Shown: positions 1 to 64,000 of the stretch, one piece after another
How positions within the stretch are numbered: position 1 is the first letter of the stretch
How the letters are laid out: each line of letters starts with the position of its first letter
Source: Clytia hemisphaerica
Lineage: Eukaryota
Reading direction: 5' to 3'
NCBI RefSeq assembly: GCF_902728285.1
Contig: NW_027103286.1
Span: 3,228,497 to 3,292,496 of the forward strand
DNA length: 64,000 nucleotides
Position numbers and translations under genes: made by a program
The notes under the pieces: model-generated
What the model was told of the DNA's origin: nothing
The model's database searches: none
The model's input: the letters and a program-made list of their open reading frames with translations, nothing else

Positions 1-614
1 ACAGGTAAATTTATAGGACCTCCACCCCACCAGGGTAGGTCCAAAAAGGCGTTGTAGATAGGGAGAGGTGTAGTGACATTGAGTTTCCGCGGTAGCTTCT
101 CGTAACAGCTTAGCTCCCGATCCCATTTCCACGAAAATTGAATGGTTCACCAAATTAGAATCAGTGAAAGCACACAACAATGAAGGTACAATATTGAAAG
201 TAAATTCACCTTTTTATCCGTAACTTTCAGATTGTTTTTCATATAATTTGCAAATTTATCGAATTTCTTTGGTAGATTTGGCGACTAAAAAAAAGGTTTA
301 GACAATTAATAGAATTCTTCCAACAGAATTTTTGCATTTTTTCCTGAGAACAAGCTTGAAAATAAAAAGATATTCAATCAAAACTGCTACACAAATTCCG
401 AGAATAGAATATAAAAGAAAAGCTAGGTTAAATAATTCAATCGTGCTTACTTTCAATAGGAGGGACTTGATTTCATCCGTACCCTAGAAATAAAAGAAAA
501 CATTTAAAGTAGTCAGTGATTCTGACGATCGACGAAAAACCCAATCAAATCGATTAGCATTTGCTATTTCAAGTGCATTCATAAATGAAAAACAAAATGG
601 AAAACTAAGCTTAC

Positions 615-764
615 CTTTTTAGCACCAGCTGATTTTGAGGGCGTTTTAGCGGGAGTTTTTTCATCTTTTTTAGCAGGTGTTTTCTTAGCATGACCATTTG
701 TAAGCGGTTTTTTGGCGGGAGTTTTTTCTTCCTCACTTTCCTCATCTTCATCATCGTCTTCCTC
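615..764 (-). CDS. NPM-like gene, acidic-plus-basic tail exon (EEDDDEDEESEEEKTPAKKPLTNGHAKKTPAKKDEKTPAKTPSKSAGAKK), phase 0/0. It ends at a strong donor AAG|gtaagc, so the gene continues toward the window start.
   Basis: Acceptor ctttccaattcaacag|GAGGAA at about 765. It is exactly 150 nt and 50 codons. Donor AAAAAG|gtaagctta at about 614. The listed ORF 579-833 over-extends past both splice sites. A further small exon candidate (GTDEIKSLLLK|gtaagc) is at about 440-480. Confidence 0.5.
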
Positions 765-1372
765 CTGTTGAATTGGAAAGATATTCAAAAGTGGAATTAA
801 TTTAGCTTGGTAAAAACAAGGGAAATTTACCACCCTTGTGTACTCTTCAAATCTGCTAAGGTTCCCTCATATTCACTCAACTTGAAATAAAATCTTGTTC
901 TAACGACCCTCTATATAGACAAAAGTCAGTAAGACAAATTCAAAGAAAACAGAGGTAACATACTATAAAAATGAAGGACACTTTTGTCTAAATCCTGACT
1001 TACTGAGGACGCCTGTACATCAGCACTTTTACCGTTCTCGATTTTGGGCTATTCCAAATTGCTTCTGGCACTTTACCGTCCTCAATTAAGTGCAAATACA
1101 TAAACTCGCTATGCTTGAGTAGGGTACGGTAGTCATAAATATTCGTTCTTTTTAAGTTTTAGAGCACGTAAACTCAGTGCCTATCCTTACAAATCTAGCT
1201 TTGCATTAACTTTTCAGCGGAGAAAAATCTGGTACATACCTTTTCATCATCTTCAAAGTCTGCTCCAAGCTTGAGCTTACAGGTAGTTTTTCATTTTAGC
1301 CTGTACCAATCAACCTGGTGCCTAACCTAGCTTCAATCTTAAACTCTAAGCAGAGAAAAGTCTAGTACATAC

Positions 1373-1500
1373 CTCTTCGTCATCTTCAGAGCCTTCTTCT
1401 TCTCCTTCTTCCTCATCTTCTTCAGAGTCGACATCGTCACCTTCCTCAGGTTCATCTTCGTCCTCACTCTCTTCATCGTCATCTTCGACCGCCTCACCGT
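1373..1500 (-). CDS. NPM-like gene, second acidic-tract exon (…EAVEDDDEESEDEDEPEEGDDVDSEEDEEEGEEEGSEDDEE).
   Basis: Acceptor tttattag|ACGG at about 1501. An alternative AG sits 6 nt in (ggtgag|GCG), which would make it phase-compatible with the previous exon. Donor GAAGAG|gtatgtac at about 1372. A near-identical truncated copy of this exon's 3' end and donor (plus 1195-1265) lies about 120 bp downstream and looks like a duplicated pseudo-exon. Confidence 0.5.
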
Positions 1501-1844
1501 CTAATAAACTGGGCTACAAAAAGTAAAGAGCAGCTTTTTTAACTTACTGTGAACCATCTTTTGTTATGTTGTACTCGCAGAAGTTAATGAAAGGGAGAAT
1601 TATAAAGATAATGTAAAGGGACAGCAGAGCAAAGATTCTTTCATGATTACCCTACAACAACATGACCAACATTTGAAAAACACGCTTATTAATAGACTAT
1701 ACAGTGTGTCCATTCTAAATTTCAGCAAGGTGATGAGTTTTGAGGATTTAACTTTATATAAGTAAGATCTGTTCCAACACCTTTCCATAGAAAATTTAGA
1801 TTCTCAGGAGTATTATATCTGTAATAAATATCCATAGATCATAC

Positions 1845-1949
1845 CATTTCTTCGTCTTCAGAACCTTCTTCATCTTCACCACTCTCATCTCCTTCCTCAG
1901 GTTCATCTTCGTCTTCGTCTGACTCTTCTGGTTCCGGCTCAGGTTCAAC
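1845..1949 (-). CDS. NPM-like gene, acidic-tract exon (VEPEPEPEESDEDEDEPEEGDESGEDEEGSEDEEM), phase 0/0.
   Basis: Acceptor gctttcag|GTTGAACC and donor GAAATG|gtatgatc. Exactly 105 nt. The acidic frame is open. The alternative frame is basic (K-rich) and is also open. Confidence 0.5.
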
Positions 1950-2701
1950 CTGAAAGCAAAAGAATTCATTTTATCTACCTTATTTAACTAATTTTCGCGA
2001 GAACTAATTTTTGCGGTCAAAAAAAAAATCAAAAAAATTTCATTTCGCGGGTTTTGCTCTTTTTTGGACAAATTTCTTTCATTTTCCTAGGAATTTTTCA
2101 AATTTTTGATAAAATTGAAAAAAAAAAGTATTTCCAGTTTTTAACTCTCAAAATTTTTTGCGGACTCAAATTTTTGCGATTTTGACAAAAAAACTGCGAA
2201 AAACACTATAAAATTAATCCCCGCAAAAATTAGTTCCAATAAGGTATTCGTTACAAGGATAACATAAAAATTAAAAAATGGCAAAGGCGTGGACCAAAAT
2301 AGATATATCAAAACTAACCCTACGTAGGGAAAAGGTTGTAGCAGGGTGTAGTACTCTTTCAGAGGGTAAACATTACTTTTGGATATGTTCAAATTGTAAA
2401 TCTAAAGGATGACCCTGACATTCTTAGGGAATGTAAAAAGCCTAGAACTCCAATTCCTTTATAACTTAAGCTACCCTGTGTTTTTGAATCGCACAAAATA
2501 TAAACGCAAACCTTTTTCTTTTTAGACGGTGTTTGTTTATCTTTTTTATCTTCTAATGGTCTCTTCCCCTGGAAGAAAATTTGACATCAAATCATTATTT
2601 CCTTCTGTATTAACACTGAAATGATACAGAGGCAATCAAAAAGAAAAGAAAATTACAATTAACAAGCAAATAATAAAGATTAAAAAGAAAAGTCGAATAA
2701 T

Positions 2702-2820
2702 TTATACAGGTTTATCTTCTGTCTTTTTTTCGTTTTTTGTTGGTTCTGTCTTTTTTTCTATTACTGGTTTTGGTGCAACTGCTTTCTTTGGTTCAACGAG
2801 ATTTGGAATATCTTCATCAT
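2702..2820 (-). CDS. NPM-like gene, acidic/K-P-rich exon (DDEDIPNLVEPKKAVAPKPVIEKKTEPTKNEKKTEDKPV). It either ends at a TAA or splices at CCT|gtataa (about 2708) to the downstream acidic exons.
   Basis: Strong acceptor tttacatttcag|AT at about 2821. Its phase-1 entry matches the phase-1 exit of the core exon. The next in-frame stop is at 2702-2704. A possible GT donor 6 nt upstream would continue in phase 0. Confidence 0.5.
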
Positions 2821-3611
2821 CTGAAATGTAAAAACAGAAAATGGATATTATTTCATGCTCAGTGGTCAAAGTAAAGTGTGAGACTGAACTTGAATCTGCT
2901 TGAATTCTACACAGCAAATTAGCCCTGATTCTCCAAATCTAACTGAATTTTGAATGGAAAAAGTACCGGGTGTCCCAGAAAAAAGTTCCGCTCTTTGACG
3001 TGAATTTTCTTGAGTTCTATGAACTTTTAGATAATGAATCTTTTTGCATTGGAAAGAAGAAGGATAAACTTAAATTTTGAGGGGTCATTTATTAAATTAA
3101 GTCAACTTGATCAAAAGTTATGGCCTAAATGCTAAAACATCACTCTTCAAAAAAGTAAAAAAAAGACGAAAAAAGAGGAGATCAAATCATTATAAAGAAA
3201 GCACTTCTTTTGCCAATTTATTTACGCTCAAAGTTTTTTCCATGCAATTCTTTAAGGTGTCTTTATTTTATTGTTAATTCCTTTTCTTTTCTTTGTCTAA
3301 TTTAACGAGCTCCCATGGGCATAATCAAGGGGCACGATTTTGCTAAAATTCTGAAAAATGTTGCTATTCAATGTGTAACCAGGCATATTAAAGGTTTGGT
3401 TTTTAAATAAGAGTGATAACGTTTGCTTACTCATCAATTTTAATTCACAAGTTTTTTCACATTGGATTGACACGAATGTGGAGCAAGATTTGTCAAAAAG
3501 AGGAAAAGAAAAACATTTTTTGCTTATATCAGCACAATTATAACAATAGGCAGATATGAAATGTGTCTGATATAAACTAATGTAAAAATAAAACCTTTAA
3601 TAAAAAAATAC

Positions 3612-3962
3612 CTTCGCTATCACTGAAATCCTCGTCATCCATCATATCAAGAGGAGCTGCTTTTAGATGTGTACCACATAATGATAGCGGTCCAGTGCCT
3701 TCACGCAGTCTGAATTTTGTTGGATTATTGAAACCTAATTCTAGATGCATACACTCATTTCCCCCAGCACGTAAAGAAACAATGGAACATACAACTTCTT
3801 CCCCATTATCGTTTGCAGTTGTTACTTCAACAAGGTTCCGTTCTCCATCTTTTGCTTTTGCACCAAGGCATGCAGATGTGAGTTGTAATTTGTGTTCAAT
3901 ATCCTCCTCTGTTTCTAAGGGGTCCCAAGTAGTTTCATTTTTTCCTTTTGTAAGGGTACAAC
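3612..3962 (-). CDS. Nucleoplasmin/nucleophosmin-like protein, core-domain exon. The minus-strand translation is GCTLTKGKNETTWDPLETEEDIEHKLQLTSACLGAKAKDGERNLVEVTTANDNGEEVVCSIVSLRAGGNECMHLELGFNNPTKFRLREGTGPLSLCGTHLKAAPLDMMDDEDFSDSE. It enters in phase 2 and leaves in phase 1.
   Basis: Reverse-complement translation gives a long open frame with the conserved NPM core pattern (GCEL-like start, HQL..R..CLGA.AKDE..VVE, GF..PP..FRL..GSGP..L.G.HL, acidic tail). Acceptor ctttcag|GT at about 3963. Donor GAAG|gtattt at about 3611. The plus-strand ORF 3695-4021 is antisense junk. Confidence 0.75.
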
Positions 3963-6900
3963 CTGAAAGAAAATTAGATGAAATGTTTACGTCTATTTAC
4001 TGCTATCCATTTGTAATATAAATAAATTTCAGATATTTTGTTATTCGAAAGCCCAATGGTAACATTCCAAATATTTAGTATTAGGTAGCAAGTATTATAA
4101 CTTTGTCCCTTTTGGCTGAAATTTGGTACACTTGTTCCTTGGGTGAATACCTAGGGTTGTTTTATCTTCATTTTTCATTTTTTTATATACGTTAAAATAG
4201 TGTCTTTAGAATAATGTCCTCGTCCTCAGAGCCTTTCAAAATAAATTACTTCAGAGAAGCGAAAAACTCGTCCCCAGGCCCCAAAAATCTAAATTTTTGA
4301 AAAATGAAAGAAACACCCCCAGATATTCACCCAAGGAACAAGTGTGCAAAATTTCAGCCAAATCAAACAATTTTTGAAGTATCCAGGGTGCCCCAAAGTT
4401 TTTGGACGGACATACAGACATACATAAAGACACTGTCAGATTCTAGCTCAACTGAAGTTGAGAATTATTTCAGAAAGGGCTTTTGTAAGAAAAATAGTTT
4501 CATTGGATTTAATCTTCAAAGAAAGGTTGAAGATATTTTTTTCGAAAATTGGGCTCCCTTACATTCTAGGTTTTGCCATTTTGCATTAGTGTGCAAAATT
4601 TTGTGACAAATAGACAAGTAAAACTTGATAAATTCAATAAAAACCGTTTTTCCGGCGATTATCAGCTGTTATGGCGATTTTTAGAAAGTTCTGGCTACCA
4701 GAACTTAAAACCTACAAAAATAGAGGTACCCTCTGTCTGAAAATTTAGGTGTACTTTAAGGCTGAAATTTTTTAAGTTGAAAGTACACTGTCTATGGTTC
4801 CCACAAAATGGTTTTTCTTGAGTAACTTTTTATAAAATAATCCTTTTGGTCTCAAATTTTGAACAGTAATTTACCGCAAAGTAACTAATGTTGCAATTAG
4901 ACCATTGGGACCTAAATATTTTCAAAACTGTACATTGAAATCAAAATAAACCTTTAAAACCTAAATTAGAACTTTGAGGGCCTTAAGATTTCTTTGAGGT
5001 CTAGCCATGAAGAAGAAAATGATTTTTTTCGTACCTACCATAAGTATAACAAGTATGACCTTAAAATTCAATTGTGTAATCCCTAGGTCCGAAAAACTTA
5101 ATTTTTTGAAGGGATTCTTGATAAAATCTTGAAAACTTCGAATTTTATAACACTTTGTGATAATTGAAATTCTAGAAATTAGGTATTTTATGTACGTTTA
5201 TAAGAGGTTGTAAAAAGTGAATTATACAATACTAAATTAAGTTTGGTGGTTAAGAGAACCTAAAGAGCAACGTTGTAGGTTTGAAGCCCGGGTATCCACT
5301 GGTACTTCTAGATGTTCATTTTCTAATCTTTCAAGAAATTGATCATACAGATATAAGCTCATAGAAAACTTTGTAAAAAAGACAACAGAACGTCTGATGG
5401 ACTAAACTGAAAAAGGCTGAACGCATATAATTATATAATTTTCATAAGATGTTATCTAGTAACATCTTATGAAAATTATATATGTTAATCACATAATAAT
5501 TCTAACAAACTCCTGACATAAAGTTAAAATCAAAAGATCAAAAAGATTTTTCCAGTTTTCCTGTTGGAAAATGCACCTATTTCCCCAGTTTTTCCAGCTA
5601 ATTTTCTGAAAGAAGCCATTTTTCCAGGTTTTTCAGCATGTGTGGCCACCCTGTGATTAACCACTGTGTTGGTTTTATAACCTATTTTTTGGACTTGCGA
5701 GAAGACAAATGTTATTGTAAAAAGATTTCATTTGGAAGTGTAATTATACCCTTTCCAGTGAACTGGACCCACATTTTTCAAGTCAGAATTCATTGCCAGT
5801 AATGTCGCAGCATGGCTTGAAACCTTGCAGGTGGTTGTTGTAGGTCTGGTGGAAAATGGATTTATTTGTAAATGTAAACATTACTGTATAACTAAAATAT
5901 TTTCCTTAATTTGACAAAAAAAAGGTTCAAGGTTTGTTTACTTTTTCAACTGGCTTCTGAAGGCCTTTGAATTTTCTCCTGCTCTTGTTGAACCAAGTTG
6001 TCGACACAAATGCGCCCCAAAATTACAGTACGAGTGTAGAGGCCAGCTCTGGTTCGAACAGTCTAGAAACTGCGCTCTTCTCCTAAGAAAAACCCTTTGC
6101 TTGGAGTCGAGCTGCAGGTTTTTGGAGAATGACAGGCTAGCTCTAAAGCTAGGCTAAAACATCTAATAACATGAAAACCAGAATATGATTTTCCAATGGG
6201 AAACAAAACTATAAAGTGCACTTACAAACATCAATTTGTCAGATCTAACAAAATTAATAAAGGCACTGTCATCATTGACAATCAAACAAAGGATTTTCTG
6301 TCAAGAGCCTTGTAAACATTCCAACAACTTCCATTGAAATGATCTGCCGCAGCTAAGTCTACCATTTAGAACTTTTGCAAAAAAATGGAAAAATACAAAA
6401 GTTGTATTTTTTACTGCTCTATTCACATACAAATTTGAAAGATCTTCTATGTGGCGTTTTTCTGCAAACTTAAAAAAACTGGGCCATTCCAGAATTTATC
6501 TTTAACAGGGGGGGGGGGGGGGCGGACAACACAGGATTTCCGAGGGCAAAAGTTTTCACCGAAATTTGAAATTTCCAAGGCGAGAGAAGAAAATGTATGA
6601 ATTTCCAAGGAATTGAATTAAAAAAGGCAAAAAAGAGTGGAATTTCCGATTCATTTTGCAAAAGTACAAGGATTTTTATCGGAATTTCCGACCACCACTG
6701 GAAAAGAAAAATTATTTCTGAGGCTAGAAAAAATCAAAAAATGCACGTTGTCTGACGGGGGGTAACAAAATTTTTCTGGAATGGCCCACTGATTTTTATC
6801 CCGTTCTTGCGAGACTTTAGCTAAAGTGCTTGAGTGCAGCATTGGGTACAGAGTCCAAATAACTTTTATATGAACAGTTAGGGTCATACTGAATGAGCCC

Positions 6901-7271
6901 CGGTTGTGTTGGTTTTAGTCAAACGGAGACACCATTCTGTCTTCAGAGGAATTTTTCGACGACATCTCTACACAGGAACTAGCAGAGTTTTATGTTCTAT
7001 GAATATGTTGTTAGGGGTTTTTGGATCAATATAGTTTGATTTCCTAAAGATCACAAACAAGCGAGGGGTCCCTTTAAAAGGCAATTTCTTTGCTGAAGGT
7101 TTTTTTCTTCATAAATTTTCATCTTCAATCTTTTAAAGATTGGATAATTTATCATTGTCTTGGTTTTTCAGGGTTTTCAGGGAGTAGAGAGCTTTTTACA
7201 GATCTTAAAAAGGTTTACTACTAATTCTTTAGATATAGCTAGTGAAAAGTTTAGACATCGGTAAAAACTTA

Positions 7272-7665
7272 GGGGGCAGCGTATATTCAAAGTTGCCACG
7301 CGTAACAGGATAAAAATCAAAGATCGCTTACCATAGCGCTCACTTCTTTGCTTTTTCCTTTAGCGCGCTATCCGAAATCCTTTCCCTGAGCAATTTAAGG
7401 GTGGTTTCAGAGTATAACATTCTTGCCTCAGGAGTTTTAAAAACAAAGGCTGTTTAAAAATTGTGATGAAATTTGGTCATCGTAAACCTTCGAAAATGGT
7501 GACCTTTGTATAGCAGGCCATTTGTTTTGATTTTAGCGGGAATGGAAGCTTCGGTAAAATTTTGGTCAAATCATGAAGACCGTTAAGGAGGTGGGTAGTT
7601 ATGTTTTGAAAGTAACGGTCTTTTCCTGTTACGCGTGGCGACTTTTTGAATATGGACGTCGCCCC
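7272..7665. mobile_element. MITE with TIRs of about 37 bp (GGGGGCAGCGTATATTCAAAGTTGCCACGCGTAACAGG … CCTGTTACGCGTGGCGACTTTTTGAATATGGACGTCGCCCC), flanked by a TTA direct duplication. It is PIF/Harbinger (Tourist)-like.
   Basis: The terminal inverted repeats are visible directly. TTA lies immediately outside both ends (7269-71 and 7666-68). There is no coding capacity. Confidence 0.65.
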
Positions 7666-7959
7666 TTATCGCAAGCATCCACCGAAGAGAGACTTCAAAA
7701 TAAGGCACGTTCACCATCTAGATATGGCGGTCTGTTCTTAGTGAACTAAAGAAAAAAAGTCTGCTGAAGTGGTCCGTTCTACTGAAGATTGGGACCAGCT
7801 GGAAAAATATGGTCTGTTCTACAAAAGATTGGGACCAGCTGGAAAATTATGATCTGTTCTTATGAAAAAATAGTTTGATCCAAAAAATAAGGTGTCTAAG
7901 AATTTCCTATCTGTTCTGAGGGAATTTCAAAAAAGTCAAAAAGTCTTTGAGATCTGCCT

Positions 7960-8190
7960 TCTGAATGTGGTTGCCGAGACGGAACCTACCTAGATCTGCG
8001 CACTGCCGGATAGGCTATTTCCCAGAAATTTTGCCAGACCTCAAACACTGACCCATTTACATGTGCGGAATTGTTTTTACTTTAGCGTATAAACAAGGCC
8101 TTAAAAATCGAAGCGCTGTCTCGGGAATTGAATGACAAATTTTGGTTGGTTGATTTTGGCTGCTGCACGCTTTATTTTGTTTCAAACTTT
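7960..8190 (+). repeat. Dispersed repeat. An inverted copy lies at 40225-40440.
   Basis: …ctagatctgcgcactgccggataggctatttcccagaaattttgccagacctcaaacactgacccatttacatgtgcggaattgtttttactttagcgtataaacaaggccttaaaaatcgaagcgctgtctcgggaattgaatgacaaattttggttggttgattttggctgctgcacg… matches the reverse complement of 40225-40440. Confidence 0.65.
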
Positions 8191-8336
8191 CAAATTTTAA
8201 TTAATTGTTTTGCGAACTTGATTCAGGTAACTCTCATCCTTGTTGCTGCAAATACATCCTGTAGATGACTAATGTTGTTTTTTCTGAAAGCTTTATTTCC
8301 TAGTGTGAATAACTGTCAGATAGTCCCAAGTTAGAG

Positions 8337-8600
8337 CAGTTGACGGTATGTCCCTGATTGAACACGTTGTGGTATAGTGGACATCAACCTTGATTCCTGT
8401 ACAGGCGACCAAGGTTCGATTCCCACTCACAACGGCTCACTTGGCTAGTGAACAAACCTTCGCCCGGGTTAACCCATGCCATGTGAGGGGAATTGGGTAG
8501 TCAGTTCAAGGTGCTGACGGGATGCTTACTCAAAGCATCTATAGTTGAGAGAATGGGCTCCCAGAGCCTCCTGTAACTCAACCATAATAGATAGATAGAA
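8337..8600 (+). mobile_element. tRNA-derived SINE-like element. It has a degenerate tRNA-like head (GTTGTGGTATAGTGG…AAGGTTCGATTCCCACTCACAACG) plus a body.
   Basis: A D-arm-like and T-loop-like box (GGTTCGATTCC) are present but the T-stem cannot pair. The GGTTCGA(A/T)TCCCACTC region is shared with 10040-10075. Confidence 0.4.
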
Positions 8601-8623
8601 CACTGACACATGCATTTCAGTTT

Positions 8624-9073
8624 GGGAAATTGCATAGATCCGCAACGTTGCGTAATTTCGCATTTTTTGCGTTGTAATATTTTGCAGCGCTGCGAAATTC
8701 CGCAGCTTTATCGCTGCATAATTTCGCAGCCTTAGCCTATGGACCAAAACCGGCATTGCAGGGCCTGGACCGGGATCCCAAAATAATGTGCATTTTGAAG
8801 GATAACCCAAAAGGAAACTATTCACCCTAGGATTTTAATTTCCTACCTGGCGATTATTCACAATCATTCTTAGAAGAAATGCTACTTTGTTCAAATATGC
8901 CAGATTTTGCCTAATTTTGCTTGTTTGCGAAAATTGGTCGTCATAGTTGGTGTTTATAATCGCACACTTCCATTGGGAACGTTGCGAAAAATTGCAGCGC
9001 ACGCTGAGGGAATCGTTGCAAAAAAACGCAAAATTGCGAAATTTTGAAACGTTGCGGATCTATGCAATTTCCC
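8624..9073. mobile_element. MITE with TIRs of about 35 bp (GGGAAATTGCATAGATCCGCAACGTTGCG…).
   Basis: The left end GGGAAATTGCATAGATCCGCAACGTTGCGTAATTTCGCA matches the reverse complement of the right end …TGCGAAATTTTGAAACGTTGCGGATCTATGCAATTTCCC. The internal ORFs 8947-9165 and 8941-9123 are spurious. Confidence 0.6.
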
Positions 9074-9989
9074 GAACTGATTTCCAAGTCCAACACCTGT
9101 GCTGGTGCAGGGTAAGGAGACAATTCTTTAAAAGGGTGATTTTTTGTGTTTTAAAAATGGAATAACTTTGGAAATACTCAACAAATTTAAATAAATGACT
9201 CCTCTAAAACTGCTAATTTGCTGGGAAAATTGAGCATCAGAATGAATGTGAACTCAAACATAAAAGAGTAATAAAAAAGAGTTAAAAACTTACCCCAGAA
9301 GTCTTCAAATGTATCACCACCTTCTGACATATTGAATATTATATATAAAAGTTTTTATAAAAAATAAAATTATTGAAGATTTTACAAAAAAATTCTGTCT
9401 GTCCTGCACGGCGCTTTCCCACGTGAATCGAACTTTTGAGTCATACACACACTTACTATCTAAAAACTAGCTACAAAAGCCCCGTTATATCTGCGTGCGT
9501 AAAACCAGGTAGACTTTTCAAAACAAACTTGCAAAAATGACTAGTTTACAGAATAGTACTATATGAGGACTATCTAAGGAATAAAAACATTTTGCAAAAT
9601 AGTCTACTAAAGGTAGCCTAGAGTCTGAGCTACAAATTTCTCTTAAATATTTTTTCATGCGACAGCCTGGTAACCGCTGTTTGCTGCAGTCGGTTGCTCT
9701 TATATCGGATGGCCAATAGTCACTTTCGTTTTTTAATTTTATTTTTTTATCCACGGATCGCTGATAGTCACTTTTCCGGGGGTTAGGTAGGGTCAGGGTT
9801 GCTAGTAACGGCTTGTCACTGTGCCGGGTGCATACTCGGCGCCTTGGGCCCCGCAGGGTTGTTAGTAACGGCTCGAATTTCAGTCAGGTTTAAAAAAGGG
9901 GTACTGTTACCCATATTATAATAATATTACCCCCGTCTTTTGCCAGTTCGGTATAATATGTTATGAATTGCGTGGTTTTGCTGTGCGGC

Positions 9990-10110
9990 GATGGCTCAAC
10001 GGATAGAGCGCTGGCTTCCGAATCTGAAGGTCTTTCTTTGGTGGTGGTTCGAATCCCACTCGGTGCGAAAATTAGTCAGGTCGAAATTGATGGACAAATG
10101 ATTGACAGGT
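9990..10110 (+). mobile_element. tRNA-like SINE head or tRNA pseudogene (GGCGATGGCTCAACGGATAGAGCGCTGGCTTCC…GGTGGTTCGAATCCCACTCGGTGCGA).
   Basis: Good D-arm (GCTC-AACGGATA-GAGC) and a 6/7 bp acceptor pairing, but the T-stem is broken and position 33 is not U. It shares the 3' motif GGTGCGA(CGC)GAAAATT with 53085-53115. Confidence 0.4.
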
Positions 10111-10856
10111 ATGAAAACTCAGTCAGAAATGAGGAACTAAGTCTCAGAAACTCAGACAGTCAGAAAAGAGAAAAATAGGATAAGAGATAGGAAAGAAAAG
10201 AAAAGAAGTTGAGGTGACTTTTGGCCATCCGATATAACATTTTCCGCTGCAGTCAGCACTGGCCACAAATTTGGTAAGCCTACTTTTTTTTTTTTCTTTT
10301 TTCTTTATTTAGCTTCTAATCTTTGTTTAGAATTAAGAGCCATATTCTTTAAACTAGGCAATGCTTGTTTTCCCTTAATCTAGCTAGCTACTACTGTCCT
10401 AAAAAAGCTTTAATTATGCAGATGGTGTCATAATTTATTGAACACCGAATCAATTGTGAATGGATGGGCTATCCCCCCCCCGTGCCCAGGGGAGGCACTT
10501 ATAGGCAAAATTGGGTACGTGGATGTGCCGCTAGTCAAGCTCCCTTTTTAGGCTCTGAAGATATCTGACAGGCAGGGTCGGTCCAAATCTACTAATTTAT
10601 AAGATGTGTAATTAAGCTGACCCCCAGTTTTCAGAGTAATGGCAGAAATCATTGAGATCTTGCTCGAGGGCAGAGATTGCTCACTTTTCAAGGGCAGGGG
10701 CAAAATTTTGATAATATTTAGAGTTCAGGGGCAAATCATTGAAAACTGGATATCTGTTTTTCTGGCTTTTTTTGTGATGGGAAACGGATCTTGAGGGCAG
10801 AGTTTTATGTTGGAAATTTTCCTTGGGGGCAAACCATGACATGCTCTGAAAACTGG

Positions 10857-12478
10857 TACCGTGAGTGGTCCTAAATTAAATTCGACAGCCCTGCCTAAAT
10901 CCGATAGGGTCTTTCAGGCGTACCCAATCGATGAAATCGATACCACAAGTGTTACGCGTAAGCCAAATCGCGTATTACGAACAACCTCTAAATTGCCGAG
11001 TACAGGAGAAAAAAAATCGAAATTCAAAATGGCGGCCAAGGCCACGATGATAACTATCAAAAATCTTTGTTTTTCATTCAGCTATTGCAGCTCAATAAAT
11101 CAATGAAATAATTTGAAATAAAAAGTAAACAAACCTTGAACCTTTCATGAATCCAAATAAATAAAAGTATTCATCTAAAGTGAAGATTACATTTCAAAAT
11201 AAAACGATTTCCAAACCAACCTAAAGTAAGTCTCTGCCAACATAAAACTTCTCTGCGGGGTCACTGACAAGGAGTTACGACTTCAGACTTTAGATTCCAA
11301 TTCTTGTATAGGCTGCAACTACACTGCCAAATGATATGTCTTACAAAGACTTCCAATTGGGTCCCATAAGTTAAGAAAATGACATTATCTTATAGCACGG
11401 GGGTTCTGTTTTTAAAAACAAACTTCAAAATAAAATTGTTAATGAGCTTGTTACTTAACATATCACTTACTTACATAATTAATTTATGATATAACACCCC
11501 TTTCTTAAATAAATGGCCTCTTAAAGTCTTTTATGTTTGCCGCAAGAAGGAAGAAAAATTTTATTTGACCCCCGGTTTTTTCTCTCGTTTTCTAGCCATT
11601 TCGCGCGTGTTAGTGTAGACACAACTTTAATCCGGGGAAATGAAGCGTTTTCATTGGTCTAAAATTACAGATGGTCACGTGACCAGAGTTTTTATCCAGG
11701 GAAATGCCGTGGCCGCAATGTTTTGCTTTAGTGAGATTGACCATTTTGTTGTTTAGATTTGAGCGGGCGAAATTTCTGTACAAATCAAAATATGGCTTCG
11801 TTGGAATACCGGTTGAAACACTTGTGATACGGGAAATCAATCGATATTAATCGATCTTAATCGATAACAATCGAATTCAATCGATGGCTAAATCAATAAT
11901 AATCGAATTTAATCAATGAAAATCGATACCAATCGATAATAAAATTTTACGTTCCTATCGATTGGCCATGGATTAGTAATCGATCGATCATTGAGTACGA
12001 ACGACTTTTAGCGATTGACATCGATTAAATCGACAATCGATGTTATCGATTGGGTACGCCTGGAAACTAAAATAAAAACAAACCTTTCGCTGGCGCTGTG
12101 ACGCAACGAAGATACCAAAGTGTCAACTAAACTCAGAGATTTGATACATTGAACCAAATGAACCAAACAGAATTAACAATGATTGCTTCTTATAAAAAAC
12201 ATAATTTTTTATTGCAATATATATGTACAACGTCATAAATGACAGCAGTAACAGCATCATATAAAGTAATTATTATTTACAATTCACACTTTTTAAATTA
12301 CATTGATTGGCATCTTGACATTATAGCCATCTTGTTAGATGTTTCGTTTCGAGAGTTCTTGCAATAGTTTATCATTCAACTTGGAGAGGGAATGTTTGTA
12401 AACATAGAATTTTTTTCATAGCAGTTATTTGGGGGTCGTAATTAGGCAGGGCTGTCAGATTTAGGACCACTCACGGTA
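10857..12478. mobile_element. Non-autonomous TIR element of about 1.6 kb. TIRs are about 50 bp (TACCGTGAGTGGTCCTAAAT…GACAGCCCTGCCTAA.T.CGA…GGGTC). It encloses an AATCGAT-type satellite.
   Basis: The left end at 10857-10912 is the inverted complement of 12432-12478. A small related copy of 375 bp lies at 38277-38650. The internal ORF 10861-11106 is not credible. Confidence 0.55.
11820..12050. repeat. Satellite with a unit of about 11 bp (AATCGATnnnn) inside the 10857-12478 element.
   Basis: More than 15 tandem AATCGAT cores. Related AATCGAACG and TTCGATTACG arrays lie at 42590-43010 and 13780-13850. Confidence 0.7.
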
Positions 12479-12654
12479 GCTGACAGGATCAACTTTTGTT
12501 TTTTTGACAATTTTCAGGGTAGAAATTCGGAAATCTTTCAACTTTTTCTTCTACTTTTAGTCATTTTTGCCACTGTACAGAGGGTGAAAATAAGAAATTT
12601 TTCGATTTTTCGTTCTGACAGGGTCCAAAATTCAGCAAACATTCACAGTCAGGA

Positions 12655-12760
12655 ACAATGTCTTAGTTAGGACAATGGCCTAACTAGGACAATGGCCTAA
12701 CTAGGACAATGGCCTAACTAGGACAATGGCCTAAGAAGGACAATGGCCTAAGAAGGACAT
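12655..12760. repeat. Tandem repeat of 19 bp, about 5 units (GGACAATGGCCTAACTAGG).
   Basis: Exact tandem copies, with a partial inverted copy at 12765-12800. Confidence 0.8.
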
Positions 12761-15009
12761 TTTCTTTATGTCCTAGTTAGGCCATAGACAACCTAAGTAG
12801 GATATTTTTAATTTGAACCCCCATTTTAGATATTTTAGAGGAAAATGCGCATGCTAAAAACAAAAGAGTGACCTTTAATTTAATTGAATGTATGTTGAAA
12901 ATTTCTTCAAAATCTACAGAAGGGTTTTTTCTCTATGTGTCTTTAAATTTACAATATTATGCTCTTTAATTTAACTTAACCATCGCCACTTGGTCTACCA
13001 TAATGAAAATTCCCGATTTTACAAATAAAGGACTGTCTTCATCATAAAATTTTGGGTTTTTGTAACATGTAGACTACTGTAGGCTTTAGGGCTTGAGTTT
13101 TCAAACTATCAGTAAGATATTTCTTCATTCCTTCAACCAAAATATTTGAAAATCACCAAGAAACTTTATTTTTTGGTGCTCTTTCGATTGGCGATGGTAA
13201 GAAAGTGCGCATTTTGATTTTGATTTTGCGTTATAGGCAATTTCTACTTATTTCCTAGTTAGTATATACATGATGTCCTAAGTAAGACATCATCATCATC
13301 CTGACTGATTCAGATCCGACAGAATCCACTTTTCATACTCCAGCGGCACTTCCCCGTCAGCCGTCAAGTTCAGTGCCCCCTGTTCTATCTTCTTGTCTTC
13401 TTGTCATAACTGGCACTGTTGAACTAATTTCATACAGAGTGATCAAAAATATATAGTGAAAATTCTGATATTAGAAAAAACTAGAAACAATGAGCTAGTG
13501 ACTATACTAGCTATACTGATAATTTTATTGCCCTCGGCCCCATCTAACCATGGTGGGGCCTGCGGGTATCACTGTAAACCAAAATATCTCTATCAAGAAA
13601 TTTTCCGTCTCACAGAAAAAAACTGCTTTGACCACTAAGTTATGTCATTCAAAATTTCCAGACCACTAACCCCCGCCGGGTTAGTGAAAAAAGTTCGTCA
13701 ATACCCCTGTACAATTTTTTTTTGGAATAGCCCAATGCAATCAAATAATTGCCATTCAATTGTAAACCCAATGGGATCGTAATCGAATATTACCCAGGAT
13801 TTGCTGTTCCATTGCTTCGTTTCGATTACGTTCGATTACGTTCCAAAGCTCTTAGTCTAATTAGTCAGGGCGGCTTCCTTTAACTACACGACTGTGCCTA
13901 TACCCCGGACAGTCTGGGATGTCCGAAAAACTATTTTTCCCAGGACATGTGACTTGCACCACCACGCGCGTCCTGTAGAGGCTTGTTTCTGAAACCATTT
14001 TAATGTGCATAGTGCTTTGTTCCGAATTTGCATGTTTTTTTTGAAATTTGTCACCAGTCAGGCCTACTACCTTAAGGGAAGTAATTTTCGTGGTCTGAGG
14101 GTATGAAATTGGCGTTTTTTGCTAAACTTATTTCTACGGTTGACACCCACTTTTTGTTGAAATTCTTTTATTTCCCTAGGAGTTTTCAAGAGAACTTATA
14201 TATAGTAAAAATTATATTTCGCGAAAAAATTTCAGGGTAGACACCTAAAAACGCTAAATTAGTTCCTGCAAAAATTAGTTCCCTTAAAGTGATAGAAACA
14301 AAGCCACCTTACACCTAGATTCAGAATAAAAAGAAAAGAGAATCTCAATGAAATAAAAGAAATTACACTTTTTTGATGCATGGAGTTAGGCCCATTTTTA
14401 ATTTAATTGGACTTAATCAAACTTAAGCAAACTCCTTTTGGTGGACATTATGACCCTTTTATTGTGAAATAATGATAGACTTTTAGGCCCTAAAATTATG
14501 AAAGATTTATGAACTTACAGGTAGGCTGTTTTTTAATTTTAAACATGATTTTTAAAACACATGGAAAACACATATGGGGGCTAGAAAGCTAGTTAAAGTT
14601 TTTTTTAGCTTTTTTTCCAAGTGTGAAAGTCTGATTTTGAGAGAAAATAGTTTTAAGTTCAACTATAGGTCTACATTATTTAACTTCATCACATGTGAGT
14701 TGCATTTTCAAAAAAACATCAGGTATAAAGGTTTTCAAGCGTGAATTTTTAGATTTGATGTTATTTCCGGGGGTCTAAAATTTAAAGTGAATCCTTCATT
14801 AAGATGGGGGGTCTTCCAACCTCAGAGGGGTTTTTTATTTGTGTTTTGTGCCAAGGTTGGCCAATGATTTGATTTTCAAACGAATATTTTTTTTAAACCA
14901 GAACTATCTCAAAATTGCCAGAAGAGTCGATTATTGTCAAAAAAGAGTTTTTCTTGAATTTTTACATTTTTACATTTATTTGCCTTTTGGGCCAAATTGA
15001 AAAGTCCCG

Positions 15010-15932
15010 TTTCTGTCACGGAAGGAAATCAGAGCCTTTTTTGGCCTATTTTTGAAAAATGGTAAACTTAATGAAAATAGTATTAGTCCTGAATTAAACC
15101 CTTCATAGTATTAATACTTCCAAACCAAAATAAATTTCATAAAAGTTTTTCCTCGTTGAATGATTGAACTTTGAAGGTTCTGTCACGGAAGGAACGCAGC
15201 AAAGACATTAAAAAAGACAAAAGTATGCTGATTCAGATTCCTGTGAATTTAAAGAGAATTTTAAAACCAAAATACCACCAGAAGAAACTTATGTCTATCT
15301 GCTTGTCATTGAAAAAAGAACTGAGTCAAAAAAATTAATTTCAATGGCTACAGGCCTTTGCAACTGAGAAAGGTCAGTGTCACGGAAGGACACCTGTACT
15401 GGAGACTTAGTTAAGCTTATTCTGAGCTCCATACAGGGTTGATCTGGTTCCCAATGGTTCTAAACCTCCTAGGACACTCATCCTGCAATAAATTAGACCC
15501 ATTGAAGTCCAAGATTTCTAAAAATAACAAGATATTTTTAATCCGTCACGGAAGGACAAGGTGAAAGTGTCATGGAAGGACAATAATTTCAGACCTTGTA
15601 AGTGAATATGAAGGAGGTTGCTTTGGAATGTAATTTCATTTTTTGTTAGGGGGTACCAATAGTTAGAACTTGCAATAATATCAAGAATAGTGTACTTGCA
15701 CAAAACTGGTGAAAAAACTTTTTGTCTTGAAATTGTCACGGAAGGAATTCGATATTTGAAAAAATTTTCTGCTTGCAGTACTTTTTTGTTGTTTGACTTA
15801 TTTCAAAATGAACAAACCTATTAAACTAACTAAGGTATGTACTTGTTTTAAAACAACTTCATTTTTGATTAATCATTTTATTTTTCAAAAGAAAGTCCAT
15901 TATATTTTAACACTTGTCCTTCCGTGACAAAC
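15010..15932. mobile_element. Putative about 0.9 kb TIR element defined by TGTCACGGAAGGA at the left and its inverse TCCTTCCGTGACA at the right. Five further direct copies of the 12-mer lie inside.
   Basis: The motif GTCACGGAAGGA(A/C) occurs at 15016, 15182, 15378, 15546, 15573 (GTCATGGAAGGA) and 15736, and as a reverse complement at 15918. The ORF 15518-15739 is spurious. Confidence 0.35.
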
Positions 15933-16101
15933 CTCACTAGTTGTGTTTTGATATAATCACCTGATTACAGAGACTAAAAGTGCGACTCGGTTGATTTAAA
16001 AGTTGAAATTGGAAAATTTAAAAAAAAAATCAGTTACTTATTTTGTTTGTAAGATTTTTGATTTTGTGTTTTGGTTGACCACTTTTCAATTTGGCCCTTT
16101 T

Positions 16102-16724
16102 GGACCTACCCCGGTGGAGGTCCTATAAATTAACCTTTGTCCGTTCGTCCGTTCGTCTGTTCGTTATTAGCTTTCCTCATGATTGGCTCATTAGTTTTTT
16201 CTGATTTTTTGCACAAAGATTCATAACTATAAACCCTCGAATGTGACGGAGCCCGATTTTCAAAAAAAAAAAATTTTGGGCAAATTTGGGTCAAAAAACG
16301 GCTAAAAAACGGGTTTTTTGGACTTTGTGAAAAATTAGGTCGTTAATTTTTTCTGATTTTTTGCATGAAAGTAGGGTACCATCGTAGGTAAAAGATGGTT
16401 CAAGCAGATTTATGCAAAAAAATTTTGTTGGCTCAAAAAACGCATGTTTATCTATAAGAATCACTATTAATAAGCATACATCAATGTTCTTAGTCAAATT
16501 AATCAATTTTTTGATGAGATATGTTTTTTTTGCTCTCGAAGTCTTGAATATGAAAGAATATTTCAAGAGCATGAAATTTTGGTTTCTAAACGTGTTTTTT
16601 TATAAGAAATAAACAACTAATTTTAATAGATCGTCACTATTTGTGTTCTGAATGATTGTTTAATGGTCACGCTTTTATGTAGATATCAATTATATATGTG
16701 TTAAATGCATAACCAGGTAGGTCC
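16102..16724 (+). mobile_element. Non-autonomous TIR element of the GGACCTACC family. The TIR is GGACCTACC(TGG) … CCAGGTAGGTCC, with a subterminal (CCGTTCGT)n microsatellite. A tandem duplicate of its 3' 180 bp extends to about 17015.
   Basis: Both termini are visible. The body is nearly identical to 48077-49080. It recurs at 23461-25036, 27586-28053 (inverted), 4250-4620 (partial) and 1-43 (truncated by the window edge). Confidence 0.65.
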
Positions 16725-19700
16725 ATAAAAGTATCACTTGTTTTCATTAAATTTTCACCATCATAGCTCAATCTTTTGATAACAACTTTTCAGCTAAAAA
16801 ATGCTGGAGATGCGTTGGAAAAGCTGGTTTTCTTAAGATTTTACCATTATAATATTCTGATTTTTGGTTTCTAAACATGTTTTTTTATAAGAAACAAACG
16901 ACAAATTTTAATATATCGTCACTATTTGTGTTCTGAATGATTGTTTAATGGTCACGCTCACATAAATATAAATTATTATATAATTATGTGTTTAATGCAA
17001 ACCAGATAGGTCCATAGAAGTATTGCTTGTTAAAATATGGAGTGTATATAGGGGGATGCAATGTAAGGGGGCTCAGACCCCCTCTGCACACTGTTTAATT
17101 CATAAATGTATCACTTGTCTTTCCTAGAAGTCACCCTCTTGATCGACTCCCTCTATGATGCTTGGATACTACCGGATGGGTCGGTAGTACTAACATAATT
17201 TAAAGTCCAAATATCTTAGAAATGGTTAAGGATGTAACTAAAATTTTTTAACCAGGTATTATATAGACACTTTAGACTATTATTCTCTATAAGTTTTAAT
17301 AAGCAAAGTTAATTAAAAAATAAATCACAGTAGTGATTTTATTGAATGCCCCTAATTTTGAAATGTTGCAAAATTGACGTCGAAATTACGTATTTAAAAG
17401 TAGCTTACGTAATGCTACAGCTTTTTTATTAGTTTATAGTTTTAGTATATAGTTTTATATTTATTAGTATTTTTGTTACCCTTGCTTTGTCATTTTGTAT
17501 ATCCAGTGCTTTTACAACTTCATGAGTTTCATATTTGTTTCGGATAGTCACTAAAGGGTTCAGGTTTTCTGCTTTAATTATTTCAATGTAATGTTCAATG
17601 TTCTGTAGATTAACTATAAAAGTATCAATTGTTCTTTTTTTAAGCAAACGATCTAATTCTAAAAAAATTAAAATCACATGTATCTATGTTTTTCTGTCTC
17701 TTTAAAGATCAGCCATGTCCAGTTTGCTGGTCACTGCATTCGTGCATTCGTCTGCATTCTTCTGAGGGAAGCCTTTCCCTCTCTTTTTCTTATGAAGCCC
17801 AAGGGAGTTGCTCAAGAGAACATAGAATTATTTTTTAACTGCCACAGTGAACAGGACACTGCGCTTGAAACCATGAAAAACCATGGTAAACCATGGTAAC
17901 TGTCATTTTTGATACCAAATGATCGAATCCACCAACCCGACTAGAGTTATAAGGTTCCTTTCTGAGGAATAGTCTCTTTGGTTTTTGGGAGCTTTACCAA
18001 AGAAAAGTTATAGAACTTGTTGTTTTCAAATTAAGTCTGTTTTCCATTGATTTTCAGACCTTACAACGAATTACACAGCTATGTCTGCACATAAGGGGTA
18101 GTAATATTTGATTTTTAATAATAAGAAGGGGTAAACTGATCAAAGGGAAATTAAAGGCTATTAAGCTATTAAATTGAGCCATTTGATTTCGAAAGCTTGA
18201 AATGTTGATATATTTGTTGTGCGCTTTTTAACCTTTTAGTCCACTGCATCCTATTGGAGCTTTATTTATTTACATGTGGATGATGATATGGAGCTCACAA
18301 AATACTCCTGACTAATGGTCTGTGCCCAAAGAAACAGGGCCCAATTCACTCAAGAAGTTGAGACCATCCTTTTAACAAGCATTTGGAAAGCTTACGATTG
18401 GTTTTTAGGAGCTACACTATTTCAAAGCTTTAAAAAATAAAGAAATTTCTTTTCATCTCTTCGTGGCTTTTTCTTAATTATTTAATTTCCTTGTAACTAT
18501 TAAAAGTGTGTATATTACTATTGACGAGGTGACGTCAAATTTAACCTTGCTTTTGGTAAATCCAAATATTCTTTCTCCATCTGCCACACTTCATCGCTTC
18601 CCATTTATTTTCAATGTTTACTTTTAGGAAGAGGGACTAGTTTATAGAATAGATCGGAGGAAGGGATAGGACCAGCCCCTTCCCCTTAACACTTCCCTAT
18701 TTTCTTCTTCGGTCGTTGAATAGAAGATTTCGAAAGGAGACCCTCCTTCTTTTAAACGTGATATAAATTATTCATACATCTGACGATCTTTTTCGATTGA
18801 TTGAAAGGATATTGGGAAGAACCAAAGTTTTTTTTTTAGCTCTGTTCACTTCTGTGGGTGCATGGGAGTTTTTCAACACAAATTTGCTGACGATTCCTGC
18901 TCACGTCATCTTACATGCTTTTTTAGGTTTCTTGTATTTTTATATGTTTGTCCATACAGTTTACGCTCTCTGATTCCATTTTCAAGGGGAATCGGATTTT
19001 GATTAAGAGAATTATCGAATAGTAGAGCGTCGTTTATAAGTGTTTCTTGTTGAAGGTGGTTTTCAGTATGGAGTGTATCGAATAATAGAACGTCGAATTA
19101 GAGAGCGTCAGCTGTATTGTAATGACCAGTGGCTTGAAATCTTCACGCTAGATTTTGAATCAATGTGAATGACAATATTTTCTGTGATAATCTCGGATAA
19201 TCTAAAAAGTATTACTCGTTGAAATATTTTAATGAGGTGATGCAGAGGCTGCTTTTTGTGGTATTTATTTTTCTAGATCACAAACAAGGCCTGACCTGGT
19301 AAGCAAATATCATCTATGATTGATGCCTATAGGAATTTATTATTATACAGTTCTAGTTAGAGCAAAGAAAACAAAACCTGAATTTTCAAAGTTTCATCAG
19401 AGCTCTCAGGGAATATCTTTTCAATCTTGTTTAGTAAGATAGAAGTCTTACTTCTCTCTCAGAAGCCTCTCTATGGTCACATCCTAATCCTCTCGTCAAA
19501 ACGGAGGAACACAATCTCAAATTTTGCTATCAGAGAAAGAGGAGGTCAGGGTCACAATAGAGAGAGCATGTTACGTATTTTCCCTCCCTCCACCGTACTG
19601 TTATTTGATTGATCACCTTTTATCACCATGCTACATCAAGAGGCTTTGAGGGGGAGAACTCGTCTCTCTACCCTTTTGTGTGAAGACCTTCTTTCTTGCT

Positions 19701-22016
19701 GTTCGTGAGGTCGTATGTCTCCTATTACTTTGTATGAATGAAGGAACGGTTTCGATAGGGAAAGCCTCTTTCCTGCCTGAATTTTCTCTATTTCTCTCTC
19801 TTTCAACGGTCTCTGAGAATCTGTCTTGTAGTCAAGGGTTCTTTTACAGGGCAGAAAGAGCTTGTTGACTGGATTTTCATACTTTTCATTTTATGTTTGA
19901 TTCTGTTTTCAAGTTTTGTTTTAGGTTATGGATCTTGTAACTATATCTCTTGATTGAAGTTATGTGATTTCTTTATGTAAGGTGTAAACAAAGGAGAAAA
20001 ACTCTGCAGTCGAAAGTAGTGTAAATAAAGTGTGAAGAACAATGCAAAATGAAGATGAGTATCTAATGGCGAGCTCACGTCATGACCATTGTTACCAAGG
20101 CTCAACTTGCTTCTTTCAGTAAACATCGTGTTGTTATGAAAAACGTTCGGTCGTGAGTGTCAGGAGGTTGGCTCCTATTTACTATCATACAAAAGAGGTG
20201 TCAAACATTGAAATTCTTCAACACGCGCTTTCCATAATTAACTATCATTAGATGCTCATTACTTTGAACGAGGGTCATAATAATTATCATCAACCACCTT
20301 TTGAGTTGTTATCTTGAAACATATGTCCTGATTTGTTCTTCTGCTGTTTTTTTTTTGCGTTTTTGATGACAATGGTATTTTCTGGGGAGATGGATTTTAT
20401 CAGCACATGTCACATCACAAAACTCAGCCCATGGGTTAGTATCATTTTTCAATTATTGAAAGGAAAATAATTTTGCGTGTAACACAGGGGGTTTGAAGAT
20501 GTATAACCAGAAAGCTGTGTTTTCTCACGGTCCTTCTGATTATGAATCAGACCGAAGGTAGTAGAAGGCAGCTGTACACCTTTTCGGGAGGATGGTTGGT
20601 CGGCCATTCGGTATGTTTTTTGTTTGGTTAGAGCGTAGAGGTGGTTCGTGGTTGAATGTTCGTTATGCAGATTGTGAGTGAACCTTTTCTTCTTCTCAAT
20701 GCTTGTACATGTGTTAGAAATAAAAGTTCAGGCAGCTCCTCATTTCAATCTCGTTATATATGAACTGATTGTTGAAGTTTGTGATTGAATGTTCTTCGTT
20801 GATTTTGTGAAAAATATGAGACGCTTTCAAGGAGGTCATTTTCATCAGGTATTCATCTTCTTTCAAGTCATCTTATATTTCACCCATAGTTATTGAACAA
20901 TTAGTTTTATGTAAAGCATTGTATATAGTATAGTTAAGGTTTACACAATTAAAAAGTATTTGACCCTTATGTCCGCCTTCGACACGGAATTGATGTCATC
21001 TTATTTGATTACCTTTTTCCTTTTTAACTGAATATTTTGCGGTCGTCAATATTAAGTTAACGAGTTTACATGTTATCCGGAGTAGTTGAATGTCCAGTCG
21101 CCCACTTGAAAAATGTTTTGGTTACTTTAAGGGTGCGGAAATCCTTTGCTTCCGATGTCCGAGTGACGTGTACATGAAGTCTTAATTATATCAGCTTTCC
21201 ATTAAATGGTAATGACCCTCACCTTAACCGGATGTTGTGTGGTTGAAGTGCTTTGTCTCTTCGTATTATTATTAGACGTAACCTTACTGAAAGGGGCTGT
21301 TTATGGTTTGTAATGAGACTTGTACTATCAGTATTGGGTTATTCCTCTTCATGTTGCTATGAGGATATTTTCTCAATTTTTGAGATACTGTTTGAGGATC
21401 ATCTTTGGTATTTGTTAATTGAACGAAATTGAAAACATTTTTTATCTATCATATGGTTATGTGGTCATTTGATTTATGAAAATAGGCGGGGCTAGGAGAG
21501 TTTTGCAAACGGACATATAACTAAGAGTCGTTAATAATCCGTGTAATACAGTATAATTTTTACAGGGTGAAATTAGTTTGTGTATTAACGCAACGGTGGG
21601 GATGACACCTTCCAAAAAAGTGAAGAAGGGGGGATCAGAAATTTTCACTAAAAAGGGGGGATAGCAAGGAGGGGGGGATCGTTTAAGAAGGGGGGGCTTA
21701 CATATATTGTAGATTATTTTCCAGCACTGTTATGAAATTTGGTCTGCATGAAAGGAAGTTCTTTATTTTCACTAAAAAGTGGTAATTTTTTTGCCAGACT
21801 TAATTTTTCATTACTGTTTCCCTTCCCTTTTTATCATAAAAAATTTAGCTCGAAACCTTTGGGGGATAGGCATTTTTAAAAGGTTGGGGGAGATGCCAAG
21901 AGGGGGGGGGTCATGTAAGAAGGGGGGATCAGACCCCTTTCCGCACTATGGGTAGGTTGTGATAAGAGAGATTTGATGTGAACTAATTTGACCCAATTCT
22001 CTTTTCGTTTCAGCCG

Positions 22017-22850
22017 ATGAAAGAAATGACGCTGCCAACGATGCATAATTTGAACACGTCAGAATCTAACATTGTTGTTTGGAGAAAATGTACGCCTTTC
22101 TGTGATAAAACTGTCGAATGTCCTGAACATCATGAACTCTTACAAGCAATTGTAAATTGTACAGACCAATTAGGTCACTTATCGAACTTAGATGGCTTGA
22201 AAGCCTGTATAGAGAAATATCAGAGTATGGGTTGGGATCGGAATGATACCATCCCAGACCCTGTTGCTTCGAACAGGTTACCGTTGATCCACTGGGCAGC
22301 TTCTCTCGGTAAATGTAATGCTCTTGAGTGGATGCTAAGCAACGGATTCGATTCCACCGTTACGATAGGAAGTTTAACAGAAAACGCTTTGCACAGAACT
22401 ATATTATACCTTTATAAATCAAGGCCTAAATTTACAACGAAAGAACTGAAACCGAAATTCCGTAAAATATGTAATTTATTATCAAACTTAATGTATCATT
22501 CGGACTTAGGGAATGGAACTCCGTTACATTTAGCCGCTAGTTTGTTATGTAGCTCAGAGACCAGGCTAGTTTTCTTTCAAACAGCAATTGAAGTTATGGC
22601 CGCTCAGGCTAAGGAAATGAACGATTCGGATAGAATGGCGACTTTAGACGCTAAAAATAACGAAGGAAATACTTGTTTGCATATACTTGCTGGTGCTAAT
22701 GAGAAAATCAAAGTTGATCACGTTTGTACCGCCATTTCCGCCCTACTTCAATCGGGCGCTGATAAGACGATGAGAAATGCAAAGGATCAAACACCCTTGG
22801 ATATTGCCATTCAAAAAGGTTACAATAACGTCATCGATGAACTGGTCAAG
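22017..22850 (+). CDS. Ankyrin-repeat protein, exon 1 (278 codons from the ATG). It carries at least four ankyrin repeats: LPLIHWAASLGKCNALEWMLSNGFD, GNGTPLHLAASL…, NNEGNTCLHILAG…, DQTPLDIAIQKGYNNVIDELVK.
   Basis: Long ORF with ankyrin consensus blocks (TPLH.AA..G……LL..GAD). Donor GTCAAG|gtattg at 22850/22851. An acceptor-like cttttcgtttcag lies just upstream of the ATG, which suggests a 5'UTR intron. Confidence 0.8.
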
Positions 22851-23072
22851 GTATTGTTTGATAACTTTGAAATTTACTTTATCTGACATGTTCAACTCTT
22901 CGAATTGGCCGAATCCTGGACATAAATTGGTAACCTGAAACAATTAAAGTACTCCCCCTTATTGCATTATGGAATATACCTAAAAGAATTCTCCAATCTT
23001 TTCTAAAAATTATTAAGTCCAAAATTTTACGTTGACTTTTACTATGTTCTGATTTTCTTTTCTGTTTTTCAG

Positions 23073-23369
23073 ATAGTGAACCCATCAACGTCCTTGGTCA
23101 AAGAATCGCCTTCTTCGTCTACATCTCATCACGATTCACGCTCCCTCATGACCATGGTCGATATGCGAAGAGGTAGCCCGGTCTCCAACTCCATGATCAA
23201 TCTCAATCGCTCGGCATACGGTTACACGGAACGCAGGCGTTCACGCAGTCGTTCGCCCATTCGGTCACCGCGCTCTGAACGTGAACGCGAATCACCGCCA
23301 ATGGCCCACTCGAAGTATGAAGACTCAGCGAGGAACGGATTTCTCATTAAACAAGAGGACGAAAACGAA
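23073..23369 (+). CDS. Ankyrin-repeat protein, exon 2. It is S-rich and RS-rich (…ERRRSRSRSPIRSPRSERERESPPMAHSKYEDSARNGFLIKQEDENE), phase 0/0.
   Basis: Acceptor tctgtttttcag|ATAGTG at 23071-72. The frame is continuous with exon 1. Donor AACGAA|gtaggt at 23369/70. Confidence 0.7.
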
Positions 23370-23460
23370 GTAGGTTTCCTTAATTTTAAAGGCAGAAACC
23401 TTAGCGATTTTTTAGTTTTGGCTGCGAAAGTTTCTAACAAGCTAAGTAAAAATTCTTTTT

Positions 23461-25036
23461 GGACCTACCTAAGGTAGTCCTTTAAATTAACCCTTGTCCG
23501 TTCGTTCGTCCGTTCGTTCGTTCGTCTGTTGCCAGCTTTTCTCGGGATCGGCTCATTAGTTTTTTCTAATTTTTTGCACAATGATGCAAAATGGCAATGC
23601 CCAAAATGTGACGGAGCCCGATTTTCGAAAAAAAAAATTTCCGGCCGAAAATGGCGGAAATATGCCGGAAAAACTGGTTTTTCGGCATTTTCTCGAGATT
23701 TCATCATTAGTTTTTTCTGATTTTTTGCTCAAAGATGCGTATTAACAATGCCCAAAACATGGTCTAGTCCGATTTTTGAGAAAAAATTTTTTCCGGCCGA
23801 AAATGCCGGAAATATGCCGGAAATCGCCGTTTTTCTGGATTTTCATTGGACTTTTCCATATAATTGGTTGTTTTTTCATTCAAAAAGATTATCAATAGCA
23901 ATTCCCACCATCAAGCATGTTTCAATTTTCAATAAAATTGATTTTTGAAGCCGGAACTTTCTAAAAATCGCCGGAACAGCCGATTTTCGCCGGAAAAACG
24001 GTATTTCTTGAATTTCTTGAGCTGTACTTTATATTTTTTCATGAAATTTTGCACATTGATGCAAAATGTCAATGCCTAAATTGTGACGGAGCCTGATTTT
24101 CGAAAAAATTCATTTCCGGCCGAAAATGCCGGAAATATGCCGGAAAAACTGGTTTTTTGGCATTTTCTCGAGATTTCATCATTAGTTTTTTCTGATTTTT
24201 TGCTCAAATATGCGTATTAACAATGCCCAAAACATGGCCGAGTCCGATTTTTAAGAAAAATTTTTTTCCGGCGGAAAATGCCTGAAATATGCCGGAAATC
24301 GCCGTTTTTGCAGATTTTCATCGGACTTTTTCCTTATAATTGGTTGTTTTTTCATTCAAAAACATTATTAATAGCAATGTCCACCATCAAGCATGTTTCA
24401 ATTTTCAATAAAATTGATTTTTGAAGCCGGAGCTATTTAAAAATCGCCGGAACAACCTATTTTGCCGGAAAGACAGTATTTCTTGAATTTCTCGAGCTGT
24501 ACTTTATATTTTTTTATGAAATTTTGCACACTGATGCAATATGACAATACCTAAAATGTGACAGAGCCCGATTTTAGAAAAACATTTTTTTCTGGCCGAA
24601 AATGCCGGAAATATGCCGGAAAAGCCGGTTTTTTACATTTTCTCGAATTTTCATCAAAAGTTTTTTCTGATTTTTTGCAGAAAAATGCGTATTCCCAATG
24701 CTTAAAACATGGCTGAGTTTTTTTGATTTTTGAAAAAAATTTTTTTTTGGTTGAAAATGCCGGAAATCGCCGTTTTTGCAGATTTTCATTAGATTTTTTT
24801 CTTGTATTTCACTCAAAAACATTATTGATAACAACATCAAGCATGATTCAATTGTCAATAAAACTGATTTTTGCGACCAGAACTTTCTATTTATTTTTCC
24901 CCTACAACCCTTCCCTCTCCCCCATCAACAATCAATGATGAATTTATTGCGTTATGCATTTTCGCTAAACGATATACTTTTTGACTGATTTTTTTCTCCT
25001 CGCATTTCTATCCAACTTTCATCATCAGGTAGGTCC
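23461..25036 (+). mobile_element. GGACCTACC-family TIR element whose internal about 480 bp module is tandemly amplified about 3 times (23540-24900). It is inserted in intron 2 of the ankyrin-repeat gene.
   Basis: Left TIR GGACCTACC at 23461 and right CAGGTAGGTCC at 25026-36. The repeated units begin with …ttgcacaatgatgcaaaatggcaatgcccaaaatgtgacggagcccgattttcgaaaaaa…ccggaaatatgccggaaa…. Confidence 0.6.
23540..24900. repeat. Macrosatellite-like tandem array of about 3 units of 480-520 bp, derived from the GGACCTACC element's internal module.
   Basis: The units at about 23540, 24040 and 24520 share over 85% identity. Each carries the motif TTTCCGGCCGAAAATGCCGGAAATATGCCGGAAA twice. Confidence 0.7.
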
Positions 25037-25072
25037 ATTCAGCATCTAGCTTGTTTCGTTTGATTTCGCATT

Positions 25073-25688
25073 ACAGTGGAACCTCTAATTAGCGGACACC
25101 ATCGGGGAAAGGGGTTAGTGTCCGCTAATTAGAAGTGTCCGCCTTTTAGAAACTTTTGATCTCGGAGCTCCAATTTTGAAATTAAGCCATCCCAGGGTGT
25201 CGAAAATACAAAATTGGGGTCTAAAGTACTTATCTGCAGACACTAGGCCCTAGAAGAACAAGAGAAAGGTTATTAAAACGCAACAATTTAGTTTTTAACA
25301 AATAAAAGAAAATCAGTGATTTACGATTTCTTTGGCCCACCTAAATTCGTTGAATGGGTCAAGAGAAAACTGGAAATTTATAGAAATAATTTGAATGATA
25401 AGACTAATAAGTGCTCGAAATAAAAATATCTAAAATTTTTTTTTTCGATTTTGGACGTTTGTGACCAGTTTGATATTCAATGTCCGCTAATTGGAGAGCT
25501 AAATAGGGGTTTTGGTCATTTCGTGCGAAAAAATTTGTCCGCTAATCAGAGGGTCCGCTAATTGAGTGTCCGCCTTTTAGAAACTTTTTTATGAGGATTT
25601 GACTAGGAAACGGCCGAGGAAAATATAATTGTCCGCTAATCAGAGGTGTCCTTCTTTTAGAGTGTCCGTTAATTAGAGATTTTACTGT
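25073..25688 (+). mobile_element. About 615 bp MITE with TIRs CAGTGGAACCTCTAATTAGCGGACAC … GTGTCCGTTAATTAGAGATTTTACTGT and about 10 internal copies of the subterminal motif GTCCGCTAATTAG. It sits in the ankyrin-gene intron.
   Basis: The TIRs and repeated subterminal motifs are visible. An inverted, near-identical copy lies at 51206-51832. Confidence 0.65.
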
Positions 25689-25806
25689 ATAACACTGATA
25701 TGAACAATGCGAAAAAAGTTACAAATGGATAAACGATTGGGACCCTTGTTTACATGATCTGGAAATAGTGGTACAGTGGCATTAAAATAGTTTCTTCTCC
25801 ATTTAG

Positions 25807-25873
25807 GTAGATAGCAGTTTGCAACCGACGAGTCCTGCTTCAGATGCCATGTCTTCTATGTCCAACATCGATG
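25807..25873 (+). CDS. Ankyrin-repeat protein, exon 3 (VDSSLQPTSPASDAMSSMSNID-G), phase 0 in and phase 1 out.
   Basis: Acceptor ttcttctccatttag|GTAGAT. Donor GATG|gtgagtaa. It lies between a tandem array and a MITE inside the intron. Confidence 0.6.
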
Positions 25874-26151
25874 GTGAGTAAAGACGGAGAAATGGAGCGT
25901 TTGCCTGTTTTACCGTTTATAAGATAACTAAAGGTTTTTGAAAATACTGCTCAGCTGCTCATGCCTGGTTAGGTCCCTTGATCTTCACGATTGTAGCTTT
26001 CAAGGCAGGTCTGACCATGAACAGTCATCAGTCATCATTAAATTGTATCTTTTACATTAGATTGAAAGTTACGTTTTTCTGCTCCAGCGGGAGTAAGTAG
26101 AGCCTTGCAGTTTCCATAACCTTGATAATTAAATTTTACCCTTTTTTTCAG

Positions 26152-26489
26152 TCAACTCACCACTACTGTCACACTTGGCGGAGGCTGGTCTTTTGAGTGA
26201 AGTTTCTGATCTCCTGTCACGAGCCAAAGCACGCGATGAAAGCCAGTTGAAACGTTACCAACAACAAGCTAAAGACCTTGATACACAAATCATGTACAAA
26301 CAAAAAGAAATTGAACGTATAAAATCCGAAGTAGAAACTTTGCGTAAGAAACGCAATCGTTGCGATGACGAGACGGCGAAACTTAAGAAAAAACTCGCTT
26401 CTTGCTCGAACGCGATTCGCGAACTTCCTTACGGACAAAACTCGAACACGGGGGAAGCGCAATCAGTTGCTCACTCCCCTGCTACGTAA
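26152..26489 (+). CDS. Ankyrin-repeat protein, terminal exon with a coiled coil (…LAEAGLLSEVSDLLSRAKARDESQLKRYQQQAKDLDTQIMYKQKEIERIKSEVETLRKKRNRCDDETAKLKKKLASCSNAIRELPYGQNSNTGEAQSVAHSPAT*).
   Basis: Acceptor ccctttttttcag|TCAACT at 26150-51. Its phase-1 entry matches exon 3. The heptad-like charged and hydrophobic periodicity is typical of a coiled coil. The stop TAA is at 26487-89. Confidence 0.65.
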
Positions 26490-27585
26490 ATCTCTTTTAT
26501 AGTTTTACAAATTTTTAGTTTTTATAGAGGCGTCTTCATAGTGTAAAACTTATTTTCCTTGTAACTTGTACATTTTCTTTTTGCATTTTTTACAAACTTA
26601 TCGGCCCTTTTTACACTTTTTATTCCTTGTAAAAAGGAACGCGTGACCTTTCTGATACTTCACTTCATATTTGTAGTCTTGATTATCGCGCAGAACCGGT
26701 CTAACAGAAAATGACGTTGTTCAAGTACTCTCAGGTGCCTAATAAATGCCCCCCCTCCCCGCTTTTTAATTTTTATCCATTTCGTCTTTTTTAAAAGAGG
26801 AACACCTTATTTTGTTCTGATTAGCCAGGTTTTATTCTATAATTACCTCTTGCAGGTATTTAAAGGTATAATTTCCAACCCCTCGATAAAAATTTTCCAA
26901 CCTATGAAGAACTTTCCGCGCGATGACGAGGCTTTCATATTCGAGCATTACTTGATTGTCGCTTTATTTCAAAGAATACTTTTTCTTTATGTGATCTTGT
27001 GCGATGTATTTCTTTTTGAACTTTTGGCGCCTGAGAAATTAAAGATTAACAGAGTCAGAATATTTTTATTTCGAGATAGTATTGTACATAGCTGATGAAT
27101 ATAATATTTCTTTTCATTTTTAAAGATATTTTTAACAAGTAAATTTGTGTATCATAGTTCTCGTCTCGGCCCTTGAGTAGGGTCAGATTTTAGTGATTTC
27201 GGCCGTCCGAGAACACTACAAATTTTCATCTCAAAATCTTTCAAGCCTTGTGTTCGAACTGAATGGTTATATCACTACGATATTCTCCGGACATCGATTT
27301 GAAACGAGTTAACGCTAACGCCGTGGGATTTTACGGAGAAGAACTCACCAGTGATATAGCTGTCTCACATTGAGAAAACAAGGTGTGATAAGCATCACGG
27401 TGACATCAATGGAATCGCTCCAATTTTTTTCCTGAGTGAGTAATTTTTGCAAACGTCTTTCGAATTACTCAGCTATTATTAAAACATGAAATATCAAAAC
27501 CTGGATAAAAGTTTTGAAGGTGACCCAACCCCGATTCGCCCGGGATCCCTAGTGTAAAAAAATTTTAACAAGCTACATGCTGAAT

Positions 27586-28053
27586 GGACCTACCTGATGG
27601 CTACTGTAATAAGACAATAGAAAAAATGGCAACAATAGCACGAAAATGCAAACTAAAAAATCAGACCAGATAAAAATATTAAGCCAATTATTGAGAGAAA
27701 TGCTCATTTTCCCTAAAAGCGACAGAAGGGAATTCCCCCAAATACAAAAATCTGATTTTTTACGGCCAAACAAATTTCTGGTAAAAACGGTTTCAGCCAC
27801 TTTTTAAAGAACCTTGCCCTCTATATTTCTGCCAAAAATCAGAAAAAACTGATAAAGCAATTTTGCATAAAGTCCAAAAAAATCTATTTTTAGACATTTT
27901 CGGGCCCAATTTTGCCCAATAATCTTTTTTTCGAATAAATCGGGCTCCCTTACTTTTGGACACCATTGTGCAAAAAATCAGAGAAAACTAATTAGCCAAT
28001 CCCGACGAGGACGAAAAAACATTGGTTAATTCATAAGATTAGGTAGGTAGGTC
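27586..28053 (-). mobile_element. GGACCTACC-family TIR element, short copy, in inverted orientation.
   Basis: Termini GGACCTACCTG at 27586 and AGGTAGGTAGGTC at 28041. The body is the reverse complement of the family consensus (…cgggctcccttacttttggacaccattgtgcaaaaaatcagagaaaactaat…). Confidence 0.55.
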
Positions 28054-29377
28054 GATTTTCTAGGAACACGAGGCTTTAATTCTTCAAATAGAACAAGGTT
28101 TTAGGAACGGCCAAATAAAAAAATGCTGATTGAAGCCTTTTATAGGAGGGGGGGGGTTGTACTTTTACGGTGTGACGGGATTGACCCTTTTTCAGTACGG
28201 TATTACGGGATTTGACGAAAAAAAAAACTAGAAAAAGGTATTTTAAAATCAGACGGTGACGGTATTTGGTCTTATTTTTTGTCATTATGCCGGTATTTGA
28301 ACCTGTACAAACGGGTCAAGCTGGAGTTTTTACAAGGTTTTTGATGATTCGGTTGGTCGTTGAATCTTGAGACAAAGGATTTTATTGCTTTTTCTAAAGA
28401 ACGCGTCATCTCTATTATTTCAAATGACCAATTAGTGAAGTATCTTATAAAAACTCCAGCTGATCCCGTACAAACCAGTGTGACGGTGTTATTATTTTTT
28501 TCAATTTTCGGGATTCATAAAAAACTTTGACGGGAAAACGGTATTTCGAACCCCTACAAACCCTTTATAGAAGAAGGTAATCAAAAACATTTCATACAAG
28601 AAAATTAGTTATAAAATTTACCTGTAAAAACGAAAAAGGAGTGATCTTTAATTTGAAAACCATATTTGATATGTATTTCTGATTTAAAATTGACAAATAT
28701 AATACACAAATGACACATAATAAAAAGCAAGCATCGTTAGCATAAATAATTCGTTATTCCCATAGTCTCTCTCTTGATGCATTATTTAAAAAATCTTCTC
28801 TAATATAATTTATAACATTCAAATATTTCATTTCTATTCGCCGAATACAGCGTGTCAGGAAGAAAATTGGAACGAAATTTCGAGCATTAAACACCTCTAA
28901 TTGTGCGTGTTAAATTAAATTAATCATTTTAAAACTTTTGTAGATTGCAAGGGTTTGAAATCTTAAAATAAATTTAGTTCCACTTTTCCCTCACACAATG
29001 TATCAGGCAAAATTAATTTTAAAATTGTTTTTCTACACTAAATAATTAAGTCAATTATTATAATAAATTACAGTTTTGTTTCGGATGAATTTCTGCTGAA
29101 AGGTATCTCGACCTAAACATGTAAACGTTATCAAAATCGTTTGATTTCCTAATCAGAAAAAGCCAGAGGAAAAACTCAAACAGTAAATTGCAGAGTATGA
29201 CAATCAGTTCACATTTTGTGAGAGCAAACTTTTCCTTTCCTTTTGCTTACTTTTCCGTACTCATAAACATTAAATTTTTTCATCTCGGATTTATTAAAAG
29301 CAAAATGAAAACCGTCATGGCACTCGATGAAGTATTTGTTTAAGTGAGAAGCACAATAAAACACAAGAGCTTGCGGT

Positions 29378-29512
29378 CTATTTAGCAGGTTTGAAGATGG
29401 TGATTTCGGAAGAATCATAACCGGTGACACCGAAACTGTTGTCGATCGCATCCATGAAACGAACACCTGTCAATTGAACGTCTGTGATCGCTTTCTGAAA
29501 CTTCAGTTCGAA
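29378..29512 (-). CDS. WDR54: WDR54-like, terminal exon (FELKFQKAITDVQLTGVRFMDAIDNSFGVTGYDSSEITIFKPAK*).
   Basis: Acceptor ccatttag|TTCGAACTG. In-frame stop TAG at about 29378-80. The listed ORF 29209-29466 overlaps this frame but over-extends. Confidence 0.55.
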   Translation of the reverse strand, partial: FELKFQKAITDVQLTGVRFMDAIDNSFGVTGYDSSEITIFKPAK

Positions 29513-29749
29513 CTAAATGGAGAGAGAAAAGGTGAAAATCAAATCAAAGAAGCTTTTTTTTACTTAACCCTACTCAAACTAATTTGGTACTTTTACCCAA
29601 CTGTGCCTGTTCGATATTAATTCTTTCAACTGGAAAGGTTTTCTCTTAAAGTCAACTTGGCTGAATTACTTAGGACGTATCGAAGGGTTAAACATTCGCC
29701 TTGTAAGAGCTTAGACAAGGCGTAACTTAAGTCCAACAGTTTTACTTAC

Positions 29750-29800
29750 CGTCTCGACGTCGAAAAGTCTAAGGAAGGTGTCTTCTGAGGCTGTCACCAC
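29750..29800 (-). CDS. WDR54: WDR54-like, exon 6 (VVTASEDTFLRLFDVET), phase 0/0. The intron on its upstream side (29801-31482) contains the whole GPCR gene on the opposite strand.
   Basis: Acceptor aatttgttag|GTGGTG. Donor GAGACG|gtaagtaaaac. Exactly 51 nt. Confidence 0.55.
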
Positions 29801-30211
29801 CTAACAAATTGGAAAGAGAAAAATTTGTTAAATTCTCATATTTTCTTTTGAAGAACGAGCCTGAGCTGCATCATTTTTGTGAGGATTATTGAGCTGAGAT
29901 TTAAATTGCTGTTTTAATTGACCTTTTCATAAATTACGTCACGAACATCACTTGCCTCGTTTTGAAATTATTGCCATGGTGATTAACTCCCAGTGAGTTT
30001 TATTAAAACTACTTTCTTTTTATTTATTCTTCTACCTCATATCTTAAAGAATTAATAAAGAGATTCGACGGTTTGTTTGTTTGTTTTTATCGGTATAAAG
30101 TAATTAGACATGAGTTTGTAGATTTATAACGAGTTCTTAGAATGATTCATAACATCACGTTCTGAAATCAAAGATTATATATGGAGAGACAAGTGAAATA
30201 TCGAGAACATA

Positions 30212-31225
30212 ATGAACAAGTCGCTCAGAGGTAATTCAACGTCCAAGATAATTGATAATGAACTTGCTCCATGCTGGCAAAGCAAATCACTTAAATATTT
30301 AAACCTGAGCTTTGGGCTATACAGTACTTTGATAACCATATTTGGAATTCCAGGAAACCTTTTCATTTGTTTTGTGATAATAAAGGGACAACTTTTGAAG
30401 TCATATCATTTTGTGTTCATCTTATGGTTAGCAGTTTCAGACTTGGTGACGTGTCCATTCCAGCTCCCTCTGGACGCTACAGCTTATTACACATATGATT
30501 GGGAAGAATATTTCATTTCTCCTGTATGGATTGTTTTTGTCAACGCTTTTTGGTATTTTTGTTTTGGTTGGACGATATTCATCCTATTTTTCTTAACACT
30601 GAATCGATTTTATGCAGTGAAGTACCCTCTCCGTCATTTGAGAGTTACCAGAAGTTTGATTAATAAATCTATGTTCGTGGCATTCGCATTATCGGCTGCT
30701 ATTTTCATATTTGCTTTTTTTATTCAAGACTATCCAGAGCCTGGGTATTACGACTTCTTAATGCCAAATTGGGCTGAAGGATTGCTCCTTGCTTTCTTAC
30801 TGCTACCCCTTTTCGCAAGTATGTTGCTGTACGGCTTCATTTTCGAGACTGTTCGAAAGCGACGCAGAGACGCTCAAAGGGAGAGCTCACTCCGTGGGAG
30901 GGTGACAGAAAATCGAATGTACATCACAATGATGTTTTTGGTGATTATCACTTGGCTTCCCTTCAGTATCTATCAAATATATATGCTTTTCGATACCCAA
31001 ATATTTTTGACCTGCACAGGCGAATCTATAGACTCCTTCTTGGCAGCCCTGATTAACCTGAATATTGTTGGCAATGCTTTTATTTATGGATATTCAAATG
31101 CTGTCTTTAGAAAGTATTTTAGAAAGATACCATGCTGCAAGCGACAGAATGATAATGATTGTGCAGTTGAATTGAATAGAATCAGATCAAATCTTTCAAA
31201 TAACGTTACTGAATGTGCCCCGTAG
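30212..31225 (+). CDS. Intronless class-A (rhodopsin-like) orphan GPCR, 337 aa. It has seven hydrophobic segments. NRFYAV replaces DRY at the end of TM3. There is a W..P in TM6. NAFIYGY replaces NPxxY in TM7. The tail is Cys-rich, consistent with palmitoylation.
   Basis: Single uninterrupted ORF. Its TM spacing and GN…LAVSDL…NRF…W.P…N..IYGY landmarks are diagnostic of 7TM rhodopsin-family receptors. It lies inside an intron of the minus-strand WD40 gene. Confidence 0.8.
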   Translation: MNKSLRGNSTSKIIDNELAPCWQSKSLKYLNLSFGLYSTLITIFGIPGNLFICFVIIKGQLLKSYHFVFILWLAVSDLVTCPFQLPLDATAYYTYDWEEYFISPVWIVFVNAFWYFCFGWTIFILFFLTLNRFYAVKYPLRHLRVTRSLINKSMFVAFALSAAIFIFAFFIQDYPEPGYYDFLMPNWAEGLLLAFLLLPLFASMLLYGFIFETVRKRRRDAQRESSLRGRVTENRMYITMMFLVIITWLPFSIYQIYMLFDTQIFLTCTGESIDSFLAALINLNIVGNAFIYGYSNAVFRKYFRKIPCCKRQNDNDCAVELNRIRSNLSNNVTECAP

Positions 31226-31482
31226 AATATAATTTTTAAGATATCTAGAGTTATATAGTGTAGACATTATTTTTCAAAAAATCGGAGCACCATCTCAAGT
31301 TCTTCAATCATAATAAATTTAATGAAAAACAAATGATGCAGACAAGGCTATGTGTCAAACTAAATGAATCACCTACAAATCAGTGAGGAACTTTGTTTTT
31401 TTTATTGTTCCACTTGATCGTTCAATATATTATCGAGAAATCTTTGTTATAAATGTTTCAAAAGAAGAAGTAATTGTCTTAC

Positions 31483-31645
31483 CAGTGTTCCGTCTTGTGA
31501 AAGGTCCATGGCGTTAATCCATTTAGCGTGCGCTGCAACTTCAACGATTATTGTTCCCGTCTTGCAGTTAAACTTTCGAAGGTGTCCAGAACCGTACGCT
31601 GCTATTATGAAGTTCTCGTGCAGTCGAACGCTCGTGCATGGAAAT
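31483..31645 (-). CDS. WDR54: WDR54-like, exon 5 (-FPCTSVRLHENFIIAAYGSGHLRKFNCKTGTIIVEVAAHAKWINAMDLSQDGTL).
   Basis: Acceptor ttatttatgtctag|ATTTCC. Donor ACACTG|gtaagac. The phase is consistent with exon 4, entering in phase 2 and leaving in phase 0. Confidence 0.6.
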
Positions 31646-32250
31646 CTAGACATAAATAATGGGAACATCTTAGCTACCGTCAGTTAAAGGTTTTGTTTTG
31701 ATTGAAAAGTCTGATGACGCTGATGTAGTAAAAACAAGTGCGACAAGATTAGAAAAATGTTTTGAAAAGATGAAAATACATTGATTAAAAAAACATTCCT
31801 CAAACAAAGGGACTTTTACTGATACTCTTTCGAATGTTTTTGTGTTCATAATAAGTGGAACGTTTTCTATCTTATAATCAAAACGATCTTAACGTTACGT
31901 TACGATCGTAACGATCAAAACGAAAATTTGCTCGAAATCAACTTTGCTATTTTCTTGTTTACAAAAGCAATGGAATGTGAGGTCACATCTCGAAACAACT
32001 TTCGATCTTTCACTTGTTTGCAGGATATCGTTGCTTAAAAAAGTAGCTTTAATTTATCTGACTCAGCATGAAGACACTGCCTAAAATAAGCCCCTTTTAT
32101 TCCCGTAAGAAAACCTTTAACAACATAAAAAAAATCAGCCTTTCGTGTTCATGTGAACACAAATAAAATCACTGCTATACAATAGTATCCATTACTCAAG
32201 CCACTAGCTCAAAATTAAAAACACAGCAAAGCAACAAAACTAAAGCCTAC

Positions 32251-32458
32251 CCAAAACCTTCAATTTCGAGCGTTTTGGTGACTGCTCCACCAACTTTCCA
32301 CAAAATGATTTTGCCCATATCATCTGCTGAAACCATACAATCATCCAGTGCATGTAAATCTGTCAATGCACATGTGTGTGCATTGATAGTGTCGTGTAGT
32401 TTAACACCATTTCCTTTTGAGGGAATATCGAAGACATAAATACTCCCATCCGCAGTTC
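32251..32458 (-). CDS. WDR54: WDR54-like, exon 4 (GTADGSIYVFDIPSKGNGVKLHDTINAHTCALTDLHALDDCMVSADDMGKIILWKVGGAVTKTLEIEGF-G).
   Basis: Acceptor ttttattttag|GAACTGCGG. The donor is chosen as TTTGG|gtaggc, since the alternative GAAG|gt breaks the phase with the next exon. Classic WD repeat signature (…GSIYVFD, …ILWK). Confidence 0.6.
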
Positions 32459-32653
32459 CTAAAATAAAATGGAAGCTTGATAGACAGCATTCCACAGTTA
32501 GGGAGCAGGGTTCATAGACCTATTTCAGTTTCAAATTTCATTTAAATTACTCCGACCCAATTGGCAATCCGACAAAAAGATCGAATTTCAATTAGCAAAT
32601 TTGAGACCTTAGAAATCAATGAAAGTAAAATTCAATCAACAATTCCTCCTCAC

Positions 32654-32774
32654 CAATACATATTCGATTATCACCAGCTGCAGTAATTCCTCTGACGAAC
32701 TGTGGTTTCCCTTCTTTAGGATGTGGCTGTAAGGCTTGCCAGAAAATCATCATTGACCCATTCTCATCAAACAT
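32654..32774 (-). CDS. WDR54: WDR54-like, exon 3 (MFDENGSMMIFWQALQPHPKEGKPQFVRGITAAGDNRICI-G).
   Basis: Acceptor ttttctttag|ATGTTTG. Donor TATTG|gtgaggagg. Phase-1 exit. Confidence 0.6.
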
Positions 32775-33003
32775 CTAAAGAAAATGAGGCTACGTTATAT
32801 ATCAACTAATAGGGGAACAGAGGAAAAATATCAATACCAAATACCATTTTATTACTAAATTAAGATTTTTCCCTTGATATTCCAGCTGTCTAAGATAGCC
32901 AATATAGTTTATAACATTGCCCTCAATGTTAGAAAGATAATCAAAAAGGTATCTAATGAACACAGAGACATAGGAGGATGTGAAATGGACAAAGGGAAAG
33001 TAC

Positions 33004-33066
33004 CTGTGCACCTTTGACTGAACCAACAACAAGAAGAGTCCTCTGTGGTAAAACACACCATTTGGC
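33004..33066 (-). CDS. WDR54: WDR54-like, exon 2 (AKWCVLPQRTLLVVGSVKGAQ), phase 0/0.
   Basis: Acceptor tttttttttcag|GCCAAATGG. Donor GCACAG|gtacttt. Exactly 63 nt. Confidence 0.6.
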
Positions 33067-33189
33067 CTGAAAAAAAAATGGGACGTCGAACTTTTAAAAG
33101 ATCTTATAATATGATCATAAGTCCATCTAAGACATTCTGTATCTATCAATTAAAGCATGATTTTTATATCATTTGTGTAATTTGCTGAC

Positions 33190-33405
33190 CTGCATGATGG
33201 TGGAGCTTGTTTGTGTGCCTTCTCCTTTACAAACAACCCTTCTGTATGCAGCTTGGTTGGTCTGTATTTCTTCTGCATCAAACACCCAAACGTTGGATTT
33301 GTGAACAACTGCATACTGAAGACCAGATGCAGATGAAAGGACATCTAGATTATTGTACAGCAGTGAAGCACTGGACTTTATTGACACTGCACTTTGATTG
33401 TACAT
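33190..33405 (-). CDS. WDR54: WD40-repeat protein (WDR54-like), exon 1 (MYNQSAVSIKSSASLLYNNLDVLSSASGLQYAVVHKSNVWVFDAEEIQTNQAAYRRVVCKGEGTQTSSTIMQ).
   Basis: ATG in a good context (aaaATGt). Exactly 72 codons, then donor ATGCAG|gtcagc at about 33189. The family assignment rests on overall similarity to WDR54 across all exons, recalled from memory and not searched. Confidence 0.55.
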
Positions 33406-33997
33406 TTTTATTTTATGATCTACTACGTTTATTTTTTATTTCACCTGATAAACAAAATGAATGTGAAAATGGAAGAAAGTTATTAATTATTCTTAGTTAT
33501 TCAAACCTTTTTCAAATTGTTCAACAGTTTTGATAAATCTGTTATGCCAAACAAATACACAGCCCAAGAAAAACCTTAATAATAACAAAAAAGTGAAAAA
33601 TGTCGACAAAATGACAAAACGTCTCTTTTCTTTTACTGAATATATTGTTCTACTAAATTATAATACATTAAATAAAAATGAAGCTTCATATTAGAAACAC
33701 TATATCAATAGGCCTTCAAGACAATTTTATACAAGGAAACTTTTTAGAGGAATTGATCTGAGATTATCTGCTGCAGGAACAACACCATGTAACAATAAAA
33801 GTTCAGAAAAATATGCTCTTGTAAAGAAATCGAATTTTTGTTCAATTATTAAAAAAGGCACCCTTTGCTGTTTGCTGAGCAAGTTAAATACCTCTTTGTC
33901 TTAGACCTTATATTACCTCATTCGACTCAAAAAAATTAAACAATAAATACACAGAGAGAAATAAGCTATGAGTGAGAATGAAAAATATGTTTAAAAA

Positions 33998-34762
33998 TTA
34001 ACTCTCAATGTCAACATTTGCTGCAGAGGCAACATTAGAAACTTTCTGCACAATTCCAGATTGTAATAAAGAGACAGGTAGCATTGTAGCTCCACTCACA
34101 GCAGTCTTTTGTGGAGGAACAATAACTTGAAAACCTTGACTAGAAGCCATAATTGGAACACCTATAGCACCAGTGTTTCCAGCAGGGGCAATCGCAACAG
34201 GATTGCTCTGTCTGATTATAGTGTTCATGGGCGAATTGGATGTGAGAGCACTTAAGGATGAGGCATCAAGCCGAATTTTTTTGGTCATTTGTGTTGTGTT
34301 CATAGGTGTAGCTCCACGAATAGTCATCGTCTGATAAGGGCCTTTTTGTCCAATCTGACGTGGTGTTGTGGCAACTTTTATCTGTGGTCTCAACCCAACA
34401 ATGGTTGCATTTGTTACATTTGATGAGTTCAATGTCTGAATAGTTTGAAAATTGGTCCCAAGAGTTGAATTGATTTTCACAGAAGATGCACCTGCATTTG
34501 ATCCTTGAAGAAGAGCTTTCTGTCTCAGCACTAACTTTTGTTGCGCCGAAGCTTTGGAACGTACTTTGGTGCTGATTTTTTCTACTTCTGATCCAAACTG
34601 TTTGACAGCGGAGTGCAGCATATCAATTTCTTCATCACCCCATTTGCTATCTGTAGACCCCTTTTCTGCTCCGGGTTGCAAAGACATTGCCAGGTTACCC
34701 AGTTTGGTGAAAGATTCGCCAGCAGTCGTAAAGATTTCTGCAACTTTTCCAGCCTGTGCCAT
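33998..34762 (-). CDS. BAP18: BAP18-like (chromatin complexes subunit BAP18, C17orf49 family) SANT-domain protein, 254 aa, apparently intronless.
   Basis: The N-terminus MAQAGKVAEIFTTAGESFTKLGNLAMSLQP…SKWGDEEIDMLHSAVKQFGSEVEKISTKVRSKASAQQKLVLRQK matches the BAP18 pattern (KVGEIFSAAGAAFTKLGEL…KWTETEIEMLRAAVKRFG…). This is established family knowledge recalled from memory. The rest is a low-complexity S/T/N-rich tail. Confidence 0.7.
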   Translation of the reverse strand: MAQAGKVAEIFTTAGESFTKLGNLAMSLQPGAEKGSTDSKWGDEEIDMLHSAVKQFGSEVEKISTKVRSKASAQQKLVLRQKALLQGSNAGASSVKINSTLGTNFQTIQTLNSSNVTNATIVGLRPQIKVATTPRQIGQKGPYQTMTIRGATPMNTTQMTKKIRLDASSLSALTSNSPMNTIIRQSNPVAIAPAGNTGAIGVPIMASSQGFQVIVPPQKTAVSGATMLPVSLLQSGIVQKVSNVASAANVDIES

Positions 34763-34910
34763 TATTTATTGACTAAACAATGATGATTTAGGAAGATTTT
34801 TCAGTCTTTCAAATAGAAATATATATTTCAAATGAAATAACAACAACAACAACTTTAATTTGATCCAAGAGGCAGAATTATATGGATGAACATGTATAGG
34901 TATAAGAAGG

Positions 34911-35238
34911 GGGCGTACGGTTTTTCGGAATTGCAGAAATCAACCCTTTTTTCTTCAAAATTTTGGAAATCGGGCAAAATTCTTTCAGTATTTCTGAATT
35001 CTAAAATTTGGTATCGGAAATCCATGAAATTTTGCTTCGAAATTTCGGTATTATAAGGTTTTTATCCCCCTTTTTCGGAATTCATACATGAAAAATCAAA
35101 TTTGATGAAAAATTAGTCAAAACGAGGTAAAATACCCAAAAAAAATCGGTATTGGAATTGTAAGTATTTTTTTACAGAATTTTGGAAATTTTGGCAAAAT
35201 TATTCGCTATTTTGGAAATCGCAAACACTGTACGCCCC
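34911..35238. mobile_element. MITE-like element with imperfect TIRs GGGGGCGTACGGT … ACTGTACGCCCCC and internal GGAAATCG/TTCGGAAT repeats.
   Basis: The inverted termini and the internal repeat periodicity are visible. It lies immediately upstream of the BAP18-like gene. Confidence 0.4.
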
Positions 35239-35577
35239 CTATAAGAAAGCTAGTTTTATTACTTCTATGCTGCTCATGGTACACTTTCCTTTTAGCTTTG
35301 AACTATTAAGAAAAAGCTAACTGAAAATTATCAAAATTTAGATTACTCATCGACAGTAACTTCGAGATTGAAACTTTTAACTTTGTGGACAATAAAATGT
35401 TTGGTGCTCCCACCCCACAACTTAAAAATCACAAATCCCGAATAGTTCTGCAACCAATAGCACCCATTCTCAGGGATTTTTAGATGACCTATACCTTAAG
35501 GTTTCAGGATCCGGTTGTGACATAATCAAATATTAACCAAATAAATCAATTATTAATACTAAAGAAAGTGTGAATTA

Positions 35578-36940
35578 TGACGTCATCAAAAATGTGTCCC
35601 TGCAAGCGTTTTAGAGCACATTGAAAATAGGCCGATCCTTAAAAAGCCGAACTTTTGGCTGATATGGACCGATTTGGACCGTTCCTGGCCGAATTTAGCC
35701 GGTGTTGATTGATCTTGGCCAATCTAGGCCGATCTTAGCTGAGCCATGTTTCTATATCTTTTCTCTAAACAAAGGCCGATCTAGACCGGTCCAAATCCGC
35801 TAAATTCGGCCGAGTCTGGTCTGAAAACAAACAAGCAACTCTTTTTTGTATGACATATTTTTTTGTTTACAATCTCGAGTGTCTAAAAACTTTCGAATCT
35901 TTTTGTAAAGTGTTTGAATGAACTCCAGAAATAGTTTTGAAAATTGTTTGATCAAATTATAAAGAAAGTTTTCCGAATGTTTTGAAAAGTCTCTGACTCT
36001 AAAATCAAAACAAAAGCAAAAGGAAAAGAACCACAAAAAAATCAAGAAAGAAATTTTCATTTTTATGTTAACCATCACGAGAATAATTTTTTGTGAGCTA
36101 ACAGATAAGATTATAAAGTATCAAGATTATTGTATTATTGGAATATCAGCAAAGGAAAAGACAAGAAATACAGTTTCTTTTTCAGACATTGTGCTGTCAT
36201 TAGTAAAAGGTCGAAGCAATTGGTATTCCTTTTGCTTTTGGTGTTACTTTAGTAGCTGAGTATGAAATACGAAGAAAAATATTGACATGCAAGTTTTAAC
36301 AGGGGGATATGTAAATGATACAGGGATGTCTATAAATAAACTAAATGTTTTTTCTTTTATAAGCACAACGTTTATAAGCATATGCAGGCTCAGTTTTTGG
36401 TACCTAAATGAACAATGGCTCTATTGTTTAAGAACAATAGAATGCTAAGCATAATGCGAGCCTGATGTAGGGGCAGACACTTGCTTATAAAAAAAAAACA
36501 TGTAACGAAGGGACACAGTGCAATTCTATTCTAAATCTAAGGAGGATTTCTAACAATCTTTTCTATATGGATTTATAAGAGCGAGTGAGTCAAGGTTATG
36601 AAATACAGGGGAGTATGTCATTAAACGACGACGGCTGTTTGGAAACAAATAGTATTGCGGCTTCCGTAAAACGTTCTAGACCGGTTTGAATCGGCCTTGA
36701 CTGATCCATATCGGCCTAGACCGGTCATACATTGGCCGAACATCATTCTTTTTGTTTTATCAGGTTTGTAACTTGACAAAACTGGACCTGGCCGTTATTG
36801 GCCGATCCAGACCGGACTTGGCCGATCCGAACAGGACCTGTCCGATCTAGGCCAATTTGGGCCGTAGAATTACTTGGCCGATCCTGGCTGATCTTGAATG
36901 TGCTCTAAATCGCTTGCAGAGACACAAATTATGATGTCAT
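35578..36940. mobile_element. About 1.36 kb non-autonomous element with TIRs of about 60 bp (ATGACGTCATCAAAAATGTGTCCCTGCAAGCGTTTTAGAGCACATTGAA…GGCCGATCC) and internal GGCCGAT/CTAGGCCGATC repeat blocks.
   Basis: 35578-35640 matches the reverse complement of 36880-36940. The TGACGTCA palindromes at both ends continue as short repeats to about 37260. Confidence 0.55.
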
Positions 36941-38276
36941 AAATCGTAAAATAGCTCTAAGTCTATAAGTACATGTCAAATCTTTGTCAAATTTGGACCA
37001 AAGATGCGTCTTAATGATGCCAAACTTTTCAAATAAAATTTTTTTGAAAATTTTGATGATGTCCGCAAATTTGCTGACGTCATCAAATTTTTCCAAAGTT
37101 TTTTTTTCAAAAAGTTACATTTCAGTTAAATACATCTTTGGTTCAAATTTGGGAAAGATTGGACATGTATTTTTAATATTATAGCGATTATAATGATTCA
37201 TGACGTCACCAAATTGATCTTCACGACGTCACCAAATTTGATCAAATTATGTCGTCATGATTACAATTTCTTTAATTATAGATTTTTAAGGTGATATTTA
37301 ATTAGGTCACAACCTGATTCATAAACTTCAAGGTATAGAGGTACTTTAAAGCCCTAAGTGGATCTCTGAATCTGGCTGCTAAAACTTAGGGTAAACTGTT
37401 AGGTTTTTGAGACTTGCCGGCCAAGTCACTCGAGAAGTGTCTCCAATTGTACATGCAAATTCCAAAGATTAGAGAACGATCACTTTTGTCCACTAACAGT
37501 TATATACTAGGAAATTAAATCCAGCTTTATCTTCAACACAAATCTAGAAGCTATCAATGCATTCGAGCTGTGTGATCACCACTTCAAGTCTGTTGGGGAT
37601 TTACAAAAAGATATTGATGCATAATAAAAGCACAATAGGAGGAAATTTCAAATTTGAAGGCTGAGGTATCGACTAACAATATGACGACGCCGAATATATT
37701 CGGAGTGAGGTAGTGATAACTTTAGATGTATTGGCGTAAGGAGCAGTTATAACGTAAGATATCGGCGTAAGTTTTTCAAGACGAGAGGAGCACCGCCATT
37801 CTAACATCTGATTTCATTACCTCAGGTTTAACATGGCTCCGACTGGGGTTCTAGGTCTCCCCTGAGAACAAGGTCCCCACAGCCTGATAAAATTTTAGGT
37901 CCCAGTATTGGGGAAAAATCTTATGGCATTCACAAAGCTCTATTTACATGTGTGTGCACTTTTAGAGAATGCAATAGAATGTCTTCATTTTTGCATTTTA
38001 AGGATTAGATCACACTTTGTATGAAAACATAAAGGTTTAGAGAAATTAAAAACCAACAGTAAAGAAAAATATTTAGGAAGTGTTATTTAGCCCCCAGAGT
38101 TACGTAAACTAATGCAGGTCCCCCCAAGATAGAGCTCCCCCGCCTGTCGGGAAAAACAAGCAGCTCCCACCTCTTATATGGCATATTTTAGGTGTAGCTC
38201 CCCCAGGTTTAAGCGCATCCACCTTGTTCTCCGCCTCTCTCTTTTGACCGTCATACCATGAGTTGTCCTTAATCCA

Positions 38277-38650
38277 ACAGCCCTGCCTAATTCCGACCCC
38301 CTAAATAACTGTTATTAAAGAAAATTCTATGTTTACAAACATTTCTTCTCCAAGTTGAACGATAAACTATTGCAAGAACTCTTGAAACAAAACATCCAAC
38401 AATGGCTTTAAAATGTCACAATGTCAACCAATCAATTTTTTTATTCTGAATCCGTTGTTTGTGTTTAAAACGTTAACAAATGTTATTTGATTTAATGGGT
38501 TCAATGTATCAAATCTCTCAGTTTAGTTGACACTTTGGTATCTTTGTTGCGTCACAGTGAAAGGTTTGTTATTATTTTAGTTTGTATCTTTGAAAGACCC
38601 CATCGGAATTAGGCAGGGCTGTCGGATTTAGGACCACTCACGGTATAACA
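38277..38650. mobile_element. Short member of the same TIR family (CAGCCCTGCCTAATTCCGACCCC … GGGGTCGGAATTAGGCAGGGCTG…GGACCACTCACGGTA).
   Basis: The inverted termini match those of the 10857-12478 element. Confidence 0.5.
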
Positions 38651-38814
38651 ACGTCGAGTGTAAATAGAATATAAAGCTTATTATGAACTACTTTTAGGCG
38701 TGGGAAGATTAAATATCTGAACCCACACCAGCCCCTGGACCTGTTAGGAGGGCTTACTGCCAGTTAGTCACACTAGGAAATCTAGCTTTCAGAAAAAAAC
38801 AACATCAGTCATCT

Positions 38815-40145
38815 ACAGGAGGCCCCCCCAGCGGTTGGCGTGATGGCGTGATGGAGGGTTTTTCGTGGCGTGATGGCGTGAAGTTTAAAAAAAAACGGCG
38901 TGATGGCGTGAAAATGAAGTGCCGGCGTGATCGTGAAATCGAGTTTTTTTAGGCGTGATGGCGTGAAATTTGCAGTTCAGCGTGATCGTGAAAACTATAT
39001 TCATTAGTATTTCTATGTCCATTTTAGCCAATTTAGAGGGTTTAAATTTCAAAATTTTCTTGGTCGGCCCCAACTATGGTGGGGCCTCCTTTAGATTAGA
39101 CTTCATTTTAAAAAATAAAAGAAACGGTGCAAACAGTTCTATTCATCTGCCATTTATCCTTGTAACTTCCGATTGTTTTTAGCAGTTGCTAGCTAGTCTT
39201 CAAAATAAAGTCGAATGCTATGAAAAGGTCGAAAATTGAAAATTGTTTCCCGTCAGCGCAAACCATGGTTGCGCTTCCTCCGTAACTGACATTTCCCTCT
39301 CTTTCTTAGATGCTTATTCTTAGATGCATTTGTAGCAAAGCCAAACAGAAAGAAGCAACAGGTTTATTATGAGGTGTAATTTTAAGCAGATTGATCAAAG
39401 GAATCCTGTGATGTTTAAACCATATATTGGAAAAAAGAGAGTAAATGAGGGCGGTTTTAGCCATACTAAATTGAAAAATTCTCCTGTCGACGCAAACCAT
39501 GGTTGCGCCTCCTCGTTCCCCTTTTGAAAACTATTCACGCTAATTCACAATTAATGCTCCCCTCATGTTGCTTGTACTTTTAAAAGATTTCCATTATTTT
39601 TACAAGAATTATTTTTCAAATTGAATTGAAATGGGTCCTAAAATAGCACTTTGAACCCTTCAAAATTCAAAAATTTTCTCCGTTACCCAACCATGGTGGG
39701 CTTTGCTAATTTACTCAAACCGGTGCCCTTTGTTGTGACCAGTTGTGCAACAATCTTTGATATGCATAAGTCAAGATTACGTCATTTTTCCTATCGAAAA
39801 CACCGGAAGAAACTGGAATTTACACCTGTGTATTACTAAAAATTAGAGAAACAGAGGTCAAATTTCTTCCAGATTTTTCGGGCGTTTCCGATAGGAAAAA
39901 TGATATGATCTTGGCTTACTTACGCGTATGAAATGCCGATGAAAAACTGATTGACGACCAAACACACAGTTTATATAACAAAAATTTTGAGCATGAAAAC
40001 TAAATTTTCTAGGCGTAATGGCGTGAAATCTAAAAAAATTGGCGTGATCGTGAAAATCAAATTTTTCAGGCGTGATGGCGTGAAATCGAAAAAAAATTGG
40101 CGTGATGGCGTGAATTTTGGGTCCGCTGGGGGGGCCTCCTACAGG
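38815..40145. mobile_element. Complex repetitive element bounded by GGAGGCCCCCCCCAGCGG … CCGCTGGGGGGGCCTCC. Subterminal direct arrays of GGCGTGATGGCGTGAAAT lie at both ends.
   Basis: Poly-C/G inverted termini. The 18-mer is repeated about 6 times at 38840-38990 and about 4 times at 40010-40120. The ORFs 39858-40184 and 39951-40214 are translations of the repeat. Confidence 0.45.
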
Positions 40146-40419
40146 ATACATTTCAACAACAAGGATAAGAGTTACCTGAATCAAGTTCGCAAGACAATAT
40201 TAATTAAAACTTGAAAGTTGGAAACAAAATAAAACGTGCAGCAGCCAAAATCAACCAACCAAAATTTGTCATTCAATTCCCGAGACAGAGCTTCGATTTT
40301 AAGGCCTTGTTTATAAGCTAAAGTAAAAACAATTAGGCACATGTTGTAAATGGGTCATTGTTTGAGGTCCGGCAAAATTTCCGGGAGATAGCCTATCCGG
40401 CAGTGCGCGGATCTAGGTG

Positions 40420-40810
40420 GGTTCCGCCTCAGGCCATGGCATGAACCCCCCCCAGCCTGCAGGGGGGGGCTACAACCAAAATCTTCCTGAAAAAGGCTGG
40501 GGGCTGGATTTTTTTTCAATTTCAGGGGGTACCTATGATCTCTGGGGGTATCTAACTTTTATGCAGTAAGGTCTGGGGGCTTGGGAACTATATTTTATCT
40601 TGCTTTTATCTAACTATCATTATTCTTTTTAATTGTAAAAATATACAATTTTTTTCATTTCTTGACATAGACTCAAGTCACAGGGGGTACCAATCACAGG
40701 GGGTACCTACTAACATCTGTTCTTAGGGGGTACCAAAAATTCAGGGGGTACCTATTTTCTTAGGGGGTACCTAAACCCCTGGTCCATGCCATGGCCTCCC
40801 CCGTAGATCT
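40420..40810. mobile_element. Repetitive element with inverted termini (GGCCATGGCATGAACCCCCCCC … GGTCCATGCCATGGCCTCCCCC) and about 8 internal GGGGGTACC repeats.
   Basis: The termini and the repeated GGGGGTACC(T/A) motif are visible directly. Confidence 0.45.
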
Positions 40811-41411
40811 TTTTCTTGGTAAGTTGATCTTCAAATTAGTTTTCAAGGTTGGCTTGGCTCAAATTTTTTCATCTATGGCTCAAATTTTAGGCAATTTCTC
40901 AAAGTTTTTGAAAATGTTAATTTCATTAAAAAGCGCCGGGTTATTTTTTCATGAATCCCTTTAGAAGTTTTGCGGTGCATTTTTTTGCTTGAGAGTCAAG
41001 TAAACGATATAGCGCTTTCGCAGCATTAATCTTTGATATGCATTTTGGCGGGATGCTAGTGTGGCTAACTGACTGCCCCCCAAAAAAAAATAACTCCTCG
41101 CAATTTCGGCAACCAGAACCTTTTTTTGGCGTAGACCTCATCTTAAATAAATAACAACTCGGAGTGGACTTAACATCGTTTCCACACTGGCACGTGTGAT
41201 AAAGTAGTCGCAGAAATTGAAAACACTTGGGAAAAGAATTGTACGTGCCGGAATGCAAAATAAATAAAATCGCAAACAAGAAATCTTCGTCTGTGAATGA
41301 AATTGCTTGTGTTAGACAGGCAGCTGATGACATCAAAAAAAGTGAATCAGTGAAAATTCGAGGGACAAATATTGAGTACTTATTTAGAAATCTTTATAGT
41401 TTAGAGAGTTA

Positions 41412-41998
41412 GAAAAATTTACTCGGCGTGTTTAAAAATCTTTACCGGACGTGTCCGAGAATAATTTATTAATTGATGACGTCACAAGCAAAAGTGAAAA
41501 ATTGATGTTGCAATCACAATCTTAATAAGTAAAAATTTGAATATGAAAAGTTATTGAGGTCCCTAGCTCTTCTATGACGTCATTTTTGAAAAAATGCCTC
41601 ATTTTATAAGGAATTACGATCTCAATTTTCTCGAGTTAGGCTGAGAAATCGAATATACCCGTTTAATTGTCTTCTATATAGTTTTTGACGAGCTTTCGAA
41701 TGGTGTAAATTGTTTTTCGATTTGATGACGTTGAAATTTGACATTTTTAGGGGGTGAGATGGTCATGATTGACCAAAATCACATGTCAAATTTAAGTCAT
41801 AACTTTTGAAATCTAAATTTTTACCTATTGAGACTGATGTGATTTAGAATCTAGATCGAAAAATGCGTCGAATGGTATATATATCATTATTATATGCTGA
41901 AATCAAATTTTCACTTTTGCTGGTGACGTCATCATTTGACAAATTACTACCGGACATGTCCGTTAAATAAATTTTCGGACGCCGAGTAAAATTTTTAG
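41412..41998. mobile_element. Foldback-type MITE with TIRs of about 90 bp that contain TGACGTCA palindromes.
   Basis: 41415-41505 matches the reverse complement of 41905-41998 (…TACTCGGCGT…TTACCGGACGTGTCCG…TGATGACGTCAC…AGCAAAAGTGAAAA…). Confidence 0.6.
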
Positions 41999-42589
41999 GA
42001 TCAGTAGATATCATGGGAACAAGAAAAATCAACTCGACACGTTTGTCCCAAAGTCGTCCAGATTTTAGATGTCGTCAGCTGCCTGTCTATGTGGAAAATC
42101 AAGATATTCAGAAATAAAGAAGAAACATCTTGGGTCGCATGAACGAAATTGATGTAAAACGTTTCCTTGAAAAAGAAAAAACGGATGAAAAATGTATCGA
42201 CTTCATGTAATCTCATGATAAATCACCTATGCTATATATATAAAACTACGGAAGACACGAATAGCGGATAAGAAAGATATCGAATAAGAAAGAAAGGAGC
42301 GCGCTAAAGGAGATCTGCCTGCGCAATTCAAGATGTTTTTTTGAATTTGAATTGAAGCTACGGACGATCTGTCAAAAAACGAACGAAAACCTCATTAAAG
42401 AAGAGTGGTACCAAAAGGCAAAAGAAGGAAATATGAAGAAGAACGATGACAGCTTTCAGTGGAAAGTCCGTGGAACAAAGCCCCCAAGAACTTGAGACTT
42501 TTTAAAAGAAAAAAAAGTATTTGTAAAATAAGAATAATCATGAGCTGTTCATTCCAGAGGTCTTTGTCCAGACGGTGTCAATCGAACGA

Positions 42590-43010
42590 ATCGAACGCCG
42601 AATCAATCGAACGCAATTGAACGCAATCGAATAATTGCAATTTGATTGTCGAACGCAATCGAATCGCAATCAAATAATACCCAGGATTTGATGTTCGATT
42701 GCTTCAATTACGTTCGATTGTATTCGATTACGTTCAATTGTATTTGATTACGTTCGATTAATTCAATTGTATTAGATTTTATTCGCTTTAGTATGGTACT
42801 TAAGCGCTCGGCCGCCCACGCTAAAAAGCTCTAACAGAGTGATCCAATTTAATTTAATCGCAATCAAACACGTAATCAAACTCATCGAACATAATCGTAA
42901 TCGAAGATTAATCCAATGTAATTGACAATCAATCGAACCAATCGAACATAGTCAACAATCAATCGAACCAATCTAACCTTACTCAGACGCAATCGAACAC
43001 AATCGAATAT
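42590..43010. repeat. Satellite block based on AATCGAACG, about 9 bp, in both orientations (CGATTGCGTTCGATT and AATCGAACGCAATCG).
   Basis: A dense tandem core with a central orientation switch at about 42690-42780. The same family is at 13780-13850. Confidence 0.7.
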
Positions 43011-43039
43011 AACCCAGGAATCAGCCGTTCGATTGAGAT

Positions 43040-43860
43040 TAAGTATTTTAGGTTGAAATTTTAAGATATTTGAGTTAAAAAAACTTCAAAAAAGCAGTTT
43101 GTTTTGAAAATAGAATATCAACCTTCTTTTGATTCACCAGAGTTTGTACATGTTCAAAATGCATAGATAGAAATTTTCTCTCGTGACGATCATGAAAATT
43201 ACCAAAAAAGGTTTGTTCACCACCAGTTTTCAGAGCATGTCCTGGCTGCCCCCAAGGAAAAATTATAACATTGAAATCCTGCCCTTGAACTTTGTGTACC
43301 CACCCAGAAAGGCTACTAAAAAAACAGAAAAAGTAACAAAATTGGCAATTTTCAGTGATTTTGGCCCTGAGACCAGAATTAATTATCAAAAATTTGCCCC
43401 TGCCCTTGAAACTGATACACACTCTGCAAACTGGGTTCACCATGCAAATATCGCGAAAATAGCCCAAATCTAGTCTACACAATAGACAGCTCCAGGCTTT
43501 TAGGCCTTACTTAGGAGTTTTACGCTCGCCTCCAATTATTTCCCGATCACGCATCACGCAAACGGCTGGGTACAACTTTTTAAAATTGTATCATAAAATG
43601 GCTAACTTTCTCATTTCCGGAATAACACATATCTGCCCCGTCTCAGGGATCTTTTTGCTTCTAGGCGTCTCTGGCTAAAATCGGTGTTAAATCTACTTTT
43701 GTGGCGTTTTGCTCCTTTTCCGTTGTACACTAGCAATCGGAAAGTTTCGCTGGGAATAAGGAAGTTTAGCAATCCTACGGTATGTAGTGTAAAAAACCTT
43801 TCGCTTGCGAACACGAGATTTTCGTATCGTGCGTAACCCCTTTTACAATTGATTACATTA
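43040..43860. repeat. Segmental duplicate A. A near-identical copy lies at 46620-47170 and lacks the 43215-43430 segment.
   Basis: 43040-43215 aligns with 46625-46800 and 43430-43860 aligns with 46815-47165 at over 90% identity. Confidence 0.7.
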
Positions 43861-44939
43861 TATTAATAAAAAAATTATACTTTTAGATTAGAACCTTGAC
43901 TAACTTAGCGACTGAACTATAAAAACTGCAAACAAAACCAAGCAAGAACAGAAGAAACAGAGAAATCGTTTCTGGGACTTAGAAGCTTTCAGTTTGGTTG
44001 GGTCCACCTATAAGAGGCTATAATCTATAAGTGTTATACTAGTATTATTACGCACGAGCGAGCGCAGCGAGCGAGTGCGACTCTTTTGGCAAAAGCGCGG
44101 GAAAAAAAGCTGATATGCGGGGTGATAAAATCGATTTTTCAGCTTTTTTAGCCTCGTTTCCATTCAGACTTTCGTCGTCGTGTGCAACTGTCTTAGCTAC
44201 CAATATGGAGAATTGTCGCCTGCACCCGACTGTCTGTTGGAAGCATTACGTAATGGATTTTTTCCAAATCTCTTTGTAAGTCGAGCTCCGGCGTCAAAAA
44301 CAGTAGAGTATTTTTATAGGAGGATGAAAACGTCATTTCTTCAAGAAAACGTCGCGCGAAAATATAAGTATCCTTCTCGATCGGGAAACGTCGCCCGGTT
44401 CGGAAGCGTATTGCTGATCGGACCATACTGCTTTCTAACAGTCAAAACAAAGATGGCGGCAAAAATAAACAACTGGTTGCTACTGCTCTTTCGCTATTTT
44501 TCTTTGGTTCTTTATGCTTTAAAAATGAGTTGAATTGGATCATGATTTTTGTATGATTGTTACAAGAAATGGTTGATGATGAAGTTTTCTTATTCCTTCC
44601 TGGATTTGATGTTTCGTTTGGTTTGGCATGAGAGATTGATGCAATCTCCTTCTTGAAAAACAGGACATTTTATCAACTTTCACAACAAACTAACTTCAAT
44701 TTTGCCCGTATATTTACACAAATTCTAACAAGGCAGTTGACTGAATATTTGTGGATAAATCTGACCATGCTATATTTGAAAAATTAAATACTTGCGACAT
44801 CAAAAAAGTTTGAACACTTTTTTATGATGGTCAGATTGGTAGATGCCGGCACCCAAGGAAATGGTTGTGGTTGGATATGAACTGGTTAGCTTTAATGTAA
44901 AAATTTAAACCCAGAGCAAAATTTACTGATTGATGATGA

Positions 44940-45300
44940 TGTTTTAAAAATGCAACGTGGAAAACTTTTGGATGTGAATTTGGACATTTTCTTGCACGTG
45001 CTTTTAAAATGTGGAAATTTTTGCTGTGAATTTGGACATTTTCTTCTACGTGCATTTTAAACGTGGAAAACTTTTGGTTATGAATTTGGACATTTTCTTC
45101 CACGTGCGTTTAAAACGTGGAAAACTTTTGGTTGTGAGTTTGGACATTTTCTTGCACGTGTGTTTTTTAAAACGTGGAAACTTTTGCTGTGAATTTGGAC
45201 ATTTAAAACGTGGAAAACTTTTGGTTGTGAATTTGGATATTTTCTTTCACGTGCTTTTAAAACGTGGAAAATGTTTGTCTTTAACTTGACATTTTCTTCC
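44940..45300. repeat. Tandem satellite of about 58-60 bp, 6 units (AAAACGTGGAAAACTTTTGGTTGTGAATTTGGACATTTTCTTCCACGTGCGTTTT). Each unit is itself an imperfect palindrome.
   Basis: Direct tandem copies. The ORFs 45011-45289 and 45078-45308 are repeat translations. Confidence 0.8.
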
Positions 45301-46619
45301 ACAAGCATTTAAAAAATGTAGAAAAATTTTGCTGTCAGGCAAAAATAAAAAAAAATGTAGTGTTTCCGGAATGCGGGTGAAGGAAAAAAGCTTTGATGCG
45401 GCCGGCCAGAAAAAAATTTTTATTTGATTTTTTTGATGACTTTAGTAATATATAAGATCATTGAAATAGAACTTTAACAATAACTTTTATGTACAAACAG
45501 TATGAAGTAAGCCCTGAATATACTAATGTATCAACTACTAACTAACAAACAATTCTTGATCTACAAGTGGGAATATCTAACCAAACTACTTTTATAGCTT
45601 AAATGCTCCAACTTGATTTTTTTTATAATGAACTATACTGTATAGATGAACCCATAGTCTGTGGCCAGATCAGAAAATTATTATTTTTCACCCGGTTGGT
45701 TTCCAGAAACGCTACATTTTTTTATTTTTGCCTCAATTGAAAGTTTTTTCAAGCAATATCCTGGCATGAAGACTTTTTTTCTTTTTGGAAATTTTGGAAA
45801 TTATGATTGCCAATTATGTGACATTTTTTGCATTTGCAGCATGCTTTTGAAAATTACAAAATGCCTTCTGCTACTGTCTGCTAGGGGAATTTTTTCCTTT
45901 CGGCGTTCTTTCAGATTATGAAAATGTTTCCCAGTATATATGAGATTTTTTTTCTTCTTTTGCATTATATACACTTTTTTTATATAAGAACCAGTAAAAT
46001 TTTTCTGAGCCTCGACTGTTCTTTTTTTTTTTTTGCACTTTGAGCTTCTATCGTGTTCTTATTAATAGGATTTAATCAGGTACTTTAGGAATCATACCCA
46101 ATTTTTATTACTTTGACCCCTAAATTGATTGAAATTGAGTAGTTTCAGGCTCAGCATTTTTCTTAAATTGTTCTTATTTTTTGGCGATTTTGAGCCTCGT
46201 TGTTCTTATAAAATTGTTCTTATATTAAAAAAGTGTATGTTTGAAATTATGAAATTGTTTCCCTGTTTTGAAAGTTTTTTACTTTTTGACATGCATTTCA
46301 AAAAATATAACTTTTGGATGCTATCATTTTTTACCTTTTTTTCAATATTTTTTATATTTTACCTTTTCTCCAATATTTTATATATTAAACCTTTTTTCCA
46401 ATATTTTATATATGAAAGTATATGCAAAATATTTCATCTATTTTGAAAATATAAATTTTCCTTTGGTTTTCTTATTGTAAAATATTCTCAATTTTTGATG
46501 AACAAGATCAATTTTTGTGAAAAATCAAAATATAATAGCCGCATTCTTTTTCACCGTCCAACACAAGATCAATTTTTGTAGATATACATTACCCCCTGAT
46601 TTAAGAAAACGAGAAAAGA

Positions 46620-47170
46620 GAAAAAGTATTTTAGGTTGAAATTTTAAGATACAGTATTTGAGTTAAAAAAACTTCAAAAAAGCAGTTTGTTTTGAAAATA
46701 GAATATCAACTTTCTTTTGGTTCACCAGAGTTTGTACATGTTTAAAATGCATTAATAGAAATTTTCCTTGCTCTCGTGACGATCATGAAAATTACCAAAA
46801 AAGGTTTGTTCACCATGCAAATATCGCGAAAATAGCCCAAATCATGTCTCGAATTATTTCCCGATCACGCATCACGCAATCGGCTGGGTACAACTTTTTA
46901 AAATTGAATCATAAAATGGCTAACTTTCTCATTCCCGGGAAAACATACCTGCCCCGTCTCCGGGATATTTTTGCTTCTAGGCGTCTCCGGCTAAAATCGG
47001 TGTTAAATCTACTTTTGTGGCGTTTTGGTCCTTTTCTTTTACACTAGCAATCGGAAAGTTTCGCTGGGAATAAGGAGGTTTAACAATCCTACGGTATGTA
47101 GTGTAAAAAACCTTTCGCTTGCGAACACGAGATTTTCGTATCGTGCGTAACCCCTTTTACAATTGATAGT
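46620..47170. repeat. Segmental duplicate B of 43040-43860.
   Basis: See 43040-43860. Confidence 0.7.
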
Positions 47171-47493
47171 ATTATACTACCTGAAATCGTCACGGTGTTA
47201 TTGATTATATGATCGGCAGCCTTTCTCTCTTGTAATAATAACTTTTGATTAGACCCGACTGTTTCATTGAGCGGGAGAAATCTACCATTTTGAATTTTAG
47301 AATACTTCTTTTTAAAATGCCGGTACCGACAAATAAAGCTAAAATGGTAGATTCTTACTGTGGTAGAGAATTTTTCAATTTGTTCTGTTTTTTAAAGTTC
47401 TCTAGTAGTTCAGGTTTTTTAGGGAGTTTCAAATGAATATAAAGCATTATTTTTGTATTTCAATACAAGGTTTTTCAAACATTTCAAATAATA

Positions 47494-47880
47494 ATGTCGA
47501 ATCAACAAAATATGATGATGCAACAGATGAACTTGTTGAAACAACCTCCTCAAAAAGATGTTGGATTTCTGCTGAATGAACTTAATCAGCAATATGAAAT
47601 CATCATGGCTGCTATGAAAAAAGTGCATCCACAATCAGCTAGTATGACAAAAGAACAAATTCAACAACACATTGCGAAAGCAGAAGAACTTATAAATACT
47701 TTGATTTTGGTTTTCAAAGAGCGAAATATTCTGGGATTACCAACGGATTATGACATCCAAAATATGGCAGCAAATTTAAAAAAGACAAATGACTCATTGA
47801 AACAGAACCTTAACCATGCTACAACAAGTGCGAGCATAATTTCGAAAGCTTTCATGACTGAATTACCGATAAATAGATGA
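47494..47880 (+). CDS. Hypothetical 128-aa protein with a Q/M-rich N-terminus followed by a predicted helical domain (MSNQQNMMMQQMNLLKQPPQKDVGFLLNELNQQYEIIMAAMKKVHPQSASMTKEQIQQHIAKAEELINTLILVFKERNILGLPTDYDIQNMAANLKK…).
   Basis: Clean ORF in unique (non-repeat) sequence with the codon usage of a real gene. I see no recognisable family, only a faint resemblance to SS18/SNH-type or Mediator-type helical modules. It could be one exon of a larger gene. Confidence 0.4.
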   Translation: MSNQQNMMMQQMNLLKQPPQKDVGFLLNELNQQYEIIMAAMKKVHPQSASMTKEQIQQHIAKAEELINTLILVFKERNILGLPTDYDIQNMAANLKKTNDSLKQNLNHATTSASIISKAFMTELPINR

Positions 47881-48076
47881 TCAAAAATAGAATGAAATAG
47901 ATTTTTGTGTAATAGTATGCTATTTCATTCTTGTGTTTTGATAGAACTTTTCTTAATCACGATGTCATGTTGGATAATTTAAAACCCCAGCATTAAAACG
48001 ATGACAAGACAAAAATTAGTTTCACTTTAACAAAATTTGTGCATAATTATGTTATTGTTTTGATGCTTGACTTTTT

Positions 48077-49080
48077 GGACCTACCTGGAGGTCCTATAAA
48101 TTAACCTGTGTTCGTCCGTCCGTCCGTCCGTCCGTCCGTCTGTTACCAACTTTTCTCGGGATTGAATCATAGGTATCTTTTGATTTTTGGTACAAAGGTG
48201 CAAAATGGTAGTGGTCAAAATGTGACGGAGCCCAATTTTCGAAAAAAAAAAATTTTGGGCAAATTTGGGCCAAAAAACGGCTAAAAAAATATTTTCGCAA
48301 AAAAATTTTGTTGGCTCAAAAACGCATGTTTATCTATAAGAACCACTATTAATAAGCATACATCAATGTTCTTAGTCAAATTACTCAATTTTTTATGAGG
48401 TAGATGTTTTTTTTGCTCATGAGGGCTTACCTTTGAAGAATATGTGTGTTTAGACAGGAAATTTTGGTTGCTTGGCGTGTTTTTAAAGAAAAACTGGTCA
48501 AATTCGTTATTTTTTTATAAGCACATTATCAATTACTTAGGTATTAGCTTTTCTCGAGATTGGCTCTTTCATTTTTTAAGATTATTTGCACAAAGATACA
48601 TAACTATAAACCCTTGAATGTGACGGAGCCCGATTTTCGAAAAAAATATTTTTGGGCAAATTTGGGCCAAAAACGGCTAAGAAACGGATTTTTTGGACTT
48701 TGTGAAAAATTGGATCATTAATTTTTTCTAATTTTTTGCATGAAAGTAGGGTACCATTATAGTTAAAAGATGGCTCAAGTAGATTTTTGCAAAAAAAATT
48801 TGTTGGCTCAAAAAACGCACGTTTATCTATAAGAATCACTATTAATAAGCATATCAATGTTCTTAGTCAAATAACTCAATTTGTTTTATGAGATAGATGT
48901 TTTTTTTGCTCACAAAGTCTTTAATACGAAAGAATATTTCAAGAGCATGCACGTTTTTCTATAAGAAACAAACGACTAATTTTAATAGATCGTCACTATT
49001 TGTGTTCTGAATGATTGTTTAATGTTCACGTCACGTAGATATCAATTATAAATGTGTTAAATGCATAACCAGGTAGGTCC
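48077..49080 (+). mobile_element. GGACCTACC-family TIR element, about 1 kb copy with an internal partial duplication.
   Basis: Termini GGACCTACCTGG at 48077 and CCAGGTAGGTCC at 49069-80. The (CCGT)n subterminal microsatellite is present. It is near-identical to 16102-16724. Confidence 0.65.
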
Positions 49081-49594
49081 ATAAAAGTCACTTGTTATTT
49101 ATTAGAAAGAATGTCAGTTTGTAGAAATATGGGTCTATTATATATTAATAAAAAGATACGCAAAAATAAAAAGTACACCCGAATTTTAATACTGAATTAA
49201 ATATCAGCATGAAAAATATCAGTACACATTTTTTACATAAAGCGAAACTTTGTATACTGTATCGTTATGGAGAATATTCTCTCGAAATAGCGTTCCGTTT
49301 TTCTTTAGGACAGACTGAAGTTGACTTTAAACTTTTGAAATTGTATTGATTTTGTCTGTAAAAATACTTCGCTTTCAATAAAACAACAACCAACCCAGTC
49401 CTCCCATACGTGCGTAATTTAAACGCTGTTTTAACTTTTCAACAGTCAATCCACAATTTCGTTTATGTTGCACCAATCTCGTACCCAGAACCACTTGCAC
49501 CTCAATTTGAAAGTTTCAAAATTTAAGCAAGAAATGTTCCGGATATGAAGCATTCAGACTTCCATCGTGCATCTACAATGAATCGAAGCATCTT

Positions 49595-49808
49595 TTAATA
49601 ATAGGGGTTCCAGTTACTCTCGTCTGCTGGTTGTAGCTCTCCAGTAACCAACAAAATAATATCAACAAACCACCAAATACCAGCTCCTCCGATGGTCAGT
49701 AGTTTACCAACTGCTGTACCTGTATGTCCTAGACAGAAACGATCCACGCCGAAGAATCCAACAAGTATCGAGTATAACAACGTCGTTACAAAATAATGAC
49801 CCGAATAC
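49595..49808 (-). CDS. TM2-domain protein, terminal exon encoding both TM helices and the DRF motif ([71 protein letters not shown]).
   Basis: Acceptor aattttgcag|GTATTCGG, phase-matched to the previous exon. Canonical TM2 domain (hydrophobic – DRF.LG – hydrophobic). Stop at 49595-97. It looks TM2D1-like. The signal-peptide exon was not located and is presumably upstream past the MITE at 51206-51832. Confidence 0.7.
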
Positions 49809-50891
49809 CTGCAAAATTAAAGTCGGAAATATGTGAAAATTGGTGCTCTTTGCACGTTGATACTGTATTTAATAAACCCCTGTCTCTCGGCGGCAATTTT
49901 TTTACACTTGATGTGCCGTATCGTCTTTAAATTTCCATGAAATTTTTTCAAAAGAAGTCCAAATATCACGAAACTAGCTTTGAATTCTGATTTAAAAATC
50001 CGTAATAATTAGAAATTTCCTTTTTACACCGGTCAATGGGGCAGCTCTTGAAAATAAGACTTGCAAATTATAACAAAATGGTTGTAAGTTACAATGTAAC
50101 AATTATTTGTTGAACCATGGAATAATAAAGAAAAACAAGAGTTGAATTTGTTGGTAATTGGTCGTCAAAGTCTTTTGATTTCTTTTATAAAATGTATCAA
50201 AAGAAATTCTAAGTTCGCCCGATGAAATACGACTTTTTAGTAGAACTTAAGTTTGCTCTGAATATTCTAACTCTACTAATATTGTATCATTATCTAAGAT
50301 TTCTACCCTTTTAATATACGATATTAAATAAAACTTAGCCACACGAGACAAGTTTTTGTTTAGTTTCGTTGTCCGTTAAATTTTGTTTTGAAAAGATATT
50401 TTCTTAAGCCAAAAAATGAAAGGTTCTTTATAAGCACAAACGATTTCAGACTCAATTTGTTAACAAAACGTCACTTGAAAATTTTGGAGGAAAGCATCAA
50501 GAAGTGCACTTTGAAGAAAGCATTGATCGAAAAATATTGTCATTTGATGAAGGATTGCCAAGTTTACAGGCCTTTTTTAAGTCCAAATATTTTCTTTCAA
50601 CGATGGCAGAAACAATGAATCTCGCCTCATCTAATTTCTAACACTTAATGAACCAATGAGATTTCACCTATTGACAAAAGAGCTCATCAAAAATGCATGA
50701 TATATACTCTCGGGTACCTAATAACCGCCCCCCCCCCACTTTTGATTTTTGGTAAACTGTTTTTGAAAGTTTCCTCTTTTGGCCTAATTCTGCTGTATTA
50801 GCCTCCTTTTCAAAAATCAAAAATGTTTCACCCAGGACATTTTTATTCTAACCCCCTGCTTATTAAGTTTTGAGATTTTTCTCATACTTAC

Positions 50892-51007
50892 TTAATGCAG
50901 GGTACGTTCCCACGGAGGAAAGTCCGACTTCCACAGCATTCAATACCATCCAATGCTTGACACCTCAACTTTGTAAACAGAACATCTTCGTGTTTTTGGC
51001 CTCCGTA
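50892..51007 (-). CDS. TM2-domain protein (TM2D family), Cys-rich ectodomain exon (YGGQKHEDVLFTKLRCQALDGIECCGSRTFLRGNVPCI-).
   Basis: Acceptor ctttttag|TACGGAGG. Donor ATTAA|gtaagta. Only one frame is open. The C.ALD.IEC.G.R.F...VPC pattern matches the N-terminal region of TM2D1/2/3. Confidence 0.5.
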
Positions 51008-51205
51008 CTAAAAAGAAGAAACAAAATGACTAGCATAATCATCAAGAGTGGCTGAAGCAAAGTCTTTTTGTTTGGACTTCATTAGAAAAAATTTTGGCTG
51101 ATATTTTTCAAATTTTGGACATTTCAAGACTAAAGTCACGACGAAGAGATTTCTCGCATTCTAGAGAAACTTAATTCTGAGTGTATTTAGACAGGGGAAA
51201 TAAAT

Positions 51206-51832
51206 ACAGTAAAACCTCTAATTAACGGACACTCTAAAAGGCGGACACCTCTGATTAGCGGACGATTTGATTTTCCCCGGCCGTTTCCTAGTCAAATCCT
51301 CATAAAAAAGTTTCTAAAAGGCGGACACTCAATTAGCGGACCCTCTAATTAGCGGACAAATTTTTTCGCACGAAATGGCCAAAACCCTTATTTCAGCTCT
51401 CCAATTAGCGGACATTGAATATCAAACGGGTCACAAACGTCCAAAATCGAGAAAAAATTTTTTAGATATTTTTATTTCAAGCACTTATTAGTCTTATTAT
51501 TCAAATTATTTCTACAAATTTCCAGTTTTCCCAGGTTTTCCCTTGATCCATTCAACGAATTGTATTTTCAATTTTGGTGTTATATTTCTAGATTTTCTTT
51601 CATTTGTTAAAAACTAACTTGTTGCGTTTTAATAACCTTTCTCTTGTTCTTCTATGACCTAGTGAATGCAGATAAGTACTTTAGACCCCAATTTTGTATT
51701 TTCGACACCCTGGGATGGCCTAATTTCAAAATTGGAGCTCCGAGATCAAAAGTTTCTAAAAGGCGGACACTTCTAATTAGCGGACACTAACCCCTTTCCC
51801 CGATGGTGTCCGCTAATTAGAGGTTCCACTGA
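51206..51832 (-). mobile_element. Second copy of the GTCCGCTAATTAG MITE, inverted relative to 25073-25688. It lies upstream of, or within, the TM2D gene.
   Basis: The reverse complement of this span aligns along its full length with 25073-25688. Confidence 0.65.
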
Positions 51833-53019
51833 GGTCCGGTTTGAGGGGTCGCTGTTTGAATTCTTAACCAGTTGGCAGAATTCTTAACCAGCTGGGAGAC
51901 GAGTTCTTTACCAGTTTTTAGTGTGAAATCTGATCCGTAAAATGAGCTCAAGCTGAATGTTTTACCAGCTTTAAAAACTGGTTAAGACTTCAACTAGCGA
52001 CTCCTCAAGCCGGACCTGATCCAATACCTTAACGGGGGAAAAAATATCAGAGTTTTATTTAGTCGGAGTTTTATCTAGTCGGGGTTTTTTTCGTAGGGAA
52101 AAAATTTCGTCACCTAGAGCCATTTTCGTCACTTTCCCCCGACCAAAATTTCAAATTCGTCACTTTTCCCCGACGAAATTTACAACTTAGTCACTTTCAC
52201 CCAACTAATAATTGTCCAAATGAAATGGTTTCCTTCATTAGCTCGAAAAAAGATCTTGTAATTCGACGTTTAAAGCACTAATTTCGGTTAATAAAGGTGT
52301 TTATAGCCCTGCAATACAACTGTCAATCATTTTTAAGAAAACTGATTGGATGATTAATGTCACGTGGCCGGTCAATATTAAGCAGTTATTGGACAAAGTC
52401 GAATCCAATATGCAAAAATGTTGGGCGTGCGAGAAAAGATATTGGACGAGGCTTCGCCGAGTCCAATATCTTTTCTCGTAGCCCCATATTTTTCATATTG
52501 GATGAGACTGCGTCCAAATAAATGGTTTATTATCCGTTCATCGCTAAAATATTTCTCGTTTTCAAACATAATTCTAATTTATAGAATAGGCTCATTTATA
52601 AGGCCACGCACAAACGTTTTTGGTCAAGGAATAGGTAACAAAGAGCTAAGAAAAATCAGATCATTTATTTTTTATAAATACACACAATCCATCAAAAAAA
52701 ATATTTCAAAAAGTATGTTTTGAAACCAAGTGTTTTCTCCGTTCTCTCTTTTTTCCTTTAATCCTAGGAAGCGTTTCTCTTTATAAAAATAATTTTACAT
52801 AAAAATATAGCAAGCTTTGTTTCGAAACTGCTGATGCAAGATTTAATTACAAAAAAATATAACATGATAGTTTTCGAGTGTTATGTATATTTAGTGCAAT
52901 CGGCTCTTGCATGTTGGAAATAATCTAAAATCATTCCTTTAAGAAGTCAATACCTTGACAGAGTAAAATTATACAAGTCATGGCAAAATAAAGGTCTCAT
53001 CATAATCATTGTTCACTTC

Positions 53020-53115
53020 ACTTACACATCACCTGCGTGGCCGAGTGGATAAGTCGATGAAACGGCAACTAGAGGGTAATAATTTCAGAGAGTTCGAATC
53101 CTATACGGTGCGACG
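53020..53115 (+). mobile_element. tRNA(Ser/Leu-like)-derived SINE head (CGTGGCCGAGTGGATAAGTCGATG…GAGTTCGAATCCTATACGGTGCGACGCGAAAATT).
   Basis: GTGGCCGAGTGG-TAAG-CG is the typical 5' half of a type-II tRNA but the remainder is degenerate. It shares a 3' tail with the 10040-10095 copy. Confidence 0.4.
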
Positions 53116-53384
53116 CGAAAATTGTGTTTTTTTGTCTGTTTTGTCAACATACACGGTATAAGGATTATTTTTTTATTTTACCCTAAAAACGAAATTTTTA
53201 CTGTACATTGTAGGTAGACGCTCTTATTTATTTCATTTTAAGGGACATAGTAGTGTTATACCAAAACGTTATTTGGTGATGAAGGAGAATTTAATTAAAA
53301 TTAAAATTGATCAAACTTTTTCTGGTTTTATGAGCTCTTGTTGATATTTTTGAAAATTTCCGTTAAAATTTTAAGAAACAAAAA

Positions 53385-53700
53385 TTGGGGGGGGGGGCAG
53401 TCAGGCAAATTGACCGACGCCGCGACGGGTATGTGCGGCGGTTAAGGGTATGTTTTCCAATTTATTTTATAATGCACTGTAAGGGTGGACTTTTAATAAA
53501 TGCACTGTAAGGGTGGAAATTTCAGCAAATCTGGGAAAAATTATTGCTCAAAAAATCTTGATTGCTCGAAAATCTTGATTTTTTTTGCTCTAAAAGAGTT
53601 TAAAATTTGACAAAAGCCAATTTTCGAAATTTTTATGCCGCACATACCGTCAATTGGTAACCCCCCCCCCCCCGGGAGTGTCACCTCAGCTCAATGCAGT
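53385..53700. mobile_element. MITE-like element with homopolymer termini (G11…C15) and sub-terminal inverted GGGTATGTGCGGC / GCCGCACATACC.
   Basis: It is related to 57300-57660, which is also poly-G/C flanked and carries GGTATGTGCCGCC. The ORF 57337-57666 is spurious. Confidence 0.4.
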
Positions 53701-54639
53701 TTGATTCAAGTACAGTATTTCAAAATGGATCAGGTTGGTTAGCGGGTGGAGAGTCAAGAGTCAAGAGTTTTATGACTTTCCCTTCTCTTGAAAATCCAAT
53801 GTTCCAAAACTTTCAACTAAAAAAATGCAAAAAAATCGTCTTTCGTCTTTTTTTATTATCTTATAAACACTTTTTTCAGAACCACAAGTGAAAAGAAAAG
53901 CAAAACTGACTGATTATGCTGCCAAAAAAGTGATTGACAGGTCTAGAAAATGATTGACAGGCCCGGGTTAGATATTTCCGTGAGCAATCTCGTTATATTT
54001 ATCAAAAAGTAATATACTTGTGGAAAGCCCAATTATTCTACTTTTTCGAATGCTGTGTCATGGAATTTTTTTAACAATTAAATAGAACGGGGTTTCCTCT
54101 GACGTAAACAAACCTCGAGTCCTATCCTGAAAATTGACATTGAGCGTAGAAAAAAAGACAAATGAAAGTATTTTCCTTTTTAATTCATATTTCCAATAAT
54201 TAAAGACTAACTTGAAAACACCAAGAGTGAAATGTAGCGAAATGCTTAGAACTCCTTGCGACTTAGAATTTTTTTTCAAAACTGAAAATTTGACCCCGGC
54301 TCGAACTACCAAAGTCTCTTGTCAATGATTCTGAGTCCGGCACGCTAGCAATGTACTATCGAGCCGATACAAAAACGTATACAAAATTGGTCAATTTAAA
54401 AATCCTTATAAAAACACTACTGCATATACGGGTGAACTGACCTCATGGGCTAGGCTAACTGTTTAGATCAATTACATACTCCAGGCTCCGTAAGGTTCCT
54501 TATTATAATTGAAAAAGCGTATACTAACAAACGATACGGAACTCGTGAGAGTGTTTTTAAACCGTTGTCTTTGTTTATCTTCACAAGATTTTGTTTATCT
54601 TTGCGACTTAGTTCTCGTTTTCGGCCTTTCGTCTACTCG

Positions 54640-54880
54640 TTTTCAGCCTATCACCTTCGATTTCAGCCTCCCGACTCCCGCCTCCCAGCTTTCGTTTTCA
54701 GCCTCCCGCCTCCCACTTTCAATTTCAGCCTCCCGCCTCCCACTTTCGTTTTCGGCCTCCCGCCTCCCACTTTCAATTTCAGCCTCCCGCCTCCCACTTT
54801 CGTTTTCAGCCTCCCGCCTCCCGTCTCCCACTTTCGATTTCAGCCTCCCGCCTCCCGGCTCCCGGTTCAGCCTCCCGAAA
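54640..54880. repeat. Minisatellite of about 30 bp, 8 units (TCAGCCTCCCGCCTCCCACTTTCGATTT).
   Basis: Tandem copies with small variations. All three ORFs across it (54509-54922, 54565-54891, 54643-54831) are repeat artefacts. Confidence 0.8.
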
Positions 54881-55595
54881 TTTCGGATTAGGTCTAAACC
54901 ACCATCATTAGAAGAACGTTAATTTAGACGTACAAAGCTATCGAAAGCAGAAACTTTCGTAAAGTCAAAAATACGCAGGTTGCAAAGTAAAAAGTCTGAA
55001 AACAAATCACGCTTTTACTCGAAATCTTTATGTGTTTGTTACATGACATTTATTTCTGATTGATTCGAATTTATTGACACTAATTAAAGTTATCAGCTGT
55101 AAGTTGTAAAGCAAGTAACATGGGGGGGGGGGTTCAAGGGGCACTGAATACCGAAATACCGGCAATATTTTCCCGAATTTCCATCAACTGAATTGTTGAT
55201 GAAATGAGGAGTAAGGGATACACTGTTTATCAGACGAACGATCTAATTTCCAAGTGCAAATAGCATAGAAGATAAAGTTTAATTACTGACAAAGTGCAAC
55301 CATGCTTTCTGTCGACCGAAGAAAATTTTGATTTCAACACTTTCTTATTTGGCTAAAAGCATTATGTTTTAGAATGGTTTTACTATTGTAACTAAGTACC
55401 TCAAAAAGCTCTTTTTATGGATAATTCTTTAGTTCTAATTTGAGAATTAGGCAGTACCTATCCCATCACCTTCCTTTGAGAAAAGGGCAATAACATGGTT
55501 GCTTGGCCAAGATTAGGGAGTCAAATCAAAAAAACATTTAAACAAAATAATGCGAGCGAAGAGAGCGCGAAAAATTTGTGCTAATTTACAGGTCC

Positions 55596-55990
55596 ACTAT
55601 GGGGCCGTCCACATAGTACGTACGCACTAAAATGTCGAAAATCGAGTACCCCCCCCCCCTGTACGCAAGCGTACGCAAATGGCTATACCCCCTGGTAAGT
55701 ATGTACTTTTTCATTCACCCCCTCCCCCTCGAATTCAAATCGTTCGGTTCGGACCTTTATTTCATACATGAAACTCAATGTTTATTAAGAAACTTTTTCT
55801 TTTCTTTGATGGGTATAAGAAGCGTAAAAATCGACAACAAAACAAGCAAAAAAGGGCTATGAAAATTTTTTCTCTGCGTACGTACATTTTCCTTTGACCC
55901 CTCCCCTCCCCCTGTACGCAAGCATACGTTTTTGAGAAGACCCCTCCCCCCCCCTTAGTGCGTACGTACTATGTGGACGGCCCCTATTGT
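55596..55990. mobile_element. MITE with TIRs of about 37 bp (CCACTATGGGGCCGTCCACATAGTACGTACGCACTAA) and internal poly-C plus CTGTACGCAAGCGTACG repeats.
   Basis: The termini are exact inverted complements. The ORF 55632-55862 lies inside it and is spurious. Confidence 0.6.
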
Positions 55991-58900
55991 GGCTAAAAGT
56001 GTGTTTTGTGATGTGAAATTAGGGAAAGGGACTCCAGATTGGTTTAGTCCGTCCGTCTGCCTTTGGATCAAATTCTACTCTAATAAAGAAAAAAGACATT
56101 TGTAAGTGCTTGAGAGAAGGTAGCACTTTATTTGTAAAAAGTCATTATTTAAAAGATAGTGGATTGACTATAACCACAAAAAAGTTGCCACTAGACTGAC
56201 TAGAGGTAGAGCTGTTTCTGACCCCAGAAGTTTGGGAGCTAAAGTGGTGCATACATACTGTGTCAAAACTGATCGTTTTAGAAAACATGGCTGAACATGG
56301 GTGTACTTTTGTAAAATTTAAGAACGTTTAGATTTTTGGAAGTCTCTTTATGTTATGAAGAAAACGGTTCGGAAAGATTTTAAAGTTACCGAAATACCGA
56401 AGTTTTACGAGTAAATACCGAAATACCAGAGCATTTTTAGGCAATTTACTGTAGCCGGCAGCATTTCAAATACCGGAATACCGTACTTTTTTCTTAAAAT
56501 ACCGAAAGACCGGACAGAAAAAAGGCCGATACCGTGTCACCATAAACCTTGACCCCCCCCCCCCTAACATGGGAATAAAATCACGTGAACTTTTTCAAGT
56601 AATCGCATGTTTTGACTGCATTGATATAATTTTGCAACCCGTGTATTCGTGAAATTTACTTTGAAGGACAGCATTTAAGGTATTTCTACAACCTTAAGTG
56701 TATGTAATTCCAATTTAGTACTCGCGAAAACAGGTTTCAGGAAACAGGAAAATGCCAAAGTAATACTAGCTGGTACTACTGTAGCAGTAATAATTCATAG
56801 CATTATACGCAGATATACTACGGTAAGTCCTCGATGATGATATCGCTCCGGTTCTTTGACACACCCCTGTATCAGTGACCCGGTCGTTCTGCCAGGTTCT
56901 GCCTCGGTAGATAAACCTACAGACACATTGAGATTATGAGATCTGAAAATCGGACCCGGTAAAAATTTTTATCACTGATACTGGGTTTTGATATGCATTT
57001 CCAAACTTTCTAATAAATCTGCTTACTTTATAGCATCCATAACCTATAGCTTCTCTTGTTGATTCATTAACATCAAGTAGTTTATCACAAATCACAAATT
57101 CTTCTGGCCTAAAAATGAAATTTTAAATTACTTTTAAGAATTTATATGCATCTCAGGTGACTTAAGACAAGTTCCCAAACATTATTTTGCATGGCAAAAA
57201 CTGCTTCCCATCATATTAACAAGAGGAAAGTGCTGGCTTGGTCAAAGATTTCAATAACTGATTTTGGCATTATGAAATACATAAAAAAGACACCTCAAAG
57301 TAAGATTCAAACCCGGGGGAGGGGGTAATTAGGCAAATGGAGGGTACGGTATGTGCCGCCCTTAAGCTTAAGGGTACCTTTTTTGGATTTCCAAAGTCTC
57401 GCTTAGGGTCAGAAATATCAGACAATCAAATTTCAGTCCCACTAAGGGTCGGAGAAATAGGAAAATTTCAACTTTTTACCCCCGGAAGGATCGAAATTTG
57501 GTCAAACTTGGTCAAATTTGTCCCGGTAAGGGTCATAAAATTCACAAAATTTTCCTTTGTTTTCTCCTTTTTAGTCCCGGTAAGGGTCCGAGGGTCGAAA
57601 GTCGGGCGGCACCCCCCATCAGCTTGCAACTCTAGTCCCCCCCCCCGGGATTCAAATGACATATGACAAATCTATTGATGCAATCAACATTAAAATTCTG
57701 AATGAATGGAAATGCATATAGGTATAATATTAAGATTCTGAAATATTAATTGAATAATTTTCATTAGAGGGTCACTTGATTGCTTGATTTGTCAATTTTG
57801 TCAAAAAGACCTCACTGACACCTACTGGACAATTTTGAATACGGACACTGTCAAAAAGAAGGTACAAAAAATGGCTGTTTTTGCACCATCTTTACACCCC
57901 TGACTAGTTTTGAAAATTACAGACTCACATAAATGTCTACTAGGCCCTACATTGATACCCATGGTTAAGTTAAAAGGTCTGTCTTCGGACCCATGCTGGT
58001 CCCGTAACTGTAAAAGGTATACTTAAAGAGACACATGCCTTTGAACTGTGGTCCTAAAAAGGACAATGAATTGTCCTAACTGAAAGGATAATGAGTTATC
58101 CAAGATCAATAAGTCTTGATAGGGTGCTCCGATCAAGTCAAAATTTGGTACACATGTAAAACATTATCCTACAACAAGATTCATAGTGTGCAAGGGGGTT
58201 CCAGGTCCCACCTGAAAATTCAGGTCCCACCTTATCCTAAAATTCCCACCTTCAGCCCAGACTCCCAGATCCAAGCTAAAAATACTTGTTCTTTCTTTTT
58301 TATAACTTGAATCAATATACAGTAGGGGAAATTGTTTACCGGAAGAAAATTTTTCTTAATACAAAACCCGTTTTTTGCTTTGTACATTACGGTCCGCAAA
58401 ACATTGTTCGTCAATATACGATTATGATTGTTAAAAATAATAGCAAAAATATTTCTTGCGTATTGTTCACATTATGTAAGTATAGTTTTTATCATTATTT
58501 TACTGTGGTAATTATTCGTATATGTATAGTTCCATTTTCTCAAAATACCTTATTACACTTATATAACTACTCATGTTATTAAAGCGAATTGCTTACCTCA
58601 CGTTAATTATTACAAATGTTTAAACAAAATTCGAGCCGTGGTTATTTTCGAAAACCCTGCCTTTCGCGTTAATAAATTCTTGCACTCATTTTACCTGCGT
58701 ACTTTTACTTGACTAGTCATATAAGTGTAATAAGGTAAGCAAAAGTAAAAAATAAATCATTCTTAAAGATATTTATTCAAACATCAAATGACCTGTAATA
58801 ATAAAAAGAAAAGTTTAGCATGGTAAAAAATTATTTATAAAATATATAAAAAAAATATATCATAAAATCTGAAAATAAGAAATTTTACTTTAAACTTTTC

Positions 58901-61167
58901 CAAAACACCCAAAGTCCCACCTAAAGAAATTAACTCCCACCTTAACTTGTTTCTCCCACCTAAAACCTGGAAAACCCCAAATCCCACCTGAAAATTTTCG
59001 ACCCAAATCAGCAAACCCCCCCCCCACTATTCTGGGGGGGGTGCACACTATGAGATTCCAATTTTAAAATCTTGTAAAAAGGTCCAAAAATGGACAATAA
59101 ATTGTCCTAAAAAACAACTTTAAAACAAAAATTCATTCAAGATCCTTACAGATCAGGCTCGAAATACCTCAAACATAAGATAATTAAAATTAAAATCGTT
59201 GAACGGCCCCTCTCGTGGACAATCTGTTGTCCTAAAGGCAAATGTATTAACCACTTTTTGTGCTTTAACACTAGGGATTCAACCATTTTATCAGCTTATT
59301 TAAGCTAAAATTTTGCACAAAACTGTATGAATGGTTCACAATTAATTTTCAGGTAGCAAATTTTGGTTATTCGGTCCCAAAAAGGACAATGATATTGTCC
59401 TTTTTGTAAAATATCACGGTTAAAATTAAGGACAACTTTATTGTCCTATTTTGGGACCCAAGAACGTAAAAAGTGGGCCATTTTACTATTAGGAGTTTAA
59501 AACAACCATTCAGCTTTAGTTTAAACTAGGTTTGGTATAGACTAAGCTTAAATGGCCCTTTTTAGGACAATCTTTTTGTCTGGACAACAAATTAGCCATA
59601 TTTGGGCCATTTAACCCCTGGAGTGATTTTAACCATCTTTTACCCTTTCTAATGTTAAATATAGAGGTTTTCTGAGATTTTCCCTAATTTTTTATGTAAT
59701 TTGAGCAAGTTATTACAAAAGCCTTATTTTAAGCCATTTTTGGCATGGTGCATGATTTGTACCTTCTTGTTGACAGTGTCCATACAAGGTAATTACCCTC
59801 TGACAAAAAGATGCATTGAGGTAGAGTAGTAGTATACACTCTTTTCTCATTCAAAACCAGGAATGCGCCACTTTTCTTTTTTGTGGTGGTTGTATAAGAA
59901 TGGACTTGGTAAGAATTATATTAATTAAATTCACCATAATCAAAATTGACCGAAAAATGCAAATTATGTTAAGTTAGCAACAGCAACTAATATTGCCATC
60001 TTTTTCGACTGAAATATGTATCATAATATTAATAATAATAATAAATTGTTGAATTAATAAAATGTTAAATTTATGTAGGGGTTTGGGTTATAGGAATTAT
60101 GAATAGTCCATCATAACTATAAACTATATGGCTTAGAAATATGGCAGTGTGTCTGTCTGCATTTGTGTCTTGGTCCTGGAGTTGAACCTATGCTAAGGTA
60201 ATTCTCCCAGAGGGGGGTACTACCCTTGCCAACCGACAGGGGTGTGCTGCTGAAGTTCGAAAAATGGACCCTGTTCTGTAAAGTGGCTGGGTCTTGTTTT
60301 ATGAAAAAAGTGACCCTGAATGAATAGGACTGAAATTCCAAAATGTTCTCAAAATGTTCTATTTTTTTCTAAATTTCCCCAAAAAGGTACCCTACGAGGT
60401 ACTGATTTTTCTATTTTGGTGTTTTTGCAACCCTACCCCGGATGACTGAATAAAGATACGCTGGACCCTGATCCTGATGGACCAGCAGCCACATCCCCTG
60501 CCTGACCTGTAGCTGTACCCCCTTTTACCCAAGTAATTACTCTGGGTAATTTGGGGCAAATGAGTATACTTACAGTAAAGAACAGTTCACCAATGGAGAA
60601 TACGGATTATCACACGTTTCTTCAGCAGAAGTGACAGTGAATATTACAAAGATACACAGAAAAATAAACCAACAAAATCTAGAAATTTCTTTCATCTTCG
60701 CTCTCGATTACCATATTTCGCCGGAGTTACTTCGTGTAAACAAATCCCGTATTTAATTAGCCTGCTATTTGTTAGCAAGAAACTTCGTGCTACTTCTACA
60801 TGAAAAGTTTTCAAAATGGTAGGCCTAGGCGGTACAATTTTTTAAAATCTAAGACATCATCCACCATATCACATCATCCTGTCATCACTGCTGACTGCCA
60901 TTTGGATCTAATTATATTGATTAAAATTCATCAGCTTTAACTCGAAAGAACATGCCACGAGATCGATCAAGATCACCACGAAGGAAAGGTAAATAAGGAC
61001 CTTTAAAGAGCTCATTTTTAACCTAAAGTTTTCAGAGAAAAACCTTTGGCTTTACTTGACAGTTAGTGAGAGTACTTCGATTTGTGAAGCGTCTTTACGT
61101 GGCTTAGAACAAAGAAAATAGCAAAAGAAGAAAGGAATTACCCATAGGTAATATTACGGAAATAGAC

Positions 61168-61335
61168 CTTTTTTTAAAGAGGCAACCCTGTTGAATAATT
61201 ATGTAGTCCAGCATAAAAACAATGATACAGCCAGGCATAATTACTGTTTCATGCATATTATAATAATTATGCATGGCTATATCATTGTTTTTTTTGCTGG
61301 ACTACATAATTATTCAACAGGGTGGCCTCATTAAA
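61168..61335. mobile_element. Foldback element with arms of about 75 bp (AAAGAGGCAACCCTGTTGAATAATTATGTAGTCCAGCATAAAAACAATGATA…). A second copy is at 61888-62075.
   Basis: A long, nearly perfect inverted repeat separated by a loop of about 20 bp. It is duplicated about 720 bp downstream with over 85% identity. Confidence 0.6.
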
Positions 61336-61887
61336 AAAAGGTCTATGGGAATCCTCATATCGAATACATACCGTGTGAAGTCGGTAACTTGCATCGGAGG
61401 GAAACTTGCATGCATTAGCAGCCATCAAATGACTGGATGCTCTACTCTACCATTTTGTTTTGATTTAACTTTGTATTTTAATGACCAGCCAGGTCATTCA
61501 TTTGAGGGGTATGCATGTTAGCCTACACTGATGCAAGTTACCCGTTCTAGGGTAGAGCATCTTCTGAAAATTTCATAGACCTTTTCGCCTTTCCATCCGC
61601 CATATCGAATGGCATGCAAAAATTATGGTGGTCTAATTGCTGTGGTGAGATTTCATTGAAAAGTATGCAAAACCTATGCAAAAAGAAAGTATTATAAAAC
61701 TTACATGCATAATTGGCATTATATATTAAAGTTAAATCTTGTAGAAGAAAGATTAAATTTGCTTCTCTCAAAAACTAAAAATGATTATAGTCCCTCATAT
61801 CACAAGCACTTCAAAAAAACATAAAAACATTAGACATATCTCAAGTTGAAAAATCACCAGCGAAAATAATCCTTATTCGGCTGACAG

Positions 61888-62075
61888 TAAATTATAGACC
61901 TTTTTTCAAAGAGGACGTCCTATTGAATAATTTTGTAGTCCAGCCATAAAAACAATGATAGAGCCATACATAATTACTGTATCATGCATAATGTAATAAT
62001 TATGCATGGTTTTATCATTGTTTTTCTGCTGGACTACATAATTATTCAACAGGGTGGCCTCTTTGAAAAAAGGTC
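61888..62075. mobile_element. Second copy of the foldback element.
   Basis: Same arms and loop as 61168-61335. Confidence 0.6.
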
Positions 62076-64000
62076 TATTCTATCTATATCTATCTATATA
62101 TTTCAGTAGTTAACAACATAAATGTTTGTTCTCCCTACATATAAAAGCATTAACAAAGATAAGATAAATTAAATTGGTTTAATAATAAAAAATGTTTGTA
62201 TGTTTATTCAATAATAAATATGTTAAAAATTCTAAAAAAAATCTAAGTATGTTTGGTTGAGGACAAAGCCTAGGTTATCGAGATTAAGAGTAACGAGCAT
62301 AAGGCTAAACAAAATGTTCTGAGAATGCCAAGATACGTGGAGGCAAAGTAGTAATGAGAAGTTTGAGCCTGCTCAGGCTTAAGTCATGAGTAGTAATTAA
62401 TAATATTGACGTTCTAGGCAAACTAAAATGGTGTAAAGTTAAATCAAAAGTTAAATTAAAAGTTAAAAATTTAATTAAATTAAATTTTAAAATAAACCAG
62501 TATTGTGCTAAAAAGATTAATAAACTAACTAGAAATAAAGAGACATAGCTAAAGTAAAAATATTTTTGGTAAGTAGGCAAGTGACGTCAAAACAAAATTG
62601 CTTCAAAGATGATTAAGTGAGTAGAGTGCAAAGATATATGAATTGGATAAAATAGGTTAGGGCAGGGCAATCCGATGATTAAGTGAAGTATGGGAATGTA
62701 TGGGAATAGAACCGCCAAATGATCAAATCACAACATCTGAATCCTCTGATTTACAGCAGCATTTACTAACGTGTTCCGCTTGACCTTGTATATTCAAACA
62801 AGGGGTTTTAATATTTTCTTGCACATGAAAGAATGTGTGACGTCATAATTACTGCGTGTTTTGAAAGTTTGATGTGTGTACTCCGTCTTTGTGGAATTTT
62901 TTAATGGCATGAAAACAGAATGTGCTGGGTCTTTAAGAACAAATTTCTAAAGGGCTTTTGTTGTGTTGTTCTGTAAATATTTCTTTTTGGATTAAGAAAT
63001 TCCATCTTTTATTGTTCTAACAATTATAATTAGATGCTTTGTTGTCTTTTTAATCTTTGTGTAAACTTGCATATATGTTTTGCATATTTTCCAACTAAAT
63101 CCAACTAAAAAAGCAGTTTTCGTTCCTGTATTTTTGCATACAATTTAAGATGGCGGATGGAAAGGCGAAAAGGTTTTCTTCCCCATAAATGTGAAAATGA
63201 AAAACAAAGAAGCTTTCGTTTTCTGATTGTCTTTTTAATCTGCCATGAAGTGTTATAAAATTCCTTAATATAGAAAGACACATTCTCCTACAAACAGGCT
63301 TAAAAAAAAAAAACTATGTCACACAACCACTGAGCGCTGACTTTTAGTTTTATGATTTGTTTTCACTCGTTTGGTTTCCGTAATAAAAAGAAACTATTGT
63401 GAACTTTGAATATCATGAATTCCATATGTGACTAACGGACATTTCCACTGTTTAGCAGGCTAGAAGTCAAGCTTGAAAATAGGAATAAAACTTCTTTTGG
63501 TGTGGTAACTATCAGTGGGGGTCAAAGTTTCAAGAACCATATAAAACTTTTTCTCTTGACTTTCACTTGGTCAGAAATTGCAATTAATAGGCCCGTGACT
63601 AACGGACACAAAAATTAACATCTAAAATGGGACACTTTTACAATCAGCTGTAAAGTGCTGTTCCTAAAGCTACAGTTTTGGTTTTTTGCTTAAATTCACT
63701 AGAGGAAAGGTTGAATTTTATGTTTCAAAATTAATTTTGAAAAAAAATTGTCAAAGTAAGAAAATATGACAAAAATTGGGCAAAAAATGCTGTGACTAAC
63801 GGACATTTAAAAACGTGACTAACGGACAAAACGGTTTTTTAATGATTCTGACGAGGCAATCCAACCATTCCTATATTTGGTGCTTTAGGGGTGAAATGTT
63901 ATATCAATAGAATGAAAAAAGCCTAAAAGAATAGAAGAAATCTCATTTTTCTCTGTGTGGTACCGTTCCTGTCAAGTTCATAGATCCCGAAAATTTGAAA

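Follow-up and report, generated by a model that had tools for sequence, protein, structure and literature searches.

In the present work, we examine a receptor gene nested within the WDR54 gene of Clytia hemisphaerica. The window is the whole stretch of 64,000 nucleotides that was analysed, and all coordinates below refer to it. On its minus strand lies a WDR54 gene of seven exons, and within the fifth intron of this gene, on the opposite strand, there is a complete reading frame for a predicted class-A G-protein-coupled receptor (GPCR). Along the direction of transcription of the host gene, the features are as follows.

33405-33190 (coding), minus strand: WDR54 exon 1, with the ATG at 33405 and the exon extending to at least 33445 (5' UTR according to the transcript L001)
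33066-33004, minus strand: WDR54 exon 2 (splice model and L001)
32774-32654, minus strand: WDR54 exon 3 (splice model and L001)
32458-32251, minus strand: WDR54 exon 4 (splice model and L001)
31645-31483, minus strand: WDR54 exon 5, 163 nt (splice model, PF21031 match and L001)
31482-29801, minus strand: WDR54 intron 5, the host intron, 1,682 nt, phase 0, GT-AG (splice sites and L001; position conserved)
30212..31225, plus strand: putative class-A orphan GPCR, complete single-exon coding sequence of 337 aa plus stop (ORF, Pfam, AlphaFold2 and paralog)
29800-29750, minus strand: WDR54 exon 6, 51 nt, encoding VVTASEDTFLRLFDVET (splice model and L001)
29512-29378 (coding, including the stop), minus strand: WDR54 exon 7, with the 3' UTR reaching to at least 29260 (splice model and L001)

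All introns of the seven-exon model are of the GT-AG type and the frame is unbroken. The 318-aa product is identical to the C. hemisphaerica protein XP_066920080.1 (318/318 residues, 100%) and matches the WDR54 profile PF21031 at 7-331 of 334 with E=5.3e-59. The host gene is confirmed to be a genuine WDR54. Two sequences considered as genomic comparators, P0005 and P0007, turned out to be intronless WDR54 copies from marine metagenomes, which are uninformative on the intron, and they were set aside.

Several WDR54 transcripts are present among the JGI contigs. One of them, L001, aligns from 33445 down to 29260 with 97.6-100% identity to the window, in seven blocks that correspond to the seven exons, while 29801-31482 is skipped. 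With its 1,114 nt, it is too short to represent unspliced genomic sequence. Since L001 joins 31483 to 29800, the exons on the two sides of the receptor are parts of one mRNA. The first-pass annotation raised the possibility that the WD40 exons on either side come from different genes; this spliced contig, together with the identity to XP_066920080.1, rules it out. WDR54 is transcribed through the receptor on the opposite strand, and the receptor is spliced out with the intron.

The central claim of the earlier reading, a complete single-ORF class-A GPCR lying antisense in an intron of a WDR54-like gene, holds to the base. The intron extends, as claimed, from 31482 to 29801, and the flanks, previously given as about 400 and about 250 bp, measure 411 and 257 nt. 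The whole receptor coding sequence lies within this one 1.68-kb intron, of which it makes up 60%, and the flanking exons 5 and 6 are joined in L001. In conventional terms, the arrangement is an ordinary host/nested gene pair in C. hemisphaerica. An Rfam search of the intron gave no match, and a non-coding RNA at this location was rejected.

The junctions are known from one assembly, and one could therefore imagine that the receptor segment had been wrongly joined into the WDR54 intron. However, the sequence is gap-free through both intron ends, where proper splice signals are found, and the parts of the intron that flank the receptor have an intron-like composition (27-30% GC, typical of introns here). 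Furthermore, the GC3 of the receptor, 0.402, is matched by that of the host, 0.398, which indicates that the composition of the receptor is native. An assembly artefact is on these grounds barely credible.

The reading frame is much longer than those found in shuffled sequence. When the intron was shuffled 500 times, the longest ORF was 59 aa on average and at most 170 aa, compared to the 337 aa observed, and the chance of 337 codons staying open at this base composition is ca 2e-11. An in-frame stop is located 5 codons before the ATG. The product matches the Pfam profile 7tm_1 (PF00001) over its full length (profile 1-260/260, residues 48-292) with 77 bits and E=2.2e-21, the gathering cut-off being 30.5 bits. 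The AlphaFold2 model (pLDDT 80.8, pTM 0.78) has seven long helices followed by helix 8 at 297-305, and Foldseek matches it to many class-A structures with TM-scores of 0.65-0.71 and a probability of 1.00.

The class-A microswitches N1.50, D2.50, R3.50, P5.50, Y5.58, W6.48, P6.50, N7.49 and Y7.53 are all present (among them N49, D77, R132, W248, P250, N288 and Y292 in the numbering of the receptor). Variant residues are found in the N-R-F at 3.49-3.51, with an N at the functional microswitch 3.49, and in the A at 7.50; a residue other than Pro at 7.50, A or another, is common to the whole family. The nested receptor keeps 21/21 of the family-invariant residues. At columns where the members otherwise agree it has one private change, compared to 0-5 in the other members, and at residue 203 it has S where 9/9 other aligned members have N. 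Judged by its sequence and its structural model, the nested ORF looks like a real receptor gene.

The nearest known relative is the Clytia paralog XP_066933269.1 (P0188/P0038), located on a different contig, with 55% identity, and a second Clytia paralog, XP_066933286.1 (P0041), has 29-32% identity. Both are annotated as 'histamine H2 receptor-like' and are found on a 2.27-Mb contig, whereas WDR54 is on one of 3.97 Mb. All three share a C-W motif in the N-terminal region, the sequence T-C-x-G-E-x-x-D-S ahead of TM7, and N-A/x-x-x-Y instead of NPxxY, and all lack a Cys at 3.25. The paralogs differ from the nested copy in having D/E-R-F instead of N-R-F, and in being annotated, while the nested copy seemingly is not. 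The 'histamine H2 receptor-like' match was also considered as an ortholog, but this was rejected, since the host is Clytia's own WDR54 and the match is thus a paralog. A word-indexed homolog search with the receptor returned nothing useful, and missed even the paralog with 55% identity; as its list of candidates is limited in length, it is uninformative on closer relatives.

As to the class of the receptor, it has the same 7TM fold and microswitch residues as the bilaterian peptide and amine class-A GPCRs (somatostatin, opioid, bombesin, adenosine A2A, beta-adrenergic and histamine H2), to which it is 17-22% identical with no subfamily standing out. Its sequence E-values against bilaterian receptors range from 2e-12 to 1e-8 (2e-12 for SSTR4 and 1.4e-8 for H2R), and the structural matches to opioid, A2A, beta-adrenergic, CCK and H2 receptors are equally good. 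The 'orphan' label of the first-pass annotation is thus a fair one, the receptor being equally distant from all the receptor subfamilies compared. It differs from the bilaterian receptors in the A for P at 7.50, in lacking the Cys of the TM3-ECL2 disulfide, and in position 3.32, where the amine-binding Asp of aminergic receptors is replaced by W114, nearly invariant in the family. Because it has W and not D at 3.32, the receptor is not aminergic. Many but not all class-A receptors have the Cys3.25-ECL2 disulfide; in the nested receptor position 3.25 is Ile107, and the family has an invariant C21 in the N-terminus and C268 before TM7. The family to which it belongs is small and apparently hydrozoan-restricted.

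The public Clytia protein sets apparently lack the receptor. The exact protein is absent from a collection of 15 billion proteins in which the Clytia RefSeq and EukProt proteins are included, and also from a contig index, where other Clytia proteins that were looked up are likewise unmatched. A scan of the JGI contigs gave no relative or transcript of the receptor, although WDR54 transcripts are present there, and the nested receptor is missing from a set of 536 Clytia GPCRs from the transcriptome. It is important to point out that the last absence was downgraded as a sign of silence after a control with P0041. This RefSeq paralog is also missing from the 536-GPCR set, and the sole family member in it has normalised counts of at most 16, so the absence of a receptor transcript is weak evidence.

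These absences bear on the scenario of a silent or recently inactivated duplicate, which would have no effective regulatory sequence, would be unexpressed, and would be open only because its inactivation is recent. Such a copy would agree with the absence from every protein and transcript resource queried, and with the apparent lack of annotation despite a host protein that is 100% identical to its RefSeq entry. The changes from D/E to N at 3.49 and from N to S at position 203 can be read in the same way, as can the room of only about 400 nt for a promoter. The ORF is, however, intact, at the low probability given above, despite 45% divergence from the nearest known relative, and the conservation of the family-invariant residues is complete, with private deviations no more numerous than those of other members. 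In addition, the whole family is barely detectable in transcriptomes, the annotated paralog being missing likewise. We consider a silent duplicate to be unlikely.

The first-pass annotation proposed that the receptor carries its own promoter and terminator within the host intron. Two hexamer matches are relevant here:

30094..30099, plus strand: TATAAA, candidate core promoter element, 118 nt upstream of the receptor ATG (inferred from the hexamer match)
31312..31317, plus strand: AATAAA, candidate polyadenylation signal, 87 nt downstream of the receptor stop (inferred from the hexamer match)

Going by these hexamers, a promoter and a terminator of its own are plausible. Transcriptional interference between the receptor and WDR54, also suggested earlier, would be speculation. 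A more specific version is that the gene encodes a functional receptor of the Clytia lineage, and that its transcription and the transcription or splicing of WDR54 exclude each other in any given cell, constituting an antisense switch. Such mutual exclusion could arise because the receptor promoter would be located no more than about 300 nt from the host's branch point and 3' splice site; we regard it as quite improbable.

The position of WDR54 intron 5 is conserved in other cnidarians, with lengths of 246 nt in Hydractinia, 1,288 nt in Actinia and 4,818 nt in Hydra. The WDR54 orthologs of these species (XP_057306405.1 in Hydractinia) have about 50% protein identity, the same phase-0 intron after exon 5, and the same mini-exon 6 of 17 codons. 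In Clytia, Hydractinia and Hydra alike, WDR54 has a BACC1-like gene upstream of it, which shows that the loci are positionally orthologous. Unlike that of Clytia, intron 5 of Hydractinia, Actinia and Hydra contains no GPCR detectable by tblastn at E<=1, and no long ORF. The conserved position of the intron and the absence of the receptor elsewhere indicate that the receptor was inserted into an already old intron, on the branch leading to Clytia. The comparison covers Hydractinia, Hydra and Actinia and no other leptothecate, which leaves the age of the insertion without a bound on the near side. Considering that the Hydractinia intron is only 246 nt, most of the present Clytia intron is the guest gene.

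How the copy arrived is a separate question. The first-pass annotation favoured retroposition, in which the mRNA of a paralog would be reverse-transcribed and inserted in the intron, with a promoter gained later. The coding sequence is indeed intronless and the nearest paralogs are on a different contig. Furthermore, a direct repeat is found near both ends of the intron, which could be a target-site duplication:

29816..29830, no strand assigned: left copy of the direct repeat, 15 nt, located 15 nt inside the acceptor end; weak candidate for an insertion-site duplication
31435..31449, no strand assigned: right copy of the direct repeat, 15 nt, located 33 nt inside the donor end

The two copies match at 13/15 positions, with a post-hoc shuffle p of ca 0.013-0.021. 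There is also an A-rich patch at and just after the AATAAA, with 13 A in 20 nt. It does not constitute a poly(A) tract, however, as the longest downstream run of A is 5 nt, and there is no A-rich stretch next to the repeat copy at 31435, where the tail of a LINE-mediated retrocopy would be expected. About 300-400 nt of upstream non-coding sequence including the TATA hexamer speak against this route as well, since a retrocopy normally brings no promoter. Finally, P0039, P0044 and P0046, on ENA contigs of 8 kb-1.1 Mb, are each a full-length single ORF, and these single-ORF relatives on metagenome contigs suggest that intronlessness may be a trait of the family. In a single-exon family, a copy made at the DNA level would look the same, and the lack of introns thus says little on the origin. 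With no poly(A) remnant either after the AATAAA or beside the only candidate flanking repeat, and with relatives that are apparently single-ORF, the retroposition origin is unsupported and we judge it doubtful; the copy may have arrived at the DNA level, by duplication or insertion, or by retroposition. Two inverted repeats that flank the receptor, I2 (16/19) and I22 (10/10), were also considered as transposon ends and rejected. Matches of this kind would arise by chance in AT-rich DNA of 1.9 kb, and I22 is moreover wrongly placed relative to the candidate direct repeat.

The reading that we prefer, with a probability of roughly 0.7, is the conventional nested pair, in which an ancient intron gained a complete single-exon GPCR that is likely an independent gene of low expression. 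According to this reading, the phase-0 intron of WDR54 would have acquired a complete class-A receptor copy in the lineage leading to Clytia, after its split from the lineages of Hydractinia and Hydra. The receptor would most likely be transcribed independently, weakly or in a small number of cell types, from a promoter in the approximately 400 nt that precede its ATG, with polyadenylation in the approximately 250 nt downstream. The product would be a functional orphan 7TM receptor, with a ligand that is not predictable.

The main value of the finding lies in the annotation, as there is apparently one more intact class-A orphan GPCR in Clytia than the public sets show. If the functional-receptor reading is true, the gene sets would have missed it because it is antisense in a small intron. 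The locus also illustrates cleanly how a short and ancient intron can take up a gene. Single-exon GPCRs and nested antisense intronic genes are commonplace in animals, and the nesting of the receptor in WDR54 reveals no new mechanism.

In the introduction of PMC3786989, with reference to the reviews of this class by Kumar 2009 and Assis et al. 2008, nested genes located antisense in introns are described as common in metazoans and generally viewed as neutral insertions, and the Drosophila gene 2mit, nested in an intron of timeless2, is given as a case. Compared to such metazoan nested genes, the Clytia receptor is so far known from its sequence, and its host intron of 1.68 kb is very small relative to the long introns that the literature presents as the usual niche. 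In other respects the Clytia pair resembles 2mit/timeless2 and the other metazoan examples. The whole coding sequence is contained in one intron of a host gene unrelated to it, in the opposite orientation, and is removed by splicing, and the nested gene is likewise lineage-specific, with no obvious functional link to its host.

The WDR54 host gene was assembled from the minus-strand reading of the window, which gave seven coding exons with GT-AG at every intron and an unbroken reading frame:

33405-33190, minus strand, WDR54 coding exon 1 (exon assembly, as for all rows)
33066-33004, minus strand, WDR54 coding exon 2
32774-32654, minus strand, WDR54 coding exon 3
32458-32251, minus strand, WDR54 coding exon 4
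31645-31483, minus strand, WDR54 coding exon 5
29800-29750, minus strand, WDR54 coding exon 6
29512-29378, minus strand, WDR54 coding exon 7

The 318-aa product matches positions 7-331 of the 334 in Pfam profile PF21031 (E=5.3e-59), and its best database match (P0001, 99% identity) is encoded on L001, a 1,114-nt JGI transcript contig. Aligned to the window, L001 gives seven blocks that coincide with the seven model exons at 97.6-100% identity, and 29801-31482 is skipped. The WD40 exons on either side of the GPCR are thus proven, at transcript level, to be parts of a single mRNA, and the alternative raised in the first-pass annotation, that they represent two genes, is thereby excluded. The P0001 cluster includes Clytia hemisphaerica XP_066920080.1, to which the model is identical at 318/318 positions; the window is therefore Clytia sequence and the host its annotated WDR54 gene.

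L001 (JGI sample 3300032617) has 99-100% identity in most WDR54 exons and 97.6% only in exons 3 and 4 (window 32251-32776), which may reflect transcripts of wild Clytia, or of a near relative, and a local rise in polymorphism. Four further WDR54 variants of at least 90% identity are present in JGI and Logan data.

We now turn to the nested reading frame, which was confirmed in the window sequence at 30212-31225 on the plus strand (337 aa). It is not a chance ORF, since the longest ORF in shuffles of the 1,682-nt intron averages 59 aa and reaches at most 170 aa, and the probability of 337 open codons at the intron base composition is ca 2e-11. An in-frame stop lies 5 codons 5' of the ATG and the N-terminus aligns with those of full-length relatives; the ORF is therefore a complete single-exon coding sequence. 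The WDR54 introns measure 123, 229, 195, 605, 1,682 and 237 nt, the GPCR-bearing one being the outlier, and the GPCR coding sequence takes up 60% of it, so that 411 nt of intron remain 5' of the GPCR and 257 nt 3' of it, close to the 400 and 250 bp first estimated. The proposed layout, an orphan GPCR nested antisense in a WDR54 intron, is thus supported, with exons and coordinates matching exactly. The GC3 of the GPCR (0.402) equals that of the host (0.398), and its composition is therefore native.

Elsewhere in the window, a 289-aa ORF (22017-22886, plus strand) contains ankyrin repeats (Pfam Ank_2, E=5.6e-10), and 3' of it lies a Ser/Arg-rich 133-aa ORF (23076-23477, plus strand); the two may be exons of one gene. 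The ORF at 54509-54922 (plus strand) consists of repeated SASRLPLS(I/F) units without a Pfam match, and is probably a tandem DNA repeat, not a gene.

The assignment of the nested ORF to class A is borne out by a match to the whole Pfam 7tm_1 profile (E=2.2e-21, 77 bits, cut-off 30.5). Of 1.84 billion representative proteins searched exhaustively with HMMER, 882 matched, only 8 of them at E<=1e-30. The nearest relative, XP_066933269.1 (55% identity, labelled 'histamine H2 receptor-like'), is a Clytia protein and therefore a paralog; a second Clytia paralog, XP_066933286.1, has 29-32% identity. Both paralogs are located on a 2.27-Mb contig, and WDR54 on a 3.97-Mb contig. The other relatives (27-38% identity) are unnamed proteins of ENA, JGI and Logan assemblies.

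In a ten-member family alignment, the nested GPCR keeps 21/21 invariant residues and has one private change (N to S203) at columns uniform in the other members, which themselves have 0-5; there is no sign of relaxed constraint. It contains the class-A microswitch residues N1.50, D2.50, R3.50, P5.50, Y5.58, W6.48, P6.50, N7.49 and Y7.53. Positions 3.49-3.51 read N-R-F, compared to the class-A norm D/E-R-Y/F, the N at 3.49 being private and D/E elsewhere in the family. Position 7.50 is A and is non-Pro throughout the family (N-A/x-x-x-Y, not NPxxY, 288-292), and Cys3.25 is missing from the whole family, the nested copy included (protein position 107). The family also has invariant cysteines at the N-terminus (C-W motif, position 21) and just before TM7 (T-C-x-G-E, position 268), and this pattern suggests a disulfide from the N-terminus to ECL3 that would replace the canonical TM3-ECL2 one.

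The AlphaFold2 model, calculated from the family alignment, is confident (pLDDT 80.8, pTM 0.78) and has seven long helices and helix 8. Somatostatin, opioid, bombesin, CCK, adenosine, adrenergic and histamine receptors are all about equally far from it in both sequence and structure (17-22% identity, TM-score 0.65-0.71), so the ORF is a genuine class-A GPCR whose ligand class is not assignable. With W at 3.32 (residue 114), the nested GPCR lacks the Asp3.32 of aminergic receptors, and nothing specific therefore speaks for the 'histamine H2-like' label of the paralog.

For comparison, WDR54 loci were taken from three other cnidarians: Hydra vulgaris (L002), Actinia tenebrosa (L003) and Hydractinia symbiolongicarpus (L008). 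A BACC1-like gene is found directly upstream of WDR54 in Hydra (L002 8859-9533) and Hydractinia (L008 7806-8468), and also in Clytia, where a single ORF (33998-34762, minus strand, 254 aa) adjoins WDR54 on the same strand, with 43% identity to the Hydractinia protein (E=3e-54) and no significant Pfam match. Judged by this gene order, the WDR54 loci are positionally orthologous among hydrozoans, the BACC1-like neighbour being conserved hydrozoan microsynteny. Hydra, Actinia and Hydractinia share with Clytia both the phase-0 position at which exon 5 ends and the 17-codon mini-exon 6 next to it.

Intron 5 of WDR54 in four cnidarians
Clytia hemisphaerica, 1,682 nt, GPCR inside
Hydractinia symbiolongicarpus, 246 nt, no GPCR inside
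Actinia tenebrosa, 1,288 nt, no GPCR inside
Hydra vulgaris, 4,818 nt, no GPCR inside

With tblastn the GPCR has no match at E<=1 in the three loci, which contain no long ORFs besides the WDR54 exons. In the related-species check suggested in the first-pass annotation, the intron position is kept in 3/3 species and the GPCR lies within it in 0/3. Intron 5 is therefore ancient, and the GPCR entered in the lineage to Clytia once this had diverged from those of Hydractinia and Hydra.

WDR54 homologs ca 51% identical to the Clytia protein also occur as intronless ORFs on marine metagenome contigs of 4.7-8.5 kb, including one Tara Oceans sample:

L004, 2165-3139, intronless WDR54 homolog
L005 and L006, 790-1761, intronless WDR54 homologs
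L007, 657-1628, intronless WDR54 homolog

The genes next to them also consist of single ORFs, one being DENN-like, and the source organism appears to have few introns.

As to how the GPCR arrived, the sequence following the AATAAA at 31312 has no poly(A) remnant, with no run of A longer than 5 nt. A 15-nt direct repeat with 13/15 matches has its copies at 29816-29830 and 31435-31449, 15 nt from one end of the intron and 33 nt from the other. Repeats this good occur between intron ends in 1.3-2.1% of shuffles. The test being post-hoc, the repeat is no more than a weak candidate for an insertion-site duplication; were it one, the ancestral intron would have measured ca 63 nt. No A tract adjoins its 3' copy, though LINE-mediated retroposition would need one. 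On metagenome contigs of genomic size, family members are present as complete single ORFs; intronlessness would therefore be a family trait and would not separate retroposition from DNA-level duplication. Retroposition into the WDR54 intron, the origin proposed initially, is thus unsupported, but not refuted.

The exact GPCR protein has no entry in a 15-billion-sequence collection, which holds Clytia RefSeq and EukProt proteins, or in the contig index, and no GPCR relatives are found in JGI contigs, though several Clytia-like WDR54 transcripts are present there. Among the 536 GPCRs of the mixed-stage Clytia transcriptome of PMC7053711, 0/6 eight-residue peptides of the nested GPCR were found; as a positive control, the motif NIVGNAFIYG, which is shared, was recovered once, in TCONS_00040078, which resembles XP_066933269.1. 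This partial sequence is the only family member in the set, with normalised counts of at most 16 in all tissues and a peak in gonozooids (PMC7053711 supplementary files 2 and 14), and the RefSeq-annotated XP_066933286.1 is also missing. The missing GPCR transcript therefore carries little weight, and these data imply family expression at very low level or in rare cells. Candidate signals near the GPCR are two bare hexamers, TATAAA at 30094 and the AATAAA at 31312. The host strand of the intron itself contains five AATAAA hexamers, and L001 nonetheless shows the host spliced to full length. We infer that the GPCR may have an autonomous promoter and terminator, and that it and WDR54 may interfere transcriptionally.

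The main use of the finding is an annotation correction for Clytia. Class-A GPCRs encoded by a single exon are common. The arrangement is mildly unusual in only two features, namely the small host intron and the seeming absence of the GPCR from current Clytia protein sets; owing to the former, the guest has little room for regulatory sequence, with a putative promoter at most ca 300 nt from the host 3' splice site. According to PMC3786989, with reference to Kumar 2009 and Assis et al. 2008, nested intronic protein-coding genes account for ca 6% of Drosophila, ca 2% of C. elegans and ca 0.5% of human genes, lie antisense to the host in most cases, and are generally seen as neutral insertions with little host-guest co-regulation.

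What the first reader, a model, noticed from the sequence alone, without database searches (positions are those of the whole stretch)
30212..31225. Orphan rhodopsin-like receptor with non-canonical signalling motifs (NRF for DRY, NAFIYGY for NPxxY, no TM7 proline)
The 7TM topology is clear. The two most conserved activation microswitches are substituted: D becomes N in E/DRY, and P becomes A in NPxxY. W..P in TM6 and the TM3 Cys are retained. This combination is rare and is seen in some constitutively odd or lineage-specific orphan receptors. The receptor may signal atypically or be a lineage-expanded chemoreceptor.
Basis: seen in the sequence. Interest (0 to 1): 0.5.

Follow-up and report, generated by a model that had tools for sequence, protein, structure and literature searches.

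The report
Orphan jellyfish GPCR with melatonin-receptor-like motifs
This is an intact, intron-less rhodopsin-type receptor gene of the jellyfish Clytia hemisphaerica from a small uncharacterised receptor subfamily; its unusual motifs are real but have well-known functional precedents, so it is an ordinary orphan receptor rather than evidence of exotic signalling.

Summary
The ORF at 30212..31225 (+, 337 aa) is real and is a full-length class A GPCR (Pfam 7tm_1 E=2e-21; AlphaFold pLDDT 81). NRF sits at the DRY position and NAFIY at the NPxxY position, and W6.48/P6.50 are present.

The window is Clytia hemisphaerica, because a neighbouring ORF is identical to XP_066920092.1. The gene belongs to a core subfamily of 14 sequences (query plus 13 relatives). 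All members covering those regions lack P7.50 and C3.25 and share an N-terminal Cys plus an ECL3 Cys. Every relative covering TM3 except the fragment P0014 (Ser) has D/E at 3.49, so only the D-to-N change (GAT to AAT) is specific to this gene.

NR[Y/F] plus NAxxY is the textbook signature of Gi-coupled melatonin receptors, but similarity ranking shows convergence, not membership. The functional Clytia MIH receptor has SRY.

The most likely reading is a canonical G-protein-coupled orphan receptor, possibly with altered basal activity. It lies antisense inside an intron of WDR54 and is absent from a published Clytia transcriptome GPCR list, so a silent or decaying copy remains a rival. Interest is low to moderate.

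The parts
30212..31225 (+). Intron-less coding sequence (337 codons plus stop) of an orphan class A GPCR of Clytia hemisphaerica
   Evidence: ORF listing; Pfam 7tm_1 full length, E=2.2e-21; AlphaFold 7TM plus H8 model, pLDDT 81. The start is supported because most relatives begin at an aligned M-N-x-[S/T].
30602..30610 (+). Codons AAT CGA TTT = N131 R132 F133, the D/ERY position (3.49-3.51). N is private to this gene, one nucleotide away from GAT (Asp).
   Evidence: Sequence; alignment to SSTR DRY and MT1 N124-R-Y. Twelve of the 13 relatives covering this column have D or E at 3.49 (P0014 has S), with R, or K in P0006, at 3.50 and F or L at 3.51.
31073..31087 (+). Codons for N288 A289 F290 I291 Y292, the NPxxY position with Ala at 7.50. 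This is a family-wide trait.
   Evidence: Sequence; alignment to NPILY of SSTR and NAIIY of MT1. All 13 core sequences covering TM7 lack Pro at 7.50.
30950..30961 (+). Codons for T247 W248 L249 P250, the CWxP position. W6.48 and P6.50 are retained; C6.47 is replaced by T.
   Evidence: W248 and P250 are invariant in the family alignment.
30272..30274 (+). Codon for C21 in the extracellular N-terminus, invariant in the family. Inferred disulfide partner of C268.
   Evidence: Invariant column in alignment A1. Together with C268 it is one of only two extracellular cysteines in the protein (sequence). The disulfide itself is inferred, not shown.
31013..31015 (+). Codon for C268 at the ECL3/TM7 boundary, in the conserved motif T-C-x-G-[E/D]-x-x-[D/E]. 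Invariant in the family.
30725..30766 (+). ECL2 (residues 172-185, QDYPEPGYYDFLMP), with no Cys but a strongly conserved family motif Q-x-x-P-x-x-G-x-Y-D-[F/Y]-x-x-P
   Evidence: Region-wise conservation: ECL2 top-residue frequency is 0.57, equal to TM3 and above TM7 (0.54). Q172, P175, Y180 and P185 are at least 92% conserved.
29801..31482 (-). Host intron (1,682 bp) of the WDR54 gene on the opposite strand. The whole GPCR ORF lies inside it.
   Evidence: The donor ...ACACTG|GTAAGA has its last exon base at 31483. The acceptor TTGTTAG|GTGGTG has its first exon base at 29800. The junction is phase 0. The flanking exons match successive parts of Pfam WDR54.
31483..31668 (-). WDR54 exon upstream of the host intron (its 5' boundary was not determined)
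   Evidence: Pfam WDR54 profile positions 213-263 of 334, E=2.6e-8.
29750..29800 (-). WDR54 exon of 17 codons (VVTASEDTFLRLFDVET) downstream of the host intron, followed by a further exon within 29381..29512
   Evidence: Together the two exons match WDR54 profile positions 268-331 of 334, E=8e-8, 32.2 bits against a 26.6 cut-off.

Best explanation
The ORF is a functional, single-exon gene for an orphan class A (rhodopsin-type) GPCR of the hydrozoan jellyfish Clytia hemisphaerica. It belongs to a small, uncharacterised subfamily with at least three Clytia paralogues plus relatives from unnamed environmental assemblies. Members of this subfamily lack the canonical TM3-ECL2 disulfide and the TM7 proline. 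They carry instead an invariant N-terminal Cys and an invariant ECL3/TM7 Cys, inferred to form a disulfide tying the N-terminus to TM7, together with a conserved ECL2 motif.

The rest of the activation machinery is intact: N1.50, D2.50, R3.50, P5.50, Y5.58, W6.48, P6.50, N7.45, N7.49, Y7.53, helix 8 and a CC palmitoylation site. The receptor most likely binds an extracellular agonist and activates a heterotrimeric G protein in the ordinary way. The agonist is not a biogenic amine, because 3.32 is Trp, and not retinal, because 7.43 is Asn. A peptide is the best guess.

The gene-specific D3.49N change removes the intrahelical D3.49-R3.50 salt bridge that stabilises the resting state. By analogy with melatonin receptors (natural NRY) and with D/E3.49 mutants, this is expected to shift basal activity, agonist sensitivity or expression, not to abolish or re-route signalling.

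Shown: the ORF, the fold class, the motif positions, the family pattern, the species and the nesting in WDR54. Inferred: expression, the disulfide, G-protein coupling, the ligand class and the effect of N3.49.
For: The ORF is intact and twice as long as any ORF in shuffled sequence. Pfam 7tm_1 matches at full length. The 7TM plus H8 model is confident, and its best PDB neighbours are generic class A receptors at TM-score 0.64-0.72. The start codon and the N-glycosylation sequon are conserved with relatives. All core microswitch residues except 3.49 and 7.50 are present.

The query departs from only 4 of 41 highly conserved family columns, 2 of them non-conservatively, which is within the family range of 0-12. 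The family-wide pattern of C21, C268, no C3.25 and no P7.50 holds in all core sequences that cover those columns.

The species is identified by 100% identity of a neighbouring ORF to Clytia XP_066920092.1. Paralogues XP_066933269.1 (55% identity, DRF) and XP_066933286.1 (ERF) are in the same genome.

There are functional precedents. MT1 and MT2 carry N3.49 and A7.50 and couple to Gi (PMC3645733 and PMC8786939). The Clytia MIH receptor carries S-R-Y and is functional (PMC7053711).
Against: There is no direct evidence of expression. Four query-specific peptides are absent from the 536 transcriptome-derived Clytia GPCRs of PMC7053711, while the paralogue is present. The exact protein is not in the 15-billion-protein collection, although the neighbouring gene's product is. 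The query evolves somewhat faster than its sister paralogue (35:13 unique changes with the nearest outgroup, p=0.0015). D3.49N abolishes function in some receptors, including CXCR1, AT1A, V1a and CB2 (PMC4372616).
Confidence: 0.62

Rival explanations
1. It is a silent or recently inactivated duplicate (an incipient pseudogene) that happens to sit in a WDR54 intron. The D3.49N change and the faster evolution reflect relaxed constraint, not function.
For: The gene is absent from the transcriptome-derived list of 536 Clytia GPCRs, while its paralogue is present. The exact protein is absent from the large protein collection. Relative-rate tests show an excess of query-specific changes against four of the five closest outgroups (35:13, 37:21, 29:14, 30:15; p=0.0015-0.04; 30:20, not significant, against P0003). 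D3.49N gives dead receptors in CXCR1 and several others (PMC4372616). Only 411 bp and 257 bp of intron flank the ORF, which leaves little room for its own regulatory DNA.
Against: A 337-codon ORF is intact in 35% GC DNA, where shuffled sequence never exceeds 169 codons. All invariant family residues are retained, and the number of departures at conserved columns is ordinary. The relative-rate excess vanishes with more distant outgroups and is not corrected for multiple tests. Low-abundance receptors restricted to a few cell types are often missing from bulk transcriptomes. Nested antisense genes are often missed by annotation pipelines.
Confidence: 0.2
2. It is one member of a lineage-expanded chemosensory receptor family, detecting environmental chemicals rather than an endogenous signal.
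For: The gene is intron-less, the family is known so far only from Clytia and unnamed assemblies, and paralogues are only about 30% identical. Two members and a fragment lie in tandem within 7 kb on an unnamed 1.1 Mb contig. There is a weak sub-threshold Pfam hit to the nematode Srx chemoreceptor family (19.5 bits against a cut-off of 23.8).
Against: The family is small: 13 representatives at 50% identity among 1.84 billion proteins. There is a single copy in the 64 kb window. ECL2 and the top of TM7 are among the most conserved parts of the family, whereas chemoreceptor families usually vary most there. The Srx hit is below threshold and covers only TM1-4.
Confidence: 0.1
3. It is a cnidarian melatonin-type receptor, and NRF plus NAFIY are inherited from the melatonin receptor lineage.
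For: It has the same two hallmark substitutions as MT1/MT2/GPR50. Cnidarians do have that lineage: Nematostella XP_001629585.1 has NRY and NAFIY and scores 106-109 bits against MT1 and GPR50.
Against: MT1 scores 26 bits with the query, against 50 bits for SSTR4. It scores 84.6 bits with the family profile, against 122-132 bits for aminergic receptors. Seen from MT1, the family ranks 101st-147th of 148 class A sequences. Seen from the Nematostella MT-like receptor, it ranks 52nd-141st of 146. Twelve of the 13 relatives covering TM3 have D or E at 3.49, so N3.49 is derived here. The family lacks the C3.25-ECL2 disulfide and C6.47 that MT receptors keep.
Confidence: 0.03

Closest known systems
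Clytia hemisphaerica XP_066933269.1 (labelled 'histamine H2 receptor-like'; transcripts TCONS_00002397 and TCONS_00040078) and XP_066933286.1
   Same: Same genome and same subfamily. XP_066933269.1 is 55% identical and XP_066933286.1 about 30%. All are intron-less-sized proteins of 330-350 aa with the N-terminal Cys, the ECL3 Cys, no C3.25, W at 3.32, NAxxY, the same ECL2 motif and the same M-N-x-[S/T] start.
   Different: The paralogues keep an acidic 3.49 (DRF, ERF), whereas the window gene has NRF. They lie on a different contig (2.27 Mb against 3.97 Mb). The 'histamine H2' label is only a best-hit name. The family has Trp, not Asp, at 3.32. None has a known ligand. The paralogue was listed among the 536 Clytia GPCRs but was not among the 16 receptors cloned in PMC7053711.
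Melatonin receptors MT1, MT2 and GPR50 (vertebrate), and the melatonin-like Nematostella XP_001629585.1
   Same: Asn at 3.49 (NRY or NRF) and Ala at 7.50 (NAxxY), with N7.49, Y7.53, R3.50, W6.48 and P6.50 all kept. This shows that a class A receptor with exactly this pair of substitutions can be a normal agonist-activated, Gi-coupled receptor (PMC8786939).
   Different: They are not closely related. Similarity scores put this family among the most distant class A sequences from MT receptors. MT receptors keep C3.25 and CWxP. Here N3.49 is private to one gene, while A7.50 is family-wide, so the resemblance is convergent.
Clytia MIH receptor (MF459558), the only deorphanised Clytia GPCR (PMC7053711)
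   Same: Same species, class A, and a non-acidic residue at 3.49 (S-R-Y) in a receptor proven functional by ligand assay and knockout.
   Different: It is a different family: 99.6 bits with the family profile, and no hit with the query alone. It keeps C3.25, an ECL2 Cys and NPxxY, and it lacks W6.48.
Class A receptors with non-canonical extracellular disulfides (from general knowledge, not tested here): chemokine and angiotensin receptors have an extra N-terminus-to-ECL3/TM7 disulfide; melanocortin, S1P/LPA and cannabinoid receptors lack the TM3-ECL2 disulfide
   Same: A Cys pair is positioned to link the N-terminus to the top of TM7, and the TM3-ECL2 pair is absent.
   Different: In this family the N-terminus-TM7 pair would be the only extracellular disulfide. 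No sequence relationship to those receptor groups stands out.

Membership tests
Class A (rhodopsin-like) GPCR, Pfam PF00001 7tm_1 | Full-length match to the family profile above the curated threshold | tested here: met
   77 bits against a 30.5 cut-off, profile 1-260/260, E=2.2e-21; 218 PDB class A chains at E<1e-3.
Class A (rhodopsin-like) GPCR, Pfam PF00001 7tm_1 | Seven-helix bundle plus helix 8 | tested here: met
   AlphaFold model with pLDDT 81.1 and pTM 0.79. Foldseek best hits are all class A receptors, TM-score 0.64-0.72.
Class A (rhodopsin-like) GPCR, Pfam PF00001 7tm_1 | Signature residues N1.50, D2.50, R3.50, P5.50, Y5.58, W6.48, P6.50, N7.49, Y7.53 | tested here: met
   All are present: N49, D77, R132, P199, Y207, W248, P250, N288, Y292.
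Class A (rhodopsin-like) GPCR, Pfam PF00001 7tm_1 | Acidic 3.49, Pro 7.50 and the C3.25-ECL2 disulfide (typical but not obligatory features) | tested here: not met
   N131, A289, I107 (or P104 in the HMMER alignment), and no Cys in ECL2. Known class A receptors lack each of these, so membership stands.
Melatonin receptor family (MT1/MT2/GPR50) | NRY in place of DRY and NAxxY in place of NPxxY | tested here: met
   NRF and NAFIY align residue for residue with MT1 N124-R-Y and N291-A292-I-I-Y.
Melatonin receptor family (MT1/MT2/GPR50) | Closer in sequence to melatonin receptors than to other class A groups | tested here: not met
   The query scores 26 bits against MT1, against 50 for SSTR4. The family profile scores 84.6 bits against MT1, against 122-132 for aminergic receptors. 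The family ranks 101st-147th of 148 from MT1.
Melatonin receptor family (MT1/MT2/GPR50) | The motifs are ancestral to the group | tested here: not met
   Twelve of the 13 relatives covering TM3 have D or E at 3.49 (P0014 has S); only the query has N.
Melatonin receptor family (MT1/MT2/GPR50) | Melatonin binding | not testable with these tools
   Requires a radioligand or signalling assay.
Biogenic amine receptors (the paralogues are labelled 'histamine H2 receptor-like') | Asp at 3.32 as the amine counter-ion | tested here: not met
   W114 at 3.32. The core family has W in 9 of 13 members covering that column, otherwise Y, N or F.
Opsins | Lys at 7.43 for the retinal Schiff base | tested here: not met
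   N282 at 7.43.
Clytia MIH receptor / cnidarian PRXamide receptor family | Specific sequence similarity to MIHR | tested here: not met
   99.6 bits with the family profile, below generic aminergic hits, and no hit with the query alone.
Nematode Srx-type chemoreceptors (Pfam PF10328) | Match above the curated threshold | tested here: not met
   19.5 bits against a 23.8 cut-off, covering only half the profile.
Unnamed Clytia-containing subfamily (query plus P0001-P0013) | N-terminal Cys plus ECL3 Cys, no C3.25, aromatic 3.32, no P7.50, and the ECL2 motif Q-x-x-P...Y-D-[F/Y]-x-x-P | tested here: met
   All features are present in the query. C21 and C268 are invariant in alignment A1. E-values to family members run from 2e-101 to 7e-20, then fall to the generic class A level.

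The most novel reading that the evidence does not exclude
The subfamily could be a structurally distinct branch of class A receptors. A single N-terminus-to-TM7 disulfide together with a conserved ECL2 'lid' would replace the canonical TM3-ECL2 staple, and TM7 would work without its proline. Within this branch, the window gene would be a neofunctionalised paralogue whose N3.49 makes it constitutively or hyper-sensitively active, with its expression tied to its host gene WDR54 by antisense nesting.
Probability: 0.1. Interest if true: 0.45.

Novelty: new member of a known kind. Interest (0 to 1): 0.22.

Why it matters
Cnidarian genomes encode hundreds to more than a thousand class A GPCRs, and almost all are orphans (PMC11087051). 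In Clytia only the MIH receptor has a known ligand. This gene adds one possibly unannotated member to a small Clytia subfamily with an unusual extracellular cysteine architecture. It also gives a natural D3.49/N3.49 paralogue pair in one genome, which could serve as a ready-made experiment on what the acidic DRY residue does. Beyond that it changes nothing fundamental.

Tried and rejected
1. The word-indexed homology search with the protein found nothing. With the family alignment it recovered only P0011 and distant class A proteins. That index evidently lacks most family members, so its silence is not evidence.
2. Exact look-ups of the query, of Clytia paralogues P0151 and P0004, and of neighbour P0161 in the contig index failed. 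I therefore could not see the RefSeq gene calls at this locus, nor test whether the paralogues are also nested in introns.
With the protein it gave 23 pattern matches, none confirmed.
5. Model coordinates are not exposed, so the C21-C268 distance and the geometry around N131 and R132 could not be measured.
6. Retroposition: no flanking target-site duplication or poly(A) tract. AATAAA lies 87 nt after the stop, but the motif occurs at chance frequency in this AT-rich window. All family members seen in DNA are single-exon, so being intron-less is ancestral.
7. Melatonin-receptor membership, aminergic, opsin, MIHR-family and Srx readings were each tested and rejected (see the membership table).
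8. Rfam and tRNA scans of the window found nothing.
9. dN/dS was not attempted. The closest available relative is 55% identical, so synonymous sites would be saturated, and its DNA could not be fetched.
Full report
**1. What is there**

The window has an ATG-to-stop ORF at exactly 30212..31225 on the + strand, encoding 337 aa. The window is eukaryotic-looking DNA of about 35% GC with sparse ORFs. In 30 shuffles of the window the longest ATG ORF averaged 111 aa and never exceeded 169 aa, so the ORF is far beyond chance.

Pfam 7tm_1 matches from profile position 1 to 260 of 260 (E=2.2e-21, 77 bits against a cut-off of 30.5). An AlphaFold model built on the family alignment is confident (pLDDT 81.1, pTM 0.79). 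It shows seven TM helices and helix 8 at residues 297-308. Its PDB neighbours are generic class A receptors (mu and delta opioid, beta-1 adrenergic, A2A, CCK1) at TM-score 0.64-0.72 and 17-23% identity, with no specific nearest neighbour.

Read directly from the sequence, the N-terminus has three N-glycosylation sequons and a CC pair follows helix 8. Both are typical of class A receptors.

**2.

Mostly yes. HMMER alignments to somatostatin receptors place LTLNRFYAV under LSVDRYVAV, and GNAFIYGY under ANPILYGF. I checked the numbering against human MT1. Its published positions are N124 = 3.49, C250-P253 = 6.47-6.50 and A292 = 7.50 (PMC3645733). The query's N131, W248/P250 and A289 align to those residues.

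One claim fails. The 'retained TM3 Cys' is C116, which is at 3.34 and is shared only with the closest paralogue. Position 3.25 is not Cys, and ECL2 (QDYPEPGYYDFLMP) has no Cys, so the canonical TM3-ECL2 disulfide is absent.

The classical ionic-lock acceptor is also absent, because 6.30 is R230. What N131 removes is the intrahelical 3.49-3.50 salt bridge.

**3. Species and relatives**

A neighbouring 254-aa ORF (33998..34762, minus strand) is identical to Clytia hemisphaerica XP_066920092.1, so the window is Clytia genome.

An exhaustive HMMER search of 1.84 billion cluster representatives gave 882 hits at E<1e-3. After 13 sequences the scores fall sharply: 2e-101 for the best, then 2e-58 down to 7e-20. 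The best hit (55% identity) and the fourth (32% in that search) are Clytia proteins XP_066933269.1 and XP_066933286.1, both auto-named 'histamine H2 receptor-like'. They lie on another contig, so they are paralogues. The remaining hits come from unnamed ENA, JGI and Logan assemblies.

One such 1.1 Mb contig carries two members and a fragment in tandem within 7 kb. The 64 kb window has only this one copy.

**4. The two substitutions have different histories**

In the 13-sequence alignment, all 12 relatives have D or E at 3.49, with R, or K in P0006, at 3.50 and F or L at 3.51. Only the query has N, encoded by AAT, one step from GAT. Among further core sequences, the TM1-TM3 fragment P0014 has S at 3.49.

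By contrast, none of the 13 aligned sequences, nor the C-terminal fragment P0013, has Pro at 7.50; they have A, V, F or G. The family also shares:
- an invariant N-terminal Cys (C21) and an invariant Cys at the ECL3/TM7 boundary (C268, in the motif T-C-x-G-[E/D]-x-x-[D/E]);
- no C3.25;
- an aromatic residue, mostly Trp, at 3.32;
- N7.45 in all but one member, and invariant N7.49;
- an ECL2 motif Q-x-x-P-x-x-G-x-Y-D-[F/Y]-x-x-P.

ECL2 is as conserved as TM3 and slightly more than TM7 (top-residue frequency 0.57, 0.57 and 0.54, against 0.43-0.50 for the other helices). C21 and C268 are the only extracellular cysteines. A disulfide tying the N-terminus to TM7 is the natural inference, but it is not shown.

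From hit P0015 outward the sequences are ordinary class A. C3.25 is present in 84 of 138 and P7.50 in 115 of 138. N3.49 is present in 13 of 138, so N3.49 is not very rare in this sequence neighbourhood.

**5.

[quoted passage not shown] Those receptors are conventional Gi-coupled receptors whose R3.50 and Y7.53 are needed for signalling (PMC8786939). I therefore tested membership directly.

- MT1 scores 26 bits with the query, against 50 for SSTR4.
- MT1 scores 84.6 bits with the family profile, against 122-132 for aminergic receptors.
- Nematostella XP_001629585.1 has NRY and NAFIY and is truly melatonin-like, at 106-109 bits to MT1 and GPR50.
- From that protein the core family ranks 52nd-141st of 146 class A sequences, and from MT1 it ranks 101st-147th of 148.

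The resemblance is convergent.

Within Clytia itself, the deorphanised MIH receptor reads S-R-Y at 3.49-3.51, yet it is functional by ligand assay and knockout. Two other cloned oocyte GPCRs lack P7.50, with NCVIY and NIFIF (PMC7053711). The MIH receptor is not a family member: it scores 99.6 bits with the profile and gives no hit with the query alone.

The family is not aminergic, because 3.32 is Trp, and it is not an opsin, because 7.43 is Asn.

**6. Is the gene alive?**

For:
- The ORF is intact.
- The start (M-N-x-[S/T]) is conserved with most relatives.
- All invariant residues are retained.
- The query departs from only 4 of 41 highly conserved columns, 2 non-conservatively, against a range of 0-12 for other members.

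Against:
- Four query-specific peptides are absent from the 536 transcriptome-derived Clytia GPCRs of PMC7053711, whereas the paralogue appears there as TCONS_00040078.
- The exact protein is not in the 15-billion-sequence collection.
- Tajima relative-rate tests show more query-specific than paralogue-specific changes with four of the five closest outgroups (35:13, p=0.0015; three others at p=0.02-0.04). There is no signal with P0003 or the distant outgroups, and the tests are uncorrected for multiplicity.

Mutating D3.49 to N has receptor-dependent effects. It gives dead receptors in CXCR1, AT1A, V1a, muscarinic and CB2, while other substitutions at 3.49 (D138V in CXCR2, D142V in KSHV-GPCR) give constitutive activity (PMC4372616). 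Sequence alone therefore cannot decide the consequence here.

**7. Genomic setting**

The ORF lies antisense inside a 1,682-bp intron (29801..31482) of WDR54.
- The exon ending at 31483 matches Pfam WDR54 positions 213-263.
- The exons at 29750..29800 and within 29381..29512 match positions 268-331 of 334 (E=8e-8).
- The splice sites are canonical and the junction is in phase.

The ORF fills 60% of the intron, leaving 411 bp upstream and 257 bp downstream. There is no sign of retroposition. The AATAAA 87 nt after the stop is uninformative in this AT-rich DNA.

**8. Verdict**

This is a real, correctly located class A GPCR gene of Clytia, and a new, possibly unannotated member of a small orphan subfamily.

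- the missing TM7 proline is an old family trait;
- the D-to-N change is a private single-base change;
- the combination has a well-known functional precedent;
- nothing points to atypical signalling or to a chemoreceptor expansion.

The most likely mechanism is ordinary agonist-driven G-protein activation with a possibly shifted basal state (confidence about 0.6). A silent or decaying nested copy is the main rival (about 0.2).

Interest is low to moderate. The subfamily's disulfide architecture and the natural D/N paralogue pair are the only features worth a follow-up.

Noticed in passing
window 29381..33435, minus strand: A multi-exon WDR54 gene (Pfam WDR54, E=1.3e-44 for the concatenated exons) hosts the GPCR ORF antisense in its 1,682-bp intron at 29801..31482. 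Nested antisense genes like this are easily missed by annotation.
   Followed up: yes
window 33998..34762, minus strand: A 254-aa single-exon ORF identical to Clytia hemisphaerica XP_066920092.1 ('uncharacterized protein'), with no Pfam domain. This identified the species of the window.
   Followed up: partly
window 22017..22886 (+) and 23076..23477 (+): A 289-aa ORF with ankyrin repeats (Ank_2, E=5.6e-10) is followed by a Ser/Arg-rich 133-aa ORF, possibly exons of one gene. The exact 289-aa sequence is not in the protein collection.
   Followed up: no
window 23572..24718: A tandem repeat with a 475-bp unit, 2.4 copies and 90% matches, just downstream of the ankyrin ORFs. Its nature is unknown.
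   Followed up: no
window 54509..54922 (+): This 137-aa 'ORF' is merely the translation of a 27-bp (or 54-bp) tandem repeat at 54675..54877, giving SASRLPLSF repeats. It is an artefact, not a gene.
   Followed up: partly
L001 10001..11008, 12268..12381 (minus strand) and 15864..16892: On an unnamed 1.1 Mb eukaryotic contig from ENA assembly ERZ25072490, two full members of the same GPCR subfamily and a fragment lie in tandem within 7 kb. The family therefore does form local clusters elsewhere.
   Followed up: partly
literature: supplements of PMC7053711: The functional Clytia MIH receptor (MF459558) has S-R-Y instead of DRY and lacks W6.48. Oocyte GPCR1 and GPCR7 lack P7.50. Nematostella XP_001629585.1 carries both melatonin-receptor hallmarks (NRY and NAFIY) and is truly melatonin-receptor-like at 106-109 bits.
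   Followed up: partly
window 29858..29876 and 31331..31349: A 19-nt inverted repeat, 84% complementary, brackets the GPCR ORF inside the host intron. It is probably chance in AT-rich DNA.
   Followed up: no

Follow-up and report, generated by a model that had tools for sequence, protein, structure and literature searches.

Palindromic dyads in intron 1 of a Clytia hemisphaerica TM2D2 orthologue as likely parts of a decayed transposon copy

Why should a short palindrome recur within 1.4 kb of an intron? The question arises in a 64,000-nt stretch of the Clytia hemisphaerica genome (the window), where the initial annotation described six copies of a 19-bp motif, GGACAAT-n4-ATTGTCC. The cluster is real, but the n4 formula (GGACAATNNNNATTGTCC) has no match in the window, even if two mismatches are allowed. 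The true dyad is GGACAA-n4/5-TTGTCC, which is the same as GGACAAT-n2/3-ATTGTCC, and it is 16-17 bp long, not 19. Exact copies begin at 58061, 59092, 59217, 59384, and 59430 (the coordinates given earlier were off by 1-6 nt). These five copies in 1.4 kb compare with an expectation of 0.02, and none of 100 shuffles reached five. The cluster also contains one or two degenerate copies. The proposed sixth copy, at 59565, is degenerate (GGACAATCTTTTTGTCT); together with an inverted partner (59582-59608), it forms a weak palindrome. For the shorter pattern GGACA-n-TGTC, 1.95 matches would be expected in the whole 64-kb window; there are 17, and 13 of these lie inside the single element at 57843-59781 that is discussed below.

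Every dyad forms the core of a longer unit of ~30 nt (GGTCCnAAAAAGGACAATnnATTGTCCTAA), in which conservation reaches past the dyad to GGTCCnAAAAA on one side and to TAA on the other. On the plus strand, we find U1 (58050-58079, GGTCCTAAAAAGGACAATGAATTGTCCTAA), U2 (59081-59110, GGTCCAAAAATGGACAATAAATTGTCCTAA; 27/30 identical to U1), U3 (59206-59235), and U4 (59373-59402, GGTCCCAAAAAGGACAATGATATTGTCCTT). U3 retains the dyad (GGACAATCTGTTGTCC) and the TAA, and its left part has diverged (GCCCCTCTCGT). U5 (59427-59459) is on the minus strand, inverted relative to U4, and the two together make up a 110-nt foldback at 59361-59470. Part of this foldback (59372-59460) had been called a perfect palindrome. 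It is a palindrome, but only a near-perfect one, with AAAAAGG in one arm versus AAAATAGG in the other; over 59361-59470, the DNA fold has an energy of -25.1 kcal/mol (z = -5.8). Last comes a degenerate inverted pair at 59550-59612, which comprises U6a (59554-59581, plus strand) and U6b (59582-59608, minus strand), is bracketed by AAATGGCCC and GGGCCATTT, and folds weakly (z = -2.15). The order by orientation is thus mixed (+ + + + - + -), and the spacer within the dyad varies between 2 and 3 nt. Both the mixed orientation and the variable spacer count against reading the units as transposon modules.

Conservation is concentrated in the units. Averaged over pairs, identity reaches 7.9/10 in the core bin, is 5.0-5.1 in the flanking bins, and drops to 2.2-3.9/10 past about -20 and +20. 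Three units are at least 27/30 identical, with flanks at background. None of 30 local alignments between spacers scored above shuffles after correction for multiple testing. Sensitive blastn against the rest of the window showed no longer shared repeat; its only matches were the units of 30 nt and two pairs of inverted arms. We can set aside a decayed tandem repeat of ~150 bp, as the sequences between the units are not above shuffles in either orientation.

Another potential explanation is that the units have no function. Template switching, slippage, or gene conversion between hairpins might have copied a short palindrome locally in the hairpin-prone DNA of this AT-rich intron, with no protein and no selection involved. 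This would fit with the presence of palindromes at several scales (the dyads of 16-17 nt, the inverted pair at 59550-59612, which spans 63 nt, the 110-nt foldback, and an 8-bp stem that reappears on removal of an insert described below). It would also fit with the degenerate copies (U3 and U6), with the variable length of the loop, and with the stems, which show identity only and no covariation. But slippage or template switching should carry adjacent sequence along, and the 30-nt units lie 125-167 nt apart in unrelated spacers. Nor would it be expected that three units stay nearly identical despite background-level flanks, or that the core of the dyad is present again at both tips of the surrounding element. 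We consider this explanation to be unlikely.

That surrounding element, which is non-coding and spans 57843-59781, contains all of the units. Its TIRs (57843-57865 on the plus strand, GGACACTGTCAAAAAGAAGGTAC; 59759-59781 on the minus strand, GGACACTGTCAACAAGAAGGTAC) have the form GGACACTGTCAA[A/C]AAGAAGGTAC and are identical at 22/23 nt. These are the only two matches in the window (0.00 expected), and they are inverted relative to each other. Both tips carry a shortened dyad, GGACAcTGTC. Abutting each tip is the direct repeat ATAC (57839-57842 and 59782-59785), which is a candidate 4-bp TSD; the alternative is TA (57840-57841 on the left). Because TA is palindromic, the flank can be read as ATAC or as TA plus one more base of the TIR. 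Given this ambiguity, we do not assign the element to a superfamily.

A second non-coding TIR element, of 871 bp (58182-59052), separates U1 from U2. It has perfect 11-nt TIRs (CATAGTGTGCA) and a 5-bp TSD, AGATT (58177-58181 and 59053-59057). Excising it restores a palindrome with an 8-bp stem (ACAAGATT..AATCTTGT) over the junction. This insert is outside the motif system. Its 5-bp TSD would fit Transib, but its termini are CATAGTG, with T at position 3. The TIRs of Transib start with the heptamer CACAATG, whose CAC is perfectly conserved across all Transib elements (PMC1131882). Once the insert is removed, the host element is 1063 bp long and the unit spacings are 158, 125, and 167 nt.

We lean towards the view that a single 1063-bp copy of a cut-and-paste transposon, non-autonomous (MITE-like) and unclassified, contains about seven modules of ~30 nt, each with a dyad as its core; this copy lies in intron 1 of TM2D2 and was later split by the nested 871-bp TIR element. 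In more general terms, the palindrome cluster is most likely the ordinary anatomy of a mobile element. The transposon context that had been suggested earlier was borne out, as the whole cluster is inside a non-coding, TIR-bounded element with flanking direct repeats that is itself split by a second TIR/TSD element. The result that the initial annotation said would undercut its binding-site array, namely that all motifs come from one transposon, is largely what we see: the cluster lies within one transposon copy. The host element is a single copy within the window.

The element does not seem to encode its own transposase. There is no ORF of at least 150 aa in or near it (57.8-59.8 kb); its stop-to-stop ORFs are fragments of just 60-100 aa that look like low-complexity sequence. 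No transposase-like fragment was apparent by eye among the stop-to-stop ORFs from 54-64 kb. The entire window has only three ORFs of at least 150 aa, and all of them resemble host genes, with no transposase. (The ankyrin ORF is 79% identical to its best protein match; a homology search with the GPCR ORF returned nothing.) MITEs are usually under ~800 bp. This copy, at 1063 bp, is longer, and "non-autonomous element" is a better name for it than "MITE" in the strict sense.

In most respects, the element resembles MITEs and other non-autonomous TIR transposons: it is non-coding and intronic, it has TIRs and candidate flanking duplications, and it is nested with other MITEs. In Ac/Ds, En/Spm, Emigrant/Lemi1, and the IR-DR Tc1 elements, subterminal or internal repeats help to build the transposition complex. 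Here too, a short motif that is related to the TIR tip recurs internally in both orientations. But the repeats of those systems are within 100-200 bp of the ends, while these are mid-element. Also, the motif is a dyad within a 30-nt unit, and the element is longer than classical MITEs. Emigrant, a MITE from Arabidopsis, has subterminal repeats that are bound by its pogo-like partner transposase, Lemi1 (PMC1636448). The units in Clytia had been proposed to be subterminal repeats as well, and this does not hold: they fill the central ~700 bp, with the first unit 207 nt from one end and the last unit about 170 nt from the other. An internal position is less typical for transposase sites than a position near the ends.

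A foldback transposon had also been proposed. In FB elements, the ends are long inverted arms, which consist of tandem sub-repeats and account for most of the length. The host element shares with them a high degree of inverted symmetry, with short units in both orientations, but its units are neither tandem nor mirror-symmetric about the centre. Also, homology between its arms is limited to the first ~45 nt, with one indel, and its spacers resemble each other in neither orientation, so we rejected this class. Similarly, Tc1/mariner elements of the IR-DR type have a TA duplication and inverted repeats of ~200 bp, each with two direct-repeat binding sites. In the host element, the inverted repeats are ~45 nt, the units are not arranged symmetrically inside them, and the TA reading is ambiguous. 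We also considered whether the tips could be Transib-like or RSS-like (CACTGTC, 11 nt, ACAAAAAAT), but the TIR runs 3 nt past the CAC, and a 5-bp duplication is missing.

A cnidarian comparison is offered by the CMITEs of Acropora corals, which are ~100 bp long with TTAA duplications and a single conserved core of 75 nt (PMC2872659). Their authors suggest that the conserved internal region has a role in transposition (PMC2872659). As in the CMITEs, conservation in the Clytia element is found in the internal region rather than in the TIR, but size, TSD, and architecture all differ from the features described for CMITEs. The host sequence overlaps the TIR of CMITE family III by 9 nt (CGGACACTG), which is probably due to chance.

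A putative array of sites for a dimeric protein would fit with conservation that is confined to the units, and also with the dyad-like TIR tip. The variable spacer of 2-3 nt argues mildly against a rigid dimer. Judging from the sequence, the modules are probably transposase-binding sites. If so, the transposase that mobilised a once-active ancestor would have recognised both the modules and the TIR tips, and having several sites per element could have helped to assemble the transposition complex. In the master copy, the sites alone would have been held constant while the spacers drifted. The present copy is most likely an inert relic in the intron.

Could the units instead be separate insertions? 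Each unit or inverted pair might have inserted independently, as a tiny foldback MITE with GGTCCnAAAAAGGACAAT as its TIR, or be what remains of one. In this scenario, U4/U5 would be an intact copy of ~88-110 bp, and U1-U3 would be copies that have collapsed internally. Indeed, U4/U5 forms a tight 110-nt hairpin that has sub-threshold matches to miRNA hairpin families of the MITE type, and U6a/U6b is a second small inverted pair. But when we read the sequence around 59361-59470 and around each unit, we saw no TSD. And a dispersed, high-copy MITE should also be found in the other 62 kb, as the GGGGGTAATTAGGCA family is, whereas every unit lies within a single element of 1 kb. We consider separate insertions to be very unlikely. 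More generally, we found the unit nowhere else in the window, apart from a possibly related array at 12668-12785.

The genomic setting raises the question of regulation. The host element lies in the first intron of the TM2D2 orthologue and has a copy of a different MITE family on each side; one of these two copies carries a 7-bp TSD. The cluster is 1-2.6 kb from exon 1. The units might form a cis-regulatory module of the host, perhaps exapted from a transposon, with palindromic sites for a dimeric transcription factor near a divergent promoter. Since ACAAT/ATTGT is part of the half-site, a SOX/HMG-box protein would be the first factor to consider. The SOX core (AACAAT or CATTGT) overlaps the half-site GACAAT(G), and palindromic sites for SOX dimers are documented for SOXE and SOX18. 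The location in the first intron, and the conservation of the units but not of the spacers, would also be consistent with a regulatory module. The palindromic dimer site of SOXE is ACAAAGnnnnCTTTGT, which is also given as ACAAAG-n3-5-CTTTGT; spacers of 3-5 are enriched, and cooperativity is ~10-fold lower at 0-2 bp (PMC4445065). SOX18 dimers bind AACAAT-n5-ATTGTT, with a spacer of 5 (PMC6265484). In contrast, the 6-mer half-sites in Clytia are separated by only 2-3 nt, and ACAAT is preceded by G rather than by A or T, so they do not match inverted WWCAAW with a spacer of 3-5 or 5 bp. A SOX site would not explain the conserved flanks (GGTCCnAAAAA and TAA), and the cluster is exactly coextensive with an element that is bounded by TIRs and a candidate TSD.

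Comparison to relatives also speaks against a host regulatory module. Their TM2D2 loci (four were compared) are compact and share only the exons with Clytia, at 69-76% nucleotide identity. These loci total 46 kb and contain no dyads or anything comparable; their introns could not be aligned, and exon 1 was not located there. Overall, a SOX-type module seems very improbable to us. We count the apparent lineage specificity of the host element as supporting evidence for the transposon.

Searches beyond the window gave little. The strict pattern for the unit had no matches in the JGI metagenomes or IMG/VR. A looser pattern had 41 matches in these databases, but all were singletons, with no clusters, and none was preceded by GGTCC; many were AAAAAGG…CCTTTTT hairpins that resemble bacterial terminators. 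When we searched the literature with the half-site sequences, all that turned up were bacterial regulators and primers with no relation to the units. Among known RNAs (Rfam and miRNA hairpins), the cluster's best match was MIR9408, at 36.7 bits versus a gathering score of 90, which reflects the generic similarity of long hairpins.

If the dyads belong to a transposon, then the striking cluster reflects how a single decayed copy is built internally, in an intron that is filled with transposable elements, and it matters little as it stands. If the family proves to be abundant, then the unit would be a candidate transposase-binding site of an uncharacterised cnidarian DNA transposon, and the nested architecture would allow three families of transposable elements to be dated relative to each other. 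There is a slim chance of something more unusual. The unit could define an undescribed family, or even superfamily, of cnidarian DNA transposons whose transposase recognises the TIR tips and a compact, hairpin-forming dyad, GGACAAT-n2/3-ATTGTCC, that recurs along the element at nucleosome-like intervals of 125-167 bp; or else co-option of the array could have given rise to an enhancer of the HMG/SOX type in intron 1 of TM2D2. For annotation, the case suggests a caution: before palindromic "binding-site arrays" in the introns of cnidarians are interpreted, one should look for TIR/TSD boundaries.

Finally, a related direct repeat had been reported at 12655-12760. An array does exist there (12668-12759, plus strand), with 5.4 copies of a 17-nt unit (GGCCTAACTAGGACAAT) that match at 97%, followed by an inverted copy that extends to 12785. 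Its kinship with the cluster is statistically insecure: the array matches the ~30-nt unit with 3 mismatches at best, and a window would be expected to contain 2.15 matches of that quality. A relationship is plausible from the sequences, but this is suggestive only. The array and its inverted copy form a hairpin, AGGACAT-TTTCTTT-ATGTCCT (dG of -40, z = -10.2), and they lie inside another MITE-like element at ~12410-12835.

The palindrome cluster reported in the initial annotation is real, but the formula given there, GGACAAT-n4-ATTGTCC, has no match even with two mismatches permitted. The actual dyad is GGACAA-n4/5-TTGTCC, that is, GGACAAT-n2/3-ATTGTCC. The five exact dyads are at 58061, 59092, 59217, 59384, and 59430; only 0.02 were expected, and none of 100 shuffles gave five. 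The copy claimed at 59565 is degenerate (GGACAATCTTTTTGTCT), and its inverted partner at 59582-59608 is likewise degenerate. A larger palindrome, described as perfect, is present but only near-perfect, and it reaches 59361-59470 (DNA fold of -25.1 kcal/mol, z = -5.8).

The dyad is the core of an asymmetric unit of about 30 nt, GGTCCnAAAAAGGACAATnnATTGTCCTAA. Three of the units (U1, U2, and U4) are mutually identical at 27/30 positions or more. Mean identity across all unit pairs is highest in the core bin (7.9/10), is lower in the adjoining bins (5.0-5.1), and falls to 2.2-3.9/10 farther out than about -20 and +20 nt. Among the spacers between units, 0 of 30 local alignments (in both orientations) exceeded shuffled controls, given multiple testing. 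Also, a sensitive self-blast found no repeat longer than the units. Because the spacers are unrelated and identity is confined to the units, we reject a decayed tandem repeat with a long period. The units are short conserved modules embedded in sequence that is otherwise unique. Neutral local copying driven by hairpins is hard to reconcile with units that are scattered among unrelated spacers. Alternatively, each unit might be a separate insertion of a tiny foldback MITE, but the units lack target-site duplications (TSDs) and have no copies in the rest of the window.

All of the units lie between two inverted copies of a 23-nt sequence, GGACACTGTCAA[A/C]AAGAAGGTAC, at 57843-57865 and 59759-59781. 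This sequence occurs exactly twice in the window (0.00 expected). Both tips are directly adjoined by ATAC; the palindromic TA permits an alternative reading as a TA duplication. The arms are alignable over about 45 nt and diverge beyond that, so we rejected the suggestion that this is a foldback element. The tips themselves, GGACAcTGTC, are a contracted dyad. The pattern GGACA-n(1-8)-TGTC has 17 matches in the 64 kb (1.95 expected), and 13 of these are inside the element. The dyads are best interpreted as repeat modules internal to one copy of an unclassified, non-autonomous transposon with terminal inverted repeats (TIRs).

Nothing keeps the units in a dead copy, so the contrast between units and spacers must already have been present in the master copy, with its units conserved and its spacers unrelated. 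Given this contrast and the dyad-like TIR tips, we predict that the units, together with the tips, are recognition sites for the mobilising transposase. For Emigrant and Lemi1, the partner transposase is documented to bind subterminal motifs of the MITE (PMC1636448). The prediction fits imperfectly with a spacer that varies (2-3 nt) and with units that are internal and have mixed orientations. A host enhancer that binds SOX-type dimers would account for the half-site, which is similar to ACAAT/ATTGT. But the dyad spacing is 2-3 nt, versus 3-5 nt for SOXE (PMC4445065) and 5 nt for SOX18 (PMC6265484), and the 30-nt unit is longer than a SOX site.

A second non-coding element (58182-59052; 871 bp) is nested between U1 and U2. 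Its 11-nt TIRs (CATAGTGTGCA) are perfect, and its TSD is 5 bp long (AGATT). Removing it in silico, along with one copy of AGATT, restores a palindrome with an 8-bp stem at the junction and leaves a host element of 1063 bp, with unit spacings of 158, 125, and 167 nt. A 5-bp TSD is a hallmark of Transib, but the termini have CAT instead of the invariant CAC (PMC1131882). Close to both ends are TCCCACCT repeats, in direct rather than inverted orientation.

Both elements lie within a TM2D2 orthologue on the minus strand (49594-60693). Using tblastx against two related-species loci, we placed exons at 49594-49855, ~50882-51040, and ~57024-57110; a putative first exon with a signal peptide (~60577-60693) was read by eye. 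Given this placement, intron 1 (~57111-60576) holds the host element with its insert, plus two copies from another family of MITEs. The first (57306-57650) has TIRs CCCGGGGG/CCCCCGGG and a clean 7-bp TSD, ATTCAAA; its relative at 60195-60440 is inverted. These two copies are on either side of the dyad cluster, and the family, with GGGGGTAATTAGGCA-type ends, recurs at ~12410-12835 and ~53387-53677. Roughly 73% of intron 1 is transposon-derived. Only the exons are common to the window and the related loci (69-76% at the nucleotide level), and the introns in the window are much enlarged by transposons relative to the compact introns of those loci. No dyad was found in 46 kb of the related-species loci. 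The most economical account of the cluster is ordinary transposon anatomy within a transposon-rich intron, and the element is at most another representative of an already known type.

Beyond these loci, the strict unit pattern had no match in JGI metagenomes or IMG/VR. A looser pattern had 41 matches there, all singletons and none after GGTCC (0/41); many were AAAAAGG…CCTTTTT hairpins that resemble bacterial terminators. Rfam yielded hairpin matches below threshold only.

The array near 12.7 kb (12668-12759) contains 5.4 copies of a 17-nt repeat, GGCCTAACTAGGACAAT, followed by an inverted copy with which it forms a strong joint hairpin. An AGGACAT…ATGTCCT hairpin closes the array, which is itself contained in another MITE-like element. 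It had been proposed to be related to the dyad cluster, and GGCCTAACTAGGACAAT does resemble the left half of the 30-nt unit. But chance alone would give 2.15 matches as good as this one, which has 3 mismatches, and the apparent kinship is therefore only suggestive.

Other repeats include a near-perfect foldback of 185 bp at 61162-61346 (58-nt arms, 95%; inner 29-nt arms, 93%). Its Rfam match to MIR1435 has 74 bits, short of the gathering score (94), and we therefore take it for a probable hairpin MITE. A putative first exon on the plus strand lies immediately upstream of it; read by eye, ~60954 seems to be the start of a divergent plus-strand gene (MPRDRSRSPRRK…). Similar pseudo-ORFs (…FFENRAPSHF…GRTDGRT) at ~4304-4606, 16294-16599, 23468-24924, and 48084-48866 mark a likely SINE-like or other high-copy repeat; this repeat is accompanied by a (CGTC)n tail (48113-48140) and by a tandem duplication of 475 bp (x2.4; 23572-24718). 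At 54675-54877, about 6 copies of a 27-nt tandem repeat, CTCCCGCCTCCCACTTTCGTTTTCAGC, give proline/serine-rich pseudo-ORFs in several frames.

From the relatives of its ankyrin-repeat ORF, described below, we take the window for anthozoan (cnidarian) DNA. It is about 35% G+C and has only three ORFs of at least 150 aa in 64 kb. One is an intact, single-exon, rhodopsin-type 7TM receptor of 337 aa (30212-31225; 7tm_1, E = 2e-21). No protein in a collection of 5.8 billion is homologous to it at E <= 1e-10, so we read this GPCR as a fast-evolving receptor specific to its lineage. Another is an ankyrin-repeat exon, whose closest named relatives are proteins from scleractinian corals (Oculina and Pocillopora; 54-55% identity), with matches of up to 79% identity in ENA and Logan.
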